Below are positions 1 through 26,270 of a DNA stretch of 26,270 nucleotides, piece by piece. Under the pieces are notes generated by a model. The model did no database searches, was not told the origin of the DNA, and saw nothing but the letters and a program-made list of their open reading frames with translations. Location of the stretch: the NCBI GenBank assembly GCA_012961305.1, contig DTZQ01000493.1:1-26270 (forward strand), in the 5' to 3' direction. Source of the stretch: Armatimonadota bacterium. GTDB taxonomy: Bacteria; Armatimonadota; UBA10988; DTZQ01. The translations under genes and the position numbers were made by a program. How positions within the stretch are numbered: position 1 is the first letter of the stretch; every line of letters begins with the position of its first letter.

Positions 1-52
1 GCGGGAATATCAGCCTCCGGCTGAGTAGTCACGAAAATTGGAGGACGGGTGT

Positions 53-1120
53 ATGTCTGAAGAAGTCCCTATGTTGCAGTTGCAGGATATTTGCCTGCGC
101 AAAGGTAACTTCTCCCTGGAGCACATTTCCTTCGCCGTGCAGCCGGGGGAGTGTTTCGTCCTTTTAGGGCCCACCGGCACGGGCAAGACCACCGTCTTGG
201 AGACCATCGCCGGGCTCAACCGTCCTCTGCACGGGGAGGTGTGGATTGATGGTCGGGCAGTTACCCATCTCAAGCCAGAACAGCGACAGATTAGTTACGT
301 CCCCCAGGACTATGCCTTGTTCCCCCACCTGCGGGTGATGGACAACCTAACCTTGGCCTGTCGGCTGCGGCGAATGCCCCGCCTGGAGATAGAAGGCCGG
401 CTGAGGGAACTGGTAGAACTGCTGCACTTGGAGCCTTTGTTGTCCCGCTGGCCCCACCACTTGAGCGGGGGGGAGAAACAGCGGGTGGCCCTGGCCCGGG
501 CCCTCATGATTCGGCCGCAGGTCCTACTTTTGGATGAACCCCTTTCGGCCCTGGATGCGGCCGCGCGCCGCTCCGTGCGGGGGGAGTTGAAACGAGTCCT
601 CAACCTGGCCCAGGCGACCACGATTATCGTGACCCACGATTACGTGGACGCTTTCACCTTCGGCGACCACATCGGGGTGATGGATAAGGGTCGCCTCGTC
701 CAAGTGGGCACGCGGGAGGAACTCCTTTTTGCCCCTAAAAGCAAGTTCATCGCTGAGTTCACGGGGGTCAACTTCTTCACTGGCTACATTGACCAAGCCA
801 GTGAGGATGGTTTGAAAATCGCCCGGGTAGGGGAAGTTTGCCTGTACTGTCTCTCGGAGTTGGAGGGGGAAGTGTTCCTTTCCTTCTTCCCCTCCGACGT
901 CACCCTGAGTCGCACTCCCCCCCAAGGTTCCGCCCGCAATGTGCTCAAAGGTGTGGTGCGAGACTTGGTGCACCTGGGCGACCGAGTGCGGGTGGGTCTG
1001 GATTGCGGCCTGCCTTTGGTGGCGGAAGTAACAGCGCAGGCGGTGGAGGAATTGCACCTACGGGAGGGGGATGAGGTGTTCGCCTCCTTCAAGGCCATTA
1101 GTGTCAAGACCTACCGGTGA
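53..1120 (+). CDS. modC: Molybdate/tungstate ABC transporter ATP-binding subunit (ModC/WtpC-like) with C-terminal TOBE domain
   Basis: Walker A GPTGTGKT, signature LSGGEKQRVALARAL, Walker B LLLDEP, H-loop VTHD, and a C-terminal TOBE with SARN. Start moved from 38 to ATG 53, which follows GGAGGA at 40-45. Confidence 0.85.
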   Translation: MSEEVPMLQLQDICLRKGNFSLEHISFAVQPGECFVLLGPTGTGKTTVLETIAGLNRPLHGEVWIDGRAVTHLKPEQRQISYVPQDYALFPHLRVMDNLTLACRLRRMPRLEIEGRLRELVELLHLEPLLSRWPHHLSGGEKQRVALARALMIRPQVLLLDEPLSALDAAARRSVRGELKRVLNLAQATTIIVTHDYVDAFTFGDHIGVMDKGRLVQVGTREELLFAPKSKFIAEFTGVNFFTGYIDQASEDGLKIARVGEVCLYCLSELEGEVFLSFFPSDVTLSRTPPQGSARNVLKGVVRDLVHLGDRVRVGLDCGLPLVAEVTAQAVEELHLREGDEVFASFKAISVKTYR

Positions 1121-1124
1121 GCCT

Positions 1125-1188
1125 ATGGAGTCAGGCCCTTTAGGGCCGTCGAGGCGTTAGTAGACGGGGCTCAGGCCCCCGAGTCCAA
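1125..1188. repeat. Inverted pair of 25-bp REP-like elements (REP doublet)
   Basis: 1125-1149 reads ATGGAGTCAGGCCCTTTAGGGCCGT. 1164-1188 reverse-complements to TTGGACTCGGGGGCCTGAGCCCCGT. A third copy lies at 9818-9842. Confidence 0.7.
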
Positions 1189-1209
1189 AGTTTGGGAGGA
1201 GGTTTCAAC

Positions 1210-1944
1210 ATGGGCGCCATAATCAACGAAGAAAAGGCAGGACAGAACTACTTGCGCATATTCTGCTCCTTGGTTCCGGCCCCGCCGCTGCGGGCTGCTG
1301 GACGGGTCTTCGCAGATAAGTTCGGGGTGGAGGTGGATTTAACTGCTGGCAAGCCGGAGGGATGGGCTCCTCTGGTCATCGGAGGGGAAGCGGGGGATGT
1401 TATCTGCTGCGGAGCGGAGTACCTGTTGGACGAGTTTGAGGATGCAGGGGCGATTATTAAAGAGTCGCGCCGAACGGTTGGTTACCGCCGGTCGGTGCTC
1501 ATCGTGGCCCCGGACAATCCGAAAGGCATCACTTCCTTGGCTGACCTGACGCGGCCAGAGGTGCGGGTGGGCATTGCCGTGGGCGGCTGTCCGAAGGGAA
1601 TTTGGGACGATATTTGCAGTAAGGCGGGCCTGACCGATGCAGTGCGGCGCAATATCGTGGTGCACGCCGATGGGTGTGGGTCACTTATTCGTGCCCTCAC
1701 CCAGGGCGAAATTGACGTGGGCTTTGGCTGGAGTTCCTTCTGCTGCTTCGCTCCCCAGAACGTGGCGGCGGTGGAACTATCCCGCGATTTGCAGGTGTAC
1801 CGCAGCACCTCCGTGGCTATCACTTCCTTCAGTCCCCGCAAGGAACTGGCCCGTCAGTTCATCGAGTTTCTGGTCACGGCTCCAGAAGCGCGGAAGTTCT
1901 ACGACGAGTTCGAAATGAGCCTCACGGTGCCTCCCCCGACTTAG
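1210..1944 (+). CDS. ModA-fold (PBP2) protein without signal peptide, 8 Cys
   Basis: LIVAPDNPKGITSLADLTRPEVRVGI, DVGFGW and ARQFIEFL are ModA-family segments. There is no hydrophobic N-terminus. ATG 1210 follows GGAGGAGG. Confidence 0.75.
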   Translation: MGAIINEEKAGQNYLRIFCSLVPAPPLRAAGRVFADKFGVEVDLTAGKPEGWAPLVIGGEAGDVICCGAEYLLDEFEDAGAIIKESRRTVGYRRSVLIVAPDNPKGITSLADLTRPEVRVGIAVGGCPKGIWDDICSKAGLTDAVRRNIVVHADGCGSLIRALTQGEIDVGFGWSSFCCFAPQNVAAVELSRDLQVYRSTSVAITSFSPRKELARQFIEFLVTAPEARKFYDEFEMSLTVPPPT

Positions 1945-1973
1945 ATTGGACGAGGAAAGGAGGTTGGGAAACC

Positions 1974-2933
1974 ATGATTATTCGGGCACGGGAACTTACC
2001 AAATACTACGGTGACCTCTTAGCGGTGGACCGGGTCTCTTTTGAGGTGCGGGAGGGTGAGGTTTTCGGTTTCTTGGGGCCCAATGGGGCAGGGAAAACGA
2101 CGACCATTCGGATGCTCATCGGCCTTTCGACCCCCAGTGGCGGTACGGCCGAAGTGGGCGGATTCGACGTGGTCAAACAGACAGTTCAGGTTAAGGAACG
2201 GATTGGAGTGGTGCCGGAGATTTCCAACCTGTACGATGAGTTGACCGTGGAGCAGAACCTGGTTTTTGCGGGACGGTTGTGCAAGATGGGGGGAGAAAGG
2301 TTGCAAGCGCGCATTGAGCACCTGCTGGAGTTCTTCCAGTTGCAGGAGAAACGAAAGGCTTTCTTTCGGCAACTTTCGCGGGGCCTGAAGCGCAAGGCGG
2401 TCATCGCCGCCGCCCTGCTGCACCAACCGCCCATCCTGTTCTTGGATGAACCAACCAGCGGATTAGACGTGCTCAGTGCCCGTTCCCTACGCAACCTCAT
2501 TCGAGAATTAAACGCCTTGGGGACAACCATTTTCCTCACCACGCACAACATCGAAGAGGCCGACCAACTTTGCCATCGGGTAGGCATTATCGTGCAGGGT
2601 AAATTGGTCGCCCTGGACACCCCAGAGCGGCTCAAGGCCCGCACCCAGGATAGACAGGCGGTGGAGGTTACCTTCTCCACAGGGGCGGAGGAGTTCTTGG
2701 CAGAACTGAAGGAAATCCCCTTCGCCCGCCAGGTGACTCAGCAGGGAGACAAGGTGCGAATCCTCTGTGCCGACGGTTCGCTGGCAGTGCACGAGTTGGT
2801 GAAATTCGCCGAGGCGCGAGGGGTGCAGATTGAGACCTTGAACACCCTCCGTCCCACTTTGGAGGATGCCTTTGTGGAACTGACTGGCATCAGTTCGGAA
2901 ATTATGCGGATTGACAAGGAAAGGGGCAAATAA
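1974..2933 (+). CDS. ABC-2 type exporter ATP-binding protein (DrrA-like)
   Basis: GPNGAGKTT, LSRGLKRK, LFLDEPTSGLD, LTTHNIEEADQLC and C-terminal PTLEDAFVELTG. SD GGAGG upstream. Confidence 0.9.
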   Translation: MIIRARELTKYYGDLLAVDRVSFEVREGEVFGFLGPNGAGKTTTIRMLIGLSTPSGGTAEVGGFDVVKQTVQVKERIGVVPEISNLYDELTVEQNLVFAGRLCKMGGERLQARIEHLLEFFQLQEKRKAFFRQLSRGLKRKAVIAAALLHQPPILFLDEPTSGLDVLSARSLRNLIRELNALGTTIFLTTHNIEEADQLCHRVGIIVQGKLVALDTPERLKARTQDRQAVEVTFSTGAEEFLAELKEIPFARQVTQQGDKVRILCADGSLAVHELVKFAEARGVQIETLNTLRPTLEDAFVELTGISSEIMRIDKERGK

Positions 2934-2934
2934 A

Positions 2935-3669
2935 ATGTGGGAGCGAGTGAAGATTTTGCTGTTCATTATGCTCAAAGACGCACACGTTTACTATTTCAAA
3001 CCGCCGAATGTAATGTGGGGCATTGGTTTTCCCATCGTCCTCATGTTGGTAGTTTTCTTCCTGCGGGGACAGGGTGACCTGCCGGCGCTGTTTCCGGGCA
3101 TCGTGGCCGTGGCGGTCATTTTCGGCACTTCCAGCATGGCGGCGGAGGTAATCATTTTGGAGCGTTTGGCGGGCACCTTCGACCGGCTGCTGCTGGCTCC
3201 CGTCCCCCTGTGGGCTCTCATTCTGGCTAAAGCCGTGGGAGGAGCCCTCTTTGGGTTGGCGACCACGGCAGCGGTCATCGTCATTACTCTGGGTTTCGTG
3301 CCGACCAGCATCTATTCGCCGCTGTTGTTTATTTTGGTGTTGACGGTGTCGGCGCTCACTTTCAGCCTCTTAGGAACTTTAATCTCGGCTTCGGTAAAGG
3401 CGGCCTGCGACGCTCCCCTGATGAGCAATATGCTGCGCTTTACCATGATTTTCCTCTGTGGCGTATTCGTGCCTGTTTCCCAGATGCCGGAAGTTGTGCG
3501 CCCGCTCGCTTACTTCCTGCCTTTGACCTACGCCGTAGATGGACTGCGCCAAGCCAGTTTGGGTCAGCCGGATGTGGTCAATGCGTACTTAGCGCTGCTG
3601 GTGCTGGGCGGGATAGCCGCCCTGCTTTTTGCCCGCACCCAGCAGGTCCTTCGGCAGAGTTTGCCGTAG
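2935..3669 (+). CDS. ABC-2 type exporter permease
   Basis: About 6 hydrophobic segments, ERLAGTFDRLLLAP, and FLCGVFVPVSQMP...LPLTYAVDGLR. ATG 2935 lies 1 nt after the stop of the ATPase gene. Confidence 0.88.
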   Translation: MWERVKILLFIMLKDAHVYYFKPPNVMWGIGFPIVLMLVVFFLRGQGDLPALFPGIVAVAVIFGTSSMAAEVIILERLAGTFDRLLLAPVPLWALILAKAVGGALFGLATTAAVIVITLGFVPTSIYSPLLFILVLTVSALTFSLLGTLISASVKAACDAPLMSNMLRFTMIFLCGVFVPVSQMPEVVRPLAYFLPLTYAVDGLRQASLGQPDVVNAYLALLVLGGIAALLFARTQQVLRQSLP

Positions 3670-3701
3670 CCGCTCTGTCAACGGCTAAAGGGAGCACCGA
3701 G

Positions 3702-4535
3702 GTGAGCCCCAAAGTCTGGTGGATAATTGGCGGGACGTTGGTCATCCTGTTGCTCATCTGGCAGGGGGTCCGGGTGGAAAGGGAAATTCATGCTACTGGC
3801 GCTGCGCCCAAACCGTTGTTAGAGAAAGGGGAGCGAAAAATTCAGGTTTTCGCTGGTGCGGCGAGCAAACCGGCCTTGGAGGAAGTGGCCCAGTTGTACG
3901 AGCAGCAGTATGGGACGAAAGTTGAGTGTACTTTCGGTGGTTCGGGGACCATGCTCTCCCAGATGCTTTTGGCTCAGCGGGGTGATGTGTACGTTCCCGG
4001 CTCGGATGACTTCATGGACAAAGCGGAGCAGAAGGGGGTGGTGGAGAAAGGTCGGCGGGAAATTGTGGCCTATCTCCTGCCGGTCATCGCCGTGCAGAAA
4101 GGCAATCCCCAGAACATCCAATCTTTGGAGGATTTGGCTCGGCCGGGGCTCCGAGTGGGCATTGCTCGCCCGGAAGCGGTCTGCTTAGGGGACATTGCGT
4201 TGGAGATTTTCGAGCAGGCCGGGTTGCGGGAGAAAATTGAACCCAACATCGTCACTCAGGCTACCAGTTGCTCCCACACCGCAGCCCTGGTCAAAATGAG
4301 GCAGGTGGACGCAGTTATCGGTTGGGATGTCTTTGCTGCCTGGTATCCGGAAGACATTGAGATGGTGCCGTTGCCCTCAGAACTGCGGCACTGGCGCTAC
4401 ATCCCCGCTGCGGTCACGAAGTTCGCCAGGGAGGAAAGGGAGGCGCAGCGGTTCGTGGATTTTCTCTGTTCCCAAACCGGAAAGGGAATTTTCCAAAGGC
4501 ACGGTTACACAGTTGTTGCTCCGGGGAGGGAGTAA
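3702..4535 (+). CDS. modA: Molybdate/tungstate ABC transporter substrate-binding protein
   Basis: N-terminal hydrophobic anchor; canonical FAGAAS and FGGSG oxyanion segments; AVQKGNPQNIQSLEDL. Extra Cys in EAVCLG and TSCSH. GTG start. Confidence 0.8.
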   Translation: MSPKVWWIIGGTLVILLLIWQGVRVEREIHATGAAPKPLLEKGERKIQVFAGAASKPALEEVAQLYEQQYGTKVECTFGGSGTMLSQMLLAQRGDVYVPGSDDFMDKAEQKGVVEKGRREIVAYLLPVIAVQKGNPQNIQSLEDLARPGLRVGIARPEAVCLGDIALEIFEQAGLREKIEPNIVTQATSCSHTAALVKMRQVDAVIGWDVFAAWYPEDIEMVPLPSELRHWRYIPAAVTKFAREEREAQRFVDFLCSQTGKGIFQRHGYTVVAPGRE

Positions 4536-4567
4536 AAGGCCGTAGGCTTTACCTTAGGAGGATGGGA

Positions 4568-5806
4568 ATGGGCGAGACTCTGATTAAAGCGGTAGACGTT
4601 TTCAAGTGCTGCATTTTAACCTGGGATTTCTTCCCGGTGGTCCTGCCGGCCTTTCTGATTGCAGGAGCGATACCGGTCTTTGTCCCGGCGGTGCACATTC
4701 TGCGCTATTTGGGCTATGGGGCTCGGAAAGTAGTAGCCTACACTGCGGCTTCCTTTTCCGGGTTCATCATCGCCATGTGTTCCTGCAACATCGTGCCCTT
4801 AGCGGCAAGCATTTACCGGCGGGGGGCTGGTATCGGACCGGCCTTTGCCTTTCTGTACGCCGGGCCGGCCATTAACTTCATTACCATGGTCTGGGTTTTT
4901 CAGGTAGTAGGGTGGCGCATGGGCCTGTGGCGGGCGGCTGCGGTGCCGATTATTGCTGTGCTCATTGGCCTGCTCATGCAGTTGATTTTCCGCCGGGAGG
5001 ACACCACCCGCCGGGTGCATTTTCAGGCCGTAGTCCAGCGCGAAATTTACACCGGAGAGGCTGTCCACCCCCAGAAGTTGGGCCTGCTTTTCGGGTTGCT
5101 CATTGGCATTTTAATTTTCGGGGCCAAGGGCCTGCCCTGGTGGCTGCGCTTCACCACGCTGGTAGTTTTCGGCGGGGGGCTAGTGCTGGTGGTCCGCCGG
5201 TGGTTCACACGGGAGGAGTTGCGGGATTGGCTGGAGGAGACCCTTCACTTCCTCAAATTGGTCCTGCCCATTCTGGTGTCGGCCATTCTGGCCATCGGCC
5301 TTGCCTTCCGCTACATCCCCATTAAATGGATGCATGACCACATTTATCCTTTGGTCGGCGACAATTCGCCCCGGGCCACTTTCATTGCTGCGGCGTTCGG
5401 CTCGGTGATGTATTTCCCCATCCTCACGGAGGTCGCCTTTACCAAGGCCCTGTTGAAGTACGAAATGTTGGGAGTAGGCCCGGCCCTGGCCATTCTGCTC
5501 AACGGCCCGGGGGTAAGCCTGCCGGGAGCCTTGCTGCTCCTGCGCATTTTCGGCTGGAAGAAGACGTTAGTTTACGAAGGACTGGAGATGTTCCTGGGCG
5601 GCTTAACGGCCATGTGGTTCGGACGATTATATGGCGAATATGTCTGCCCTTGCCAGACGGGGGAAGGGGCCAATCCGGTGGAGACCCTCATTGCCGTCAT
5701 AGTCATGATGGTGGTTATCGTCTTGGCGGCTTTCATCGTCTTTCGCTTTTCCTTGCCTCCCGCAGAGAAGGAGCCACCCTTAGCCCCGGAGGAAGCAAAG
5801 GCATGA
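4568..5806 (+). CDS. DUF318/ArsP-type permease
   Basis: MCSCNIVPLA, GAGIGPAFAFLYAGPAIN, a second half with MYFPILTEV and GPALAILLNGPGVSLP, and many TM segments. ATG 4568 has better spacing from AGGAGG than ATG 4562. Confidence 0.8.
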   Translation: MGETLIKAVDVFKCCILTWDFFPVVLPAFLIAGAIPVFVPAVHILRYLGYGARKVVAYTAASFSGFIIAMCSCNIVPLAASIYRRGAGIGPAFAFLYAGPAINFITMVWVFQVVGWRMGLWRAAAVPIIAVLIGLLMQLIFRREDTTRRVHFQAVVQREIYTGEAVHPQKLGLLFGLLIGILIFGAKGLPWWLRFTTLVVFGGGLVLVVRRWFTREELRDWLEETLHFLKLVLPILVSAILAIGLAFRYIPIKWMHDHIYPLVGDNSPRATFIAAAFGSVMYFPILTEVAFTKALLKYEMLGVGPALAILLNGPGVSLPGALLLLRIFGWKKTLVYEGLEMFLGGLTAMWFGRLYGEYVCPCQTGEGANPVETLIAVIVMMVVIVLAAFIVFRFSLPPAEKEPPLAPEEAKA

Positions 5807-6645
5807 AACGCATCGGCTGGCTTTTGAGTCTGGGACTGGTGGGGATTCTGGGGGGCTGTTCGCGCCCGGGGGGAGGTTCCTCTTCCCCACTCCCTCAGGG
5901 AACGACCCCCCCTCGGCAGGTGGAGGTCTTTGTGCCCTGTGGCATGATCATTCCCTTCAACAAGGTCAAAAGGCTGTTCCGGGAGCAGACGGGCCTGGAG
6001 GTGGACATTTTCTTCGAGAATGCGGTAAACCTGCTGAAGCGCATTCGCAAAGGGGCTCGTCCCGATGTGCTGGTCACGCCCGGGGAACTGGAGATGAAGC
6101 AGATGGAAGAGGAGGGTTACCTTGCTCCGGCAAGTGTGCGCACTTTTGGCACCTACCAACTCGTCCTCATCGTGCCCGGCCGCAACAAGGCTGGCATTAC
6201 TGCCCTTTCGGACCTAACCAAACCCTCGGTCAAACAAATTGCCATTGCCGACCCGGAGCAAAATTCGGTGGGCTACTATGCCCGCGAGGCCCTGAAAAAC
6301 CTGGGACTGTGGGAGGGGGTGCAGGATAAACTGGTGACCCATTGGCATGCCTTGCAGGCGGCGAAGTACGTGGTCAGCAGCCTGGTGGACGCGGGCCTTT
6401 ACTATGCTTCCTGTCCCTTTGACAGTGCGCCGGAGAAATTGGGCAACCGGCCCGGGCCCTACCGGGTCATTGAAGAGGTTCCGCCGGAGGCCTATCCGAA
6501 GGTTAAAGTGCAGGCGGGCCTCCTGCGGGAGGCTCCTCATCCGGCCGCGGGTTGGCAGTTTCTGGAGTTCCTGCTCTCTCCCCAAGCCCAGCACACCCTG
6601 GCCCAATGGGGCCTGCCCAATTACTCAAAGGAGGAAAACCCATGA
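5803..6645 (+). CDS. ModA-like lipoprotein with VPCG/YASC cysteine pair
   Basis: Lipoprotein signal MKRIGWLLSLGLVGILGG-C; ModA segments RPDVLV, IAIADPEQNSVGYYAREAL, FLEFLLSPQAQ. ATGA overlap with the permease stop. Confidence 0.8.
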   Translation: MKRIGWLLSLGLVGILGGCSRPGGGSSSPLPQGTTPPRQVEVFVPCGMIIPFNKVKRLFREQTGLEVDIFFENAVNLLKRIRKGARPDVLVTPGELEMKQMEEEGYLAPASVRTFGTYQLVLIVPGRNKAGITALSDLTKPSVKQIAIADPEQNSVGYYAREALKNLGLWEGVQDKLVTHWHALQAAKYVVSSLVDAGLYYASCPFDSAPEKLGNRPGPYRVIEEVPPEAYPKVKVQAGLLREAPHPAAGWQFLEFLLSPQAQHTLAQWGLPNYSKEENP

Positions 6646-7973
6646 AGAAAATGATTTTCGCCTGTTTGGTCGGGGCTCTCCTGCAGGGAGTCCTCGGCTG
6701 TGCCAAACCAAGTGAACAAGCAGGTCAGGCCGCCCCTCCCCCGGCCTTGCCGGAGGGCCTGGAGGAGCCCCAGGTATGGAAATTCACCTACGGGCCGGAG
6801 GAGGCCAAAGTGGTAGTGGAGGCCTTCTATCCCTTGACCGAGGCCCACCAGTGGGCGAAGGAAGTGGTGGAAAAGGTCTGTCAGGAGCATCCGGGCAAGG
6901 TGCGGGGCGTCGTGGTGGACTTTCGCCACGAGAAAGGCTCGGAGTTGTTTGTGCAAAAGGGGCTGACCTGTGGCACCATTCTCATCAACGGGGAGGACAC
7001 TTTCGATTTAGAGGGGCGCACCGTCATTTTCCAACAGGCGGAAGGGGGAATGTGGACCGAAGAGGATTTACGGCGCGTGGTGGCCCAGAAAGTGGAGGAG
7101 GCCTACGGAGCGACGGAAGGGGAGGAAGGTACGTCGGCAGAGACTTCGGCGGCGGCGCCGTCAGCCCAGACCCCTTCTCAGCCGAAAACCTCGCCTCCGA
7201 CTGCTCCCCCCCGCCTGGCGGGGGGACCGGCCCGACCGGAGGTCAAAGGAGAAGTTGAAGTCTACGTGCCCTGCGGAGTGGCTGGACCCTACGGGGAGGT
7301 CGCGGAGGCCTTTAAGGCCCAGTATCCCAACGTCCGGCTGCGCCCCCGGGTGGAAAATTTCTACGTCCTGCGCAATCGGGTGCGCGATGGAGCCACACCT
7401 GACGTGTTCCTCGTCTTCGGGCCCGTGGACTTAAAGCCCCTTGAGGAACGTGGGCGATTGGTTTCCGCCACCTACGTCAAATTGGCTAAAATTTCCCTGG
7501 CCCTCATTGTGCCCCCCAGCAATCCGGGGCAGGTGAAATCCCTGGAGGATTTGGCGGGGCCTGCGGTCAAGCAGATTGCCCTGGGCAAAGTGGACTTGGG
7601 TTCGGTGGGCTACTGCGCCCAACAGGCCCTCACCCGCGCCCAGTTGTGGGATAAGGTCAAAGACAAAGTTGTGGAAATCAAAATGCCCAGGCAACTAAAG
7701 GTCGTCGCCGCCGAGGGACAGGTAGAGGCAGCCATCGTGTTCAAAAGTTGTCTGTACGAAGCCCCCCGCCCCGGAAAGGAGCCAGAACCGCTCAAGGCTA
7801 CTTACATAGGCGACGTGCCCGCCCACCTGTACGACGAAATTGAGGTGGGCGCAGTGATGATAAAAGGCGCGCCTCACCCGGAGATGGCCCGCCTCCTGTT
7901 GGATTTTCTGGACTCCCCGGAAGTCAGAGCCACTTTTGTAAAGTGGTGGTTCACCCCTTTGGAGGAAGAGTGA
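6642..7973 (+). CDS. Lipoprotein: thioredoxin-like domain + Pro/Ala/Ser/Thr linker + ModA-like domain (VPCG/FKSC)
   Basis: Signal MKKMIFACLVGALLQGVLG-C; Trx-like strand-helix pattern (VVEAFYP...GLTCGTILING); ModA segments IVPPSNPGQVKSLEDL and LLDFLDSPE. ATGA overlap at 6642-6645. Confidence 0.75.
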   Translation: MKKMIFACLVGALLQGVLGCAKPSEQAGQAAPPPALPEGLEEPQVWKFTYGPEEAKVVVEAFYPLTEAHQWAKEVVEKVCQEHPGKVRGVVVDFRHEKGSELFVQKGLTCGTILINGEDTFDLEGRTVIFQQAEGGMWTEEDLRRVVAQKVEEAYGATEGEEGTSAETSAAAPSAQTPSQPKTSPPTAPPRLAGGPARPEVKGEVEVYVPCGVAGPYGEVAEAFKAQYPNVRLRPRVENFYVLRNRVRDGATPDVFLVFGPVDLKPLEERGRLVSATYVKLAKISLALIVPPSNPGQVKSLEDLAGPAVKQIALGKVDLGSVGYCAQQALTRAQLWDKVKDKVVEIKMPRQLKVVAAEGQVEAAIVFKSCLYEAPRPGKEPEPLKATYIGDVPAHLYDEIEVGAVMIKGAPHPEMARLLLDFLDSPEVRATFVKWWFTPLEEE

Positions 7974-8216
7974 ATGCGCCTGCTCGTGTTCACCGATGAA
8001 AGCGAGGAGAGCCAGCGGCAAAAGCAAATCGCCTGGGGCGTGGCCCGTCGCTTTCCCCAGGTGGAAGTGGTGGAACTGCCCTTAACTGGCGAGGAGGCCC
8101 AACGCCGGGGCATTCCCCGTGCACCAGCAGTAGTGGCAGAGGGGTTCATCCTCTCGGTAGGAAAATTGTTGTCCGCGGGTCAACTGCGAAGGTTCCTGGA
8201 GCGAAAGGTAGCCTGA
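7974..8216 (+). CDS. Small thioredoxin-fold protein lacking CxxC
   Basis: Aligns by eye with the next gene (EEAQRRGIPRAPAVV vs EEADQYGVVMTPTVM) and contains no Cys. It abuts the previous stop (TGA-ATG), and its own stop overlaps the next ATG. Confidence 0.65.
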   Translation: MRLLVFTDESEESQRQKQIAWGVARRFPQVEVVELPLTGEEAQRRGIPRAPAVVAEGFILSVGKLLSAGQLRRFLERKVA

Positions 8217-8485
8217 TGGTCACCATTACCATCATCAAGGCCCCTACGCCCTGCCCGCAATGTCATTTGGCGGAACAGGTGGCCCAACAAGTGGCCGAAA
8301 ATTACCCCGGTGAGGTCGCGGTGAAGGTTCTCAGTGTACTGGACGAGGAGGCCGACCAGTACGGGGTGGTAATGACCCCGACGGTGATGGTGGACGATGT
8401 AATCGTCAGCGTGCGAAAAGCCCCCCGGCGGGAGCGTCTTGCAGCCTTGATTGCTCGGAAATTGGGATGTTTGCCGAATACTTGA
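8216..8485 (+). CDS. Small thioredoxin-family protein (Thioredoxin_3-like), CPQC
   Basis: PCPQC active site, YGVVMTPTVMVD cis-Pro segment, TGATG coupling. Confidence 0.85.
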   Translation: MVTITIIKAPTPCPQCHLAEQVAQQVAENYPGEVAVKVLSVLDEEADQYGVVMTPTVMVDDVIVSVRKAPRRERLAALIARKLGCLPNT

Positions 8486-8510
8486 CAAAAAAAGATGATA
8501 GGAGTATAAT
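8482..8510 (+). promoter_or_regulatory. sigma70-type promoter, perfect consensus
   Basis: TTGACA 8482-8487, 17-nt spacer, TATAAT 8505-8510, upstream of the MerR-family gene. Confidence 0.85.
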
Positions 8511-8577
8511 AAATAAAAGTGCCCCCAATGCTAAGGGCCAAATTGCCCGGGAGGCCCGTTTGTGGCGAAGGTTCATC

Positions 8578-9255
8578 ATGCGACCGGCGAAGAAACAAGA
8601 AGGTGTTTATACCATTGGAGTGGCGACCAAGTTGCTGGGGGTTCATCACCGCACGCTACGCATTTACGAGGAGGAAGGGCTCATTCTCCCCCAGCGGGAC
8701 CCTAAGAACAATCGGCGGCTTTATTCCGACCAGGACTTGGTCTGGATTCGCTGCATTCGCCAACTCATTCACCAGGGCGGTCTCACCGTCAAGGCCATCC
8801 GCCGCTTATTGGATTTAGTGCCCTGCTGGGAGATTAAACACTGCCCGGAGGAACAGTGGCGTCGGTGCTTGCCCAACTTGAACATTCCCCATATGAAATT
8901 GCCTCCCCAGGTGGCTCCCCCGGAACTGCTCTTGGAGGGAAAAAAGGCCCGAGCCGAGAAAACGGTGGAAATCAAACTTTTCTATGGGGTGCGGGAATTT
9001 GGGGCAATTTTGCCCTGTTCCAAGTGCATTAAAGCCGAGCGCGTTCTTCGCAAAGTGGCCCAGAGGTTTGGGGACCGAATTACCATCGTGAAGTACGAGG
9101 CTTCCTCGCCGGAAGCAGACCGCTATGAGGTGCTTCTCACCCCTACCATTTTCCTGGACGAGGAGCCGTTGGTGATAGGCGGGGTTCCTTCGGAGCCGGC
9201 GTTAGAGAGGGCGATTGAAAAGTCCTTGGCAAGTAGAAGGGAAAGTGGGGAATAA
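8578..9255 (+). CDS. MerR-family regulator with Cys-rich CW motif and C-terminal thioredoxin domain
   Basis: YTIGVATKLLGVHHRTLRIYEEEGL...RRLYS HTH, then PCWEIKHC...C, then PCSKC and TPT in a Trx domain. The start is set at ATG 8578 because the promoter lies inside the longer ORF-track call. Confidence 0.85.
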   Translation: MRPAKKQEGVYTIGVATKLLGVHHRTLRIYEEEGLILPQRDPKNNRRLYSDQDLVWIRCIRQLIHQGGLTVKAIRRLLDLVPCWEIKHCPEEQWRRCLPNLNIPHMKLPPQVAPPELLLEGKKARAEKTVEIKLFYGVREFGAILPCSKCIKAERVLRKVAQRFGDRITIVKYEASSPEADRYEVLLTPTIFLDEEPLVIGGVPSEPALERAIEKSLASRRESGE

Positions 9256-9275
9256 AAAATGATTTTGGGATATTA

Positions 9276-9310
9276 TTTACAATAATTTTTGTAAGTTGAT
9301 TTCACAATAA
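9276..9310. promoter_or_regulatory. Candidate operator: three ACAA/TTGT half-sites in an AT-rich intergenic region
   Basis: Dyad TTACAA-N6-TTGTAA at 9277-9294, and direct repeat TT(T/C)ACAATAA at 9276 and 9301, upstream of SD AAGGAG and ATG 9328. Confidence 0.5.
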
Positions 9311-9327
9311 AAAAGGAGTATATCAAC

Positions 9328-9753
9328 ATGGCTCAATCAGAGTTCAAGGTAGCCCTGGTCGCCTGCGACGGCATTGGGCGGTTGGTTTCCACCGTGGTGC
9401 GGCAGGCGGCCTACAAGGTCATGCAGCAGCGACCGGAAGAAGTGATTTTAGTGGACACCGGGATGCTCCTGGCCGACCAACCGGAGGCTTTGGAGGTCAT
9501 CAACAAATACCCAGTGGTGGTCATTGACGGCTGTCGCCCGCGCTGTGGGACCGTGATGACCGAAGGCCATGGCGTCAAACCGGCGGTTACGGTGTACACC
9601 CGGGATGTGGTGGCCCAGGAGAAAATCTCCTTGGTGGGCGAGCAACGGCGAGGTCTGGGCGAAAAGGGTATGCGCCTGGCCGAAGCCGTCGCCCAGCGAG
9701 TAATTGAAGCCGTTGACCTGCTCATCGCCGAAGAGATGGTGAGCACGCTTTAG
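9328..9753 (+). CDS. DGC-domain putative zinc-binding protein
   Basis: ACDG...VVIDGCRPRC pattern of the DGC family; SD AAGGAG. Confidence 0.75.
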   Translation: MAQSEFKVALVACDGIGRLVSTVVRQAAYKVMQQRPEEVILVDTGMLLADQPEALEVINKYPVVVIDGCRPRCGTVMTEGHGVKPAVTVYTRDVVAQEKISLVGEQRRGLGEKGMRLAEAVAQRVIEAVDLLIAEEMVSTL

Positions 9754-9757
9754 GGAG

Positions 9758-9977
9758 TTGAGATTTCAAACCTGGTAACCATTCAGCCGGCTGTTTCTAA
9801 AGGGACAAGGGGACCCTTTGGAGTCAGGGGCTTCAGCCCCGTTAGGACGGCGCTTGTCCAAAAGGACTGAGGACTGAGTCGTGAGTACTGAGTTCCTCCG
9901 CCCTCGGTCCTCAGCACTGGTGAAGGAGGGGGTGAGGGGGTGAAGGCTGAGCGGTTACCAAACTGAAATTTGAGATT
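9758..9977. repeat. Nested intergenic repeat composite, MITE-like
   Basis: Imperfect ~26-bp inverted arms at 9763-9788 and 9945-9969, and flanking direct repeat TTGAGATT at 9758-9765 and 9970-9977. Inside are a REP copy, a GGACAAG/CTTGTCC stem, heptamer repeats and GGTGA(A)GG repeats. Confidence 0.55.
9818..9842 (+). repeat. REP-like element, third copy
   Basis: TTGGAGTCAGGGGCTTCAGCCCCGT with hairpin GGGGCT-TC-AGCCCC; matches the copies at 1125-1188. Confidence 0.7.
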
Positions 9978-9994
9978 GCTTGGAGGTAACCATC

Positions 9995-10456
9995 ATGCCA
10001 GAGAAAGTAACTTTACAGCCTTGTTTGGGCCTGACGCCGGTGGAAACGACCGTCGGACGACAGGCTTGTTACTTGGTGGCCGAGGAACTGCGGGCGGGGA
10101 AGGCCAATTTGGGCTGCGGGCCGGCCCTGAACGCCCGGGTGCAGGAAGACCTCGATTTCATCGAGTATTACCCCATTATCGCGGTAGAGGGTTGTGACCG
10201 CTGCTGTGCCAGTCGGCTGGTGCGCAAGTTCGGACAGGAACCAGAGGTAGCGGTCATCGTGCCGGAGGTGTTGCGCGAGGCCGGGATTTCCTTGGCGGCG
10301 GAAAAGGGGTTAGTCGCAGAGGTGGACCCCTACCAAGTACGCTGTGGAGCAGGAAAACCTGACCCTACCCCGCATTTGGAGTTAGACCATCCCGCCGTGC
10401 AGGCCGTGGCCCAACGGTGCGTGGCCGAGTTGGACCGCCTGCTGTCCGCCCCATAG
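9995..10456 (+). CDS. DGC-like putative zinc-binding protein, 8 Cys
   Basis: PCLG...GCGP...IIAVEGCDRCC; paralogous to 9328-9753 (TTVGRQAC vs STVVRQAA, YPIIAVEGC vs YPVVVIDGC). ATG 9995 follows GGAGG. Confidence 0.7.
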   Translation: MPEKVTLQPCLGLTPVETTVGRQACYLVAEELRAGKANLGCGPALNARVQEDLDFIEYYPIIAVEGCDRCCASRLVRKFGQEPEVAVIVPEVLREAGISLAAEKGLVAEVDPYQVRCGAGKPDPTPHLELDHPAVQAVAQRCVAELDRLLSAP

Positions 10457-10511
10457 CCAGCAGTCACGAATGCGAGGCGCGAGTAACCAGAGACTCGCCG
10501 CTCACAATTGG

Positions 10512-10556
10512 AAATCTGCTGCCCCCAGGGACCTTCGGGGAGGCGGGATTTTTTCT
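10512..10556 (+). terminator. Possible intrinsic terminator or attenuator
   Basis: Imperfect GC-rich stem (CTGCCCCC / GGGGAGGCGG) followed by ATTTTTTCTATTT, lying between the second DGC gene and the aquaporin gene. Confidence 0.4.
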
Positions 10557-10603
10557 ATTTCCCCCGGAAGAGGACAGAATTTGGAGGACGGGAGGAAACC
10601 CTG

Positions 10604-11476
10604 ATGAATGAGCGAAGGAAACTCTACGGCGAATGTCTGGCCGAGTTCATTGGCACCTTTATCCTGGTGTTCTTCGGCGTCGGCTCAGTTCACACGGCGG
10701 TCTCCACGCAGGCGCAAGCCGGACTGTGGCAGGTAGCGGTAGTGTGGGGAGTGGCTATCGCCTTGGCCATCTACGCGACAGGGGCGGTAAGCGGCTGTCA
10801 CATCAACCCGGCCATTACCCTGGCTTTCGCGGCCTGGCAGGGGTTCCCCTGGCGGAAAGTGCTGCCCTACATTGCTGCTCAGGTCGCCGGAGCCTTTGCC
10901 GCTGCTGCTGTACTCTATGGACTATTCCACGGTGCCATTGCCCATTTTGAGGCCCAGCACAGCATCGTGCGCGGCCAGCCGGGCAGCCAACTGTCGGCCA
11001 TGATGTACGGCGAATATTTCCCCAATCCGGCCATCTTAGGCACCGATGCCGCCGCTTGGGCCCAAGTTTCCCACTTGCAAGCCTTTTGCGCGGAACTCGT
11101 CGGCACGGCTTTTTTGGCCTTTTTCGTCTTTGCCCTGGTGGACCCCCAAAACTGGGGAGCGCCACGGGGAAATATGTTCGCTTTGTTCATCGGCTTGACG
11201 GTGTCCATCGTCATCTCCATCATTGCTCCCCTCACCCAAGCGGCCCTGAACCCTGCCCGGGACTTCGGTCCGCGACTATGGGCCCTGCTGGCCGGTTGGG
11301 GACCTATTGCCATTCCCGGCCCCCGTGGCGGGTTCTTTACCGTGTACATTCTGGCCCCCCTCTGGGGAGGCCTGTTGGGTGGATTAGTCTATGAACGGTT
11401 AATTGTACCGTTCCGAAAGGTTTCCAAGACCGGAGAACAGGAGGTTGCTTTAGATGAGGGAAAGGGTCGAGGTTAA
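10604..11476 (+). CDS. glpF: MIP-family aquaglyceroporin (GlpF-type)
   Basis: Two NPA boxes, SGCHINPA and ALNPARDFGPR (NPARD is the glyceroporin signature); AEFIGT and AELVGT. ATG 10604 follows GGAGG. Confidence 0.85.
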   Translation: MNERRKLYGECLAEFIGTFILVFFGVGSVHTAVSTQAQAGLWQVAVVWGVAIALAIYATGAVSGCHINPAITLAFAAWQGFPWRKVLPYIAAQVAGAFAAAAVLYGLFHGAIAHFEAQHSIVRGQPGSQLSAMMYGEYFPNPAILGTDAAAWAQVSHLQAFCAELVGTAFLAFFVFALVDPQNWGAPRGNMFALFIGLTVSIVISIIAPLTQAALNPARDFGPRLWALLAGWGPIAIPGPRGGFFTVYILAPLWGGLLGGLVYERLIVPFRKVSKTGEQEVALDEGKGRG

Positions 11477-11696
11477 AGTCCCCGAATTCGAAACGGAGTG
11501 CCAGGCCTACCTGAGTTTCTGGTACAAACAGGAGGGAGAAGAGGTCACGGCGGGGGAAGATTTGGTTGAGTTCGAGACCGACAAGGCAGCCGTCACTGTG
11601 GAGGCTCCAGCCACGGGCAAACTGGCGCAAATTTTCGTGGGCGAGGATGAAGAAATCACCAGCGGGCAGGTGGTGGGCATTATTGAAGCCATCTAA
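11454..11696 (+). CDS. Stand-alone lipoyl-domain protein
   Basis: W...GEEVTAGEDLVEFETDKAAVTVEAPATGKL: the lipoylation motif ETDKA is intact. 80 aa with no catalytic domain; overlaps the aquaporin end by 23 nt. Confidence 0.85.
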   Translation: MRERVEVKVPEFETECQAYLSFWYKQEGEEVTAGEDLVEFETDKAAVTVEAPATGKLAQIFVGEDEEITSGQVVGIIEAI

Positions 11697-11700
11697 TAGG

Positions 11701-11728
11701 AGGGTAAGGGGGCAAATTGCATTACCCT
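11701..11728. terminator. Hairpin between convergent genes
   Basis: AGGGTAA / TTACCCT perfect arms with an inner GCAA-A-TTGC. There is no clear U-tract. Confidence 0.3.
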
Positions 11729-11778
11729 TCTGCCCGCACATAGGAACATTATCAAAGTGAAACCGCCTAACCTCCCCT

Positions 11779-12768
11779 CTAATCGAAGTGGCAAATAGCG
11801 CAGAAATCGCGCTGGTGGCAGCGAAAACAGGAAGCATCGGGGGCAAAGGAAGCCACGGTGCGATGGCCCTCTGTCACCCATTCGGGGGGATGAGGCAGGG
11901 GAAGGCCATGGCAGTCGCGGCAGTAATTCGCCTCGTGGCAAGGAGCACAACTGAGGAAAGTCTCAGCACTACCCTGGCCATGAGTTTTCCGCCATTGGGC
12001 ATCATGGGAGGCTGGGGGAGTGCGAGCGTGACAAGCCTGGCAGAAGGAAGTTCCGTGACATTTTTCGCACCGGTCTGGCTGTTGCTGGGCGGCGGATTGG
12101 TGCTGGCGAGTTCGCCAATTCGGTGGATGAGGCAGGGGAAGGCCATGACAGTCCCGGCAGTAATTAGGAGGGTGACATTGGCGGCAGGTCGCCCGTTCCT
12201 GAGCGGCCCGTGGGCGGTGGGTCCTCCCCCAACCCGCCGGATGGGGGGAAAGGGTTTGGTGGCAGCGGTCGCAGAAATCCCTTTCGTGGCAGGCATCGCA
12301 GGCTGGCTCTGGCTGGCGAAAGGAAGCATGTTGACGGAGGAAATTCGGGGAATGCCAGGCAGGTTTAACTTCCGCTAAACGCAAGTGGCACAGGGGACAG
12401 CGGTTGGGAACCCGTTGTCCATCGTGACAGCCGGCCCGAGTGCACTCCTCCATGTTGGGGGTGATGTGCCCGCGATGGCCCAAGTTCGGATGGCACGCCG
12501 GACAGTGAAGGCCAGGGCCCCGATGACGAGGGTGGGAAAAGTTGACCCGCCTTGAGTCCTTCTCCTGCAGGAGAGTATGGCACTCCAAGCAAACTAACCC
12601 CCTAAGGCGAGGCTGAGTCCCCATCAGCAGAAGCCGAGCGTGAGGTTTCATCTCCACCCTTCGGTTCCCCCCTTGAAGGGGCCCCTTCGGTTTCTCCTTC
12701 GCTGCACAACTCCACCACAGCAGGGGGAGACTCAATATCAGCAGTAAAATCCCTCTCCTTCGTCTCAT
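11779..12768 (-). CDS. Multiheme cytochrome c lipoprotein (13 CxxCH + 1 CX4CH)
   Basis: Signal MRRRRGILLLILSLPLLWWS-C and SD AAGGAG upstream; heme motifs counted in the translation; five W-x3/4-H...CxxCH-x4-CxxCH modules. Confidence 0.88.
   Translation of the reverse strand: MRRRRGILLLILSLPLLWWSCAAKEKPKGPLQGGNRRVEMKPHARLLLMGTQPRLRGLVCLECHTLLQEKDSRRVNFSHPRHRGPGLHCPACHPNLGHRGHITPNMEECTRAGCHDGQRVPNRCPLCHLRLAEVKPAWHSPNFLRQHASFRQPEPACDACHERDFCDRCHQTLSPHPAGWGRTHRPRAAQERATCRQCHPPNYCRDCHGLPLPHPPNWRTRQHQSAAQQQPDRCEKCHGTSFCQACHARTPPASHDAQWRKTHGQGSAETFLSCAPCHEANYCRDCHGLPLPHPPEWVTEGHRTVASFAPDASCFRCHQRDFCAICHFD
11888..12165. repeat. Intragenic 41-bp direct repeat (39/41 identical)
   Basis: 11888-11928 and 12125-12165 both encode NYCRDCHGLPLPHP; the offset is 237 nt (79 codons). 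Confidence 0.85.
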
Positions 12769-14413
12769 CCTTAGGTTCTCCTTTGGCCGGGGAGGCCGCG
12801 GGGAGTTCCTCCTCTGGAGTTGCCCAAAGGCGTTCGTATTCCAATGGGTGCCGCTCCCGCAACTCCTCCTCAGAAATCTTCCCCGTGAGCCACACGAGAT
12901 TCAGGGGGAAATTGCGGGGGTTGAAGTGCACATTGTAGAAATGCCAGATGAAAACGGCTAACACGGCCAACAGGGCCTCGTCGCTGTGGGCCACTTGGGC
13001 GGCCTCCAAAAGGATAGGCGACAGCCAGCGGGTCCACACCACTGGAAACCAGAGCAACACCCCTGAACCGGCCATGATGAAAATGCCCCAGAAAACTGCC
13101 CAGTAGTCGAACTTCTCGTAGTAGGTAAAACGGTCGAAGCGGGGAGGGGTCCGCTTTAGACCCAGGAAAAACAGCAGGTTGTGGCCTACATCCTGCACAT
13201 CTTTCCACCGCGGCTGCATCGCCGTTTGCCAATGTTTTTTCACCAAACCCTTCCAGGCCAAATAGGCCAGGTGGTAACCGCAGGCAACCATCATCATTAC
13301 TGCTGCAAAGCGATGAACTATTCCCGTTTGGTCAATCCCGCCCCACAGCCGCGCCAAGGGGGAAGCCCAGAAGGCTCGGGGAAACTTTAAGGGGAACCCG
13401 GTCAGCACGGTGAGGAAGAACGACAGGAGCATCAAAAGGTGTTGCAGGCGTTGGTGCAAGTCGAAACGAAGGAACGTCCTTCCTTTCGGGATAGCGAGCC
13501 GCCAGCGGAAGCGCAACGTCCCTTGTCGCCAGTGACGGCTCAGGTCTAAGAGGATGTGACCTATCAGCAGAGACATCGTTCCCCAAGTCAACCAGAGGAA
13601 AAATCGGTCCGTATAGTGCACTAACGGCTTGGTAGTCCGCGAAGGAGGGATATGGTCGAAACTCCGGGCAAAATTTTCCGTCGCCCCGGGGTGACATTGG
13701 CCACAGGTGCGCATTCGGTTCAGCGGGTAAGCCGTTGAGCGCGGGTCTTCAGGAGCCTGGATGTTGTGTACCCCATGGCAACTAACACAAGTGGCAGTGC
13801 GGGGGGAACCCAGGGCTTGCTTTTTCCCGTGAAAACTGCGGACATAAGTTTCATAAGTATAGGGATTTAACCCATACTGCTCCATGAGTTGAGCCTCAGC
13901 ATGGCACCGGGCACAGGTAGTCGGCACCCGGGCCCGATTCACTGAAGAGCCGGGGTCTTCCACCTTCCGAATAGCATGAGAACCGTGGCAATGTACGCAG
14001 TCGGCTGCTTCCCGCTGGCCCTGGGCCTGAGCCGTTCCGTGGACGCTTTCCCTGTACTGGCCTGCTTCTGCTGCGTGGCAGCGGGCACAGGACGCTATGG
14101 CTATGGAACGGACATCGTTTTTGGCGGTTCCCTCCGCTGAAGAACTCGACAATTCCGAGGGGGGCATTCGCGCATGGAAACCTCTATCCGGGTGACACTC
14201 TTCACAGGCTAAACGGCGGTGAACTGAAGTCACATACTCCGCCGGGTTTACGTAAAGTGAACGCACTGTACCATCAGCACGTATCTCCACAAAGTCCAAT
14301 CGTCCATGACAGACCAGACACCCCCCCTTCTCCCTCTCCGCCGGGGTTCCCGCCTCAATGGCAGTTAAAAGGAACGCCGTTCCCAATCCCACCAGCCATC
14401 TGAACCTTCCCAT
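12602..14413 (-). CDS. Multiheme cytochrome c (7 CxxCH) fused to cytochrome b (FdnI/HyaC-like) domain, CbcL-like
   Basis: N-terminal signal, 7 CxxCH, then RFDLHQRLQH, IVHRFAA, RFTYYEKFDYWAVFWG, AHSDEA and IWHFYNVH with about 5 TM helices. Confidence 0.85.
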   Translation of the reverse strand: MGRFRWLVGLGTAFLLTAIEAGTPAEREKGGCLVCHGRLDFVEIRADGTVRSLYVNPAEYVTSVHRRLACEECHPDRGFHARMPPSELSSSSAEGTAKNDVRSIAIASCARCHAAEAGQYRESVHGTAQAQGQREAADCVHCHGSHAIRKVEDPGSSVNRARVPTTCARCHAEAQLMEQYGLNPYTYETYVRSFHGKKQALGSPRTATCVSCHGVHNIQAPEDPRSTAYPLNRMRTCGQCHPGATENFARSFDHIPPSRTTKPLVHYTDRFFLWLTWGTMSLLIGHILLDLSRHWRQGTLRFRWRLAIPKGRTFLRFDLHQRLQHLLMLLSFFLTVLTGFPLKFPRAFWASPLARLWGGIDQTGIVHRFAAVMMMVACGYHLAYLAWKGLVKKHWQTAMQPRWKDVQDVGHNLLFFLGLKRTPPRFDRFTYYEKFDYWAVFWGIFIMAGSGVLLWFPVVWTRWLSPILLEAAQVAHSDEALLAVLAVFIWHFYNVHFNPRNFPLNLVWLTGKISEEELRERHPLEYERLWATPEEELPAASPAKGEPKDETKERDFTADIESPPAVVELCSEGETEGAPSRGEPKGGDETSRSASADGDSASP

Positions 14414-14511
14414 ACTAAGTTCCCCGCAGGAGTAAATCTACTATGCTACCGCTTTACTTCGCCATCCAGAGGAAGTTTCCTGCTGAACTGCGGGAGGAAT
14501 GTTTTTCGCCC

Positions 14512-16497
14512 TTAGAAGACAATCTGTGACACTGCCTTGCCGATGAGGGTGACGGCAATGGAAATCATGGCAATCAGGCCCATGCCGCAGCCGTACCCGG
14601 CCAGCAGGATGGGAGCGTAACGCCGCCAGGTGTCAGGGCCGAACTTAGGGGCAAAATACCAGCGACCCAGCAGAGCCCCTGCCAGTTGCGGAATCACGTG
14701 GTGGGGCCACATGTGCAACCCGCCAACTATCCCGTAAAAGAGGGCCTGTGGCCAGCGCAGCAGCGAAATCACGGCGAACAGTCCCAACCCGACCAGCCCT
14801 CCGTAGAGCATCAGCGCCGGCTTCAGGGCCTGCAGCATCCAGCGGCTTCCCCCTTCCAGCGTCGAGGTCGCCCACAGACTCCGCATGGTGGCAAACAACG
14901 GCCACATCCTTTGCACGAAAGGATAGGCCGAGGAAGGAATCGGTCCCATCCCCCAAACGATGGACCAGAACAGGAAACTGCAGACCACCAGGATAACGAA
15001 CACCGTCAGTTCCGCCTTAATCCAACTGGTGAACTTGACCCGGCAGAGTTCCAACTCGGCGAAAACTTGCGTCACCCAGCCGTGGTCGAAGTAGGGCACG
15101 GGAGCGAACCAGATGTCCACCCCCTTATAGCCGCTGAGCAGGTACGACCCCTCAATCACCATGGGGAAGGATACCCCAGTGACCACGCCGGTAATGCCAA
15201 ACATGCGAGCGGAGATGTAACTCAACAGTGGCGTGAACCCGAACCCGAACAGGACGAAGAACCACACCGGAAACTCCGGCACCAGAGTGTGACAGAGCCA
15301 GACGTAACTCAGGGTGGAAAACATCCACAGGCCCAAAGCCAGCCACAGCGGGAAGTCTCCTCGCTCTTTTTCCAGCCGCCGTTCTTTGGAGGTGAGGCGA
15401 GGTTGCCCTTCCGGGCTTACCCGCCGCGAGAGGACGATGATGGTACCAATGCCTATCAAGGCCACCACCACTCCCACCCCGATGCTGACGCTAAGCCAGA
15501 AATCGAGCCGGTTGGAAATGGTGGCCTGAATGACCGAGGAGTTGGGCTGCCAATGGGGGAGCAGGCCCCGATGGTACAGTATGGGATTGGCCACCAGGTT
15601 GACCCCCAGGCTGCTGAGAAACTGGCCCACCACCACCCAGAAGGGCAGTACAAAGCCCACCAAGAAGTTGCCCAAGTCGGTGAGGAGGCCAAAAGTAGAG
15701 GCTGGCAGAACGGTGCCCAATTTGGGCGAACCGTCAATGAAGGGGATGGGAATGATTTGCAACGGTTTAGCCATCCACAGGCCTGTGAACACGGGGATAG
15801 CGGCGTAAAAGAACCCGTAGGCCAGGCCAATCATGGCTCCCACAGTGAACACCTGCCAACGCCAACTTTCCTCCCGAACCTCAGATTCGGCCAGGGCGGT
15901 GGCTCCGCCCACGGCCACTGGGGCCATGGGGTAGGGGAGCCGTTCCTTATCGCGGGTGGAGCGGAACAGGAAGTAGCCCAGGCCGAAGAAATTGAGGCGG
16001 AATAGCACCTGATGGGCCAACAGCACTAAGATGGGCACCACCCAGGCGGAATGGAGGAAAGTCCGCTCCATCAGAGCAGGGGAACCACGGGGGGGCACTA
16101 CCCAACTGGGAATCCGCTCCGCGAGGCCGAAGGCCTCCGCCTGGGGCGACTGGACGAGGAACTGGTCCCAGATTTTCACCGCGAACACGCCCCCGTAAAG
16201 GGCCAATCCGGGCACCGCTTGCGCCGCCAGGCCCGAGGCTACCGCGTAGATGATGTAGATTTCCTGCCGAGACAGGCGTACCAGCGACCGCCGGGCGATT
16301 TCCACGAACAGGATGATAGTTACCCACTGGGCCGCACCGCCGATGGACTGGCCGGTGACCAGACCCATGTAAATGGCCCCCGGCAGCATGACAAAGCCAA
16401 TGAACAGCGCGGCCAGGATGGTCTTGCGATTGAACCCCTCGCGGAAGGGCTCGCCCGCGAGGTCGTCGGCCCGTGAGGGTTCAGGGGCAGAAGGCAT
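14512..16497 (-). CDS. OPT-like (oligopeptide transporter superfamily) polytopic membrane protein
   Basis: 661 aa with many TM segments; EGFNRKTILAALFIGFVMLPGAIY, AAQWVTIILFVE, ERLPYPMAPV and PIPSSAYP are segments I associate with this family. Confidence 0.6.
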   Translation of the reverse strand: MPSAPEPSRADDLAGEPFREGFNRKTILAALFIGFVMLPGAIYMGLVTGQSIGGAAQWVTIILFVEIARRSLVRLSRQEIYIIYAVASGLAAQAVPGLALYGGVFAVKIWDQFLVQSPQAEAFGLAERIPSWVVPPRGSPALMERTFLHSAWVVPILVLLAHQVLFRLNFFGLGYFLFRSTRDKERLPYPMAPVAVGGATALAESEVREESWRWQVFTVGAMIGLAYGFFYAAIPVFTGLWMAKPLQIIPIPFIDGSPKLGTVLPASTFGLLTDLGNFLVGFVLPFWVVVGQFLSSLGVNLVANPILYHRGLLPHWQPNSSVIQATISNRLDFWLSVSIGVGVVVALIGIGTIIVLSRRVSPEGQPRLTSKERRLEKERGDFPLWLALGLWMFSTLSYVWLCHTLVPEFPVWFFVLFGFGFTPLLSYISARMFGITGVVTGVSFPMVIEGSYLLSGYKGVDIWFAPVPYFDHGWVTQVFAELELCRVKFTSWIKAELTVFVILVVCSFLFWSIVWGMGPIPSSAYPFVQRMWPLFATMRSLWATSTLEGGSRWMLQALKPALMLYGGLVGLGLFAVISLLRWPQALFYGIVGGLHMWPHHVIPQLAGALLGRWYFAPKFGPDTWRRYAPILLAGYGCGMGLIAMISIAVTLIGKAVSQIVF

Positions 16498-16522
16498 TTT
16501 GCAATTGCCAATCTCGGTCTGG

Positions 16523-16564
16523 CCCTCACCCCGGCCCCCTCTCTCGCCCCCCAGGAGAGGGGAG
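16523..16564. repeat. CCCTCACCCC...CCCTCTC/GAGAGGG-type intergenic palindromic element
   Basis: CCCTCACCCC at 16523-16532, then perfect 8-bp arms CCCCTCTC (16536-16543) and GAGAGGGG (16555-16562). Confidence 0.55.
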
Positions 16565-16729
16565 CCTCTTCAGGGGGCCTATAATTGGGCAATTTGGTGG
16601 TCTCTCTGCAAGGCTGGCTTGGCTAAAGCCCGGACCCCCTAACCAGCCGGGGAGGATAATCCGCCGGCGTCGAGGCTTTAGCGGGTCTGAACAGGGCATC
16701 TGCGGTGCGAACGATGTAATGCCCGCCAA

Positions 16730-19522
16730 CTACGGCCCGGGCACGACCGGTACGATGGGTGTAATAATGGTCAGCAGCGGCGAAGAGGTATAGGAAATGG
16801 TTCCCTGCGCCGCTCCCCCCGGAGCGGCAACGTTCACCTCCCATCCCTGAGCACCCTGCAGGGTGGCAGCGGTGAAGGTCACGCTCAGGGTCAGCGGCGC
16901 AGAACCCCGTTTAAAGGCAATGGCCAGAGGCATAGCCCGGAACCGCAGTTTCCGCACCGTCAGTATCAACTCCGGCGCGTTGCCTGTCCACTCCACTCGG
17001 AAAAGGTATCTCCGGTTGGCCGTGGGGGTAAAGGGAAAGGCCTGCTGCCCGCCCTCCGGTAGGGCAAATCGGCCCAATAGGACTTTGGTCACCGGTACAG
17101 GGATAAGAACTGGCGCGGCCAGTACGGCCTTCAGCACCGGCGTGCTGTAGCCGATGATTTCGTGGCTCACCCCCTCGAAGGCCAGCACGAAGTAATGGTA
17201 TGTGGCCCCCAATCGCACGTCTTTATCCGTGTACGTCGTGGCCGTGAGTTCCTCGCTGACCTGGCGAAAGCCCCGGTCGGCCGCGATTTCGCTGCGAAAC
17301 ACGACGTAGGTGATGTATCTTATTTTCTGCCCTTCCCCCATCACCAAGGGCTGCCAGGCCAGATTGACCCCCGGCAGGTTGGGATTCGGCTGGGCCTGAG
17401 TGAGGGCGAACTGCTTCAGTCCTTTCAGCGGCTCTTCCGGCGGGGCGGTGACCTTCACATGCTGGGGCGAGGACATCTCCCTTTGGCCAGTGGCCGGATT
17501 CACGGCTCCCACGCTGTACCAATAGTCCTGCCGAAACTCCACCGCCGTATCCACGTATTTCTTCACTTGAAAGGATAAAGGCTGGGGCCCGGAAATTTTC
17601 TGACCCGGCACGGTGTCCTCACTTTCCGCCCGGTAAACTTCAAAGCCGGCTACGCTCTGCTGGGGAAGAGGCACTTCCCATTTCAGGGTCACCTGCCAGG
17701 TATTGCCCACCAACTCTGCCGTCGCCGCCTGAATGTAGGGACGCGGGGGAGGCTGGCTGCCGGGCACCAGCACTGGTTGCGACAGCACGGTGTAGTCGCT
17801 CAGGTTGTATTCGGCATCGAAGGCCCGAATGGCATACCAGGTCTCCGTGGTATCGGCCGGCTGGAAGTGGTCTACATAAGTGTAGGGTGGCGTGGGTCGG
17901 ATTTCGTCTATCTGATACCACACCGGCGGCGGGCCCGTACAGGGCTGAGGGGCAAACCCCCGGTAGATGCGAAAGCCCACCGCATCCGGCGGTGCCTGCC
18001 ATTGCAAGTGGACTCCGTCGTATTGTCCCTGACCGGGCAGGAGAGGGGAAATGGAAACACAGGGATAACCGCCCTCCCCCTCCTTCCTTGGCCGGCCCAG
18101 GGCCTTAAATTGGCTCACTCCCGGCGCCTCCTCGTCGTAGAGCACGGCGTAAGCCGGGGCAGAGGGCAAACTGCGGTTGGGCTGGGGCTGCGCATCGTCC
18201 CGGGCGCGGAGGCGATACCAGTAGGTTTGGCCCGGCAGCAGGCCCTGCTTGTCCACCCACTCGTATTCGTTCTGCCCCGGCTGGGCGGGTATCAACTTTA
18301 TCATCTGCCACGGAGGGTTGGGGAAGCCCTGCGGTTTCCCCTCCCGGCGCCAAACTTCAAAGTTCGTCACCTCAGCGTCTTCGGGGCGACGCTGCCAGGT
18401 GAGGTGGATTTGATTTTGGCCGGGCACCTTCTCGGCCTGGACTTCGAGGGGCGCGCCCGGCGGGCGGGTGTCGAGGGGACTGGCCGCTAAAGGTTGACTC
18501 CACTGCCCCGGCTGGCCCAGGGCATCCCGGCCCCGCACCCGGTAGTAATAGGTCTGGTCGTACTTTAGCGGCGGTGGGTCCAGTTGGCCGTTCCCGTTAG
18601 CGTCCTCGCCGGGGTCCAGGAGGCCATTTCCGTTTAAATCCTCCCCCGGCTCTCCATCCACGTAGCGGAAATTGGCTGGCTGGTACTTCTGGGCCACCGG
18701 GGAGAGCAGCACTTCTTGCCACTCCTCGTCGGTCAGGGGCACATGGGCCGGCTTCTGGGCCGGCAGGGCTACTGGCGTAGCGGGCAGGATGGGATGGAGA
18801 TTTAGTTGCTGCCAGGGTCCGTTCGGGGTGGGCCCGCGCTCCAGGTCGAAGCCGAAGGCCACATATTCCGGCGGTGGAGGCTCAGTCTGCGGCGGCGGAG
18901 GCATTTCCCAGGTGAGGAAAATTTTCCGGTCAGCCACCACGCCTAATTGGTCCGCCACCGCGGAGGTCACATCAGTGAGAAGGGGAGCCACCACCGAGGT
19001 CACCTGTCCGGCCTGCACGACGACCGTAGCGTAGGGGCCCAACTCCTGCTCCTGCCCGTTGACCAGGCGCCGCACCGTGTAGGTGTGCGGTCCCGGCGCC
19101 ACTCCCACGTCCAAGAAGCCCAAGCCCAGCACCAGGGCCACCCGGTAGTACTGCTCCGGCAGCAGGGCCTTGAGCAGAGGGCTTTGGTTGAGCAGGGGCA
19201 GGAAATCCCCCGGCCCGATGGGGCCGCGCTCGAAATACTGAGCCAAGAGGTCGGAGACGATAGGCCAGTCCGGGCCCAGCATGTTCTGCACCGCGGCCGG
19301 GTCTGTAAGGGGGGTAACGCTCGCCACCGCCACGTTGTCCCGGTACACCACGTAGGCGTTCCCCGCCGGCGGCTGGTGCCAGCGCAGCAGGACTTGATTG
19401 GGCCCCACGGCGGGAATGACCACAAACTGCTGCGGCAAGCCCGCCGGCCCTCCCTGTGCGGCCGGCATCCCCACTAACATGCAGACCCCCAGCAGAATGG
19501 CCCCTATTACCTGTCGTTTCAT
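16730..19522 (-). CDS. Secreted fibronectin type III repeat protein (about 6 modules)
   Basis: Signal MKRQVIGAILLGVCMLVGMPAAQG. Six LxW strands (LLRW, FLTW, HLTW, HLQW, TLKW, NLAW) pair with six Tyr-corner strands (HTYTV, YYYRV, YWYRL, TWYAI, YWYSV, YHYFV). SD AAGGAGG. Confidence 0.8.
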   Translation of the reverse strand: MKRQVIGAILLGVCMLVGMPAAQGGPAGLPQQFVVIPAVGPNQVLLRWHQPPAGNAYVVYRDNVAVASVTPLTDPAAVQNMLGPDWPIVSDLLAQYFERGPIGPGDFLPLLNQSPLLKALLPEQYYRVALVLGLGFLDVGVAPGPHTYTVRRLVNGQEQELGPYATVVVQAGQVTSVVAPLLTDVTSAVADQLGVVADRKIFLTWEMPPPPQTEPPPPEYVAFGFDLERGPTPNGPWQQLNLHPILPATPVALPAQKPAHVPLTDEEWQEVLLSPVAQKYQPANFRYVDGEPGEDLNGNGLLDPGEDANGNGQLDPPPLKYDQTYYYRVRGRDALGQPGQWSQPLAASPLDTRPPGAPLEVQAEKVPGQNQIHLTWQRRPEDAEVTNFEVWRREGKPQGFPNPPWQMIKLIPAQPGQNEYEWVDKQGLLPGQTYWYRLRARDDAQPQPNRSLPSAPAYAVLYDEEAPGVSQFKALGRPRKEGEGGYPCVSISPLLPGQGQYDGVHLQWQAPPDAVGFRIYRGFAPQPCTGPPPVWYQIDEIRPTPPYTYVDHFQPADTTETWYAIRAFDAEYNLSDYTVLSQPVLVPGSQPPPRPYIQAATAELVGNTWQVTLKWEVPLPQQSVAGFEVYRAESEDTVPGQKISGPQPLSFQVKKYVDTAVEFRQDYWYSVGAVNPATGQREMSSPQHVKVTAPPEEPLKGLKQFALTQAQPNPNLPGVNLAWQPLVMGEGQKIRYITYVVFRSEIAADRGFRQVSEELTATTYTDKDVRLGATYHYFVLAFEGVSHEIIGYSTPVLKAVLAAPVLIPVPVTKVLLGRFALPEGGQQAFPFTPTANRRYLFRVEWTGNAPELILTVRKLRFRAMPLAIAFKRGSAPLTLSVTFTAATLQGAQGWEVNVAAPGGAAQGTISYTSSPLLTIITPIVPVVPGP

Positions 19523-19543
19523 AGTTTTTCCTCCTTGTCCCCC

Positions 19544-22500
19544 TTAATCCACCCAAACGTCCCACTCGCCCGTACTATCCTGGTAGGAAACGCCGACCCC
19601 GACGCTGTAGGAAAGGCTGGTAAGCCACAGGTCAATCTTCCCCGATACTTTGCCCTGGCCCTTCAGCCAGAAGTCGGGGGGCTCGGTAATCCACTGGCCG
19701 ATGAGAACCACCTCTCCCTTAATGGTCACGATGCATATCGCCTCGCCAGAGACGAAAGCGTAGAGCCGGCCTCCGAATATGTCACCGTTGGTAGCGAAGT
19801 ACCACAGTCCCAGGCTGCCCCCCGCACTTACCCGCAGGAGGCAGGAATCGCCGAACAGGGGGAAACTGACCCCGCCGGCTACGTAGGCCCCGGTGAGGGT
19901 GCCGTTGGGGTCGCCCACGGCCTCAGTGAGGATGTCCTTGACATCCTTTTCCATTACTCCCGTGTCCTCCAGAATGGACACGGGTATGTTGTACCCGGCT
20001 AAAAAGGCACCCTGCAAACTGTAACTGCGGAATTTCAGGTTGGCTGCAGCCCCGAAGTAGGCTTTGTCTGGTCCGCCTCCGAACAGGGCATCGGCCGAGA
20101 CGATTTTCACCGCCTTAAAGTCGAGTTTCTTCACGCCCAAACTGCCGTCCGCCGAGGGAGCAGCGGTGTCGATGATGAGGTTGAGATAACCATCGCAGGG
20201 TTTCAAACCGCCGATTTTCAGTTTTTTGACGCTCAGTTTGATGGTGTAGACCCGGTGCCGGGTGGCGGTCACGGCGACGGTGGCGTTATCTACCACGGGC
20301 TCGACCTTGAAGGAGGCCTCGACGAAGACCTCCTCAATCACCTCCCCCACAATGACGATTTTCCCCCGTACCCGGCGGACGTCAAAGGGCAGGTCAAGCA
20401 CCTGCAAGCCCTCATTGAAGTAGTCCACCGCGTCCTGGCCAATGGCCTGAATAGTCTGGCCGGTAGGCGATTCCAGTTGCTCCGCCAACCAGTCCATCAC
20501 CTCCTTGGTCGTGCTCTGGGCCCACTCTTTCGTTTCCGTGGAGCGCAATTTGCCCGCCAGTTCGGCGAGACCTATGTCTTGTGAGTGCTCCTCAACCCAG
20601 GCCATCACTTGGTCGTACTTCTCCAGGTCCTCGTCCGTGATTCCCGGCCCCTTGAGTTTCTGCTTGAACTTGTTGAAATCTTCCAGGACGCCCTTAACCT
20701 TGTTATAGTAGGGCCGCAGGGCATCGTAGAGTACGGTGATGGAACCCAGGCCGAAGGTCAACTGGGCGGTAGGGGGCTTGTCATTCACCGCTCCGTCCAG
20801 CACCACGGCGGAATCAATGCCCATCCCCAACAGCGTCCATTTGGCCGCACCAGCGAAACTGGCCGGTTGGTCGTCATCGGTCTGTTGGGCAAAGGCCAGG
20901 TCGTATTTAAACTCAATGCCATCTACCCATTCGTGGCGCAGTTCGATTTTCTCCTTCAACCCCACGTAGTTGGCGTTCGGGTGGCCCACGACGAACATGG
21001 TAGACGGGCGCCCTCCGAAATAGGGGAGGACCACGGAGCCCTCCAACTCCACCCAGCCTACCTTCACCCCGCCCAGGTCGGGGAATTCCTTGACCGTGGC
21101 CTCGTTGTTGAGCCAGGGGAGGGGGTCCCCGGTGCTGCTCAACCGTGCCTGTTCCAGCAGGAAAACGAACCCCTGCAGGGAATTGGTGGGCGCGTTGTGC
21201 ACCACCATCGCTCCGTGAGGGTTGCCATCAGGGCCGAACATGCCCTCTAGGCTGAGGGGGTCTTGGAGGAATTTCACCTCGTAGGTGCCGCCCACGGAGA
21301 GCCAATGCTTACCGTTGTCTACCTCAAAGCCCACCCGCTCCGGGGTTAGGGTCACTGCCCAGTACTCCAGGTCCGTGGGTTTCTGCTGGCCGGGAGGTAC
21401 AATTCCCTGGGTCAACTCGCCCTGGTCGTTAATCTCCCAATTCCGAGTGACGAACCGGGCCTCTTTCGTCAGGCCGGTGTCGGGAGGAGGGGGAAGGGTT
21501 ACCTCGCCATCCAGTTGAGACTCATACACCCGCGAGTCCAGAAAACTGAAGGCCACATTGGTAAACTCTACGCGGTAACCCTGACCCCCGTGTTCGTTGG
21601 CCCAGAATTCTGCTTTTAACGGGTTGGCCCCGCTGACCTCACTGGTGAGCACGCCAGACACCCCGACGGGCCGCAGGTAGAGGTTGGGCTCTGGGTTGGG
21701 AATTTCACTTGGTTTATCCGCCCCTTTCAGGGCCAGTTCAAACTTGTTCAACTTCGTCTTGCCCGCCAACAGGTTCAGCCCGGCATCCACCCGGTCCTCG
21801 CCCCAACCCGCGTTGGGCCCGTCGGTCTTGAAGGTGGTTTCGTCTACTTTGGCCAGGAAGTGCTTCTCCGGCGTGGTTTCGGTCACCGCTCCGGGCAGGT
21901 AGAGCAGCCCCTCTGGGGCCTCAGCCCGAAAGGCTACCCCCCAGGTCAGCGGGGGCGGAGTGGGCGTAACCTGGGCCAGGCCGTCCAGGCTGCCCGTAGG
22001 CCCGCGGGCGGTGAGGTTCACCTCGCCTTTTACCTGCGTGGCGGGGGGAGGAACGGCGGTGTACTCGCGCAGGTAGGCGAAGGCAAACTCCGCCTGCAAT
22101 TCCCCTCCGGCCACCCGGCCCTCTTGTATCTGCAACTGACCCTCCTGCACCTCAACTTTCACCCGGGGGAACAGGGCCGTGTAGGTGCCCCCGTGCCCCG
22201 GCGCGAGGGTCAGTTCCCCGGCGAACCCCTGGGGCGTGATTTGCCCATTTTGCACCGTGTAGGTGAACTTCAAGTAGCCGTCGTTGCTGGCGGGGATGGG
22301 ATTGCCCTGCCGGTGCGGCCAGTAAAGGGTGTGGGCGGTGGAAAACTGGAGAGCGGCCTCTTGACCCAAGTTCAGGGTGATGGGGCCGGTGGGCACAATG
22401 CCCAGGGGCAAATCGCGCAAATCGAAAGAAGTGTTGGGGGGCAGGTTCACCGGGCCCAGTTGCAGGTCGGCGGGCAACGGTTGTCCATCCAGGGCCAGTT

Positions 22501-23518
22501 CCGTTTTGCCGTTCACCGTTACCCCGGCCGTCACCGGCAAGCGCACCGTCAGGTCAGCCTCCCCGCCCTGCGGGGTTAGCCGCACGGCCCGGAGCAACAA
22601 CTTCCAGTCGTCTGCTCCGGGCACGGCAACCCCGGGGGAGAAAGAATGCGTGACCTGGCCGCCGGTGACCTTGCCATTGGCCTGGGCGGAGAGGTTTTGG
22701 AAGGGCACCTCCAAAGTCACCGGCCCAGCGGCTCCCTGTACCGTCCAGGTCGCGGTGCCCCGTAAGTTCGCCAGGGTGCTGCCCGGCAGATAGGAACGCA
22801 CGGCCAGTTGGTAGGGGCCAAATTTCAGCACCGCGGGCAGCGGGGTAACGGGCAGAATTTGCGTCTGCGCGTTGTTCTGGGGGTTGGAATCGGGGGTCGT
22901 TTGGGCTTGCACGGTGAGGGTCAACTGCTGAGCCGTCAAGGGCAGGTCCAGGGCGGCCGGCGGGACGACTACCGCTTGGGCGTTGACGGCTATCGGGCCC
23001 TGTTCCGCTTGGCTCACCCAGGCTGGCTCTTGTCCACCGCCGAACCGCACCTCGGCCCGCACAATGATAGGCCGGGAGGTCAATCCGCCCTGATTGGTCA
23101 GGGTAACCTTCACCACATAACCCTGTCCGCCAGAGACCAGGCCCGCGGGCAGCACCTCCACCTGTTGCACCGCCACATCGGGGAGGAGCAACTCCGGCCG
23201 TTCCAGGCGCGGCCTTTCCAGAGGCGGCTGCACCGGCGGTTCGATACGAGGCGGTTGGGGGCCTGGAGGCGAGGGCCGAGGGGGGATTGCCACCGTCGGC
23301 TCATCATGATGGTTCACCTCCTTCTCCCCTACGGCAGAGAACGCCGGGTTCGCCGAACTGAGGCCTAAGGAATCCCTCGGGCCACCAGGCAACGGAGCCA
23401 CGGGGCCAGGTTGCCTAATTGCCGCAGTGCCCAAGGCAGTGCCCTCTGCGGCGAAGGGCAGATGCATAATTACCATTAGGCCCCCCGCCAATCCCCACCA
23501 TTTCGCTGACTCGCTCAT
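19544..23518 (-). CDS. Large secreted protein: Pro-rich linker, CARDB-like domain, long beta-rich body, function unknown
   Basis: 1324-aa ORF with SD AAAGGAG and a hydrophobic N-terminus. PDVAVQQV...VTLTNQG...DSNPQNN is CARDB-like. Alternating beta-strand patterns run to the C-terminus. Confidence 0.8.
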   Translation of the reverse strand: MSESAKWWGLAGGLMVIMHLPFAAEGTALGTAAIRQPGPVAPLPGGPRDSLGLSSANPAFSAVGEKEVNHHDEPTVAIPPRPSPPGPQPPRIEPPVQPPLERPRLERPELLLPDVAVQQVEVLPAGLVSGGQGYVVKVTLTNQGGLTSRPIIVRAEVRFGGGQEPAWVSQAEQGPIAVNAQAVVVPPAALDLPLTAQQLTLTVQAQTTPDSNPQNNAQTQILPVTPLPAVLKFGPYQLAVRSYLPGSTLANLRGTATWTVQGAAGPVTLEVPFQNLSAQANGKVTGGQVTHSFSPGVAVPGADDWKLLLRAVRLTPQGGEADLTVRLPVTAGVTVNGKTELALDGQPLPADLQLGPVNLPPNTSFDLRDLPLGIVPTGPITLNLGQEAALQFSTAHTLYWPHRQGNPIPASNDGYLKFTYTVQNGQITPQGFAGELTLAPGHGGTYTALFPRVKVEVQEGQLQIQEGRVAGGELQAEFAFAYLREYTAVPPPATQVKGEVNLTARGPTGSLDGLAQVTPTPPPLTWGVAFRAEAPEGLLYLPGAVTETTPEKHFLAKVDETTFKTDGPNAGWGEDRVDAGLNLLAGKTKLNKFELALKGADKPSEIPNPEPNLYLRPVGVSGVLTSEVSGANPLKAEFWANEHGGQGYRVEFTNVAFSFLDSRVYESQLDGEVTLPPPPDTGLTKEARFVTRNWEINDQGELTQGIVPPGQQKPTDLEYWAVTLTPERVGFEVDNGKHWLSVGGTYEVKFLQDPLSLEGMFGPDGNPHGAMVVHNAPTNSLQGFVFLLEQARLSSTGDPLPWLNNEATVKEFPDLGGVKVGWVELEGSVVLPYFGGRPSTMFVVGHPNANYVGLKEKIELRHEWVDGIEFKYDLAFAQQTDDDQPASFAGAAKWTLLGMGIDSAVVLDGAVNDKPPTAQLTFGLGSITVLYDALRPYYNKVKGVLEDFNKFKQKLKGPGITDEDLEKYDQVMAWVEEHSQDIGLAELAGKLRSTETKEWAQSTTKEVMDWLAEQLESPTGQTIQAIGQDAVDYFNEGLQVLDLPFDVRRVRGKIVIVGEVIEEVFVEASFKVEPVVDNATVAVTATRHRVYTIKLSVKKLKIGGLKPCDGYLNLIIDTAAPSADGSLGVKKLDFKAVKIVSADALFGGGPDKAYFGAAANLKFRSYSLQGAFLAGYNIPVSILEDTGVMEKDVKDILTEAVGDPNGTLTGAYVAGGVSFPLFGDSCLLRVSAGGSLGLWYFATNGDIFGGRLYAFVSGEAICIVTIKGEVVLIGQWITEPPDFWLKGQGKVSGKIDLWLTSLSYSVGVGVSYQDSTGEWDVWVD

Positions 23519-23631
23519 GGTAGCGTCTCCTTTCCTCAGGGTAGTATGCTGTCAAACACCACCGCGGAGAAAAACCTAAGCCCTACTTCTACCCAGTCCC
23601 CACCAGGAGACTCAGGATGAGTGCTAAGTCC

Positions 23632-23992
23632 CTATTCTTCTCCCTCCTTAGGGGCCCGTTCCAAGCGAGGACCTGACATGGGTATTACTTTCCCCACGAG
23701 GGACGAGATAAGGGGTTCCAACGGCGAGTCCAAGGCGGGGTAGAGGAAAACGGTGGCCATATGAAGGTTTGCTGCACGAACCTCGTAATGGAGGGCATAG
23801 GCCGGCTGGAGGAAATGCTGCCGTCGCCGCTTTCCGTCAGCAAAGTAACGGTTATTAGCCTCATTTGAAAGTGCGAATGCCTTCTACGCCGATGTCTCCC
23901 TTGTCAACCTGCCCCGTGGAACCAGCGGCCAAACTCAGGACCACTACCGCCGCCCCGGTCACTAACCATTTTACGGATTTTGCATTCCTCAG
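23632..23992 (-). pseudogene. Probable remnant of a secreted CARDB-like gene (CTG start, frameshift or internal deletion)
   Basis: Strong SD AAAGGAGGAGG, then CTG 23992 opens (M)RNAKSVKWLVTGAAVVVLSLAAGSTGQVDKGDIGVEGIRTFK* (stop 23861-23863). The +1 frame continues SNEANNRYF...KEGEE* to 23632. Confidence 0.5.
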
Positions 23993-24024
23993 GGCTTTGC
24001 CTCCTCCTTTCAATGGTGGTCAGT

Positions 24025-26268
24025 TTAGTTTTTTTCGCCGTTCCCCTCCGAATACCTTCCTCCCCTTTGCACCCATTCCTCCCCCTCCTGGCGGAAGCGG
24101 GTTTTGTACCGCAGGTCGAGGGTGCGCCAAATCAGAAATTGCTTGCGAATCCCGTCCAGAAACCGCCGATTGACCCGCTGCCAGTCCGCGTGCTCCCCTT
24201 CCTCCCGGTGGATGAACACGTGGATTTCGTACAGGTCTTTTTCCTCCGGCATGGGTTCGGCCTCCAAACGCACCGCCTGCTTCACCCCCAGGTCGTAGGG
24301 AGCCAGCCAGACCTCGGCCTCAATGGCGTAAATAAGGGCCGAGGGGGGGCCTCCTTTCCCTCTTGCTCCGCCGGCGGAGGGAGCCAGGGAGAGGGTGGCC
24401 CCCTGGGTGTAGAACGTGCCCACGGACTCTTCGGTGTACAGGGCGAAGTACTGCCGCAGGTAAGCAAACAGGCCGAGGACTTCCAGGCGGTTGACGGTGA
24501 AGGGGAAGTCAAACCGCCAGTCGTCGCCCTCCGGTTCCGGCATCTCCCAACGTCGGGTTACGTCGGGCACGCTCAGTTCACTGGCCTTCCGGGCGGGGTA
24601 AAGCGTGGACAGGAGTACCGTAGCCATGACGATGAGGGTGGAAAAGACCGCGCTGAGGGAGGAGTAGTTCAGGTTCAACCCCGGCAGGACGCCGGTAAGG
24701 GTGACGAACTTGGCCACCACCTGCCCCAGCAGATACCCAACCATCGCTCCCAGCAGGGCGTAAACTGCCGCCTCCCCTAAGAACAGCATGGCGATATGGT
24801 TGGGAGCCAGGCCCACGCTGCTGTAAATGCCGATTTCCCTCACCCGCTCATATACGGCGCCAATCATGGTGTTGAGCACAATCAGGGCCGCAATGAGGAT
24901 GGGAATGAGCAAATCCGTCAAACCTCCGAAGGCAGTGGTGGCCACCGAACTGTAGGTCCACACCTGCTCACCCATTCCCACGTAGAGAGTTCGGGCCAGC
25001 CGGGCCAGGAGGGTGTCCACGCTTTGGGCCAGGGCCTGTGCATCGGCGAAGCGCGCGGCGATGGAGTGCAGGGTCCCCGTTCCGCGCAGCAGGAGGGAGC
25101 AGGGCACGATGACCGTCCGGGCGGGGTCCACGTGGGAGAAGGACTGGGCCAACTGCTTGGTTTCGGTGCCCGCCTGGCGGCTGCGCTGGATGGCTGTTTT
25201 GTCCTCTGGGGAGAGGAGCGAGAAGTCGGCGGGGGTAAGCGGCTCGGCATCTAAGTCCTCTATGGCTCCCAACTTCTCCGCGTCAAACAGCCCCTTGACC
25301 GCGAGTTCCCGCCCGAACAGGGTTACTACCCCACCCACCTCCACCTCCAGTTCTCGCGCCAACTCCAGAGGCAGCAGACAACTCTCCTCCTCCTCGGAGG
25401 CGAACCATTCTCCCTTTATCAACGTCTCCCCTACCCCCGTCACCAGCGGCTCGCGCGGACTCAGTCCCAACACGCCCAGGGCATCGGCCACCTTTCCCTC
25501 CGGGGTCCTCACCTCGGCGTACACCTTTTGGGTGAAGTCGGACAGGGTGTACCAAGCCCGCGGCACCACCACCGCCGTCGGTTCCAACTCCTGGCGCAGG
25601 TACTCGTAGGCCACCCGGTCTAAGGGCCACCAGTTCAAGTCGCGCATCAGGAAGCCCTGATAAGAGGGACGGTTGGGCTGGAGGATACGGTTATAGCGCA
25701 GGCGCGTTTTGATGGAGGTGAAGGAGAGTACGGTGAAGGTCAGCAGGATGATGGTCACGCAGGTCAGGCCGGTGCGGGCCTTGCGGCGGCGCATGTTGGC
25801 AATGCCCAGGGAAAAGGCCACCCCTAAGGCTCCCAGGCGTCCCACGTCGCTGGCGTAAACGCCACTCTGACTCCGGCGCACTTTGGTCATCTGCTCCTCA
25901 AAACGGTTGGAGATAATGCGGGTGACAATCAGGCTCAGGGCCAGGGCCACAAAACCCAGCAGGATTATTTCCGGGGCATGGGTCAGTTGGAAGGCGGGGT
26001 GAACTAAACGCAAAATCAGGTAGAAACTGAGGAAAATCCCCGCGGTTCCCAGGATTTGCTTCTGAATGGTGGCGAAACTGAACAGCAGCCGCTCGGTGAA
26101 GAAGGAAAAGGGCAGCAGGAGTAGCAGGTAGAAGATTATGCCCCGCACCACGTCCACGCTGGTGGATTTCGTGTCCGGGTAGGCCCGCGATTCCAGGCCC
26201 AGGGCTTCCCGGCTGAGGGTAACGAACCGGCTCCATTGGCGCTGCCGACGGGCTTCTGCGGCCTGACG
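24025..26268 (-). CDS. Large FtsX-like permease, C-terminal part (5' end outside window)
   Basis: The frame stays open upstream of 26157 to the window edge (RQAAEARRQ...ESRAYPDTKSTSVDVVRG). FtsX segment IAALIVLNTMIGAVYERVREIGIYSSVGLAP and N-terminal TM cluster ending ANMRRRKARTGLT. Confidence 0.85.
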   Translation of the reverse strand, partial: RQAAEARRQRQWSRFVTLSREALGLESRAYPDTKSTSVDVVRGIIFYLLLLLPFSFFTERLLFSFATIQKQILGTAGIFLSFYLILRLVHPAFQLTHAPEIILLGFVALALSLIVTRIISNRFEEQMTKVRRSQSGVYASDVGRLGALGVAFSLGIANMRRRKARTGLTCVTIILLTFTVLSFTSIKTRLRYNRILQPNRPSYQGFLMRDLNWWPLDRVAYEYLRQELEPTAVVVPRAWYTLSDFTQKVYAEVRTPEGKVADALGVLGLSPREPLVTGVGETLIKGEWFASEEEESCLLPLELARELEVEVGGVVTLFGRELAVKGLFDAEKLGAIEDLDAEPLTPADFSLLSPEDKTAIQRSRQAGTETKQLAQSFSHVDPARTVIVPCSLLLRGTGTLHSIAARFADAQALAQSVDTLLARLARTLYVGMGEQVWTYSSVATTAFGGLTDLLIPILIAALIVLNTMIGAVYERVREIGIYSSVGLAPNHIAMLFLGEAAVYALLGAMVGYLLGQVVAKFVTLTGVLPGLNLNYSSLSAVFSTLIVMATVLLSTLYPARKASELSVPDVTRRWEMPEPEGDDWRFDFPFTVNRLEVLGLFAYLRQYFALYTEESVGTFYTQGATLSLAPSAGGARGKGGPPSALIYAIEAEVWLAPYDLGVKQAVRLEAEPMPEEKDLYEIHVFIHREEGEHADWQRVNRRFLDGIRKQFLIWRTLDLRYKTRFRQEGEEWVQRGGRYSEGNGEKN

Positions 26269-26270
26269 CA

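Follow-up and report, generated by a model that had tools for sequence, protein, structure and literature searches.

Does a densely packed run of genes, in which ModA-fold proteins lie next to an ArsP-family permease and several thioredoxin-like proteins, constitute a single thiol-based transport system, or was it put together from units that exist separately elsewhere? The run is located on a contig of an Armatimonadota MAG, and the whole contig of 26,270 nucleotides constitutes the window. On balance, we lean towards a mosaic of four units, denoted A to D, one of which (core module C) is an undescribed accessory module. The four-part split is deduced from synteny in other genomes. Compared genomes and loci are denoted by G and L numbers, respectively.

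Organization of the gene run

Genes g01 to g15 were assigned to families by Pfam and NCBIfam profile searches. All 15 are co-directional on the forward strand and closely spaced: g06/g07 and g07/g08 overlap by 4 nt, g09/g10 by 1 nt and g14/g15 by 23 nt, g08 and g09 abut at 0 nt, and the remaining intergenic gaps measure 1-147 nt, with the exception of a repeat-rich spacer of 241 nt between the DGC genes g12 and g13. Family matches and coordinates thus confirm the tightly coupled 15-gene run described in the original prediction, together with its four ModA-fold proteins (g02, g05, g07, and g08, all SBP_bac_11). The statement that nearly every product carries Cys motifs was overstated: cysteine makes up 1.73% of the run and 1.13% of the genome's long ORFs, and CxxC, CxC or CC is absent from nine genes (g03, g04, g05, g07, g08, g09, g12, g14, and g15). 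The four thioredoxin-like modules are real as folds (N-terminal domain of g08, g09, g10, and g11), but only g10 and g11 contain CxxC.

Unit A would represent a Mod/Wtp-type ABC importer, composed of a modB tail, modC (g01), and the anchored ModA-type protein g05. An open frame truncated by the contig start (3..167) has no family match by itself; it is presumed to be the 3' end of a modB-type permease gene, since it lies upstream of modC and the order ModA-ModB-ModC is found in L043, L059, L076, and L077. The ModC/WtpC-like ATPase g01 (53..1120; ABC_tran 120 bits, TOBE 48 bits) matches best to the tungstate model WtpC (341 bits, cut-off 440; modC 226), and homologues of 40-50% identity adjoin SBPs with a Cys pair (2-Cys SBPs, represented here by g07 and g08) in L014, L043, L059, L076, and L077. 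The oxyanion-binding protein g05 (3702..4535; SBP_bac_11 195 bits) carries a TM anchor and exceeds the modA cut-off (91.6 versus 62.5). It retains the equivalents of Ser12 and Ser39 of E. coli ModA but has Trp where that protein has Tyr170, and its orthologues adjoin or are fused to the second 2-Cys SBP.

Unit B appears to be a lineage-specific insert, composed of a signal-less SBP paralogue and a DrrAB-type ABC-2 exporter. The paralogue g02 (1210..1944; SBP_bac_11 128 bits) has 8 Cys, reveals neither a signal peptide nor a hydrophobic N-terminus, and scores 27 against the modA cut-off of 62.5. No orthologue above 32% identity was identified in 150 genomes of the phylum, the best relative (32%) being an ordinary ModA. 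The DrrA-type ATPase g03 (1974..2933; TIGR01188 drrA 315.7 bits, cut-off 312) and the DrrB-type ABC-2 membrane protein g04 (2935..3669; ABC2_membrane 96 bits) were not found as a pair beside any other 2-Cys SBP locus; g04 has no match there, and the matches of g03 are generic ABC ATPase genes only, which are closer to g01.

Unit D is best described as an independent cassette with its own promoter. A sigma-70 site (TTGACA-17-TATAAT, 8482..8510, 12/12 consensus matches), the sole perfect consensus site in 12.9 kb, follows g10 and marks the start of the MerR-Trx unit. The regulator g11 (8578..9255; MerR_1 68, Thioredoxin_3 33 bits) combines a MerR-HTH, a Cys-rich linker and a Thioredoxin_3 domain with CSKC, an architecture shared by more than 220 homologues. 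It precedes the DGC genes g12 (9328..9753; 48 bits) and g13 (9995..10456; 39 bits) and the aquaglyceroporin gene g14 (10604..11476; MIP 171 bits, TIGR00861 186 bits, cut-off 171), whose product carries NPA and NPARD motifs. In L061-L063, a MerR-Trx gene lies divergent to DGC-DGC-MIP; the DGC-DGC pair, as in g12-g13, recurs in all three loci, and the MIP gene follows it in L061 and L062. No ArsP, SBP or mod genes were found within 9 kb of this cassette in other Armatimonadota. Conversely, co-occurrence of MerR-Trx, DGC, and MIP with 2-Cys SBPs, as originally proposed, did not emerge: about 45 loci with 2-Cys SBPs contain no homologues of g11-g14, apart from one weak match to the Trx part of g11 in L059 (E 1e-4). 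The cassette probably represents a metalloid- or thiol-stress-responsive unit.

The run closes with g15 (11454..11696; Biotin_lipoyl 54 bits), a stand-alone lipoyl domain with the motif ETDKA. The sole other copy found, in L043, is located upstream of ArsP and is immediately preceded by a g09 homologue and a NifS-type desulfurase gene.

These observations bear on the idea that all 15 genes form one integrated relay, from modC to the lipoyl protein, in which a thiophilic metalloid or a thio-oxyanion moves from dithiol to dithiol. Co-directionality and close spacing speak in its favor, as does the adjacency in L043 of g09 and lipoyl homologues beside ArsP, while the two flank MerR-DGC-MIP here. 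In P. mercurii ND132, moreover, arsenic induces an operon of ArsP, Trx_3, and DGC, which documents the predicted neighborhood of ArsP with small thioredoxins and DGC proteins. We nevertheless consider such a relay improbable: a consensus promoter lies inside the run, the MerR-Trx/DGC/DGC/MIP block is kept elsewhere as a unit by itself and is missing from all other 2-Cys SBP loci, g02-g04 are not conserved, and two of the four Trx folds lack CxxC. The notion of dithiols in series is therefore retained only in part, and that of one system is abandoned.

A Cys-based core module

Core module C would consist of an ArsP-family permease, two ModA-fold periplasmic lipoproteins, a Trx-fold domain that lacks CxxC, and small proteins resembling Trx_3. 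The ArsP/DUF318-family permease g06 (4562..5806; ArsP_1 171 bits) also reveals weak NCBIfam matches, with 57 bits for the SO_0444 Cu/Zn efflux model and 67 bits for SaoE, neither of which comes near its cut-off. Its orthologues show CSCN together with Y.CPC in 21 of 22 cases and Y.CAC in the remaining one; as this is the only deviation, the four CxC cysteines are invariant in 22/22.

The first 2-Cys lipoprotein, g07 (5803..6645; SBP_bac_11, lipobox), displays the motif line VPCG ... HWHA ... CPF, and P45, C46, N73, SVGY, and C204 are invariant. Its AF2 model (pLDDT 86) finds ModA structures as best fold matches (TM about 0.8), and the ModA pocket residues are replaced. The second, g08 (6642..7973), combines an N-terminal Trx-fold domain with a 2-Cys ModA-fold domain (SBP_bac_11, residues 206-437, VPCG). 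Among the 150 best representative clusters, approximately 100 display a signature xPCG ... Y..C instead of the canonical ModA motifs AAAS / SS / PAG / DV / VYxTDA. The first Cys of the pair aligns with Ala11 of E. coli ModA, where a cross-cleft disulfide has been engineered (PDB 3AXF). Judged from these alignments, both lipoproteins would have lost the oxyanion-binding serines and gained a Cys pair at the cleft.

Alternatively, g07 and g08 could be ordinary, divergent molybdate- or tungstate-binding paralogues without a special ligand, in which a disulfide serves as stabilizer or redox latch and ArsP is a mere neighbor. Disulfides outside the cytoplasm are common in thermophiles, which we count for this reading. 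Both proteins exceed the modA cut-off of 62.5 (109 and 71), public records call them molybdate-binding proteins, and the disulfide engineered into E. coli ModA at this first position is functional. However, all five ModA pocket positions are altered together across the approximately 100 clusters, the 4-nt overlap of the ArsP and first SBP genes recurs in L024 and L053-L054, and gene order is kept across families. Thiol-reducing partners (CcdA, a TlpA-like protein, Trx) near 2-Cys SBPs furthermore argue for free thiols. We thus regard the ordinary-paralogue reading as quite unlikely.

The Trx-fold domain of g08 (model pLDDT 83) has thioredoxin folds only among its best 50 Foldseek matches. It contains no CxxC; Gly and Cys of a G-L-x-C motif are invariant, and His is common at the usual active-site position. 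In several genomes, this domain is encoded by a separate gene. Two small proteins follow: g09 (7974..8216) has no Pfam match and no Cys at all, aligns with Trx_3 by hhalign (96.5% probability, E 7.6e-10), and has homologues in L043, L059, and L014; g10 (8216..8485; Thioredoxin_3 40 bits) is of the MTH895/ArsE type with CPQC. In L013 and L016, the second 2-Cys SBP is followed by a NifS-type desulfurase gene and this, in turn, by a g10 homologue.

Distribution and neighborhood of the core module

Among 151 sampled Armatimonadota genomes, 28 carry core C; at the genus level, it is found in 17 of 99. The order ArsP, first 2-Cys SBP, Trx-fold/second 2-Cys SBP recurs in about 30 loci, including those of G003, G006, G007, G014, G017, G022, G029, G057, and G148, as well as in 20 genome-contig loci and in metagenome contigs. 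The genome search thus reveals the anticipated co-occurrence of 2-Cys SBPs with ArsP/DUF318. Synteny, expected for the whole run, holds for this core but not for g02-g04 and g11-g14. The cultured Fervidibacter sacchari is among the carriers, with ArsP and the first 2-Cys SBP. The SBP pair persists without ArsP in L078, L080, and L086.

In at least six lineages, core C adjoins or is fused with ModA/ModB/ModC-like genes. ModA-ModB-ModC genes adjoin 2-Cys SBP loci in L043, L014/L059, L076, L077, and L086, and in the Fervidibacter lineage the second SBP and a g05-type ModA domain form one fusion protein, with a ModB-type permease next to it downstream. The ModB-type permeases of these loci match best to the NifC-like Mo porter and ModB; ModAB is absent from L016 and L013. 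Of the proposed hybrid of a mod/wtp importer with ars accessory genes, a conserved Cys-based module linked to such an importer remains, but the run as a whole is not one system.

Genes for NifS-type desulfurases, MoaD/MoeB-like proteins, ArsD or CcdA are common near core C: NifS-type genes occur in L013, L016, L043, L054, and L058, and ThiS/MoaD-ThiF, a PALP enzyme, TauE, and OsmC/thioredoxin were also observed. In both L059 and L014, the neighbors comprise CcdA, an ArsD whose CC....C triad is intact, and a TlpA-like gene in which TGA occupies the CxxC position.

Candidate ligands and proposed mechanism

A trivalent arsenic or antimony, organo-As(III) or thio-arsenic species is our tentative proposal for the ligand of core C. 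As predicted, no arsR, arsC, acr3 or arsM has a Pfam or NCBIfam match in the window. In the rest of the genome (89% complete), Acr3 was not found, the ArsB match is weak, and an ArsC-like gene stays below cut-off. Moreover, arsR, arsC, acr3, arsA, and arsM occur neither in any Pfam-annotated locus nor among recurrent neighbor clusters, which counts against arsenic.

In sulfidic water, the 2-Cys SBPs might instead bind MoS4/WS4-type ions and feed the Mod-type importer and/or the ArsP-type permease, a reading we rate as unlikely; the downstream part, in which adjoining MoaD/MoeB/NifS genes serve molybdopterin synthesis, is no more probable. ModA is both the fold and the nearest family, the SBP-ModA fusion preceding ModB fits, as do the MoaD-type, MoeB-like, and NifS-type genes within clusters, and judged from sequence the Ser-to-Gly/Ala changes would enlarge the pocket. 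The genome itself encodes four AOR-type tungstoenzymes, MoeA, and MoaE, and the uptake route of thiomolybdate is an open question (PMC11484787). Yet G003, G022, G057, and G148, of four families and 93-98% complete, lack MoeA, MoaC, and MoaE, although the full operon including the ABC part is present in two of them (G057 and G148). AOR occurs in just 6 of 28 carriers, and MoeA is weakly enriched (23/28 carriers versus 79/123 non-carriers).

Similarly low is the probability we assign to sulfur or selenium uptake, where sulfane sulfur, thiosulfate or selenite would become covalently attached to the Cys pair, in the form of a tri-/polysulfide or selenotrisulfide. That Trx-fold partners would then release the cargo, for use by NifS and MoaD/ThiF-type carriers in the cytoplasm, is equally doubtful. 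NifS-type genes adjoining in five loci, the ThiS/MoaD-ThiF, PALP, TauE, and OsmC/thioredoxin neighbors, the TGA codon in the L059 operon, SelD in 20 of 28 carriers, and the sulfate/thiosulfate binders within SBP_bac_11 favor it. On the other hand, SelD is missing from eight carriers (including G000, G003, G006, and four f25 genomes) and from the order of the genome studied, that genome included, permeases and ATPase score higher with Mo/W-type than with CysTWA models, carrier genomes harbor canonical CysTW-like pairs at other sites, and rhodanese, Sox or Dsr context is missing. The phyletic tests speak against a role strictly in Mo/W or Se. A soft metal cation seems very unlikely as ligand.

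The closest described analogue of module C is Haft's SAO system, which resembles it in architecture, but every SAO model tested stayed below its own cut-off. To our knowledge, all known ArsP relatives are exporters, and SBPs normally work with importers. In analogy to the MerP-MerT logic, the two lipoproteins may capture a soft, thiophilic periplasmic species by their thiolate pair. This species, which would stem from a tetrahedral oxyanion or share its shape, would be handed to, or taken from, the Cys-lined permease and/or the neighboring Mod-type ABC permease, while Trx-fold partners, and likewise CcdA, the TlpA-like protein, and ArsD in other genomes, would keep the thiols reduced. Our findings support the view of core C as a conserved, undescribed Cys-based module for transport, linked to an importer of the mod/wtp type.

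Composition of the gene run

The 15 plus-strand genes at 53-11696 (g01 to g15) had been proposed in the original prediction to form one thiol-based system of mod and ars character. What stands of this is a real, conserved and previously undescribed thiol-based module with links to an importer of the mod type; this module comprises about g05 to g10, together with g01 and probably g15, but does not extend to the whole 15-gene run. The MerR-Trx, DGC and MIP genes g11 to g14 are a separate cassette, and g02 to g04 appear as a lineage-specific insert.

The window is one complete contig of a MAG of 713 contigs and 4.4 Mb (60% G+C, 89% complete, 5% contamination). Its proteins have relatives recorded as Fervidibacter, Armatimonadetes and Armatimonadota, which places the organism in the phylum Armatimonadota. 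Pfam and NCBIfam models bore out all families named for the run. Four products, g02, g05, g07 and g08, are SBP_bac_11 (ModA-fold) proteins, accompanied by a WtpC/ModC-like ATPase with a TOBE domain (g01), a DrrAB-type ABC-2 pair (g03 and g04), an ArsP_1/DUF318 permease (g06), two DGC proteins (g12 and g13), a MIP channel (g14) and a lipoyl domain (g15; PF00364 Biotin_lipoyl, 53.6 bits), in the translation of which ETDKA reads as a predicted lipoylatable Lys motif. As predicted, the same searches found no arsR, arsC, acr3 or arsM in the window. The contig starts with a 54-codon open frame that has no family match of its own; judging by the gene order in other loci, it is probably the end of modB. 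The tight coupling of the genes was confirmed: overlaps of 4 nt occur at g06/g07 and g07/g08, g08/g09 and g09/g10 abut, and g14 and g15 overlap by 23 nt.

Of the four thioredoxin-like modules that had been counted, all have the fold, but only two have the CxxC motif. Pfam assigns Thioredoxin_3 to g10 (CPQC) and a MerR-Thioredoxin_3 fusion to g11 (CSKC). The product of g09 has no Pfam match, matches the Trx_3 profile at 96.5% probability (hhalign), and is devoid of Cys. For the family of the N-terminal domain of g08, Pfam likewise gave no match; its AlphaFold model (pLDDT 83) finds thioredoxin folds in all of its 50 best PDB matches (Foldseek, E about 2e-3), and it carries a single conserved Cys together with a His. 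The statement that nearly every product carries Cys motifs went too far, as 9 of the 15 products are devoid of CxxC, CxC or CC motifs and the Cys share of the run is mildly raised (1.73% versus 1.13% in the long ORFs of the genome).

Convergent with the end of the run, two multihaem cytochrome c genes occupy 11779-14413 on the minus strand, the larger of which is fused to a cytochrome b/formate-dehydrogenase-gamma-like membrane domain; we saw no connection between these genes and g01 to g15. Three very large minus-strand genes follow at 14512-23518, coding for products of 661, 930 (with fn3 domains) and 1324 residues. All three are very low in Cys, and the 661- and 1324-residue products have no Pfam match.

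The conserved core: an ArsP-type permease and two-cysteine lipoproteins

The core of the module is a recurrent gene order, composed of an ArsP-type permease (g06), a first solute-binding protein with two cysteines (2-Cys SBP 1, g07), a Trx-fold domain that is either fused, as in g08, or encoded by its own gene, and a second 2-Cys SBP. This arrangement is found in two genomes from the taxonomic order of the MAG (G003 and G006), in at least seven further genomes of other families (G007, G014, G017, G022, G029, G057 and G148), in 20 loci of the species-representative genome collection, all of them Armatimonadota, and also on metagenome contigs. In an even draw of 151 genomes across the phylum, the g07 family is present in 28 genomes and in 17 of 99 genera (E <= 1e-30).

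The permease g06 matches Pfam ArsP_1 at 171 bits (cut-off 32), and a sequence search against the PDB returned no match. Two Cys-x-Cys motifs mark this permease, and all four Cys are kept in 22 of 22 orthologues. The first is CSCN, located in a transmembrane segment and reading (M/A/V/T/I)CSC(N/S) across orthologues; the second is Y-x-C-P-C near the C-terminus, replaced by C-A-C in one orthologue.

The lipoproteins g07 and g08 have the ModA fold, with an AlphaFold pLDDT of 86 and ModA structures as best PDB matches (TM about 0.8). Against the modA model TIGR01256 (cut-off 62.5), g05, g07 and g08 pass with 91.6, 109.1 and 70.9, and g02 fails with 27.4. Compared to E. coli ModA, however, all molybdate-binding segments of g07 and g08 are altered. 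The AAAS segment (Ser12) has become VPCG, which puts a Cys on the Ala11 position and replaces Ser12 by Gly; the xSS segment (Ser39) reads (D/E)NA, with Ala or Asn at Ser39 itself; PAG (the Ala125 segment) reads SVG; DV (Val152) is replaced by HWHA, with two His, in the g07 clade and is variable elsewhere; and VYxTDA (Tyr170) has become Y-x-x-C-P-(F/L), which supplies the second Cys of the pair. In g05, the equivalents of Ser12 and Ser39 are kept and Tyr170 is replaced by Trp. The first natural Cys coincides with Ala11, the site which in E. coli ModA was mutated along with Arg153 for a cross-cleft disulfide (PDB 3AXF). Based on this position, the Cys pair plausibly faces the cleft.

The xPCG and Y..C signature marks a large clade: when 1.84 billion representative proteins were searched with a profile, about 100 of the 150 best-scoring clusters (clustered at 50% identity) had it, beyond which the sequences are canonical (AAAS, SS, PAG, DV, TDA). 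Public records name the 2-Cys SBPs molybdate-binding proteins, and an ESM Atlas search with g07 returned generic molybdate-SBP clusters only. Our literature search found no paper on ModA-fold proteins with a Cys pair in the pocket.

The commonest partner of the core is a Mod-type ABC importer. A g05-type ModA and an adjacent permease, often with a TOBE ATPase, are found in the loci L043, L014/L059, L076, L077 and L086. The permeases match best the NifC-like Mo porter TIGR01581 (186-199 bits, below the cut-off of 210), then ModB, with CysT/CysW scoring lower. In five genomes the best matches of the modB HMM all fall just under its cut-off and were used to place neighbours. An importer beside the SBP pair but no ArsP is found in some loci (L086), and the converse, ArsP but no importer, in others (L016).

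Further recurrent neighbours are NifS/IscS-type cysteine desulfurases (L013, L016, L043, L054/55 and L058), MoaD/ThiS-type proteins ending in GG, MoeB/ThiF-like enzymes, and ArsD with an intact CC....C triad (L059 and genome G017). CcdA and periplasmic thioredoxins recur as well, and a TlpA-like neighbour gene has an in-frame TGA at the first-Cys position of its CxxC. These thiol-reducing partners would keep the periplasmic cysteines reduced and thus argue for functional thiols rather than structural disulfides. The TlpA-like (AhpC/TSA) gene, immediately 5' of ArsP, has been split by gene calling into two fragments (L059:7110-7613, L014:19438-19998, and also in G017), which are joined by the TGA (..FFSTH-TGA-LSC..); it probably encodes a U-x-x-C selenoprotein.

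Several loci depart from the common arrangement. In the Fervidibacter lineage, a triple-fusion lipoprotein of about 680 residues unites the Trx-fold domain, 2-Cys SBP 2 and a g05-type ModA domain (L024:10859-12889, L026:10841-12895 and L030:10784-12829); directly 3' of it follows a ModB-type permease, often with a ferritin-like gene too. The contigs of the Fervidibacter sacchari type (L021:9696-11779) have no SBP 2; their module is broken by a phage-type integrase as well as a CopG-like gene, and 3' of a TOBE ATPase they carry an FbpB-like double permease. The MAG under study itself holds a partial second trio of SBP 1, Trx-like and SBP-like genes on a contig of 4.5 kb (C117; L011:2198-4209), with 65-71% identity to g07. 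This trio could be a paralogous copy, reflect strain variation or, given the 5% contamination of the MAG, stem from a contaminant. One in-frame stop each was found in two SBP 1 homologues, a TGA in G100 (contig C35:2812-3522) and a TAG in G006 (contig C648:17050-17796); these could be pseudogenes, sequencing errors or, in case of the TGA, recoding.

Division of the run and a separate MerR-Trx/DGC/MIP cassette

The run is a mosaic, divided by a promoter, a stand-alone cassette and the set g02 to g04. Directly 3' of g10, a sigma-70 consensus (TTGACA-17-TATAAT, 12 of 12 positions) is located at 8482-8510, within the long ORF listed for g11. Consequently, we place the likely start of g11 at 8578 and regard g11 as the head of a new transcription unit. 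An AT-rich spacer of 72 nt precedes g12, and a repeat-rich spacer of 241 nt separates g12 from g13; 220 nt of the latter (9758-9977) are GC-rich as well as repeat-rich and contain nested inverted repeats.

Conserved synteny supports the ArsP/SBP/Trx order across genomes but not the inclusion of g11 to g14, for which tblastn found no homologue in about 45 loci with g07/g08 relatives; the sole match is a weak one of the Trx part of g11 in L059 (E 1e-4). Their own context lies elsewhere. The g11-type MerR-Trx fusion family counts more than 220 proteins, and in a complete Armatimonadota genome (L061:7102-9675), on a 4.56-Mb contig (L062:6999-9681) and also in L063 (234-1956) the fusion gene is divergent to DGC-DGC(-MIP). 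No ArsP, SBP or mod genes lie within 9 kb around these three cassettes. The intergenic regions of L061 and L062 have a common TGAAATTTATGTGAA...TTGACA segment. A search for an operator common to these regions and the one upstream of the DGC genes in the window gave only a short TGTGAAAT resemblance.

The N-terminus of g11 is a MerR HTH (MerR_1, 68 bits), which scores below the cut-offs of the metal-sensor equivalogs and covers only their HTH (best matches HspR 61, cut-off 105; ZntR 33, cut-off 168). In place of the metal-binding loop, its C-terminus consists of a Cys-rich linker and the Thioredoxin_3 domain. The channel g14 scores 185.8 with TIGR00861 (cut-off 171), and its translation contains HINPA and LNPARDFGPR, of which we take NPARD to be a mark of the glycerol-facilitator branch of the MIP family.

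For g02, the relatives in 150 genomes of the phylum do not exceed 32% identity and are ordinary ModA genes, and no ABC-2 pair was found beside other loci of the 2-Cys SBPs. Both observations identify g02 to g04 as a lineage-specific insert, and with no g02 relative above 32% identity in the phylum sample we rejected this set as a part of the system. The lipoyl gene g15 is a different case. In L043, the homologues of g09 and g15 directly adjoin, with a NifS-type desulfurase before them and ArsP shortly after, while in the window they stand on either side of the MerR-DGC-MIP block. Their adjacency in L043 suggests that this block was inserted between them.

Related systems, candidate ligands and implications

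In its design the window is like SAO, in its fold and neighbourhood like ModABC, and in its logic like MerP-MerT; with the ArsP-ArsE-DGC operon it shares three families. The closest described analogue is the selenocysteine-assisted organometallic (SAO) locus of C. difficile and other anaerobes, which is composed of an ABC importer with Cys/Sec-pair SBPs, an extra SBP lipoprotein SaoX, an ArsP-family 'efflux' permease SaoE (CSC), a small MJ0307/Trx-like SaoT and a DsrE-like SaoD, and whose role is hypothetical, derived from comparative genomics (Haft & Gwadz 2022, bioRxiv 10.1101/2022.07.06.499078). The comparison with this locus, which had been called for, shows a similar parts list, including DGC as a distant relative of DsrE. 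The profile models, however, stay far under their cut-offs (SaoA 158.6, cut-off 360; SaoE 66.8, cut-off 325; SaoT 20.2, cut-off 65). At E <= 0.001, g07 and g08 have no SaoB or SaoX match. A MerB-like (SaoL) family was not matched by any of the 15 products, and a CC-COOH SaoC is absent from the window. Selenocysteine is not found in the window, where all 15 frames are open with no in-frame TGA. We therefore rejected membership of the SAO system, given the sub-threshold models, the missing SaoB, SaoX and MerB-like matches, and the lack of selenocysteine. The two loci also differ in that the SBPs of the window have the ModA fold, its importer is of the Mod/NifC type, and its phylum is Armatimonadota.

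ModABC/WtpABC systems (E. coli ModA, PDB 1AMF/1WOD; archaeal WtpA) share with the window the fold (TM about 0.8) and size of the binding proteins, their export as lipoproteins or anchored proteins, ModB- and ModC-like neighbours, the TOBE ATPase, and in g05 the retained Ser12 and Ser39. In contrast, the pocket of g07, g08 and about 100 clusters is rebuilt as a Cys pair, and the partner is an ArsP-type permease. With the arsenical ArsP-ArsE(Trx_3)-DGC operon (operon C of Pseudodesulfovibrio mercurii ND132; ArsP of C. jejuni, TC 2.A.119) the window has in common PF03773, PF13192 and PF08859 and the CxC of the permease, and ArsD occurs in two related loci. Unlike in operon C, the three families are not contiguous, SBPs are interposed, ArsR and other ars genes are lacking, and the DGC genes sit in the separately conserved MerR-Trx/MIP cassette. 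The reference motif of ArsP is TPFCSCS; the window-type permease instead has (M/A/V)CSCN and CPC as a second motif. A classical ars operon was rejected as well, as the window has no ArsR or other ars gene beside ArsP and the genome no Acr3.

In the Mer relay, the periplasmic two-Cys MerP hands over to a Cys-pair membrane protein, MerT or MerC, and then to cytosolic thiols. The window parallels this with a periplasmic thiol pair, a Cys-pair membrane protein, Cys proteins in the cytosol and, close by, a regulator of the MerR family. However, none of its products is homologous to MerP, MerT or MerA, the regulator belongs to another module, and no detoxifying enzyme was found. We found no paper that pairs ArsP-type permeases with binding proteins. 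In Methanococcus maripaludis, a 'permease' lies beside 'another modA homolog' that is not regulated by the Mo source (MMP_RS08475/08480; PMC11484787); the two might be an archaeal ArsP_1 and SBP pair like that of the window.

With regard to the ligand, no single marker or nutrient fits all carriers of the g07 family. Phyletic comparisons were based on 28 carriers and 123 non-carriers in the 151-genome sample, where related genomes do not count as independent. A molybdenum or tungsten species would be in line with four AOR-type tungstoenzyme genes, MoeA and MoaE in the genome under study, and MoeA occurs in 23 of the 28 carriers versus 79 of the 123 non-carriers. AOR tungstoenzymes, however, occur in just 6 of the 28 carriers, and MoeA, MoaC and MoaE are absent in the carriers G003, G022, G057 and G148 (93-98% complete, four different families), among which G057 and G148 still have the full operon including its ABC part. 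The Moco-less genomes do give PF00384 matches, which may be NuoG-like. We give a thiolated Mo or W species a low probability as the ligand. The selenium marker SelD scores above its cut-off in 20 of 28 carriers and is missing in the genome under study, in its sister order and in four other carriers; sulfane sulfur or selenite has the same low probability.

Our tentative first choice is a trivalent metalloid or organometalloid, because detoxification of a ubiquitous thiophilic toxicant would have no phyletic exceptions and because it has the only experimental anchor, the arsenic-induced ArsP-Trx_3-DGC operon of P. mercurii ND132. On the other side, arsR, arsC, acr3, arsA and arsM were found neither in the Pfam-annotated related loci nor among the recurrent neighbour clusters; the genome under study has no Acr3 and only a weak ArsB-family match, and its ArsC-like LMW-phosphatase gene lies outside any ars context. 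That the Cys pair is a redox latch, with no special ligand involved, is doubtful, and a soft cation is more doubtful still.

Known relatives of ArsP are exporters, and SBPs normally serve import. With an exporter-type permease, import-type SBPs and loci which hold one or the other partner, transport may be inward or outward. It is improbable that the 2-Cys lipoproteins and the four-Cys permease form a new SBP-dependent thiol-relay transporter for the uptake of thiolated Mo/W or another sulfidised oxyanion by anaerobes and hot-spring bacteria. In sulfidic water, thiolated molybdate and tungstate predominate, although they are considered unavailable. The acquisition of thiomolybdate is an open question (PMC11484787). 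We found nothing relevant in the literature on DUF318/ArsP with molybdate or tungstate.

The module represents a selenium-free analogue, in another phylum, of the still hypothetical SAO system. It offers purifiable proteins for the study of thiophilic species in sulfidic, metalloid-rich waters, and Fervidibacter sacchari is a cultured carrier of a reduced form of it. For studies of metalloid or redox sensing, the MerR-Trx/DGC/DGC/aquaglyceroporin cassette provides another and simpler target. With the module, solute-binding proteins would be seen paired with an ArsP/DUF318 permease for the first time. If the Cys pair binds the ligand, a large branch of the molybdate-binding-protein family is mis-annotated and has a different chemistry, which would affect about 100 clusters (50% identity) named 'molybdate ABC transporter substrate-binding protein'.

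Follow-up and report, generated by a model that had tools for sequence, protein, structure and literature searches.

The window analysed here is a 26,270-nucleotide stretch of Armatimonadota DNA (contig DTZQ01000493.1, assembly GCA_012961305.1), and the genes given below with coordinates lie on its plus strand. At its left end, an ABC ATPase with a TOBE domain (38..1120), whose best family match is the tungstate ATPase WtpC and next best ModC, stands without a permease; the contig begins at position 1 and the matching permease lies beyond its start. A membrane-anchored, more ordinary ModA-like substrate-binding protein (SBP) with FAGAAS and FGGSG motifs (3702..4535) precedes an ArsP_1-family permease (4562..5806; PF03773, E = 3e-50; alignment A4), which is followed by two lipoprotein genes, paralog 1 (5803..6645) and paralog 2 (6642..7973, with ATG 6642, not 6639, as its start codon). 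The start codon of each paralog overlaps the stop of the preceding gene in an ATGA, so that the permease is translationally coupled to paralog 1. Two small thioredoxin_3-type genes occupy 7974..8485, the first a cysteine-less copy of 80 aa (7974-8216) and the second a CPQC copy of the MTH895/ArsE family (8216-8485). DGC proteins, a MerR-thioredoxin regulator and an aquaporin are encoded further downstream.

Paralog 1 is a 280-aa lipoprotein of the ModA fold (lipobox LGGC, Cys19; PF13531, E = 2e-46) and represents the SBP-A type. Paralog 2 is a 443-aa lipoprotein (lipobox VLGC, Cys20) in which a thioredoxin-like domain, TrxL (6780..7106; AF2 secondary-structure order with pLDDT >90; alignment A5), is joined by a disordered linker to a second ModA-fold domain, SBP-B (7248..7943; AF2 residues 181-412; PF13531, E = 6.6e-40). 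TrxL has no CxxC; it conserves EAFYP..H.W and a single cysteine in GLTCG (6969-6971), and an Atlas search with it returned thioredoxin-type clusters, which are leads only. The AF2 model of paralog 1 has a pLDDT of 95.4 and its top Foldseek matches are ModA structures (TM 0.74-0.78), with the octahedral WtpA structures matching the Cys-pair proteins less well; a match to PF12974 is weak (E = 6e-5, under cut-off). Both lipoproteins exceed the 62.5-bit cut-off of TIGR01256, the NCBI modA model (109.1 bits for paralog 1, 70.9 bits for paralog 2), and by fold and HMM score both belong to the ModA family. The first-pass annotation had expected that automatic annotation would call them ModA, and this is borne out across their relatives, which databases name molybdate-binding protein and for which Atlas and Foldseek give only generic molybdate-binding labels.

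The same annotation had proposed that the two lipoproteins share a set of pocket substitutions relative to E. coli ModA, and the motifs were located in both open reading frames. Paralog 1 reads FVPCG (5929-5943), ENAV (6016-6027), NSVG (6262-6273), HWHA and YYASCPF (YYASC at 6400-6414), and SBP-B of paralog 2 reads YVPCG (7263-7277), ENFY (7353-7364), GSVG (7599-7610) and VFKSCLYE (VFKSC at 7737-7751). All five pocket segments have thus been rewritten, to VPCG, (D/E)N, NSVG or GSVG, HWHA (paralog 1 only) and Y/F-x-S-C. HMMER alignments to solved ModA chains, in E. coli ModA numbering, equate Gly47, Ala74, Val156, Ala183 and Tyr201 of paralog 1 with Ser12, Ser39, Ala125, Val152 and Tyr170, respectively. 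Neither paralog retains this five-residue pocket: Ser12 is replaced by Gly, Ser39 by Ala in paralog 1 and Phe in paralog 2, and Tyr170 is kept in paralog 1 and replaced by Phe in paralog 2. Both ligand serines are therefore replaced, as first reported. Losing their side chains does not remove an oxyanion site: the Ser contacts in ModA are described as backbone N-H (PMC11734730), and the Tyr170 equivalent is retained in 76% of family members. ModA positions 125 and 152 likewise contribute backbone only. Two polar residues, Asn73 and Ser155, are new to the pocket and conserved, and acidic residues are conserved at positions 72 (D/E, 76%) and 97 (E, 92%), as possible counterparts of the two carboxylates through which octahedral WtpA-type tungstate binders coordinate the metal directly.

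Apart from these replacements, each domain carries a cysteine pair. Cys46 of paralog 1 (Cys1; codon 5938-5940) aligns exactly on A11 of E. coli ModA, one residue ahead of Ser12, at the N-terminal end of helix 1 (lobe I). Cys204 (Cys2; codon 6412-6414) lies in lobe II, three residues past the Tyr170 equivalent and within the loop that follows the strand bearing that Tyr; in the profile alignment it begins a family-specific insertion of ~8 residues (CPFDSAPEK) that ordinary ModA does not have. The counterparts in paralog 2 are Cys211 (codon 7272-7274) and Cys370 (codon 7749-7751), and mature paralog 1 has no cysteine besides Cys46 and Cys204. These positions agree with those first proposed. The opposite-lobe placement is likewise upheld, and Cys1 coincides with A11C of the engineered E. 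coli variant A11C/R153C (3AXF), in which R153C, on a pocket loop of the opposite lobe, completes the disulfide. Judged from the alignments, each lobe contributes an invariant cysteine that is placed at the binding cleft and faces it. In engineered cross-cleft ModA the bond shuts over the bound anion and slows exchange, and the best designed cross-lobe disulfide in A. ferrooxidans ModA/WtpA, G9C/A166C, lies within the pocket and improved binding (PMC11350598). Those variants are laboratory designs in an otherwise normal oxyanion pocket, whereas the pair described here is natural, clade-invariant, uses another second loop and comes with dedicated thioredoxin-type partners.

The pair is a property of a large clade. 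Among 48 diverse members (alignment A2; 26-70% identity to paralog 1, mostly near 30%), invariance is confined to the columns P, C, G, D, G and C. Both cysteines are present in 113 of 183 aligned domains, neither in 60 and just one in 10, a co-occurrence far beyond chance; both are found in 83 of the 150 best representative clusters. The Cys-pair clade splits from ordinary ModA with a branch support of 0.97 and has a conserved pocket signature of its own (V-P-C-G, D-N, G94..E97, N-S-V-G, Y-x-T/S-C-P). It comprises at least 83 clusters at 50% identity, from Armatimonadota, Lentisphaerota, Bacillota and others, and extends beyond thermophiles to groundwater and lake MAGs of the three named groups. 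Three variants lacking Cys1 bear a new cysteine in the adjacent Val152-type pocket loop, which is easier to reconcile with a functional site than with a structural bond. A check for selenocysteine variants had also been proposed; none was seen, and no TGA occurred at the Cys sites in the cases checked. Three candidates were rejected: P0028, with a short N-terminus, has a mis-called start and a normal Cys, the in-frame stop of L034 is not TGA, and the TGA of L031 is located at a non-Cys site, the last two looking like damage or sequencing error. Literature searches (Cys-lined ModA, thiomolybdate uptake proteins, DUF318 partners) turned up no characterisation of the clade. In our reading of these sequences, it would be an unrecognised thiol-dependent variant of ModA-type binding proteins.

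These observations bear on the simplest alternative, that the proteins are ordinary molybdate/tungstate SBPs whose Cys pair is merely a stabilising or regulatory disulfide, serving thermostability or redox tuning. Both do pass the modA cut-off and keep the backbone N-H donors together with, in most members, the Tyr170 equivalent, and engineered cross-cleft disulfides leave oxyanion binding intact (PMC11350598). In A. baumannii ModA, moreover, a reversible, redox-sensitive disulfide (C141-C189) sets ligand affinity, shifting it 170-fold (PMC11734730). That pair, however, lies elsewhere, inside lobe B, is known from one species only and leaves the normal pocket unchanged; it was set aside as an explanation since the Cys positions differ. 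A disulfide of this kind would also leave unexplained a conserved signature that is distinct across all five pocket segments, beyond the two cysteines, in a clade that is old, diverse and not restricted to thermophiles. An inter-lobe bond is no passive stabiliser, since the protein must open and close, and obligatory thioredoxin-like partners argue for active thiol chemistry. We therefore regard an ordinary SBP with no more than a stabilising or regulatory disulfide as decidedly unlikely.

To place the proteins in context, we surveyed 39 related loci, found with the closer alignment set A3; many contigs are short and the tallies are lower bounds. The conserved operon order is MoeB, the Cys-rich ArsP-family permease, SBP-A, TrxL fused to SBP-B, then ModB/WtpB. 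The most constant neighbour is the ArsP_1 permease, which adjoins SBP-A in 30 loci; TrxL is found in 26, MoeB in 17 and a NifS-like desulfurase in five. In other genomes TrxL is a separate gene (stand-alone homologues occur in loci L007, L008, L009 and L012), and the operons of L007 and L009 are headed by exported CxxC thioredoxins. In proteins of ~680 aa, SBP-B is often joined to an ordinary ModA-like domain as well; the domain found behind SBP-B is of the type encoded at 3702..4535 in the window. A ModB/WtpB-like gene is present in 15 of the 39 loci, in every case alongside such a domain. The best family scores are to ModB/WtpB for the permease, WtpC for the ATPase, MoeB for the ThiF-family protein and NifS for the aminotransferase. 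The ABC parts score under the NCBI equivalog cut-offs for Mod/Wtp, and their substrate is for this reason not certain. Four genes for AOR-type tungstoenzymes are present in the host genome, but of five other genomes bearing the system only two yielded AOR genes, so any link is at best to Mo/W in general, not to tungsten specifically. The neighbours that are conserved (ModB/WtpB, WtpC-like ATPase, MoeB, NifS) speak for Mo/W transport and for sulfur transfer to Moco.

Compared with ModA/WtpA (PF13531, TIGR01256; PDB 1AMF/1WOD, 4KD5, 8ZJ6, 3CFZ), the Cys-pair proteins share the two-lobe fold, a cleft at helix N-termini, mostly the Tyr170 equivalent, a score above the modA HMM cut-off and, in some loci, adjacent ModB/WtpB- and WtpC-like ABC genes. 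They differ in having both serines replaced, five segments of another signature, a cysteine in each lobe, the insertion of ~8 residues after Cys2, and their occurrence as SBP-A/SBP-B pairs accompanied by TrxL and the Cys-rich permease of the ArsP family.

In a further alternative, the two cysteines carry reactive sulfur or selenium between them (persulfide, polysulfide or selenotrisulfide) and feed the sulfur transfer encoded nearby. Besides the MoeB and NifS-like genes, it would draw on the thioredoxin-type partners and the relay-like Cys pairs of the permease. Yet MoeB and NifS are cytoplasmic, act on cysteine and need no sulfur import, no SelD above cut-off was found in the host genome, and the idea accounts neither for the ordinary ModA-like domain fused to SBP-B nor for the ModB-type importer. 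We consider such carriers highly improbable.

The first-pass annotation had read the pair as a dithiol clamp for a soft metal(loid). Parts of this reading stand, namely the rebuilt pocket, the cysteines on opposite lobes and the distinct clade, while the proposed cargo fares less well. In the form considered here, the pair would bind As(III), Sb(III), Hg(II), Cu(I) or another thiophilic species, with thiol exchange between SBP and permease in either direction. MerP-MerT offers a precedent: there, a thiophilic ion passes from an external Cys-pair protein to a vicinal-Cys membrane protein and on to cytoplasmic thiols. The permease, whose coupling to SBP-A favours a clamp of this kind, contains three vicinal Cys pairs that are invariant (C16-C17, C73-x-C75 and C362-P-C364; alignment A4), and in the window the small thioredoxin of the MTH895/ArsE family, the DGC proteins, the MerR-thioredoxin regulator and the aquaporin follow. 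In contrast, DGC, MIP and MerR genes were found at one of the 39 loci, in the window's own lineage only, and none of the surveyed loci showed an ars, mer or cop gene; MerP itself is a small HMA protein of ferredoxin-like type. The set is linked to Mo/W both by the ordinary ModA-like domain fused to SBP-B and by the ModB/WtpB, WtpC, MoeB and NifS genes on its flanks. Uptake, the normal role of an SBP, would be odd for a toxic ion, and As(III) sites generally involve three sulfurs. A complex prediction for the permease and mature SBP-A (score 0.16, mark 0.32) was uninformative in either direction.

Two other systems bear on the soft-metal clamp. AioX, an oxyanion-type periplasmic SBP, binds arsenite through an acquired cleft Cys that bonds the ligand (PMC5908839). 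It is, however, a PhnD relative with a single Cys that signals to a histidine kinase, whereas the proteins described here have two cysteines, the ModA fold and a transport context; none of the window ORFs scanned matched a histidine-kinase domain, and with a weak PF12974 match and ModA as the best fold matches the proteins do not fit the AioX/ArxX/ArrX group (PhnD relatives with a single cleft Cys and a sensor kinase alongside). The likewise uncharacterised SAO system (Haft and Gwadz, bioRxiv 10.1101/2022.07.06.499078) couples an ABC importer and extra lipoprotein SBPs, in which Cys/Sec converge on the cleft, with an ArsP-family permease bearing a CSC motif and a small thioredoxin-like protein. 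Both of the latter are present in the window operon (CSC at permease residues 73-75; thioredoxin_3 at 8216-8485), although the SaoE match is weak (66.8 bits, far under the cut-off of 325). SaoB and SaoX have CU/CC motifs and resemble PDB 4NMY and 2X26, not ModA. SAO also has a MerB-like lyase (SaoL) and, in several components, selenocysteine; Pfam scans of the window's larger ORFs gave no MerB-like match, and the context here is Mod/Wtp with MoeB. Taken together, we think it unlikely that the cargo is a soft metal or metalloid.

We hypothesize that the Cys-pair proteins probably capture their cargo through sulfur chemistry rather than hydrogen bonds alone. The working set would be SBP-A, the CxxC-less TrxL domain and SBP-B, usually preceded by the Cys-rich ArsP-family permease and in many cases physically joined to an ordinary ModA-like domain supplying an ABC importer of the ModB/WtpB type. 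Lobe closure would bring the two sulfurs together at the bound species, which they may then either ligate directly as thiolates or cover with a disulfide latch; we consider the closing latch as likely as the dithiolate clamp. Thioredoxin-type partners could then restore the thiols and so free the cargo for the transporter. That cargo would most likely be a Mo or W species, as the oxyanion or as the thio-forms of sulfidic water. Counting against it is the constant ArsP-family neighbour, whose characterised relatives export organoarsenicals or Cu/Zn, and MoeB and NifS may adjoin a Mo/W transporter independently of the Cys-pair proteins. On balance, we moderately favour this explanation as a whole, in which the pair takes part in capturing what is most likely a Mo/W species.

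A more specific form of it is possible but doubtful. WS4(2-) is the expected W form in sulfidic media (PMC9246946), and the module could be an unknown route of W/Mo acquisition from sulfidic water. Protein thiolates would capture thio-tungstate, thio-molybdate or the metal, and a thiol/disulfide relay through the two Cys-pair ModA-fold proteins, the CxxC-less TrxL, the permease with its three Cys pairs and the small thioredoxins would pass the cargo on. The relay might end at the ordinary ModA-like domain and ABC importer, or lead through the Cys-lined permease.

The clade is uniformly mislabelled as molybdate-binding protein, which affects inferences about metal transport from metagenomes. 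The pairing of SBP, ArsP-family permease and thioredoxin bears on the unknown role of a very common permease and small thioredoxin cassette, and a natural counterpart of the engineered disulfide lock would be of interest for engineering proteins that capture Mo, Re and Tc. An orthologue is present in the cultured relative Fervidibacter sacchari, which makes these ideas testable. For hot springs, euxinic basins and models of the early Earth, it matters how microbes acquire Mo and W where sulfide converts the oxyanions to thio-forms; if our explanation is true, a natural binder using sulfur chemistry on a ModA scaffold would give a direct handle on Mo/W acquisition in the presence of sulfide.

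The host is represented by a 4.4-Mb MAG in which the window is one complete contig, and its relatives put it among Fervidibacter-like Armatimonadota of hot-spring origin. A densely packed gene run occupies the plus strand from 38 to 11476, beginning with the gene for a TOBE-domain ATPase that resembles WtpC/ModC (38-1120). Three independent assemblies of the locus break at most about 100 bp upstream of this gene (window 1-40 and the starts of L044 and L045), probably at a repeat or hard-to-assemble element, in the place where one would look for the matching ABC permease gene. The gene immediately following that of the ATPase encodes a ModA-fold protein without signal peptide (1192-1944) that has several cysteines (FCSLVP, GGCPKG, DGCG, FCCF) and may be a cytoplasmic binding protein. 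An ABC-2 exporter pair separates it from a fairly ordinary ModA-like protein (3702-4535), which is membrane-anchored by an uncleaved N-terminal helix. It has pocket-equivalent cysteines, in AVCLG (VPAG segment) and TSCSH (Val152 segment), and its domain type is fused behind the second substrate-binding domain (SBP-B) of the system in other genomes. An ArsP_1-family permease (4562-5806) then leads into two Cys-pair ModA-like lipoproteins, paralog 1 (SBP-A type, 5803-6645) and paralog 2 (6642-7973), each of whose starts overlaps the upstream stop as ATGA and has a strong Shine-Dalgarno site.

The gene 3' of paralog 2 abuts it directly and is the first of two small thioredoxin_3-type genes. This 80-aa gene (7974-8216) matches no Pfam family, encodes no cysteine and resembles a degenerate version of the CPQC thioredoxin_3 gene that follows it; in locus L032 its homologue adjoins NifS. 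Downstream are a MerR-type regulator (8467-9255) that ends in a thioredoxin_3 domain and also has a Cys-rich segment (VPCWEIKHCPEEQWRRC), two DGC proteins and, last of the run, an aquaporin, all on the plus strand. Overlapping the aquaporin gene 3' end is an 80-aa stand-alone lipoyl/biotinyl-type domain gene (about 11454-11696; 11539-11781 in L044), near which no E1/E2/E3 genes were found.

Both paralogs carry lipoboxes, and every pocket motif that the first-pass annotation had listed was found at the position it gave. An AF2 model of paralog 1 (pLDDT 95.4) has the ModA fold, and its top Foldseek matches are ModA structures (TM 0.74-0.78). HMMER alignment to solved ModA chains equates Cys46 of paralog 1 with A11, Gly47 with Ser12, Ala74 with Ser39, Val156 with Ala125, Ala183 with Val152 and Tyr201 with Tyr170; Cys204 falls three residues after the Tyr170 equivalent. 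In profile alignments, an insertion missing from ordinary ModA (CPFDSAPEK) begins at Cys204. These are the only two cysteines of the mature protein; the model places Cys46 at the N-terminal end of the first helix, and Cys204 in a loop following a lobe II strand. The two paralogs agree with ModA in fold and HMM and depart from it in pocket residues. In paralog 2 (AF2 model, pLDDT 88), an N-terminal domain with a thioredoxin-like strand-helix order (TrxL) is joined by a disordered linker to the SBP domain. The TrxL alignment shows no CxxC, but conserved EAFYP and His-x-Trp motifs and one Cys in GL(S/T)CG.

The Cys pair marks a clade. A word-indexed search returned roughly 30 close relatives, each of them carrying the cysteine pair. 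An exhaustive HMMER search gave 7477 matches, and both cysteines were present in 83 of its best 150 cluster representatives. Among 183 aligned domains, 113 had both, 60 neither and 10 a single one, although the sequences are related and these are not counts of independent cases. Cys-type and ordinary ModA sequences are split by a tree branch with support 0.97. In a diverse 48-member alignment (members 26-70% identical to paralog 1, mostly around 30%), invariant columns were limited to Pro and Cys of the VPCG motif, three positions of Gly or Asp, and the second cysteine. By pocket segment, the Cys-type consensus reads V-P-C-G-M; D-N; invariant Gly94 followed by Glu97; N-S-V-G; and Y-x-T/S-C-P. 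We found no description of such a clade in the literature searched. Separately, the SBP-A genes of two MAGs each have a single in-frame stop (L031 2770-3654, TGA; L034 6045-6965, non-TGA); since both stops lie at non-cysteine positions, these are probably pseudogenes or sequencing errors.

Engineered ModA disulfides are one of the nearest concepts to this natural pair. Cys46 coincides exactly, in the HMMER alignment, with the engineered A11C of E. coli ModA A11C/R153C (PDB 3AXF), which was designed to bond both lobes. In the A. ferrooxidans ModA/WtpA protein, the cross-lobe disulfide design ranked best by energy, G9C/A166C, lies within the pocket adjoining a metal-coordinating Glu and raised affinity (PMC11350598); judged by chain position, these sites appear close to the natural pair. 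The match to both studies indirectly suggests that the two cysteines are favorably positioned to come together across the cleft upon closure. Such a disulfide might be merely regulatory or stabilizing in an otherwise ordinary ModA, an explanation we consider improbable. Three variants lacking the first cysteine (PQG or PMG) have new cysteines in the Val152-equivalent loop, as expected if the thiols serve the site and not the fold.

The annotation had also held that both pocket serines are lost. The substitutions are real (Ser12 to Gly47 and Ser39 to Ala74 in paralog 1), but they do not destroy an oxyanion site, because the ModA Ser contacts are described as backbone N-H (PMC11734730), the Tyr170 equivalent is retained in three quarters of Cys-type members, and Asn73 and Ser155 are newly conserved in them.

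We examined gene context in 39 distinct metagenome and MAG loci, with ORFs labelled by phmmer; the sources were Fervidibacter species and further Armatimonadota, along with Bacillota, Lentisphaerota/Victivallales and 'Zipacnadia'. The recurring order is MoeB-like ThiF, ArsP_1 permease, SBP-A, TrxL plus SBP-B and a ModB/WtpB-like permease; in some cases a WtpC-like ATPase, a NifS-like cysteine desulfurase and thioredoxin_3 come next. TrxL and SBP-B occur as separate genes, as the two-domain fusion of the window, or joined to a C-terminal ordinary ModA-like domain in a protein of three domains and about 680 aa. In this set, biased towards Armatimonadota and with many short contigs that make the counts lower bounds, neighbors were ArsP_1 in at least 30/39 loci, TrxL in at least 26/39, MoeB in at least 17/39, ModB-type permeases in at least 15/39 and NifS in at least 5/39. 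NCBIfam confirmed the Mod/Wtp, MoeB and NifS assignments, the ABC parts scoring below equivalog cut-offs. An exported CxxC thioredoxin is the first gene of the operon in L007 and L009. In the metagenomic contig L011 (2905-8138), genes for ExbB, ExbD, TonB and a TonB-dependent receptor lie directly upstream of the permease, two Cys-type SBPs and thioredoxin_3, which hints at uptake across an outer membrane. Contig C117 of the host (L008, 2189-4224, minus strand) holds part of a second such module, truncated by the contig end and followed by mreC/mreD. Its SBP-A type shares 71% identity with paralog 1, and with it are an SBP-B type and a 137-aa TrxL that is encoded on its own and anchored in the membrane.

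The first-pass annotation had envisaged a dithiol clamp for a soft metal(loid). By analogy with MerP/MerT, the arsenite-sensing AioX and the SAO transport system of anaerobes, such a clamp might feed or drain the Cys-lined permease. In the co-occurring ArsP_1 subfamily, three vicinal cysteine pairs (six residues in all) are invariant: FxCC close to the N-terminus, CSC within the membrane and YxCPC ahead of a last helix. The arrangement resembles a transmembrane thiol relay. Among the other nearest concepts, AioX has one Cys and a sensing role, and the SAO binding proteins, proposed from bioinformatics and with Cys/Sec-lined clefts, have solved look-alikes (4NMY, 2X26) that are not ModA. An arsenic-type context did not hold up: the conserved neighbors belong to Mo/W uptake and Moco sulfur transfer, whereas DGC, aquaporin and the MerR-thioredoxin regulator were confined, among the 39 loci, to the window's own lineage. 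We regard a soft-metal(loid) clamp as unlikely, and a sulfur or selenium carrier as very improbable.

Given the retained oxyanion-site features and the Mo/W and Moco sulfur-transfer gene context, we favor, with modest confidence, thiol-dependent capture of Mo/W species. The host genome has four AOR-type tungstoenzyme genes, AOR occurring in only two of five other genomes with the system, and in sulfidic media W is expected as thiotungstate (PMC9246946). The Cys pair would either ligate the Mo/W species directly or lock as a disulfide latch that thioredoxin-type partners could reset, two options we rate roughly evenly. The central point of the first-pass annotation stands, in that the ModA label hides a distinct specificity or mechanism class.

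What the first reader, a model, noticed from the sequence alone, without database searches (positions are those of the whole stretch)
8578..9255. MerR HTH + CW cysteine motif + thioredoxin fusion regulator
Seen: an HspR-like HTH, then RCIR and PCWEIKHCPEEQWRRC, then a full Trx domain with PCSKC (6 Cys in total). Established: MerR-family specificity is set by the C-terminal sensor domain. Inference: a dual-input regulator (metal or Fe-S site plus redox-active dithiol) that controls this locus in place of ArsR or ModE.
Basis: partly seen in the sequence, partly recalled or inferred. Interest (0 to 1): 0.6.

Follow-up and report, generated by a model that had tools for sequence, protein, structure and literature searches.

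The report
Thioredoxin-fused MerR regulator with cysteine motif
This gene encodes an unstudied DNA-binding regulator whose usual dimerising helix is replaced by a cysteine cluster and a complete thioredoxin domain. It sits beside, and probably controls through an 18-bp palindrome, a small operon for two cysteine-rich proteins and a glycerol/arsenite-type channel.

Summary
ORF 8578-9255 (+) encodes 225 aa: a MerR_1 winged HTH (11-79), a cysteine motif (C59, then PCWEIKHC-x7-C) and a Thioredoxin_3 domain with CxxC and cis-Pro.

It is not a one-off. At least 224 database clusters share the architecture, almost all from Armatimonadota MAGs. Five cysteines are invariant and the sixth is kept in at least 90% of 81 sequences.

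The regulator lies next to a DGC-DGC-aquaglyceroporin (MIP) operon in 20 of 22 non-redundant genome loci, divergent or co-directional. An 18-bp dyad (consensus TGGCAGTAATTACTGCCA) accompanies it in 19 of those 22. The dyad was found in 7 of 7 loci not used to define it and occurs only once per genome in five genomes tested.

In the window the only candidate operator is a diverged dyad, TTACAATAATTTTTGTAA (9277-9294), upstream of DGC1. The regulator gene has its own perfect sigma-70 promoter.

It is not the heat-shock HspR. A canonical dnaJ-hspR pair lies elsewhere in the genome and the window has no HAIR site.

The cysteine motif belongs to a large family of short HspR-like MerR proteins with a CW-type Cys-rich tail. 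Here the second half of that tail is replaced by thioredoxin.

The ligand (metalloid, metal or Fe-S, or redox) is inferred, not shown. No paper on this family was found. The scan had already noted this locus.

The parts
8482..8510 (+). Sigma-70-type promoter TTGACA-17-TATAAT of the regulator gene. It carries no dyad.
   Evidence: 12/12 consensus match. It lies in a 40% GC island, about 68 nt upstream of the ATG at 8578.
8567..8571 (+). Likely ribosome-binding site GAAGG, 6 nt before the ATG.
   Evidence: Read from the sequence.
8578..9255 (+). MerR-CW-thioredoxin regulator gene (225 aa, P0001).
8608..8814 (+). Winged HTH (residues 11-79), HspR/GlnR-like. The recognition helix reads GVHHRTLRIYE, against GLSA/GLSP in relatives. 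C59 is at 8752-8754.
   Evidence: Pfam MerR_1; PDB GlnR 4r4e E 5e-7; Foldseek TM 0.81-0.84; HTH table.
8821..8889 (+). CW cysteine motif (residues 82-104): P-C83-W-E-x3-C89-x7-C97, then LNIP. It occupies the place of the MerR coiled-coil.
   Evidence: Invariant or nearly invariant columns. The triad is also at least 90% conserved in stand-alone MerR-CW proteins. pLDDT is 51-62.
8890..8961 (+). Variable, disordered linker (residues 105-128).
   Evidence: pLDDT below 50 for residues 112-126; length varies in the alignment.
8962..9246 (+). Thioredoxin_3 domain (residues 129-223). C147-x2-C150 is at 9016-9027, and the cis-Pro is P189.
   Evidence: Pfam PF13192; NCBIfam MJ0307 and MTH895/ArsE thioredoxin families, below cutoff; thioredoxin fold.
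9277..9294 (.). Candidate operator: the 18-bp dyad TTACAATAA|TTTTTGTAA, 34 nt before the DGC1 ATG, at the same relative position (+699) as the consensus dyads of co-directional relatives.
   Evidence: 8/9 pairs complementary; unique in the 4.4-Mb genome; family PWM score 10.7 bits. The PWM score is reached in 64 of 20000 shuffles of the AT-rich spacer, and score plus palindrome together in 1 of 20000. Positions in relatives are +686 to +740.
9328..9753 (+). DGC-domain protein 1, the first gene of the conserved partner operon.
   Evidence: PF08859 E 1.5e-12; adjacent to the regulator in 20 of 22 loci.
9980..10456 (+). DGC-domain protein 2.
   Evidence: PF08859 E 1.1e-9; synteny.
10508..11476 (+). 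MIP-family channel (aquaglyceroporin type), the third conserved partner gene. The start codon is uncertain (10508 or 10604).
   Evidence: PF00230 E 3.9e-50; 53-73% identical orthologues next to the regulator.

Best explanation
The gene encodes a dedicated local transcription factor.

Shown:
- It has an HspR/GlnR-type MerR winged HTH, a conserved four-cysteine 'CW' segment where MerR proteins normally have their dimerising coiled-coil, and a thioredoxin domain that keeps every catalytic hallmark.
- It belongs to a conserved family that is encoded beside a DGC-DGC-aquaglyceroporin operon.
- It is accompanied by one genome-unique 18-bp dyad.

Inferred:
- The protein binds that dyad as a dimer, as GlnR/TnrA bind TGTNA-N7-TNACA. 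In the window the site would be TTACAATAATTTTTGTAA, just upstream of DGC1.
- In most relatives the dyad overlaps a conserved TTGACA. In co-directional loci it overlaps an AATAAT -10-like core. The likeliest mode is therefore repression by promoter occlusion.
- Repression would be relieved when the thiols change state. The C83/C89/C97 (+C59) cluster would bind a thiophilic ligand. This would be either a trivalent metalloid such as As(III) or Sb(III), or a metal or Fe-S centre that such compounds or oxidants displace.
- The tethered thioredoxin CxxC would either capture the same ligand as a vicinal dithiol or reduce and reset the sensor cysteines.
- The controlled genes would move or handle a thiol-reactive small solute: a MIP channel, Zn/Cys DGC proteins and, in this genome and in G381, an ArsP-type permease with Cys-pair ModA-like binding proteins.
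For: - Architecture and cysteine invariance.
- Fold.
- Family size and taxonomy: 224 hits with E up to 1e-3, of which all 120 listed carry MerR+Trx3. 19 genome loci are nearly all Armatimonadota. 21 of 401 genomes of the phylum sample have it, 13 of 15 in one family.
- Synteny with DGC-DGC-MIP: 13 divergent and 7 co-directional among 22 non-redundant loci, plus 4 of the 4 metagenome loci that have upstream flank.
- Dyad specificity within loci: a PWM built from 20 sites gave no hit of 12 bits or more anywhere else in about 250 kb of loci.
- Dyad in independent data: 7 of 7 metagenome loci have exactly one hit of 21-26 bits at -66 to -84.
- Dyad genome-wide: a degenerate pattern occurs once per genome in G132, G227, G271 and G166, each time beside the regulator, with reversed-pattern controls at 0. 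In G381 it occurs once in 5.4 Mb, inside the regulator's own cluster.
- Window dyad.
- The window's altered recognition helix (HH for SA/SP) coincides with symmetric arm changes, GG/CC to TA/TA.
- Arsenic link: an ArsR5-ArsP-ArsE(PF13192)-DGC(PF08859) operon of P. mercurii ND132 is induced by arsenic (bioRxiv 10.1101/2022.10.17.512643). MIP channels as As(III) conduits is established knowledge.
- ArsP plus a Cys-ModA-like protein lie next to the regulator in G381.
Against: - No binding, ligand or expression data exist.
- The Cys motif is modelled with low confidence, and its triad is shared by hundreds of short MerR proteins from many contexts, including response-regulator fusions. It may therefore be a generic structural Zn or Fe-S site rather than a metalloid sensor.
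- The window's own dyad is weak against the family PWM (10.7 bits against 17-27). It lies in a 26% GC spacer where AT palindromes arise easily: 8/9 palindromes appear in 4.6% of shuffles.
- No recognisable -10 box at conserved spacing was found, so repression versus MerR-type activation is unresolved.
- No arsC, acr3 or arsM genes are conserved neighbours.
- The helix/operator co-variation rests on a single lineage.
Confidence: 0.55

Rival explanations
1. It is a general thiol/disulfide or Fe-S redox-stress sensor, SoxR- or NmlR-like in logic. The CW cysteines would hold an Fe-S cluster or Zn, the thioredoxin domain would relay the cellular disulfide status, and the signal would be oxidants or electrophiles rather than a metalloid.
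For: Four conserved Cys fit a tetrahedral metal or cluster site. The same triad occurs in many stand-alone MerR-CW proteins of unrelated contexts. The Trx domain keeps CxxC and cis-Pro. MIP channels can also pass H2O2 (general knowledge).
Against: There is one operator per genome, placed beside DGC-DGC-MIP. That argues for a dedicated pathway regulator, not a stress regulon. DGC plus Thioredoxin_3 plus ArsP genes are arsenic-induced in ND132. The C-x5-C-x7-C spacing is not a known Fe-S motif (own knowledge).
Confidence: 0.22
2. The thioredoxin domain is a working pathway enzyme, an ArsE-like reductase serving the DGC proteins or the channel cargo, that became fused to the local regulator. It would not be a signal input. 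Sensing would be done by the CW motif alone, or by protein-protein contact with DGC proteins.
For: In the main clade no separate Thioredoxin_3 gene is seen near the operon; the fused domain is the only one found. ND132 pairs a free ArsE with a DGC protein. A long disordered linker separates the domains.
Against: The fusion and its CxxC are invariant over the whole family. No close stand-alone homologue of the domain was found. The window also carries free Trx-like genes at 7974-8485, yet keeps the fused one.
Confidence: 0.15
3. It is a heat-shock repressor of the HspR type that binds HAIR sites at chaperone genes.
For: The best NCBIfam match of the HTH is HspR, at 61.5 bits. All 40 MerR-CW relatives also hit HspR best.
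Against: The score is below the family cutoff of 105. The genome has a canonical 115-aa HspR with a coiled-coil right after dnaJ. There is no HAIR match in the window: the best has 3 mismatches, lies inside a gene, and equals chance. The conserved neighbours are DGC-DGC-MIP, not chaperones. The associated dyad is TGGCA-N8-TGCCA.
Confidence: 0.03

Closest known systems
GlnR/TnrA (Bacillus; PDB 4r4e, 7tea, 4r22) and HspR: short MerR-family regulators
   Same: The winged HTH is the closest in sequence and fold (E 5e-7; TM 0.81-0.84). They also lack the long coiled-coil, are regulated through a C-terminal segment, and bind dyads with 5-bp arms (TGTNA-N7-TNACA against TGGCA-N8-TGCCA here).
   Different: They have no cysteine motif and no thioredoxin domain. 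Their signals (feedback-inhibited glutamine synthetase, or DnaK) and their regulons (nitrogen, heat shock) are unrelated. The operator sequence also differs.
Metal- and redox-sensing MerR regulators (MerR, CueR, ZntR, SoxR, NmlR)
   Same: A MerR HTH is followed by cysteine ligands that sense a thiophilic metal or redox change. The dyad lies in or next to the promoter, and the gene arrangement is often divergent.
   Different: The dimerisation helix that carries their metal site is absent. The cysteine spacing (C-x23-C-x5-C-x7-C) matches none of them. All NCBIfam scores are far below cutoffs. No 19-20 bp spacer promoter could be recognised.
ArsR-controlled ArsP-ArsE-DGC operon of Pseudodesulfovibrio mercurii ND132 (bioRxiv 10.1101/2022.10.17.512643)
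   Same: It has the same building blocks: a PF03773 permease, a PF13192 thioredoxin-like protein and a PF08859 DGC protein under one local regulator. It is induced by arsenic.
   Different: The regulator there is ArsR/SmtB-type and the thioredoxin is a separate protein. Here the thioredoxin is fused to a MerR-type regulator, and an aquaglyceroporin is the constant partner.
Two-CW domain (NCBIfam NF045718) and stand-alone MerR-CW proteins
   Same: The P-C-W-E-x3-C-x7-C segment aligns with the first half of the Cys-rich tail of 100-170 aa HspR-like MerR proteins. Some of those weakly match the two-CW model (best E 0.003).
   Different: The window protein itself gives no match to NF045718. It lacks the second CW and the C-x2-C, which are replaced by the thioredoxin domain. 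The two-CW domain itself has no known function (no paper found).

Membership tests
MerR family (Pfam PF13411 MerR_1) | N-terminal winged helix-turn-helix above the Pfam gathering score | tested here: met
   68.7 bits against a cutoff of 21.6, residues 11-79; GlnR-like fold.
MerR family (classical metal sensors) | Long antiparallel coiled-coil dimerisation helix after the HTH, carrying the effector site | tested here: not met
   The model shows only short helices at 83-87 and 91-100, then a disordered linker. PDB matches stop at about residue 80.
HspR (NCBIfam NF047375) | Score above the curated cutoff (105 bits) | tested here: not met
   61.5 bits.
HspR (NCBIfam NF047375) | Linked to the dnaK/dnaJ operon and HAIR operators (CTTGAGT-N7-ACTCAAG) | tested here: not met
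   A separate dnaJ-hspR pair lies on contig C344. The window has no HAIR site. The neighbours are DGC-DGC-MIP.
Thioredoxin_3 (PF13192) / MTH895-ArsE and MJ0307 thioredoxins | Thioredoxin fold with CxxC and cis-Pro; Pfam gathering score | tested here: met
   33.2 bits against a cutoff of 24.8. C147/C150 and P189 are invariant. Foldseek matches thioredoxins at TM 0.6-0.76.
Thioredoxin_3 (PF13192) / MTH895-ArsE and MJ0307 thioredoxins | NCBIfam equivalog or subfamily cutoffs (TIGR00411 92.75 bits; TIGR00412 62 bits) | tested here: not met
   27.2 and 26.0 bits. This is domain-level similarity only.
Thioredoxin_3 (PF13192) / MTH895-ArsE and MJ0307 thioredoxins | Disulfide reductase activity | not testable with these tools
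   Needs an insulin or DTNB reduction assay.
Two-CW domain (NF045718) | Match above the cutoff (35 bits) with both CW motifs and the terminal CxxC | tested here: not met
   No hit for the window protein at E up to 0.1. Only the first CW is present. Relatives reach at most 17.8 bits.
MerR-CW-Trx family (defined here) | MerR_1 + C59/C83/C89/C97 + Thioredoxin_3 CxxC, about 220-230 aa | tested here: met
   The window protein aligns end to end at 45-60% identity with 80 members.
MerR-CW-Trx family (defined here) | Adjacent DGC-DGC-MIP operon | tested here: met
   Genes at 9328-11476 follow the regulator directly.
MerR-CW-Trx family (defined here) | Consensus dyad TGRCA-N8-TGCCA next to the gene | tested here: inconclusive
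   The window has no consensus site. It has only the symmetric variant TTACAATAATTTTTGTAA at the expected position.

The most novel reading that the evidence does not exclude
This would be the first MerR-type regulator whose dimerisation and effector helix has been replaced by a CW cysteine cluster plus a covalently tethered, catalytically competent thioredoxin. That would make a self-resetting thiol sensor for trivalent metalloids or organoarsenicals, controlling a previously undescribed DGC-DGC-aquaglyceroporin handling system through a single genome-unique operator. By extension, the widespread stand-alone MerR-CW proteins would form a new class of cysteine-based sensors.
Probability: 0.3. 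Interest if true: 0.7.

Novelty: new variant of a known kind. Interest (0 to 1): 0.55.

Why it matters
MerR regulators are a textbook case of sensing through a C-terminal effector domain. Here that domain is a combination not described in any paper I could find: a CW-type cysteine cluster fused to thioredoxin.

The work gives a directly testable regulon: one operator, one operon. It also gives a handle on three protein families that have no established function. These are the DGC domain, the two-CW-like cysteine motif, and the thiol-rich ModA/ArsP system of Armatimonadota.

If the ligand proves to be a metalloid, the protein and its 18-bp site would be a compact new biosensor part.

If the CW motif proves to be a generic metal or Fe-S module, the result would explain hundreds of short 'HspR-like' proteins that are currently annotated only as MerR family.

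Tried and rejected
A metagenome scan with the window protein found only relatives at about 50% identity. The helix/operator co-variation could therefore not be tested in a sister lineage.
- The consensus dyad is absent from the window.
- The two best PWM hits in the window's genome (C157, C269) lie inside coding regions and were dismissed.
- AT-rich hits at C130, C152, C378 and C668 were examined. None is a convincing dyad.
- I tried to place -35 and -10 boxes around the dyad on both strands in 12 divergent loci. No -10 at constant spacing emerged, so activator and repressor geometry cannot be told apart.
- The protein atlas search on the Cys segment gave nothing.
- A search for stand-alone relatives of the Trx domain gave nothing.
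- Literature searches for the DGC domain, MerR plus thioredoxin, two-CW and the Pfam accessions gave only the ND132 preprint.
- A sigma-54 promoter reading of TGGCA-N8-TGCCA was rejected because the GG-to-GC spacing is 13, not 11 (own reading).
- The 262-aa start at 8467 was rejected (see the observation check).

Full report
**1. What is in the sequence**

The + strand frame from 8578 to 9255 is open and encodes 225 residues. A longer reading from ATG 8467 is possible. That reading overlaps the preceding gene by 19 nt and would contain a perfect TTGACA-17-TATAAT promoter at 8482-8510. Homologues begin about ten residues before the HTH, and GAAGG lies 6 nt before the ATG at 8578. I therefore take 8578 as the start.

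Pfam finds MerR_1 at residues 11-79 (E 4.8e-19) and Thioredoxin_3 at 146-212 (E 5.4e-8). The best NCBIfam hit for the N-terminus is HspR, at 61.5 bits against a cutoff of 105. The C-terminus resembles the MJ0307 and MTH895/ArsE thioredoxins, also below their cutoffs.

The AlphaFold model built on 81 sequences has two confident domains.
- The first superposes on GlnR-DNA complexes: 4r4e and 7tea, TM 0.81-0.84, rmsd 1.4-1.6 Å.
- The second superposes on thioredoxins.
- Residues 81-110, the Cys motif, have pLDDT 51-62.
- Residues 112-126 are disordered.
- No long coiled-coil follows the HTH, unlike classical MerR proteins.

**2. It is a conserved family**

A search of 5.8 billion proteins gave 224 hits. 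All 120 listed carry MerR+Thioredoxin_3, are 215-262 aa long, and are 44-60% identical to the window protein, apart from the window's own 262-aa database entry. Sources name them only 'MerR family' or 'HspR'.

In alignments of 30 and 81 sequences, C59, C83, C89, C147 and C150 are invariant. C97 is kept in at least 90%, and the thioredoxin cis-Pro P189 is invariant. The segment LLDLIPCWEIKHCPE...C..LNIP is the best conserved part of the whole protein.

Genome records place the family almost wholly in Armatimonadota, including 'Hebobacteria' MAGs. In a sample of 401 genomes of the phylum, 21 have it. One family accounts for 13 of its 15 genomes sampled, and none of the six other genomes of the window's own order has it. 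The window's genome has a single copy.

**3. Conserved neighbours**

I mapped the window's proteins onto 22 non-redundant genome loci.
- The regulator lies directly beside two DGC-domain genes and a MIP channel gene in 20 loci.
- In 13 of these it is divergently transcribed.
- In 7 it is co-directional, as in the window.
- The two exceptions are a contig that begins at the gene (L003) and G381 (see section 5).
- All four metagenome loci with upstream flank show the same divergent operon.

An all-against-all clustering of flanking ORFs found no other gene family in more than 9 of 14 long loci. The ModA/ModC/ABC-2 genes upstream in the window are not general partners.

**4. A candidate operator**

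Upstream regions of the divergent loci share cTTGACAGGAATTCCTGCCAGG. Co-directional loci carry the same kind of site upstream of the regulator, between the regulator and DGC1, or both. The core is an 18-bp dyad, TGRCA-N8-TGCCA, with an AATT centre.

Evidence that the dyad is specific:
- A symmetric weight matrix built from 20 sites gave no other hit of 12 bits or more anywhere in about 250 kb of loci. It also found three sites that had not been used to build it.
- Seven metagenome loci fetched afterwards each have exactly one hit, at 21-26 bits, 66-84 nt before the start codon.
- A degenerate pattern occurs once in each of the four genomes that matched it. Each time it is beside the regulator, and reversed-pattern controls give zero.
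- In G381 the pattern occurs once in 5.4 Mb, 1.8 kb from the regulator in the same cluster.

This is what a dedicated local regulator with one operator would look like. Binding itself has not been shown.

**5. The window's own version**

The window has no consensus dyad. The 26% GC spacer between the regulator and DGC1 does contain TTACAATAA|TTTTTGTAA at 9277-9294.
- It is complementary at 8 of 9 pairs.
- It is unique in the 4.4-Mb genome.
- It lies at +699 from the start codon, against +686 to +740 for the consensus sites of co-directional relatives.
- It keeps the invariant T1, C4, A5, AATT core, T14, G15 and A18. It differs symmetrically in both arms: GG to TA, and CC to TA.
- It scores 10.7 bits.
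- Shuffles of the AT-rich spacer reach that score in 0.3% of trials. Score and palindrome together are reached in 1 of 20000 trials.

The window protein is also the outlier in its recognition helix: GVHHRTLRIYE, where relatives have GLSA or GLSP. This is suggestive co-variation from a single lineage. It is not proof.

The regulator gene itself sits behind a perfect sigma-70 promoter without a dyad. Unlike most relatives, it may therefore not be autoregulated.

In G381 the regulator follows an ArsP_1 permease and faces a Cys-pair ModA-like lipoprotein. A methyltransferase, two DUF1559 pilin-like genes and a thioredoxin follow. No DGC homologue was found in that genome, which is 89% complete. 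The link to ArsP and Cys-ModA proteins seen in the window therefore recurs once, independently.

**6. Origin of the cysteine motif**

An exhaustive HMMER search with residues 1-110 gave 261 hits below 1e-10. After the few Trx-fused clusters, the best hits are 100-170 aa proteins that align through residue 97-105.

In a 40-sequence alignment, P82, C83, W84, C89 and C97 are at least 90% conserved and C59 is present in about two thirds. Most members continue with a second P-C-W and a C-x2-C. Some carry an N-terminal receiver domain.

The tail resembles NCBIfam's two-CW domain only weakly. The best E is 0.003, below the cutoff, and fewer than five of the 40 members match. The window protein does not match at all.

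The thioredoxin fusion is thus a branch of a large uncharacterised group of HspR-like MerR proteins. In this branch the second half of the Cys-rich tail has been exchanged for a thioredoxin with its own CxxC.

**7. What it is not**

It is not the heat-shock repressor. Contig C344 carries dnaJ followed by a 115-aa cysteine-free HspR with a C-terminal coiled-coil. The window has no HAIR site better than chance.

**8. Mechanism**

Shown: the domains, the invariant cysteines, the synteny, and the unique dyad.

Inferred: dimeric binding to the dyad, by analogy with GlnR/TnrA, which share the fold and the kind of dyad (TGTNA-N7-TNACA is from my own knowledge).

The dyad overlaps a conserved TTGACA in divergent loci and an AATAAT-like core in co-directional ones. 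I therefore favour repression by occlusion. I could not place a -10 box at constant spacing, so MerR-type activation is not excluded.

The signal is most likely thiol-based. The best contextual clues point to a trivalent metalloid.
- The partner channel is an aquaglyceroporin-type MIP.
- PF13192 (ArsE), PF08859 (DGC) and PF03773 (ArsP) genes form an arsenic-induced ArsR operon in P. mercurii ND132.

However, the CW triad is too widespread to be an arsenic site everywhere. A Zn or Fe-S centre that responds to oxidants or thiophiles is a serious rival.

The thioredoxin may serve as a second input, as a reset reductase, or as a pathway enzyme fused for convenience.

**9. Verdict**

The feature is a new variant of the MerR theme, conserved but unstudied. 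Its operator and regulon are concrete and testable.

Earlier notes of this scan on the same locus (Cys-pair ModA proteins; a lipoyl protein behind the MIP) fit this picture. I rechecked independently only the taxonomy and the ArsP/ModA association.

Noticed in passing
G000 contig C344 (L023:165-1474): A canonical dnaJ followed by a 115-aa cysteine-free HspR with a C-terminal coiled-coil. This is the genome's real heat-shock repressor.
   Followed up: partly
L001:9900-9940 and the equivalent in 11 other divergent loci: A second conserved block, ATGAAATTTGTGTGAAG, lies about 5 nt upstream of the dyad on the DGC side. It could be the back-to-back DGC promoter (TTCACA on the other strand) or a site for another factor.
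   Followed up: partly
L001:6602-7336 (-) and homologues in 9 of 14 long loci: A conserved 244-aa Cys-rich protein with no Pfam match lies two genes beyond the MIP. Its VLAVDASSAC segment resembles the DGC motif.
   Followed up: no
L017:3500-4280, L042, L053:912-1718 and L053:2610-3251: DUF1559 / prepilin-type (N_methyl) genes sit directly downstream of the dyad in three lineages: between the operator and DGC1, or before a thioredoxin. They may be further regulon members.
   Followed up: partly
L053 (G381:C222) 305-6593: A cluster ArsP_1 permease - MerR-CW-Trx - DUF1559 - SAM methyltransferase - dyad - DUF1559 - thioredoxin, with a divergent VPC-type ModA-like lipoprotein. No DGC homologue was found in this genome.
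   Followed up: partly
P0122 (1015 aa): A protein made of about 12-14 tandem MerR/excisionase-type HTH repeats (Pfam MerR_1 matched in 14 stretches).
   Followed up: no
P0159, P0198, P0207, P0224, P0230: Receiver domain + MerR HTH + full two-CW-like tail fusions (about 340-360 aa). These would be response regulators whose output domain is the MerR-CW module.
   Followed up: no
G000 contig C378:14894-14911: TGACATAAATAATTTACA (11.4 bits, not a true palindrome) lies 20 nt upstream of a radical-SAM (NifB-like) gene, which is followed by another Tat-signal ModA-like protein with a WACGG motif.
   Followed up: no
window 9256-9327 and 8486-8530: Two sharp AT-rich islands (26% and 40% GC, in a sequence of about 58% GC) flank the regulator gene. 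They hold, respectively, the dyad and the perfect promoter.
   Followed up: yes

Follow-up and report, generated by a model that had tools for sequence, protein, structure and literature searches.

A stand-alone lipoyl domain with an invariant cysteine, encoded beside an aquaglyceroporin in Armatimonadota: a candidate thiol/sulfur relay

Introduction

Why would a bacterium encode a free-standing lipoyl domain in a gene that overlaps the gene for a membrane channel? Lipoic acid is a classical cellular target of arsenite, and free lipoyl carriers that act outside central metabolism are, to our knowledge, found in very few systems (LbpA in sulfur oxidation and the mycobacterial DlaT-AhpD pair). 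The genes considered here lie on a 26,270-nucleotide stretch of DNA (the window: contig DTZQ01000493.1, positions 1–26,270, assembly GCA_012961305.1) from an Armatimonadota bacterium, whose genome is a MAG that is 88.8% complete. An initial annotation had taken the lipoyl protein for a decoy or shuttle that captures As(III) or Sb(III) at the channel. We found no paper on this system, and use the name CLip, coined here, for the Cys-bearing stand-alone lipoyl subfamily to which the protein belongs.

The gene pair and its surroundings

Both open reading frames are exactly where the initial annotation had placed them, and the 80-aa lipoyl frame, with its intact ETDKA motif, shares 23 nt (positions 11,454–11,476) with the MIP gene (Table 1). 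It is no chance frame, having homologues at 34–68% identity. Judging from the sequence, the lipoyl gene is likely to be translationally coupled to the MIP gene. No lip genes adjoin it.

Table 1. Features of the window discussed in the text.
Feature	Position	Strand	Remarks
Co-directional cluster: ModC-like ATPase, four ModA-fold binding proteins, ABC-2 exporter, ArsP_1 (PF03773) permease	38–7973	+	Pfam
Small CxxC thioredoxin-like protein, MJ0307 / MTH895-ArsE type	8219–8467	+	82 aa; NCBIfam
MerR-HTH regulator fused to thioredoxin-like domain (MerR/Trx)	8467–9255	+	PF13411 68.4 bits; PF13192 32.8 bits
Sigma-70-like promoter, TTGACA-17-TATAAT	8482–8510	+	12/12 consensus; consensus match only
DGC-domain protein 1 (DGC1)	9328–9753	+	PF08859 47.9 bits; AF2 pLDDT 93
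DGC-domain protein 2 (DGC2)	9980–10456	+	PF08859 38.7 bits
MIP gene	10604–11476	+	290 aa; ATG 10604, TAA 11474–11476; GGGAGG 8 nt upstream
AGGAGG Shine-Dalgarno of lipoyl gene	11439–11444	+	Inside MIP coding sequence; 9 nt before ATG; read from sequence
CLip gene (stand-alone Cys-bearing lipoyl domain)	11454–11696	+	80 aa; ATG 11454

As had been claimed, no gene for E1, the E2 core, E3, GcvH/T/P, GlpK or lipoate ligase is found in the window, either by Pfam and NCBIfam searches of all large ORFs or by tblastn with E1 alpha, E1 beta and E2. The view that no ars-like gene is near is too strong, since the window itself holds genes for ArsP_1, an ArsE-type thioredoxin and DGC proteins. A possible terminator that had been suggested at 10,512–10,556, upstream of the pair, was not called by a terminator scan, and the 147-nt spacer before the MIP gene folds only marginally better than shuffled sequences (z −1.8).

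The consensus promoter at 8482–8510 probably serves the whole merR/trx-DGC-DGC-MIP-lipoyl run, and the true start of the MerR/Trx frame is probably downstream of it, near 8578. The small thioredoxin-like protein scores under the cut-off for both TIGR00411 (36.5 bits) and TIGR00412 (32.4 bits), and by blastp is 43% identical to the thioredoxin half of a Trx-lipoyl fusion in another genome (G779). An alignment of 20 DGC sequences shows C13, C69 and C73 of DGC1 in every one of them. The DGC1 model has no Foldseek match at E ≤ 1e-3, and the best VIA scores (Z 8.6 to the uncharacterized 3pu6 and about 8 to C-terminal domains of E1-beta and transketolase) are within background. A search for longer proteins with DGC1 came back empty, as did tblastn against plasmids. 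The modules of the cluster at 38–7973 accompany the CLip subfamily elsewhere, in synteny with six genomes (G286, G178, G249, G234, G739 and G789).

A rare family of stand-alone lipoyl domains

CLip matches PF00364 at 53.6 bits (Pfam cut-off 22.1) and carries the lipoyl-type motif E41-T42-D43-K44-A45, with K44 as the lipoyl-lysine. The AF2 model (pLDDT 91) has K44 between strands 36–42 and 46–50, and its top Foldseek matches are E2 lipoyl domains (TM 0.78–0.87, rmsd 1.6–2.5 Å). The GCV_H score of 16.2 bits is under its cut-off, so the protein is of E2 type rather than GcvH type. Other landmarks are Cys16, in the β1–β2 loop before strand 2, and FWY at positions 22–24.

The subfamily is rare. Only 19 sequences were seen, and a profile search of 401 Armatimonadota genomes recovered it in 14, where its members scored 78–143 bits as short frames of 80–220 aa and E2 enzymes scored at most 65 bits. 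All 17 aligned CLip sequences have both Cys16 and Lys44; none of the 133 other lipoyl domains with position 16 aligned has a cysteine there. With a lipoyl group on Lys44, the dihydrolipoyl arm and the invariant loop cysteine could bring three thiols together. A sister clade carries E(T/S)AKA, resembling the ESAKA of a DGC-GcvH fusion discussed below. Scans of genome and metagenome contigs with a four-sequence profile each yielded a single close relative, G017 and L094 respectively, besides E2 enzymes, and none of the 172 loci from these scans had a MIP, DGC, MerR/Trx or ArsP neighbor. The closest metagenomic relatives are P0002 and P0003. A search of representative proteins returned mostly multi-domain E2 proteins, the only single-domain members being P0003, P0231 and P0232.

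Could CLip be the remnant of something else? A decayed E2 fragment was rejected, since all members seen are stand-alone, short frames; in the window a stop follows after 80 aa, and neither a subunit-binding domain nor a catalytic core (PF00198) is joined to the domain. A biotin carrier was likewise rejected: the motif is wrong, not being the biotinyl A/E-M-K-M, and the two BCCP-like genes of the MAG lie elsewhere, one of them (contig C422) beside a biotin-carboxylase-like gene. The genome encodes LipA (382 bits), Lpd (504 bits) and GcvH. No octanoyl/lipoyl transferase (LipB, LplA or LipM) was found in the MAG, where the sole PF03099 match is BirA, and the E2 catalytic domain PF00198 is found nowhere in it. 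CLip is a real, conserved, stand-alone family, and its members would be dedicated carriers lipoylated at Lys44.

An aquaglyceroporin with an altered filter

The channel belongs to the GlpF clade (PF00230 171.7 bits; TIGR00861 186 bits, cut-off 171). It matches E. coli GlpF (1fx8) with E 9e-60 and 206 bits, and HINPA and LNPAR form its two NPA motifs. A gap-free alignment to 1fx8 gives the selectivity filter W48-I204-A213-R219, which departs from the W48/G191/F200/R206 (W-G-F-R) of GlpF; the filter Ile is present in 147 and the filter Ala in 145 of 149 MIP homologues. The initial annotation had also pointed to a pore cysteine in SGCHINPA. This is indeed present, as Cys65, but it is not conserved: the same site is Cys in only 20 of the 149 homologues and Ala in 107, and the cysteine was therefore rejected as a defining feature. 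The MIP gene normally closes a MerR/Trx-DGC-DGC-MIP cassette, with DGC2 kept upstream of it in 17 of 29 other loci and MerR/Trx orthologues flanking 12 of the 17 cassette loci.

Does the channel serve glycerol? GlpK was not found in the MAG (best TIGR01311 score 186 bits, cut-off 590) and none was seen among the listed downstream ORFs of 29 orthologous MIP loci. Glycerol catabolism was rejected on this ground. On the simplest view, a glycerol facilitator would be followed by chance by a leftover E2 lipoyl domain or an intermediate carrier of lipoate assembly. The strength of the match to E. coli GlpF and the existence of free lipoyl domains beside lipB-lipA (as at locus L098) are in keeping with this. 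However, the pair recurs in four genomes, each from another family bin of the search tool, the subfamily has an invariant Cys of its own, neither glpK nor an E2 core was found in the genome, lip genes are not adjacent, and the filter is unlike that of GlpF in 147 of 149 homologues. Chance adjacency was already disfavored and, in our judgment, is scarcely credible.

Recurring neighborhoods and fusions

What, then, accompanies CLip in other genomes? The MIP-lipoyl pair recurs, and ars-like genes are among its neighbors. MIP lies directly upstream of CLip in four of the 14 CLip genomes (G000, G286, G774 and G779) and at a distance of 4.7 kb in a fifth, while the other nine CLip genes have no MIP nearby, which makes the channel an optional module. 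The ars-like neighbors are ArsP_1 permeases (4 of 14 genomes), ArsE-type (Trx_3-type) thioredoxin-like proteins (at least 9 of 14, including three Trx-lipoyl fusions), DGC pairs (4 of 14) and a distantly ArsM-like methyltransferase (4 of 14: G017, G258, G774 and G178), all counts over the 14 genomes being inflated by their kinship. A NifS-like desulfurase is near CLip in nine genomes and ModA-fold binding proteins or ModBC in eight. DGC1, DGC2 and CLip are co-directional in the window, as they are in G286, G779 and G249. The regulator at CLip loci is MerR/Trx or HTH/Trx, not ArsR, and no ArsC, ArsA/D or ArsH was found in the Armatimonadota loci. In none of the 14 genomes are the neighbors polyol or acetoin genes, E1 or an E2 core (tblastn), so the polyol or acetoin operons with E1 that the initial annotation had held against its own reading are not found at CLip loci.

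The methyltransferase is a distant relative of ArsM only: its best family, NF040538, is matched at 88 bits (E 7e-25) against a cut-off of 500. A phmmer search of the PDB gave no match, and a four-sequence profile retrieved generic methyltransferases and no ArsM. What we take to be the ArsM SNC-Cys motif is absent, the corresponding stretch reading VSDEP.

Three fusions link CLip to thioredoxin-like domains: Trx-CLip in G779 (194 aa) and G249 (213 aa), and CLip-Trx in G234 (186 aa). In G286, where the MIP-CLip overlap is 4 nt, the MIP itself is fused to a Cys-less thioredoxin-like domain that is 49% identical to the free ORF before CLip in G234. No MIP-CLip fusion was seen. The BioB-like radical SAM gene that follows the Trx-CLip gene of G779 has no counterpart at the other loci searched, nor in the genome of the window.

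How does the decoy or shuttle proposed at the outset fare against these data? On that reading CLip would be stoichiometric, catching As(III) or Sb(III) with a trithiol of dihydrolipoyl and Cys16 where the channel opens into the cytoplasm, and would either protect lipoyl enzymes or pass the metalloid on, as ArsD does to ArsA. An invariant Cys beside the lipoyl-lysine turn would give the three sulfur ligands, the two genes are adjacent in four genomes and overlap by 23 nt in the window and 4 nt in G286, and the G286 channel bears a cytoplasmic thioredoxin-like domain related to CLip neighbors. Most CLip genes, however, have no MIP neighbor, the pore Cys varies among homologues, MIP and CLip were nowhere seen fused, and fusions to CxxC redox domains together with a desulfurase as the commonest neighbor suggest catalytic turnover. 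The idea is possible, though not specifically supported, and we consider it unlikely.

The same neighbors raise two other possibilities. In known enzymes, Mo cofactors receive sulfur from NifS-like domains, and the combination of ModBC with NifS would fit molybdenum/tungsten-sulfur chemistry equally well. Sulfur from NifS would pass via CLip and thioredoxin to the cargo of the ModA-like proteins and ModBC, in thiomolybdate or thiotungstate handling or in cofactor sulfuration, and the MIP cassette would be a mere neighbor. ModC/TOBE, ModB and ModA-fold proteins occur with CLip in eight genomes and NifS in nine, but ArsP_1, the ArsM-like methyltransferase, DGC and MIP have no Mo/W rationale as neighbors, the MIP-CLip pairs of G774 and G779 have no ModABC genes within reach, and the DGC-GcvH cassettes described below adjoin ArsR and Acr3. 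We give this alternative a low probability. A lower one still attaches to a defense against oxidative or sulfane stress, in which CLip would reduce thioredoxin-like proteins that detoxify peroxide or persulfide, in the manner of the mycobacterial Lpd-DlaT-AhpD-AhpC system, and the MIP would be a peroxide channel. Aquaglyceroporins can pass H2O2, and the Trx-lipoyl fusions, the Lpd of the genome and the Trx-fused, redox-type regulator would suit such a role. However, no peroxiredoxin, OsmC/Ohr or AhpD was found by Pfam among the window ORFs or by a limited tblastn panel on the loci, and the ars-type neighbors are left unexplained.

A proposed lipoyl thiol/sulfur relay

The NifS-like desulfurase, the CxxC thioredoxin-like partners, the three fusions, and the DGC-GcvH fusions of other phyla argue for a relay that turns over rather than a sacrificial decoy. 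We propose that CLip is a core part of an undescribed lipoyl dithiol/sulfur relay of Armatimonadota that serves an arsenic-type metalloid system, with the channel as its port, a proposal that we rate at about even odds. It draws on the observed gene anatomy, family membership, recurring neighborhoods and fusions, and on the presence of LipA, Lpd and GcvH.

Lys44 would be lipoylated, the genome having LipA. The lipoyl dithiol and Cys16, whose β1–β2 loop adjoins the lipoyl-lysine turn in solved lipoyl domains, would exchange electrons, sulfane sulfur or a bound metalloid with CxxC thioredoxin-like proteins, Cys-rich DGC proteins and the NifS-like cysteine desulfurase. Dihydrolipoamide dehydrogenase, encoded in the genome, would recycle the carrier. 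The relay would serve a system for a thiophilic, arsenic-type metalloid, and the W-I-A-R aquaglyceroporin would be the port for neutral As(OH)3 or Sb(OH)3, or, at loci that also encode the methyltransferase, for a methylated product. The 23-nt overlap may set the co-expression of channel and carrier. We infer all four of lipoylation, direction of transfer, role of Cys16 and substrate.

Comparison with known systems

An atlas cluster of 292-aa proteins combines PF08859 with PF01597 (the DGC-GcvH fusion), and Bacillota have operons of the order ArsR / HdrA-N-like / DGC-GcvH / DGC / DGC / CxC / NifS-like. Four genomes have ArsR-Acr3 at a distance of 5 kb, and in two ArsP_1 is close by. We found no paper on this DGC-GcvH / DGC / DGC cassette of ArsR-headed operons. 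The two systems share tandem DGC paralogues, a lipoyl carrier, a small Cys-rich thioredoxin-like protein and a NifS-like enzyme, and each has a metalloid exit beside it, Acr3 in Bacillota and MIP here. In Bacillota, however, the carrier is of GcvH type and fused to DGC, whereas here it is of E2 type with an extra Cys, and unfused or fused to thioredoxin. The Bacillota cassette also has HdrA-N-like and Fe-S proteins and ArsR where the window has MerR/Trx, and a tblastn panel gave no match in the window to the Bacillota HdrA-N-like, Fe-S (FeS187-like) or ArsR proteins.

In Pseudodesulfovibrio mercurii ND132, an ArsR5-ArsP-ArsE(PF13192)-DGC(PF08859) operon is differentially expressed with arsenic (bioRxiv 10.1101/2022.10.17.512643). 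Its PF03773 permease, PF13192 thioredoxin-like protein and PF08859 DGC protein are all represented in the window, but its regulator is ArsR, and both a MIP and a lipoyl carrier are absent from it. As(III) and MAs(III) pass through GlpF and AQPs, and AqpS takes the place of ArsB in an ars operon (PMC1440775, PMC6138428). In this operon (arsR-aqpS-arsC-arsH of Sinorhizobium meliloti), AqpS is believed to be the exit route for As(III) that arises inside the cell (PMC6138428). As there, an aquaglyceroporin here lies among metalloid-type genes with no ArsB/Acr3 pump, and no Acr3 was found in the window's genome either. The window cassette differs in having no ArsR, ArsC or ArsH (an ArsC-like LMW-PTP on contig C7 of the MAG scores 138 bits, cut-off 174) and in having MerR/Trx, DGC, a thioredoxin-like protein, a lipoyl carrier and the W-I-A-R filter.

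Lipoyl carriers with a separate calling are represented by LbpA of the sHdr system, a lipoate-binding protein that works in sulfur oxidation, outside 2-oxoacid and glycine metabolism (PMC6067878, PMC11094781). Like CLip in the proposed relay, LbpA is a small free carrier that works with sulfur-transfer proteins; unlike it, LbpA is GcvH-like, whereas CLip is of E2 type with an extra invariant Cys and has NifS, thioredoxin, MIP and ArsP as neighbors. No sHdr, DsrE or TusA is found among the window's ORFs. In Mycobacterium tuberculosis, the lipoyl domain of the Lpd-DlaT-AhpD-AhpC system reportedly hands reducing equivalents from Lpd to a thioredoxin-like protein (Bryk et al. 2002). Fusion of Trx and CLip in either order points to a similar contact, but the mycobacterial lipoyl domain is part of a full E2 and its acceptor, AhpD, feeds a peroxiredoxin, none of which is found here. 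ArsD, finally, is a metallochaperone with a three-cysteine As(III) site that docks on the ArsA ATPase. Read as a decoy or shuttle, CLip would resemble it as a small protein of the cytosol that binds As(III) through three sulfurs and delivers it to a transport system. On the other hand, the fold of ArsD is unrelated, its ligands are protein cysteines only, and there is no ArsA here.

Implications

What would such a relay carry? One tentative extension, which we think possible though somewhat doubtful, is that the lipoyl-plus-Cys carrier holds As(III), or a methylated or thiolated form of it, on three sulfurs, and shuttles it between the desulfurase/thioredoxin/DGC/methyltransferase set and the membrane ports (the aquaglyceroporin and the ArsP-type permease), with Lpd recycling the carrier. 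Lipoic acid would then be a tool of defense, in a cofactor-based detoxification parallel to the chemistry of ArsC, ArsD and ArsA.

CLip is a distinct, sequence-defined family, tied to thioredoxin-like proteins by three fusions and to a desulfurase, channel, permease and methyltransferase by recurring neighborhoods. Another phylum offers an independent parallel in the DGC-GcvH fusions of its ArsR-headed operons. If the metalloid reading is true, a function would follow for the DGC (PF08859) and ArsE-type proteins seen repeatedly in ars islands, and arsenite handling would be explained in organisms with no detected Acr3 or clear ArsB pump. Lipoate would then be a cofactor of defense against arsenic, and not its victim alone.

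A lipoyl carrier family with an extra cysteine

The 23-nt overlap between the aquaglyceroporin (MIP) gene and a stand-alone lipoyl domain, which the initial annotation had read from the sequence, is borne out by the open reading frames and by the Pfam and NCBIfam scores. The lipoyl protein, here called CLip, starts that far ahead of the end of MIP, and an AGGAGG lies 9 nt 5' of its ATG. Its lysine (K44) lies in an ETDKA motif, and its AF2 model, with a pLDDT of 91, matches E2 lipoyl domains at TM scores of 0.78-0.87. It is equally true that no E1, E2 core, E3, glycine-cleavage, glpK or lipoate-ligase gene occurs anywhere in the window.

Coordinates of the features in the window, on other contigs (C) of its MAG and in other loci (L)
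Feature	Location	Length	Match
Trx82, CxxC thioredoxin-like	window 8219-8467	82 aa	
MerR/Trx fusion, longest ORF	window 8467-9255		
Sigma-70 promoter	window 8482-8510		12/12 consensus
DGC1	window 9328-9753		PF08859
DGC1-DGC2 spacer	window 9754-9979	226 nt	
DGC2	window 9980-10456		PF08859
DGC2-MIP spacer	window 10457-10603	147 nt	
MIP	window 10604-11476	290 aa	PF00230, 171.7 bits; TIGR00861, 186 bits
CLip	window 11454-11696	80 aa	PF00364, 53.6 bits
LipA	C645:2493-3242		382 bits
BirA	C103:998-1870		PF03099
E1 alpha/beta pair	C135:198-2388		
Second orphan carrier	C597:300-790 (+)		
G286 MIP, extended	L204:7097-8347		
G779 BioB-like radical SAM	L279:8996-10003		TIGR00433, 37 bits
Protein before lipoyl gene, metagenome contig Ga0068707_1006419	L094:58-2508	816 aa	

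Where does CLip belong? Word-based and pattern-based searches returned few close relatives. Profile searching of 401 Armatimonadota genomes set a group of 14 cleanly apart, in which the CLip matches score 78-143 bits and the frames are short (80-220 aa), against 65 bits or below for all E2 enzymes. All 17 aligned CLip sequences keep K44, an aromatic (F/Y)-W-(Y/H) motif and, in the loop between beta1 and beta2, a cysteine (C16); the family has two clades, ETDKA and E(T/S)AKA. None of the 133 other lipoyl domains with the position aligned has a cysteine at C16, which is normally occupied by M, S, T or A. (In the Perham-laboratory structures of E2 lipoyl domains, this loop reportedly adjoins the lipoyl-lysine turn.) By sequence comparison, CLip is an E2-type lipoyl protein family of its own, with an extra cysteine.

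The source MAG (713 contigs, 88.8% complete) encodes LipA, Lpd (504 bits) and GcvH, but its only PF03099 (BPL/LplA/LipB-family) protein is a clear BirA, so that lipoate attachment to CLip is, at most, plausible. An octanoyl or lipoyl transferase was not found in the 88.8%-complete MAG, and may be located in the missing 11%. The MAG also has an E1 alpha/beta pair and a second orphan carrier, in which a lipoyl and an E3-binding domain are followed by a stop ahead of any catalytic core; the E2 catalytic domain (PF00198) was not found in the whole MAG, at that completeness.

Redox and sulfur partners

A NifS-like cysteine desulfurase is found near CLip in nine of the 14 genomes and Trx_3 (MTH895/ArsE-type) proteins in at least nine. 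ModA-fold binding proteins or ModBC occur in eight, and molybdenum/tungsten-sulfur chemistry is a quite unlikely reading of these loci. A DGC pair, an ArsP_1 permease and a methyltransferase are each present in four; the only significant NCBIfam relatives of the methyltransferase are ArsM families (NF040538, 88 bits, E 7e-25, far under the cut-off of 500). Many junctions have 4-nt overlaps, such as NifS / Trx-like / CLip / methyltransferase (G178) and MIP / CLip (G286). E1 subunits beside homologous pairs, in polyol or acetoin operons, had been proposed as a sign against capture of As/Sb(III) at the channel, and no E1 or E2 core was found in any of the 14 CLip stretches. MIP is directly 5' of CLip in four genomes (G000, G286, G774 and G779); in G249, the distance is 4.7 kb. 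A chance adjacency of the two genes is hardly probable at all.

A CxxC Trx_3 domain is also joined to CLip on either side, as Trx-CLip in two genomes (194 aa in G779, 213 aa in G249) and as CLip-Trx in a third (G234, 186 aa). Trx82 of the window shares 43% identity with the Trx part of the G779 fusion. In G286, the MIP itself is extended at its C-terminus by 140 cytoplasmic residues that end in a Cys-less Trx-like domain, which is 49% identical to the free ORF preceding CLip-Trx in G234 and more distantly homologous to free ORFs by the lipoyl gene in G178 and G258.

What, then, does CLip do? Redox and sulfur proteins are what stays constant around it, and the channel, though it recurs, is optional; CLip is thus read as the swinging arm of a relay. 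We see about an even chance that this relay works with dithiols or sulfur, serves a system for handling a metalloid and has the aquaglyceroporin as its port; As is not separable from Sb, Se or Te on these data. Peroxide or persulfide defence is a very improbable reading. The initial annotation had instead proposed a decoy or shuttle that captures As/Sb(III) at the channel. This version is favoured by the predicted trithiol geometry and by the fusion of MIP to a Trx-like domain, but desulfurase neighbours, CxxC fusions and the many CLip loci without MIP argue against a purely sacrificial decoy, and on the whole we consider it unlikely.

Two further neighbours were seen. In G779, a BioB-like radical SAM gene directly follows the Trx-lipoyl fusion, without recurrence in the other loci searched; LipS1/LipS2 lipoyl synthases were formerly annotated as biotin synthases (PMC10332631). 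In L094, the lipoyl gene follows a protein with a weakly LmbE / mycothiol-conjugate-amidase-like N-terminus, by that weak match a further thiol-metabolism neighbour.

The channel and its cassette

The closest match to the window's MIP is E. coli GlpF (1fx8, E 9e-60). In a gap-free alignment, its selectivity filter reads W, I, A, R, the GlpF residues being W48, G191, F200 and R206, and the filter is kept among homologues of 54-77% identity (I in 147 of 149, A in 145 of 149). The pore cysteine of SGCHINPA, previously stressed, fares less well: just 20 of these 149 homologues carry it. GlpF and AQPs are channels for As(III) and MAs(III), and an ars operon is known in which AqpS takes the place of ArsB (PMC1440775, PMC6138428). 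In the window's MAG, neither glycerol kinase (best score 186 bits, cut-off 590) nor Acr3 was found, the ArsB superfamily gave a weak match only, and a thioredoxin-type ArsC-like gene is present on contig C7.

An orthologous MIP was found in 32 of 301 sampled Armatimonadota genomes. The same two DGC-domain genes precede it in 17 of 29 other loci, 12 of which have a MerR-thioredoxin fusion orthologue inside the 1.5-kb flank. In longer stretches, the usual order is MerR/Trx, DGC1-DGC2-MIP, a 222-aa putative outer-membrane protein, and a transglutaminase-like protein (PF01841) and/or a third DGC-like protein (244 aa, no Pfam or NCBIfam match). These extras, seen in L205-L216, are absent from the window, where the lipoyl gene stands in their place. 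Loci of a second class, lacking DGC genes, have a CobW-like GTPase directly 3' of MIP in at least 6 of 12; in L176, L180, L189, L191, L202 and L203, a W-I-A-R MIP is followed by a CobW/G3E-type GTPase with a GGCFCC motif, which is a second conserved channel pairing.

The DGC1-DGC2 and DGC2-MIP spacers of the window are long compared with those of orthologous cassettes (mostly 13-45 nt), and these genes seem to be held apart by inserted sequence. A terminator suggested earlier at 10512-10556 was not called in the window. As the perfect consensus match to a sigma-70 promoter falls within the first portion of the longest MerR/Trx ORF, the actual start of this gene is probably near 8578. The DGC1 model (AF2, pLDDT 93) shows a three-layer fold of the flavodoxin kind; the structures nearest to it, all within background, are 3pu6 (Z 8.6), a Wolinella protein that is uncharacterised, and C-terminal domains of E1-beta and transketolase (Z about 8).

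A parallel in the Bacillota

Outside the Armatimonadota, there is an Atlas cluster of 292-aa proteins combining PF08859 and PF01597. In one Bacillota genome, such a DGC-GcvH fusion (GCV_H 117.9 bits, DGC 64.8 bits) lies in an operon of ArsR (HTH_5), a 125-aa Cys-rich protein, DGC-GcvH, two DGC proteins, a CxC protein, a class-V aminotransferase and an Fe-S protein, with ArsR-Acr3 5 kb away and ArsP_1, DUF2703 and DGC on the opposite side. The core of this operon occurs in eight Bacillota genomes, four of them near-identical kin and the other four about 48% identical to these. DGC proteins and lipoyl carriers are thus linked in both phyla, by fusion in the Bacillota and by operon membership in the Armatimonadota, and both kinds of locus include a metalloid port as well as a desulfurase-like enzyme and a small Trx-like protein rich in cysteine.

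An annotated ArsR5-ArsP-ArsE(PF13192)-DGC(PF08859) operon of Pseudodesulfovibrio mercurii ND132 is among those differentially expressed with arsenic (bioRxiv 10.1101/2022.10.17.512643), and LbpA is an example of a free lipoyl carrier employed in sulfur chemistry (PMC6067878). Our literature search found no paper joining a lipoyl carrier to ars genes. What is new is the E2-type, cysteine-bearing carrier family itself, together with its NifS/Trx core, its Trx fusions and its recurrent pairing with MIP.
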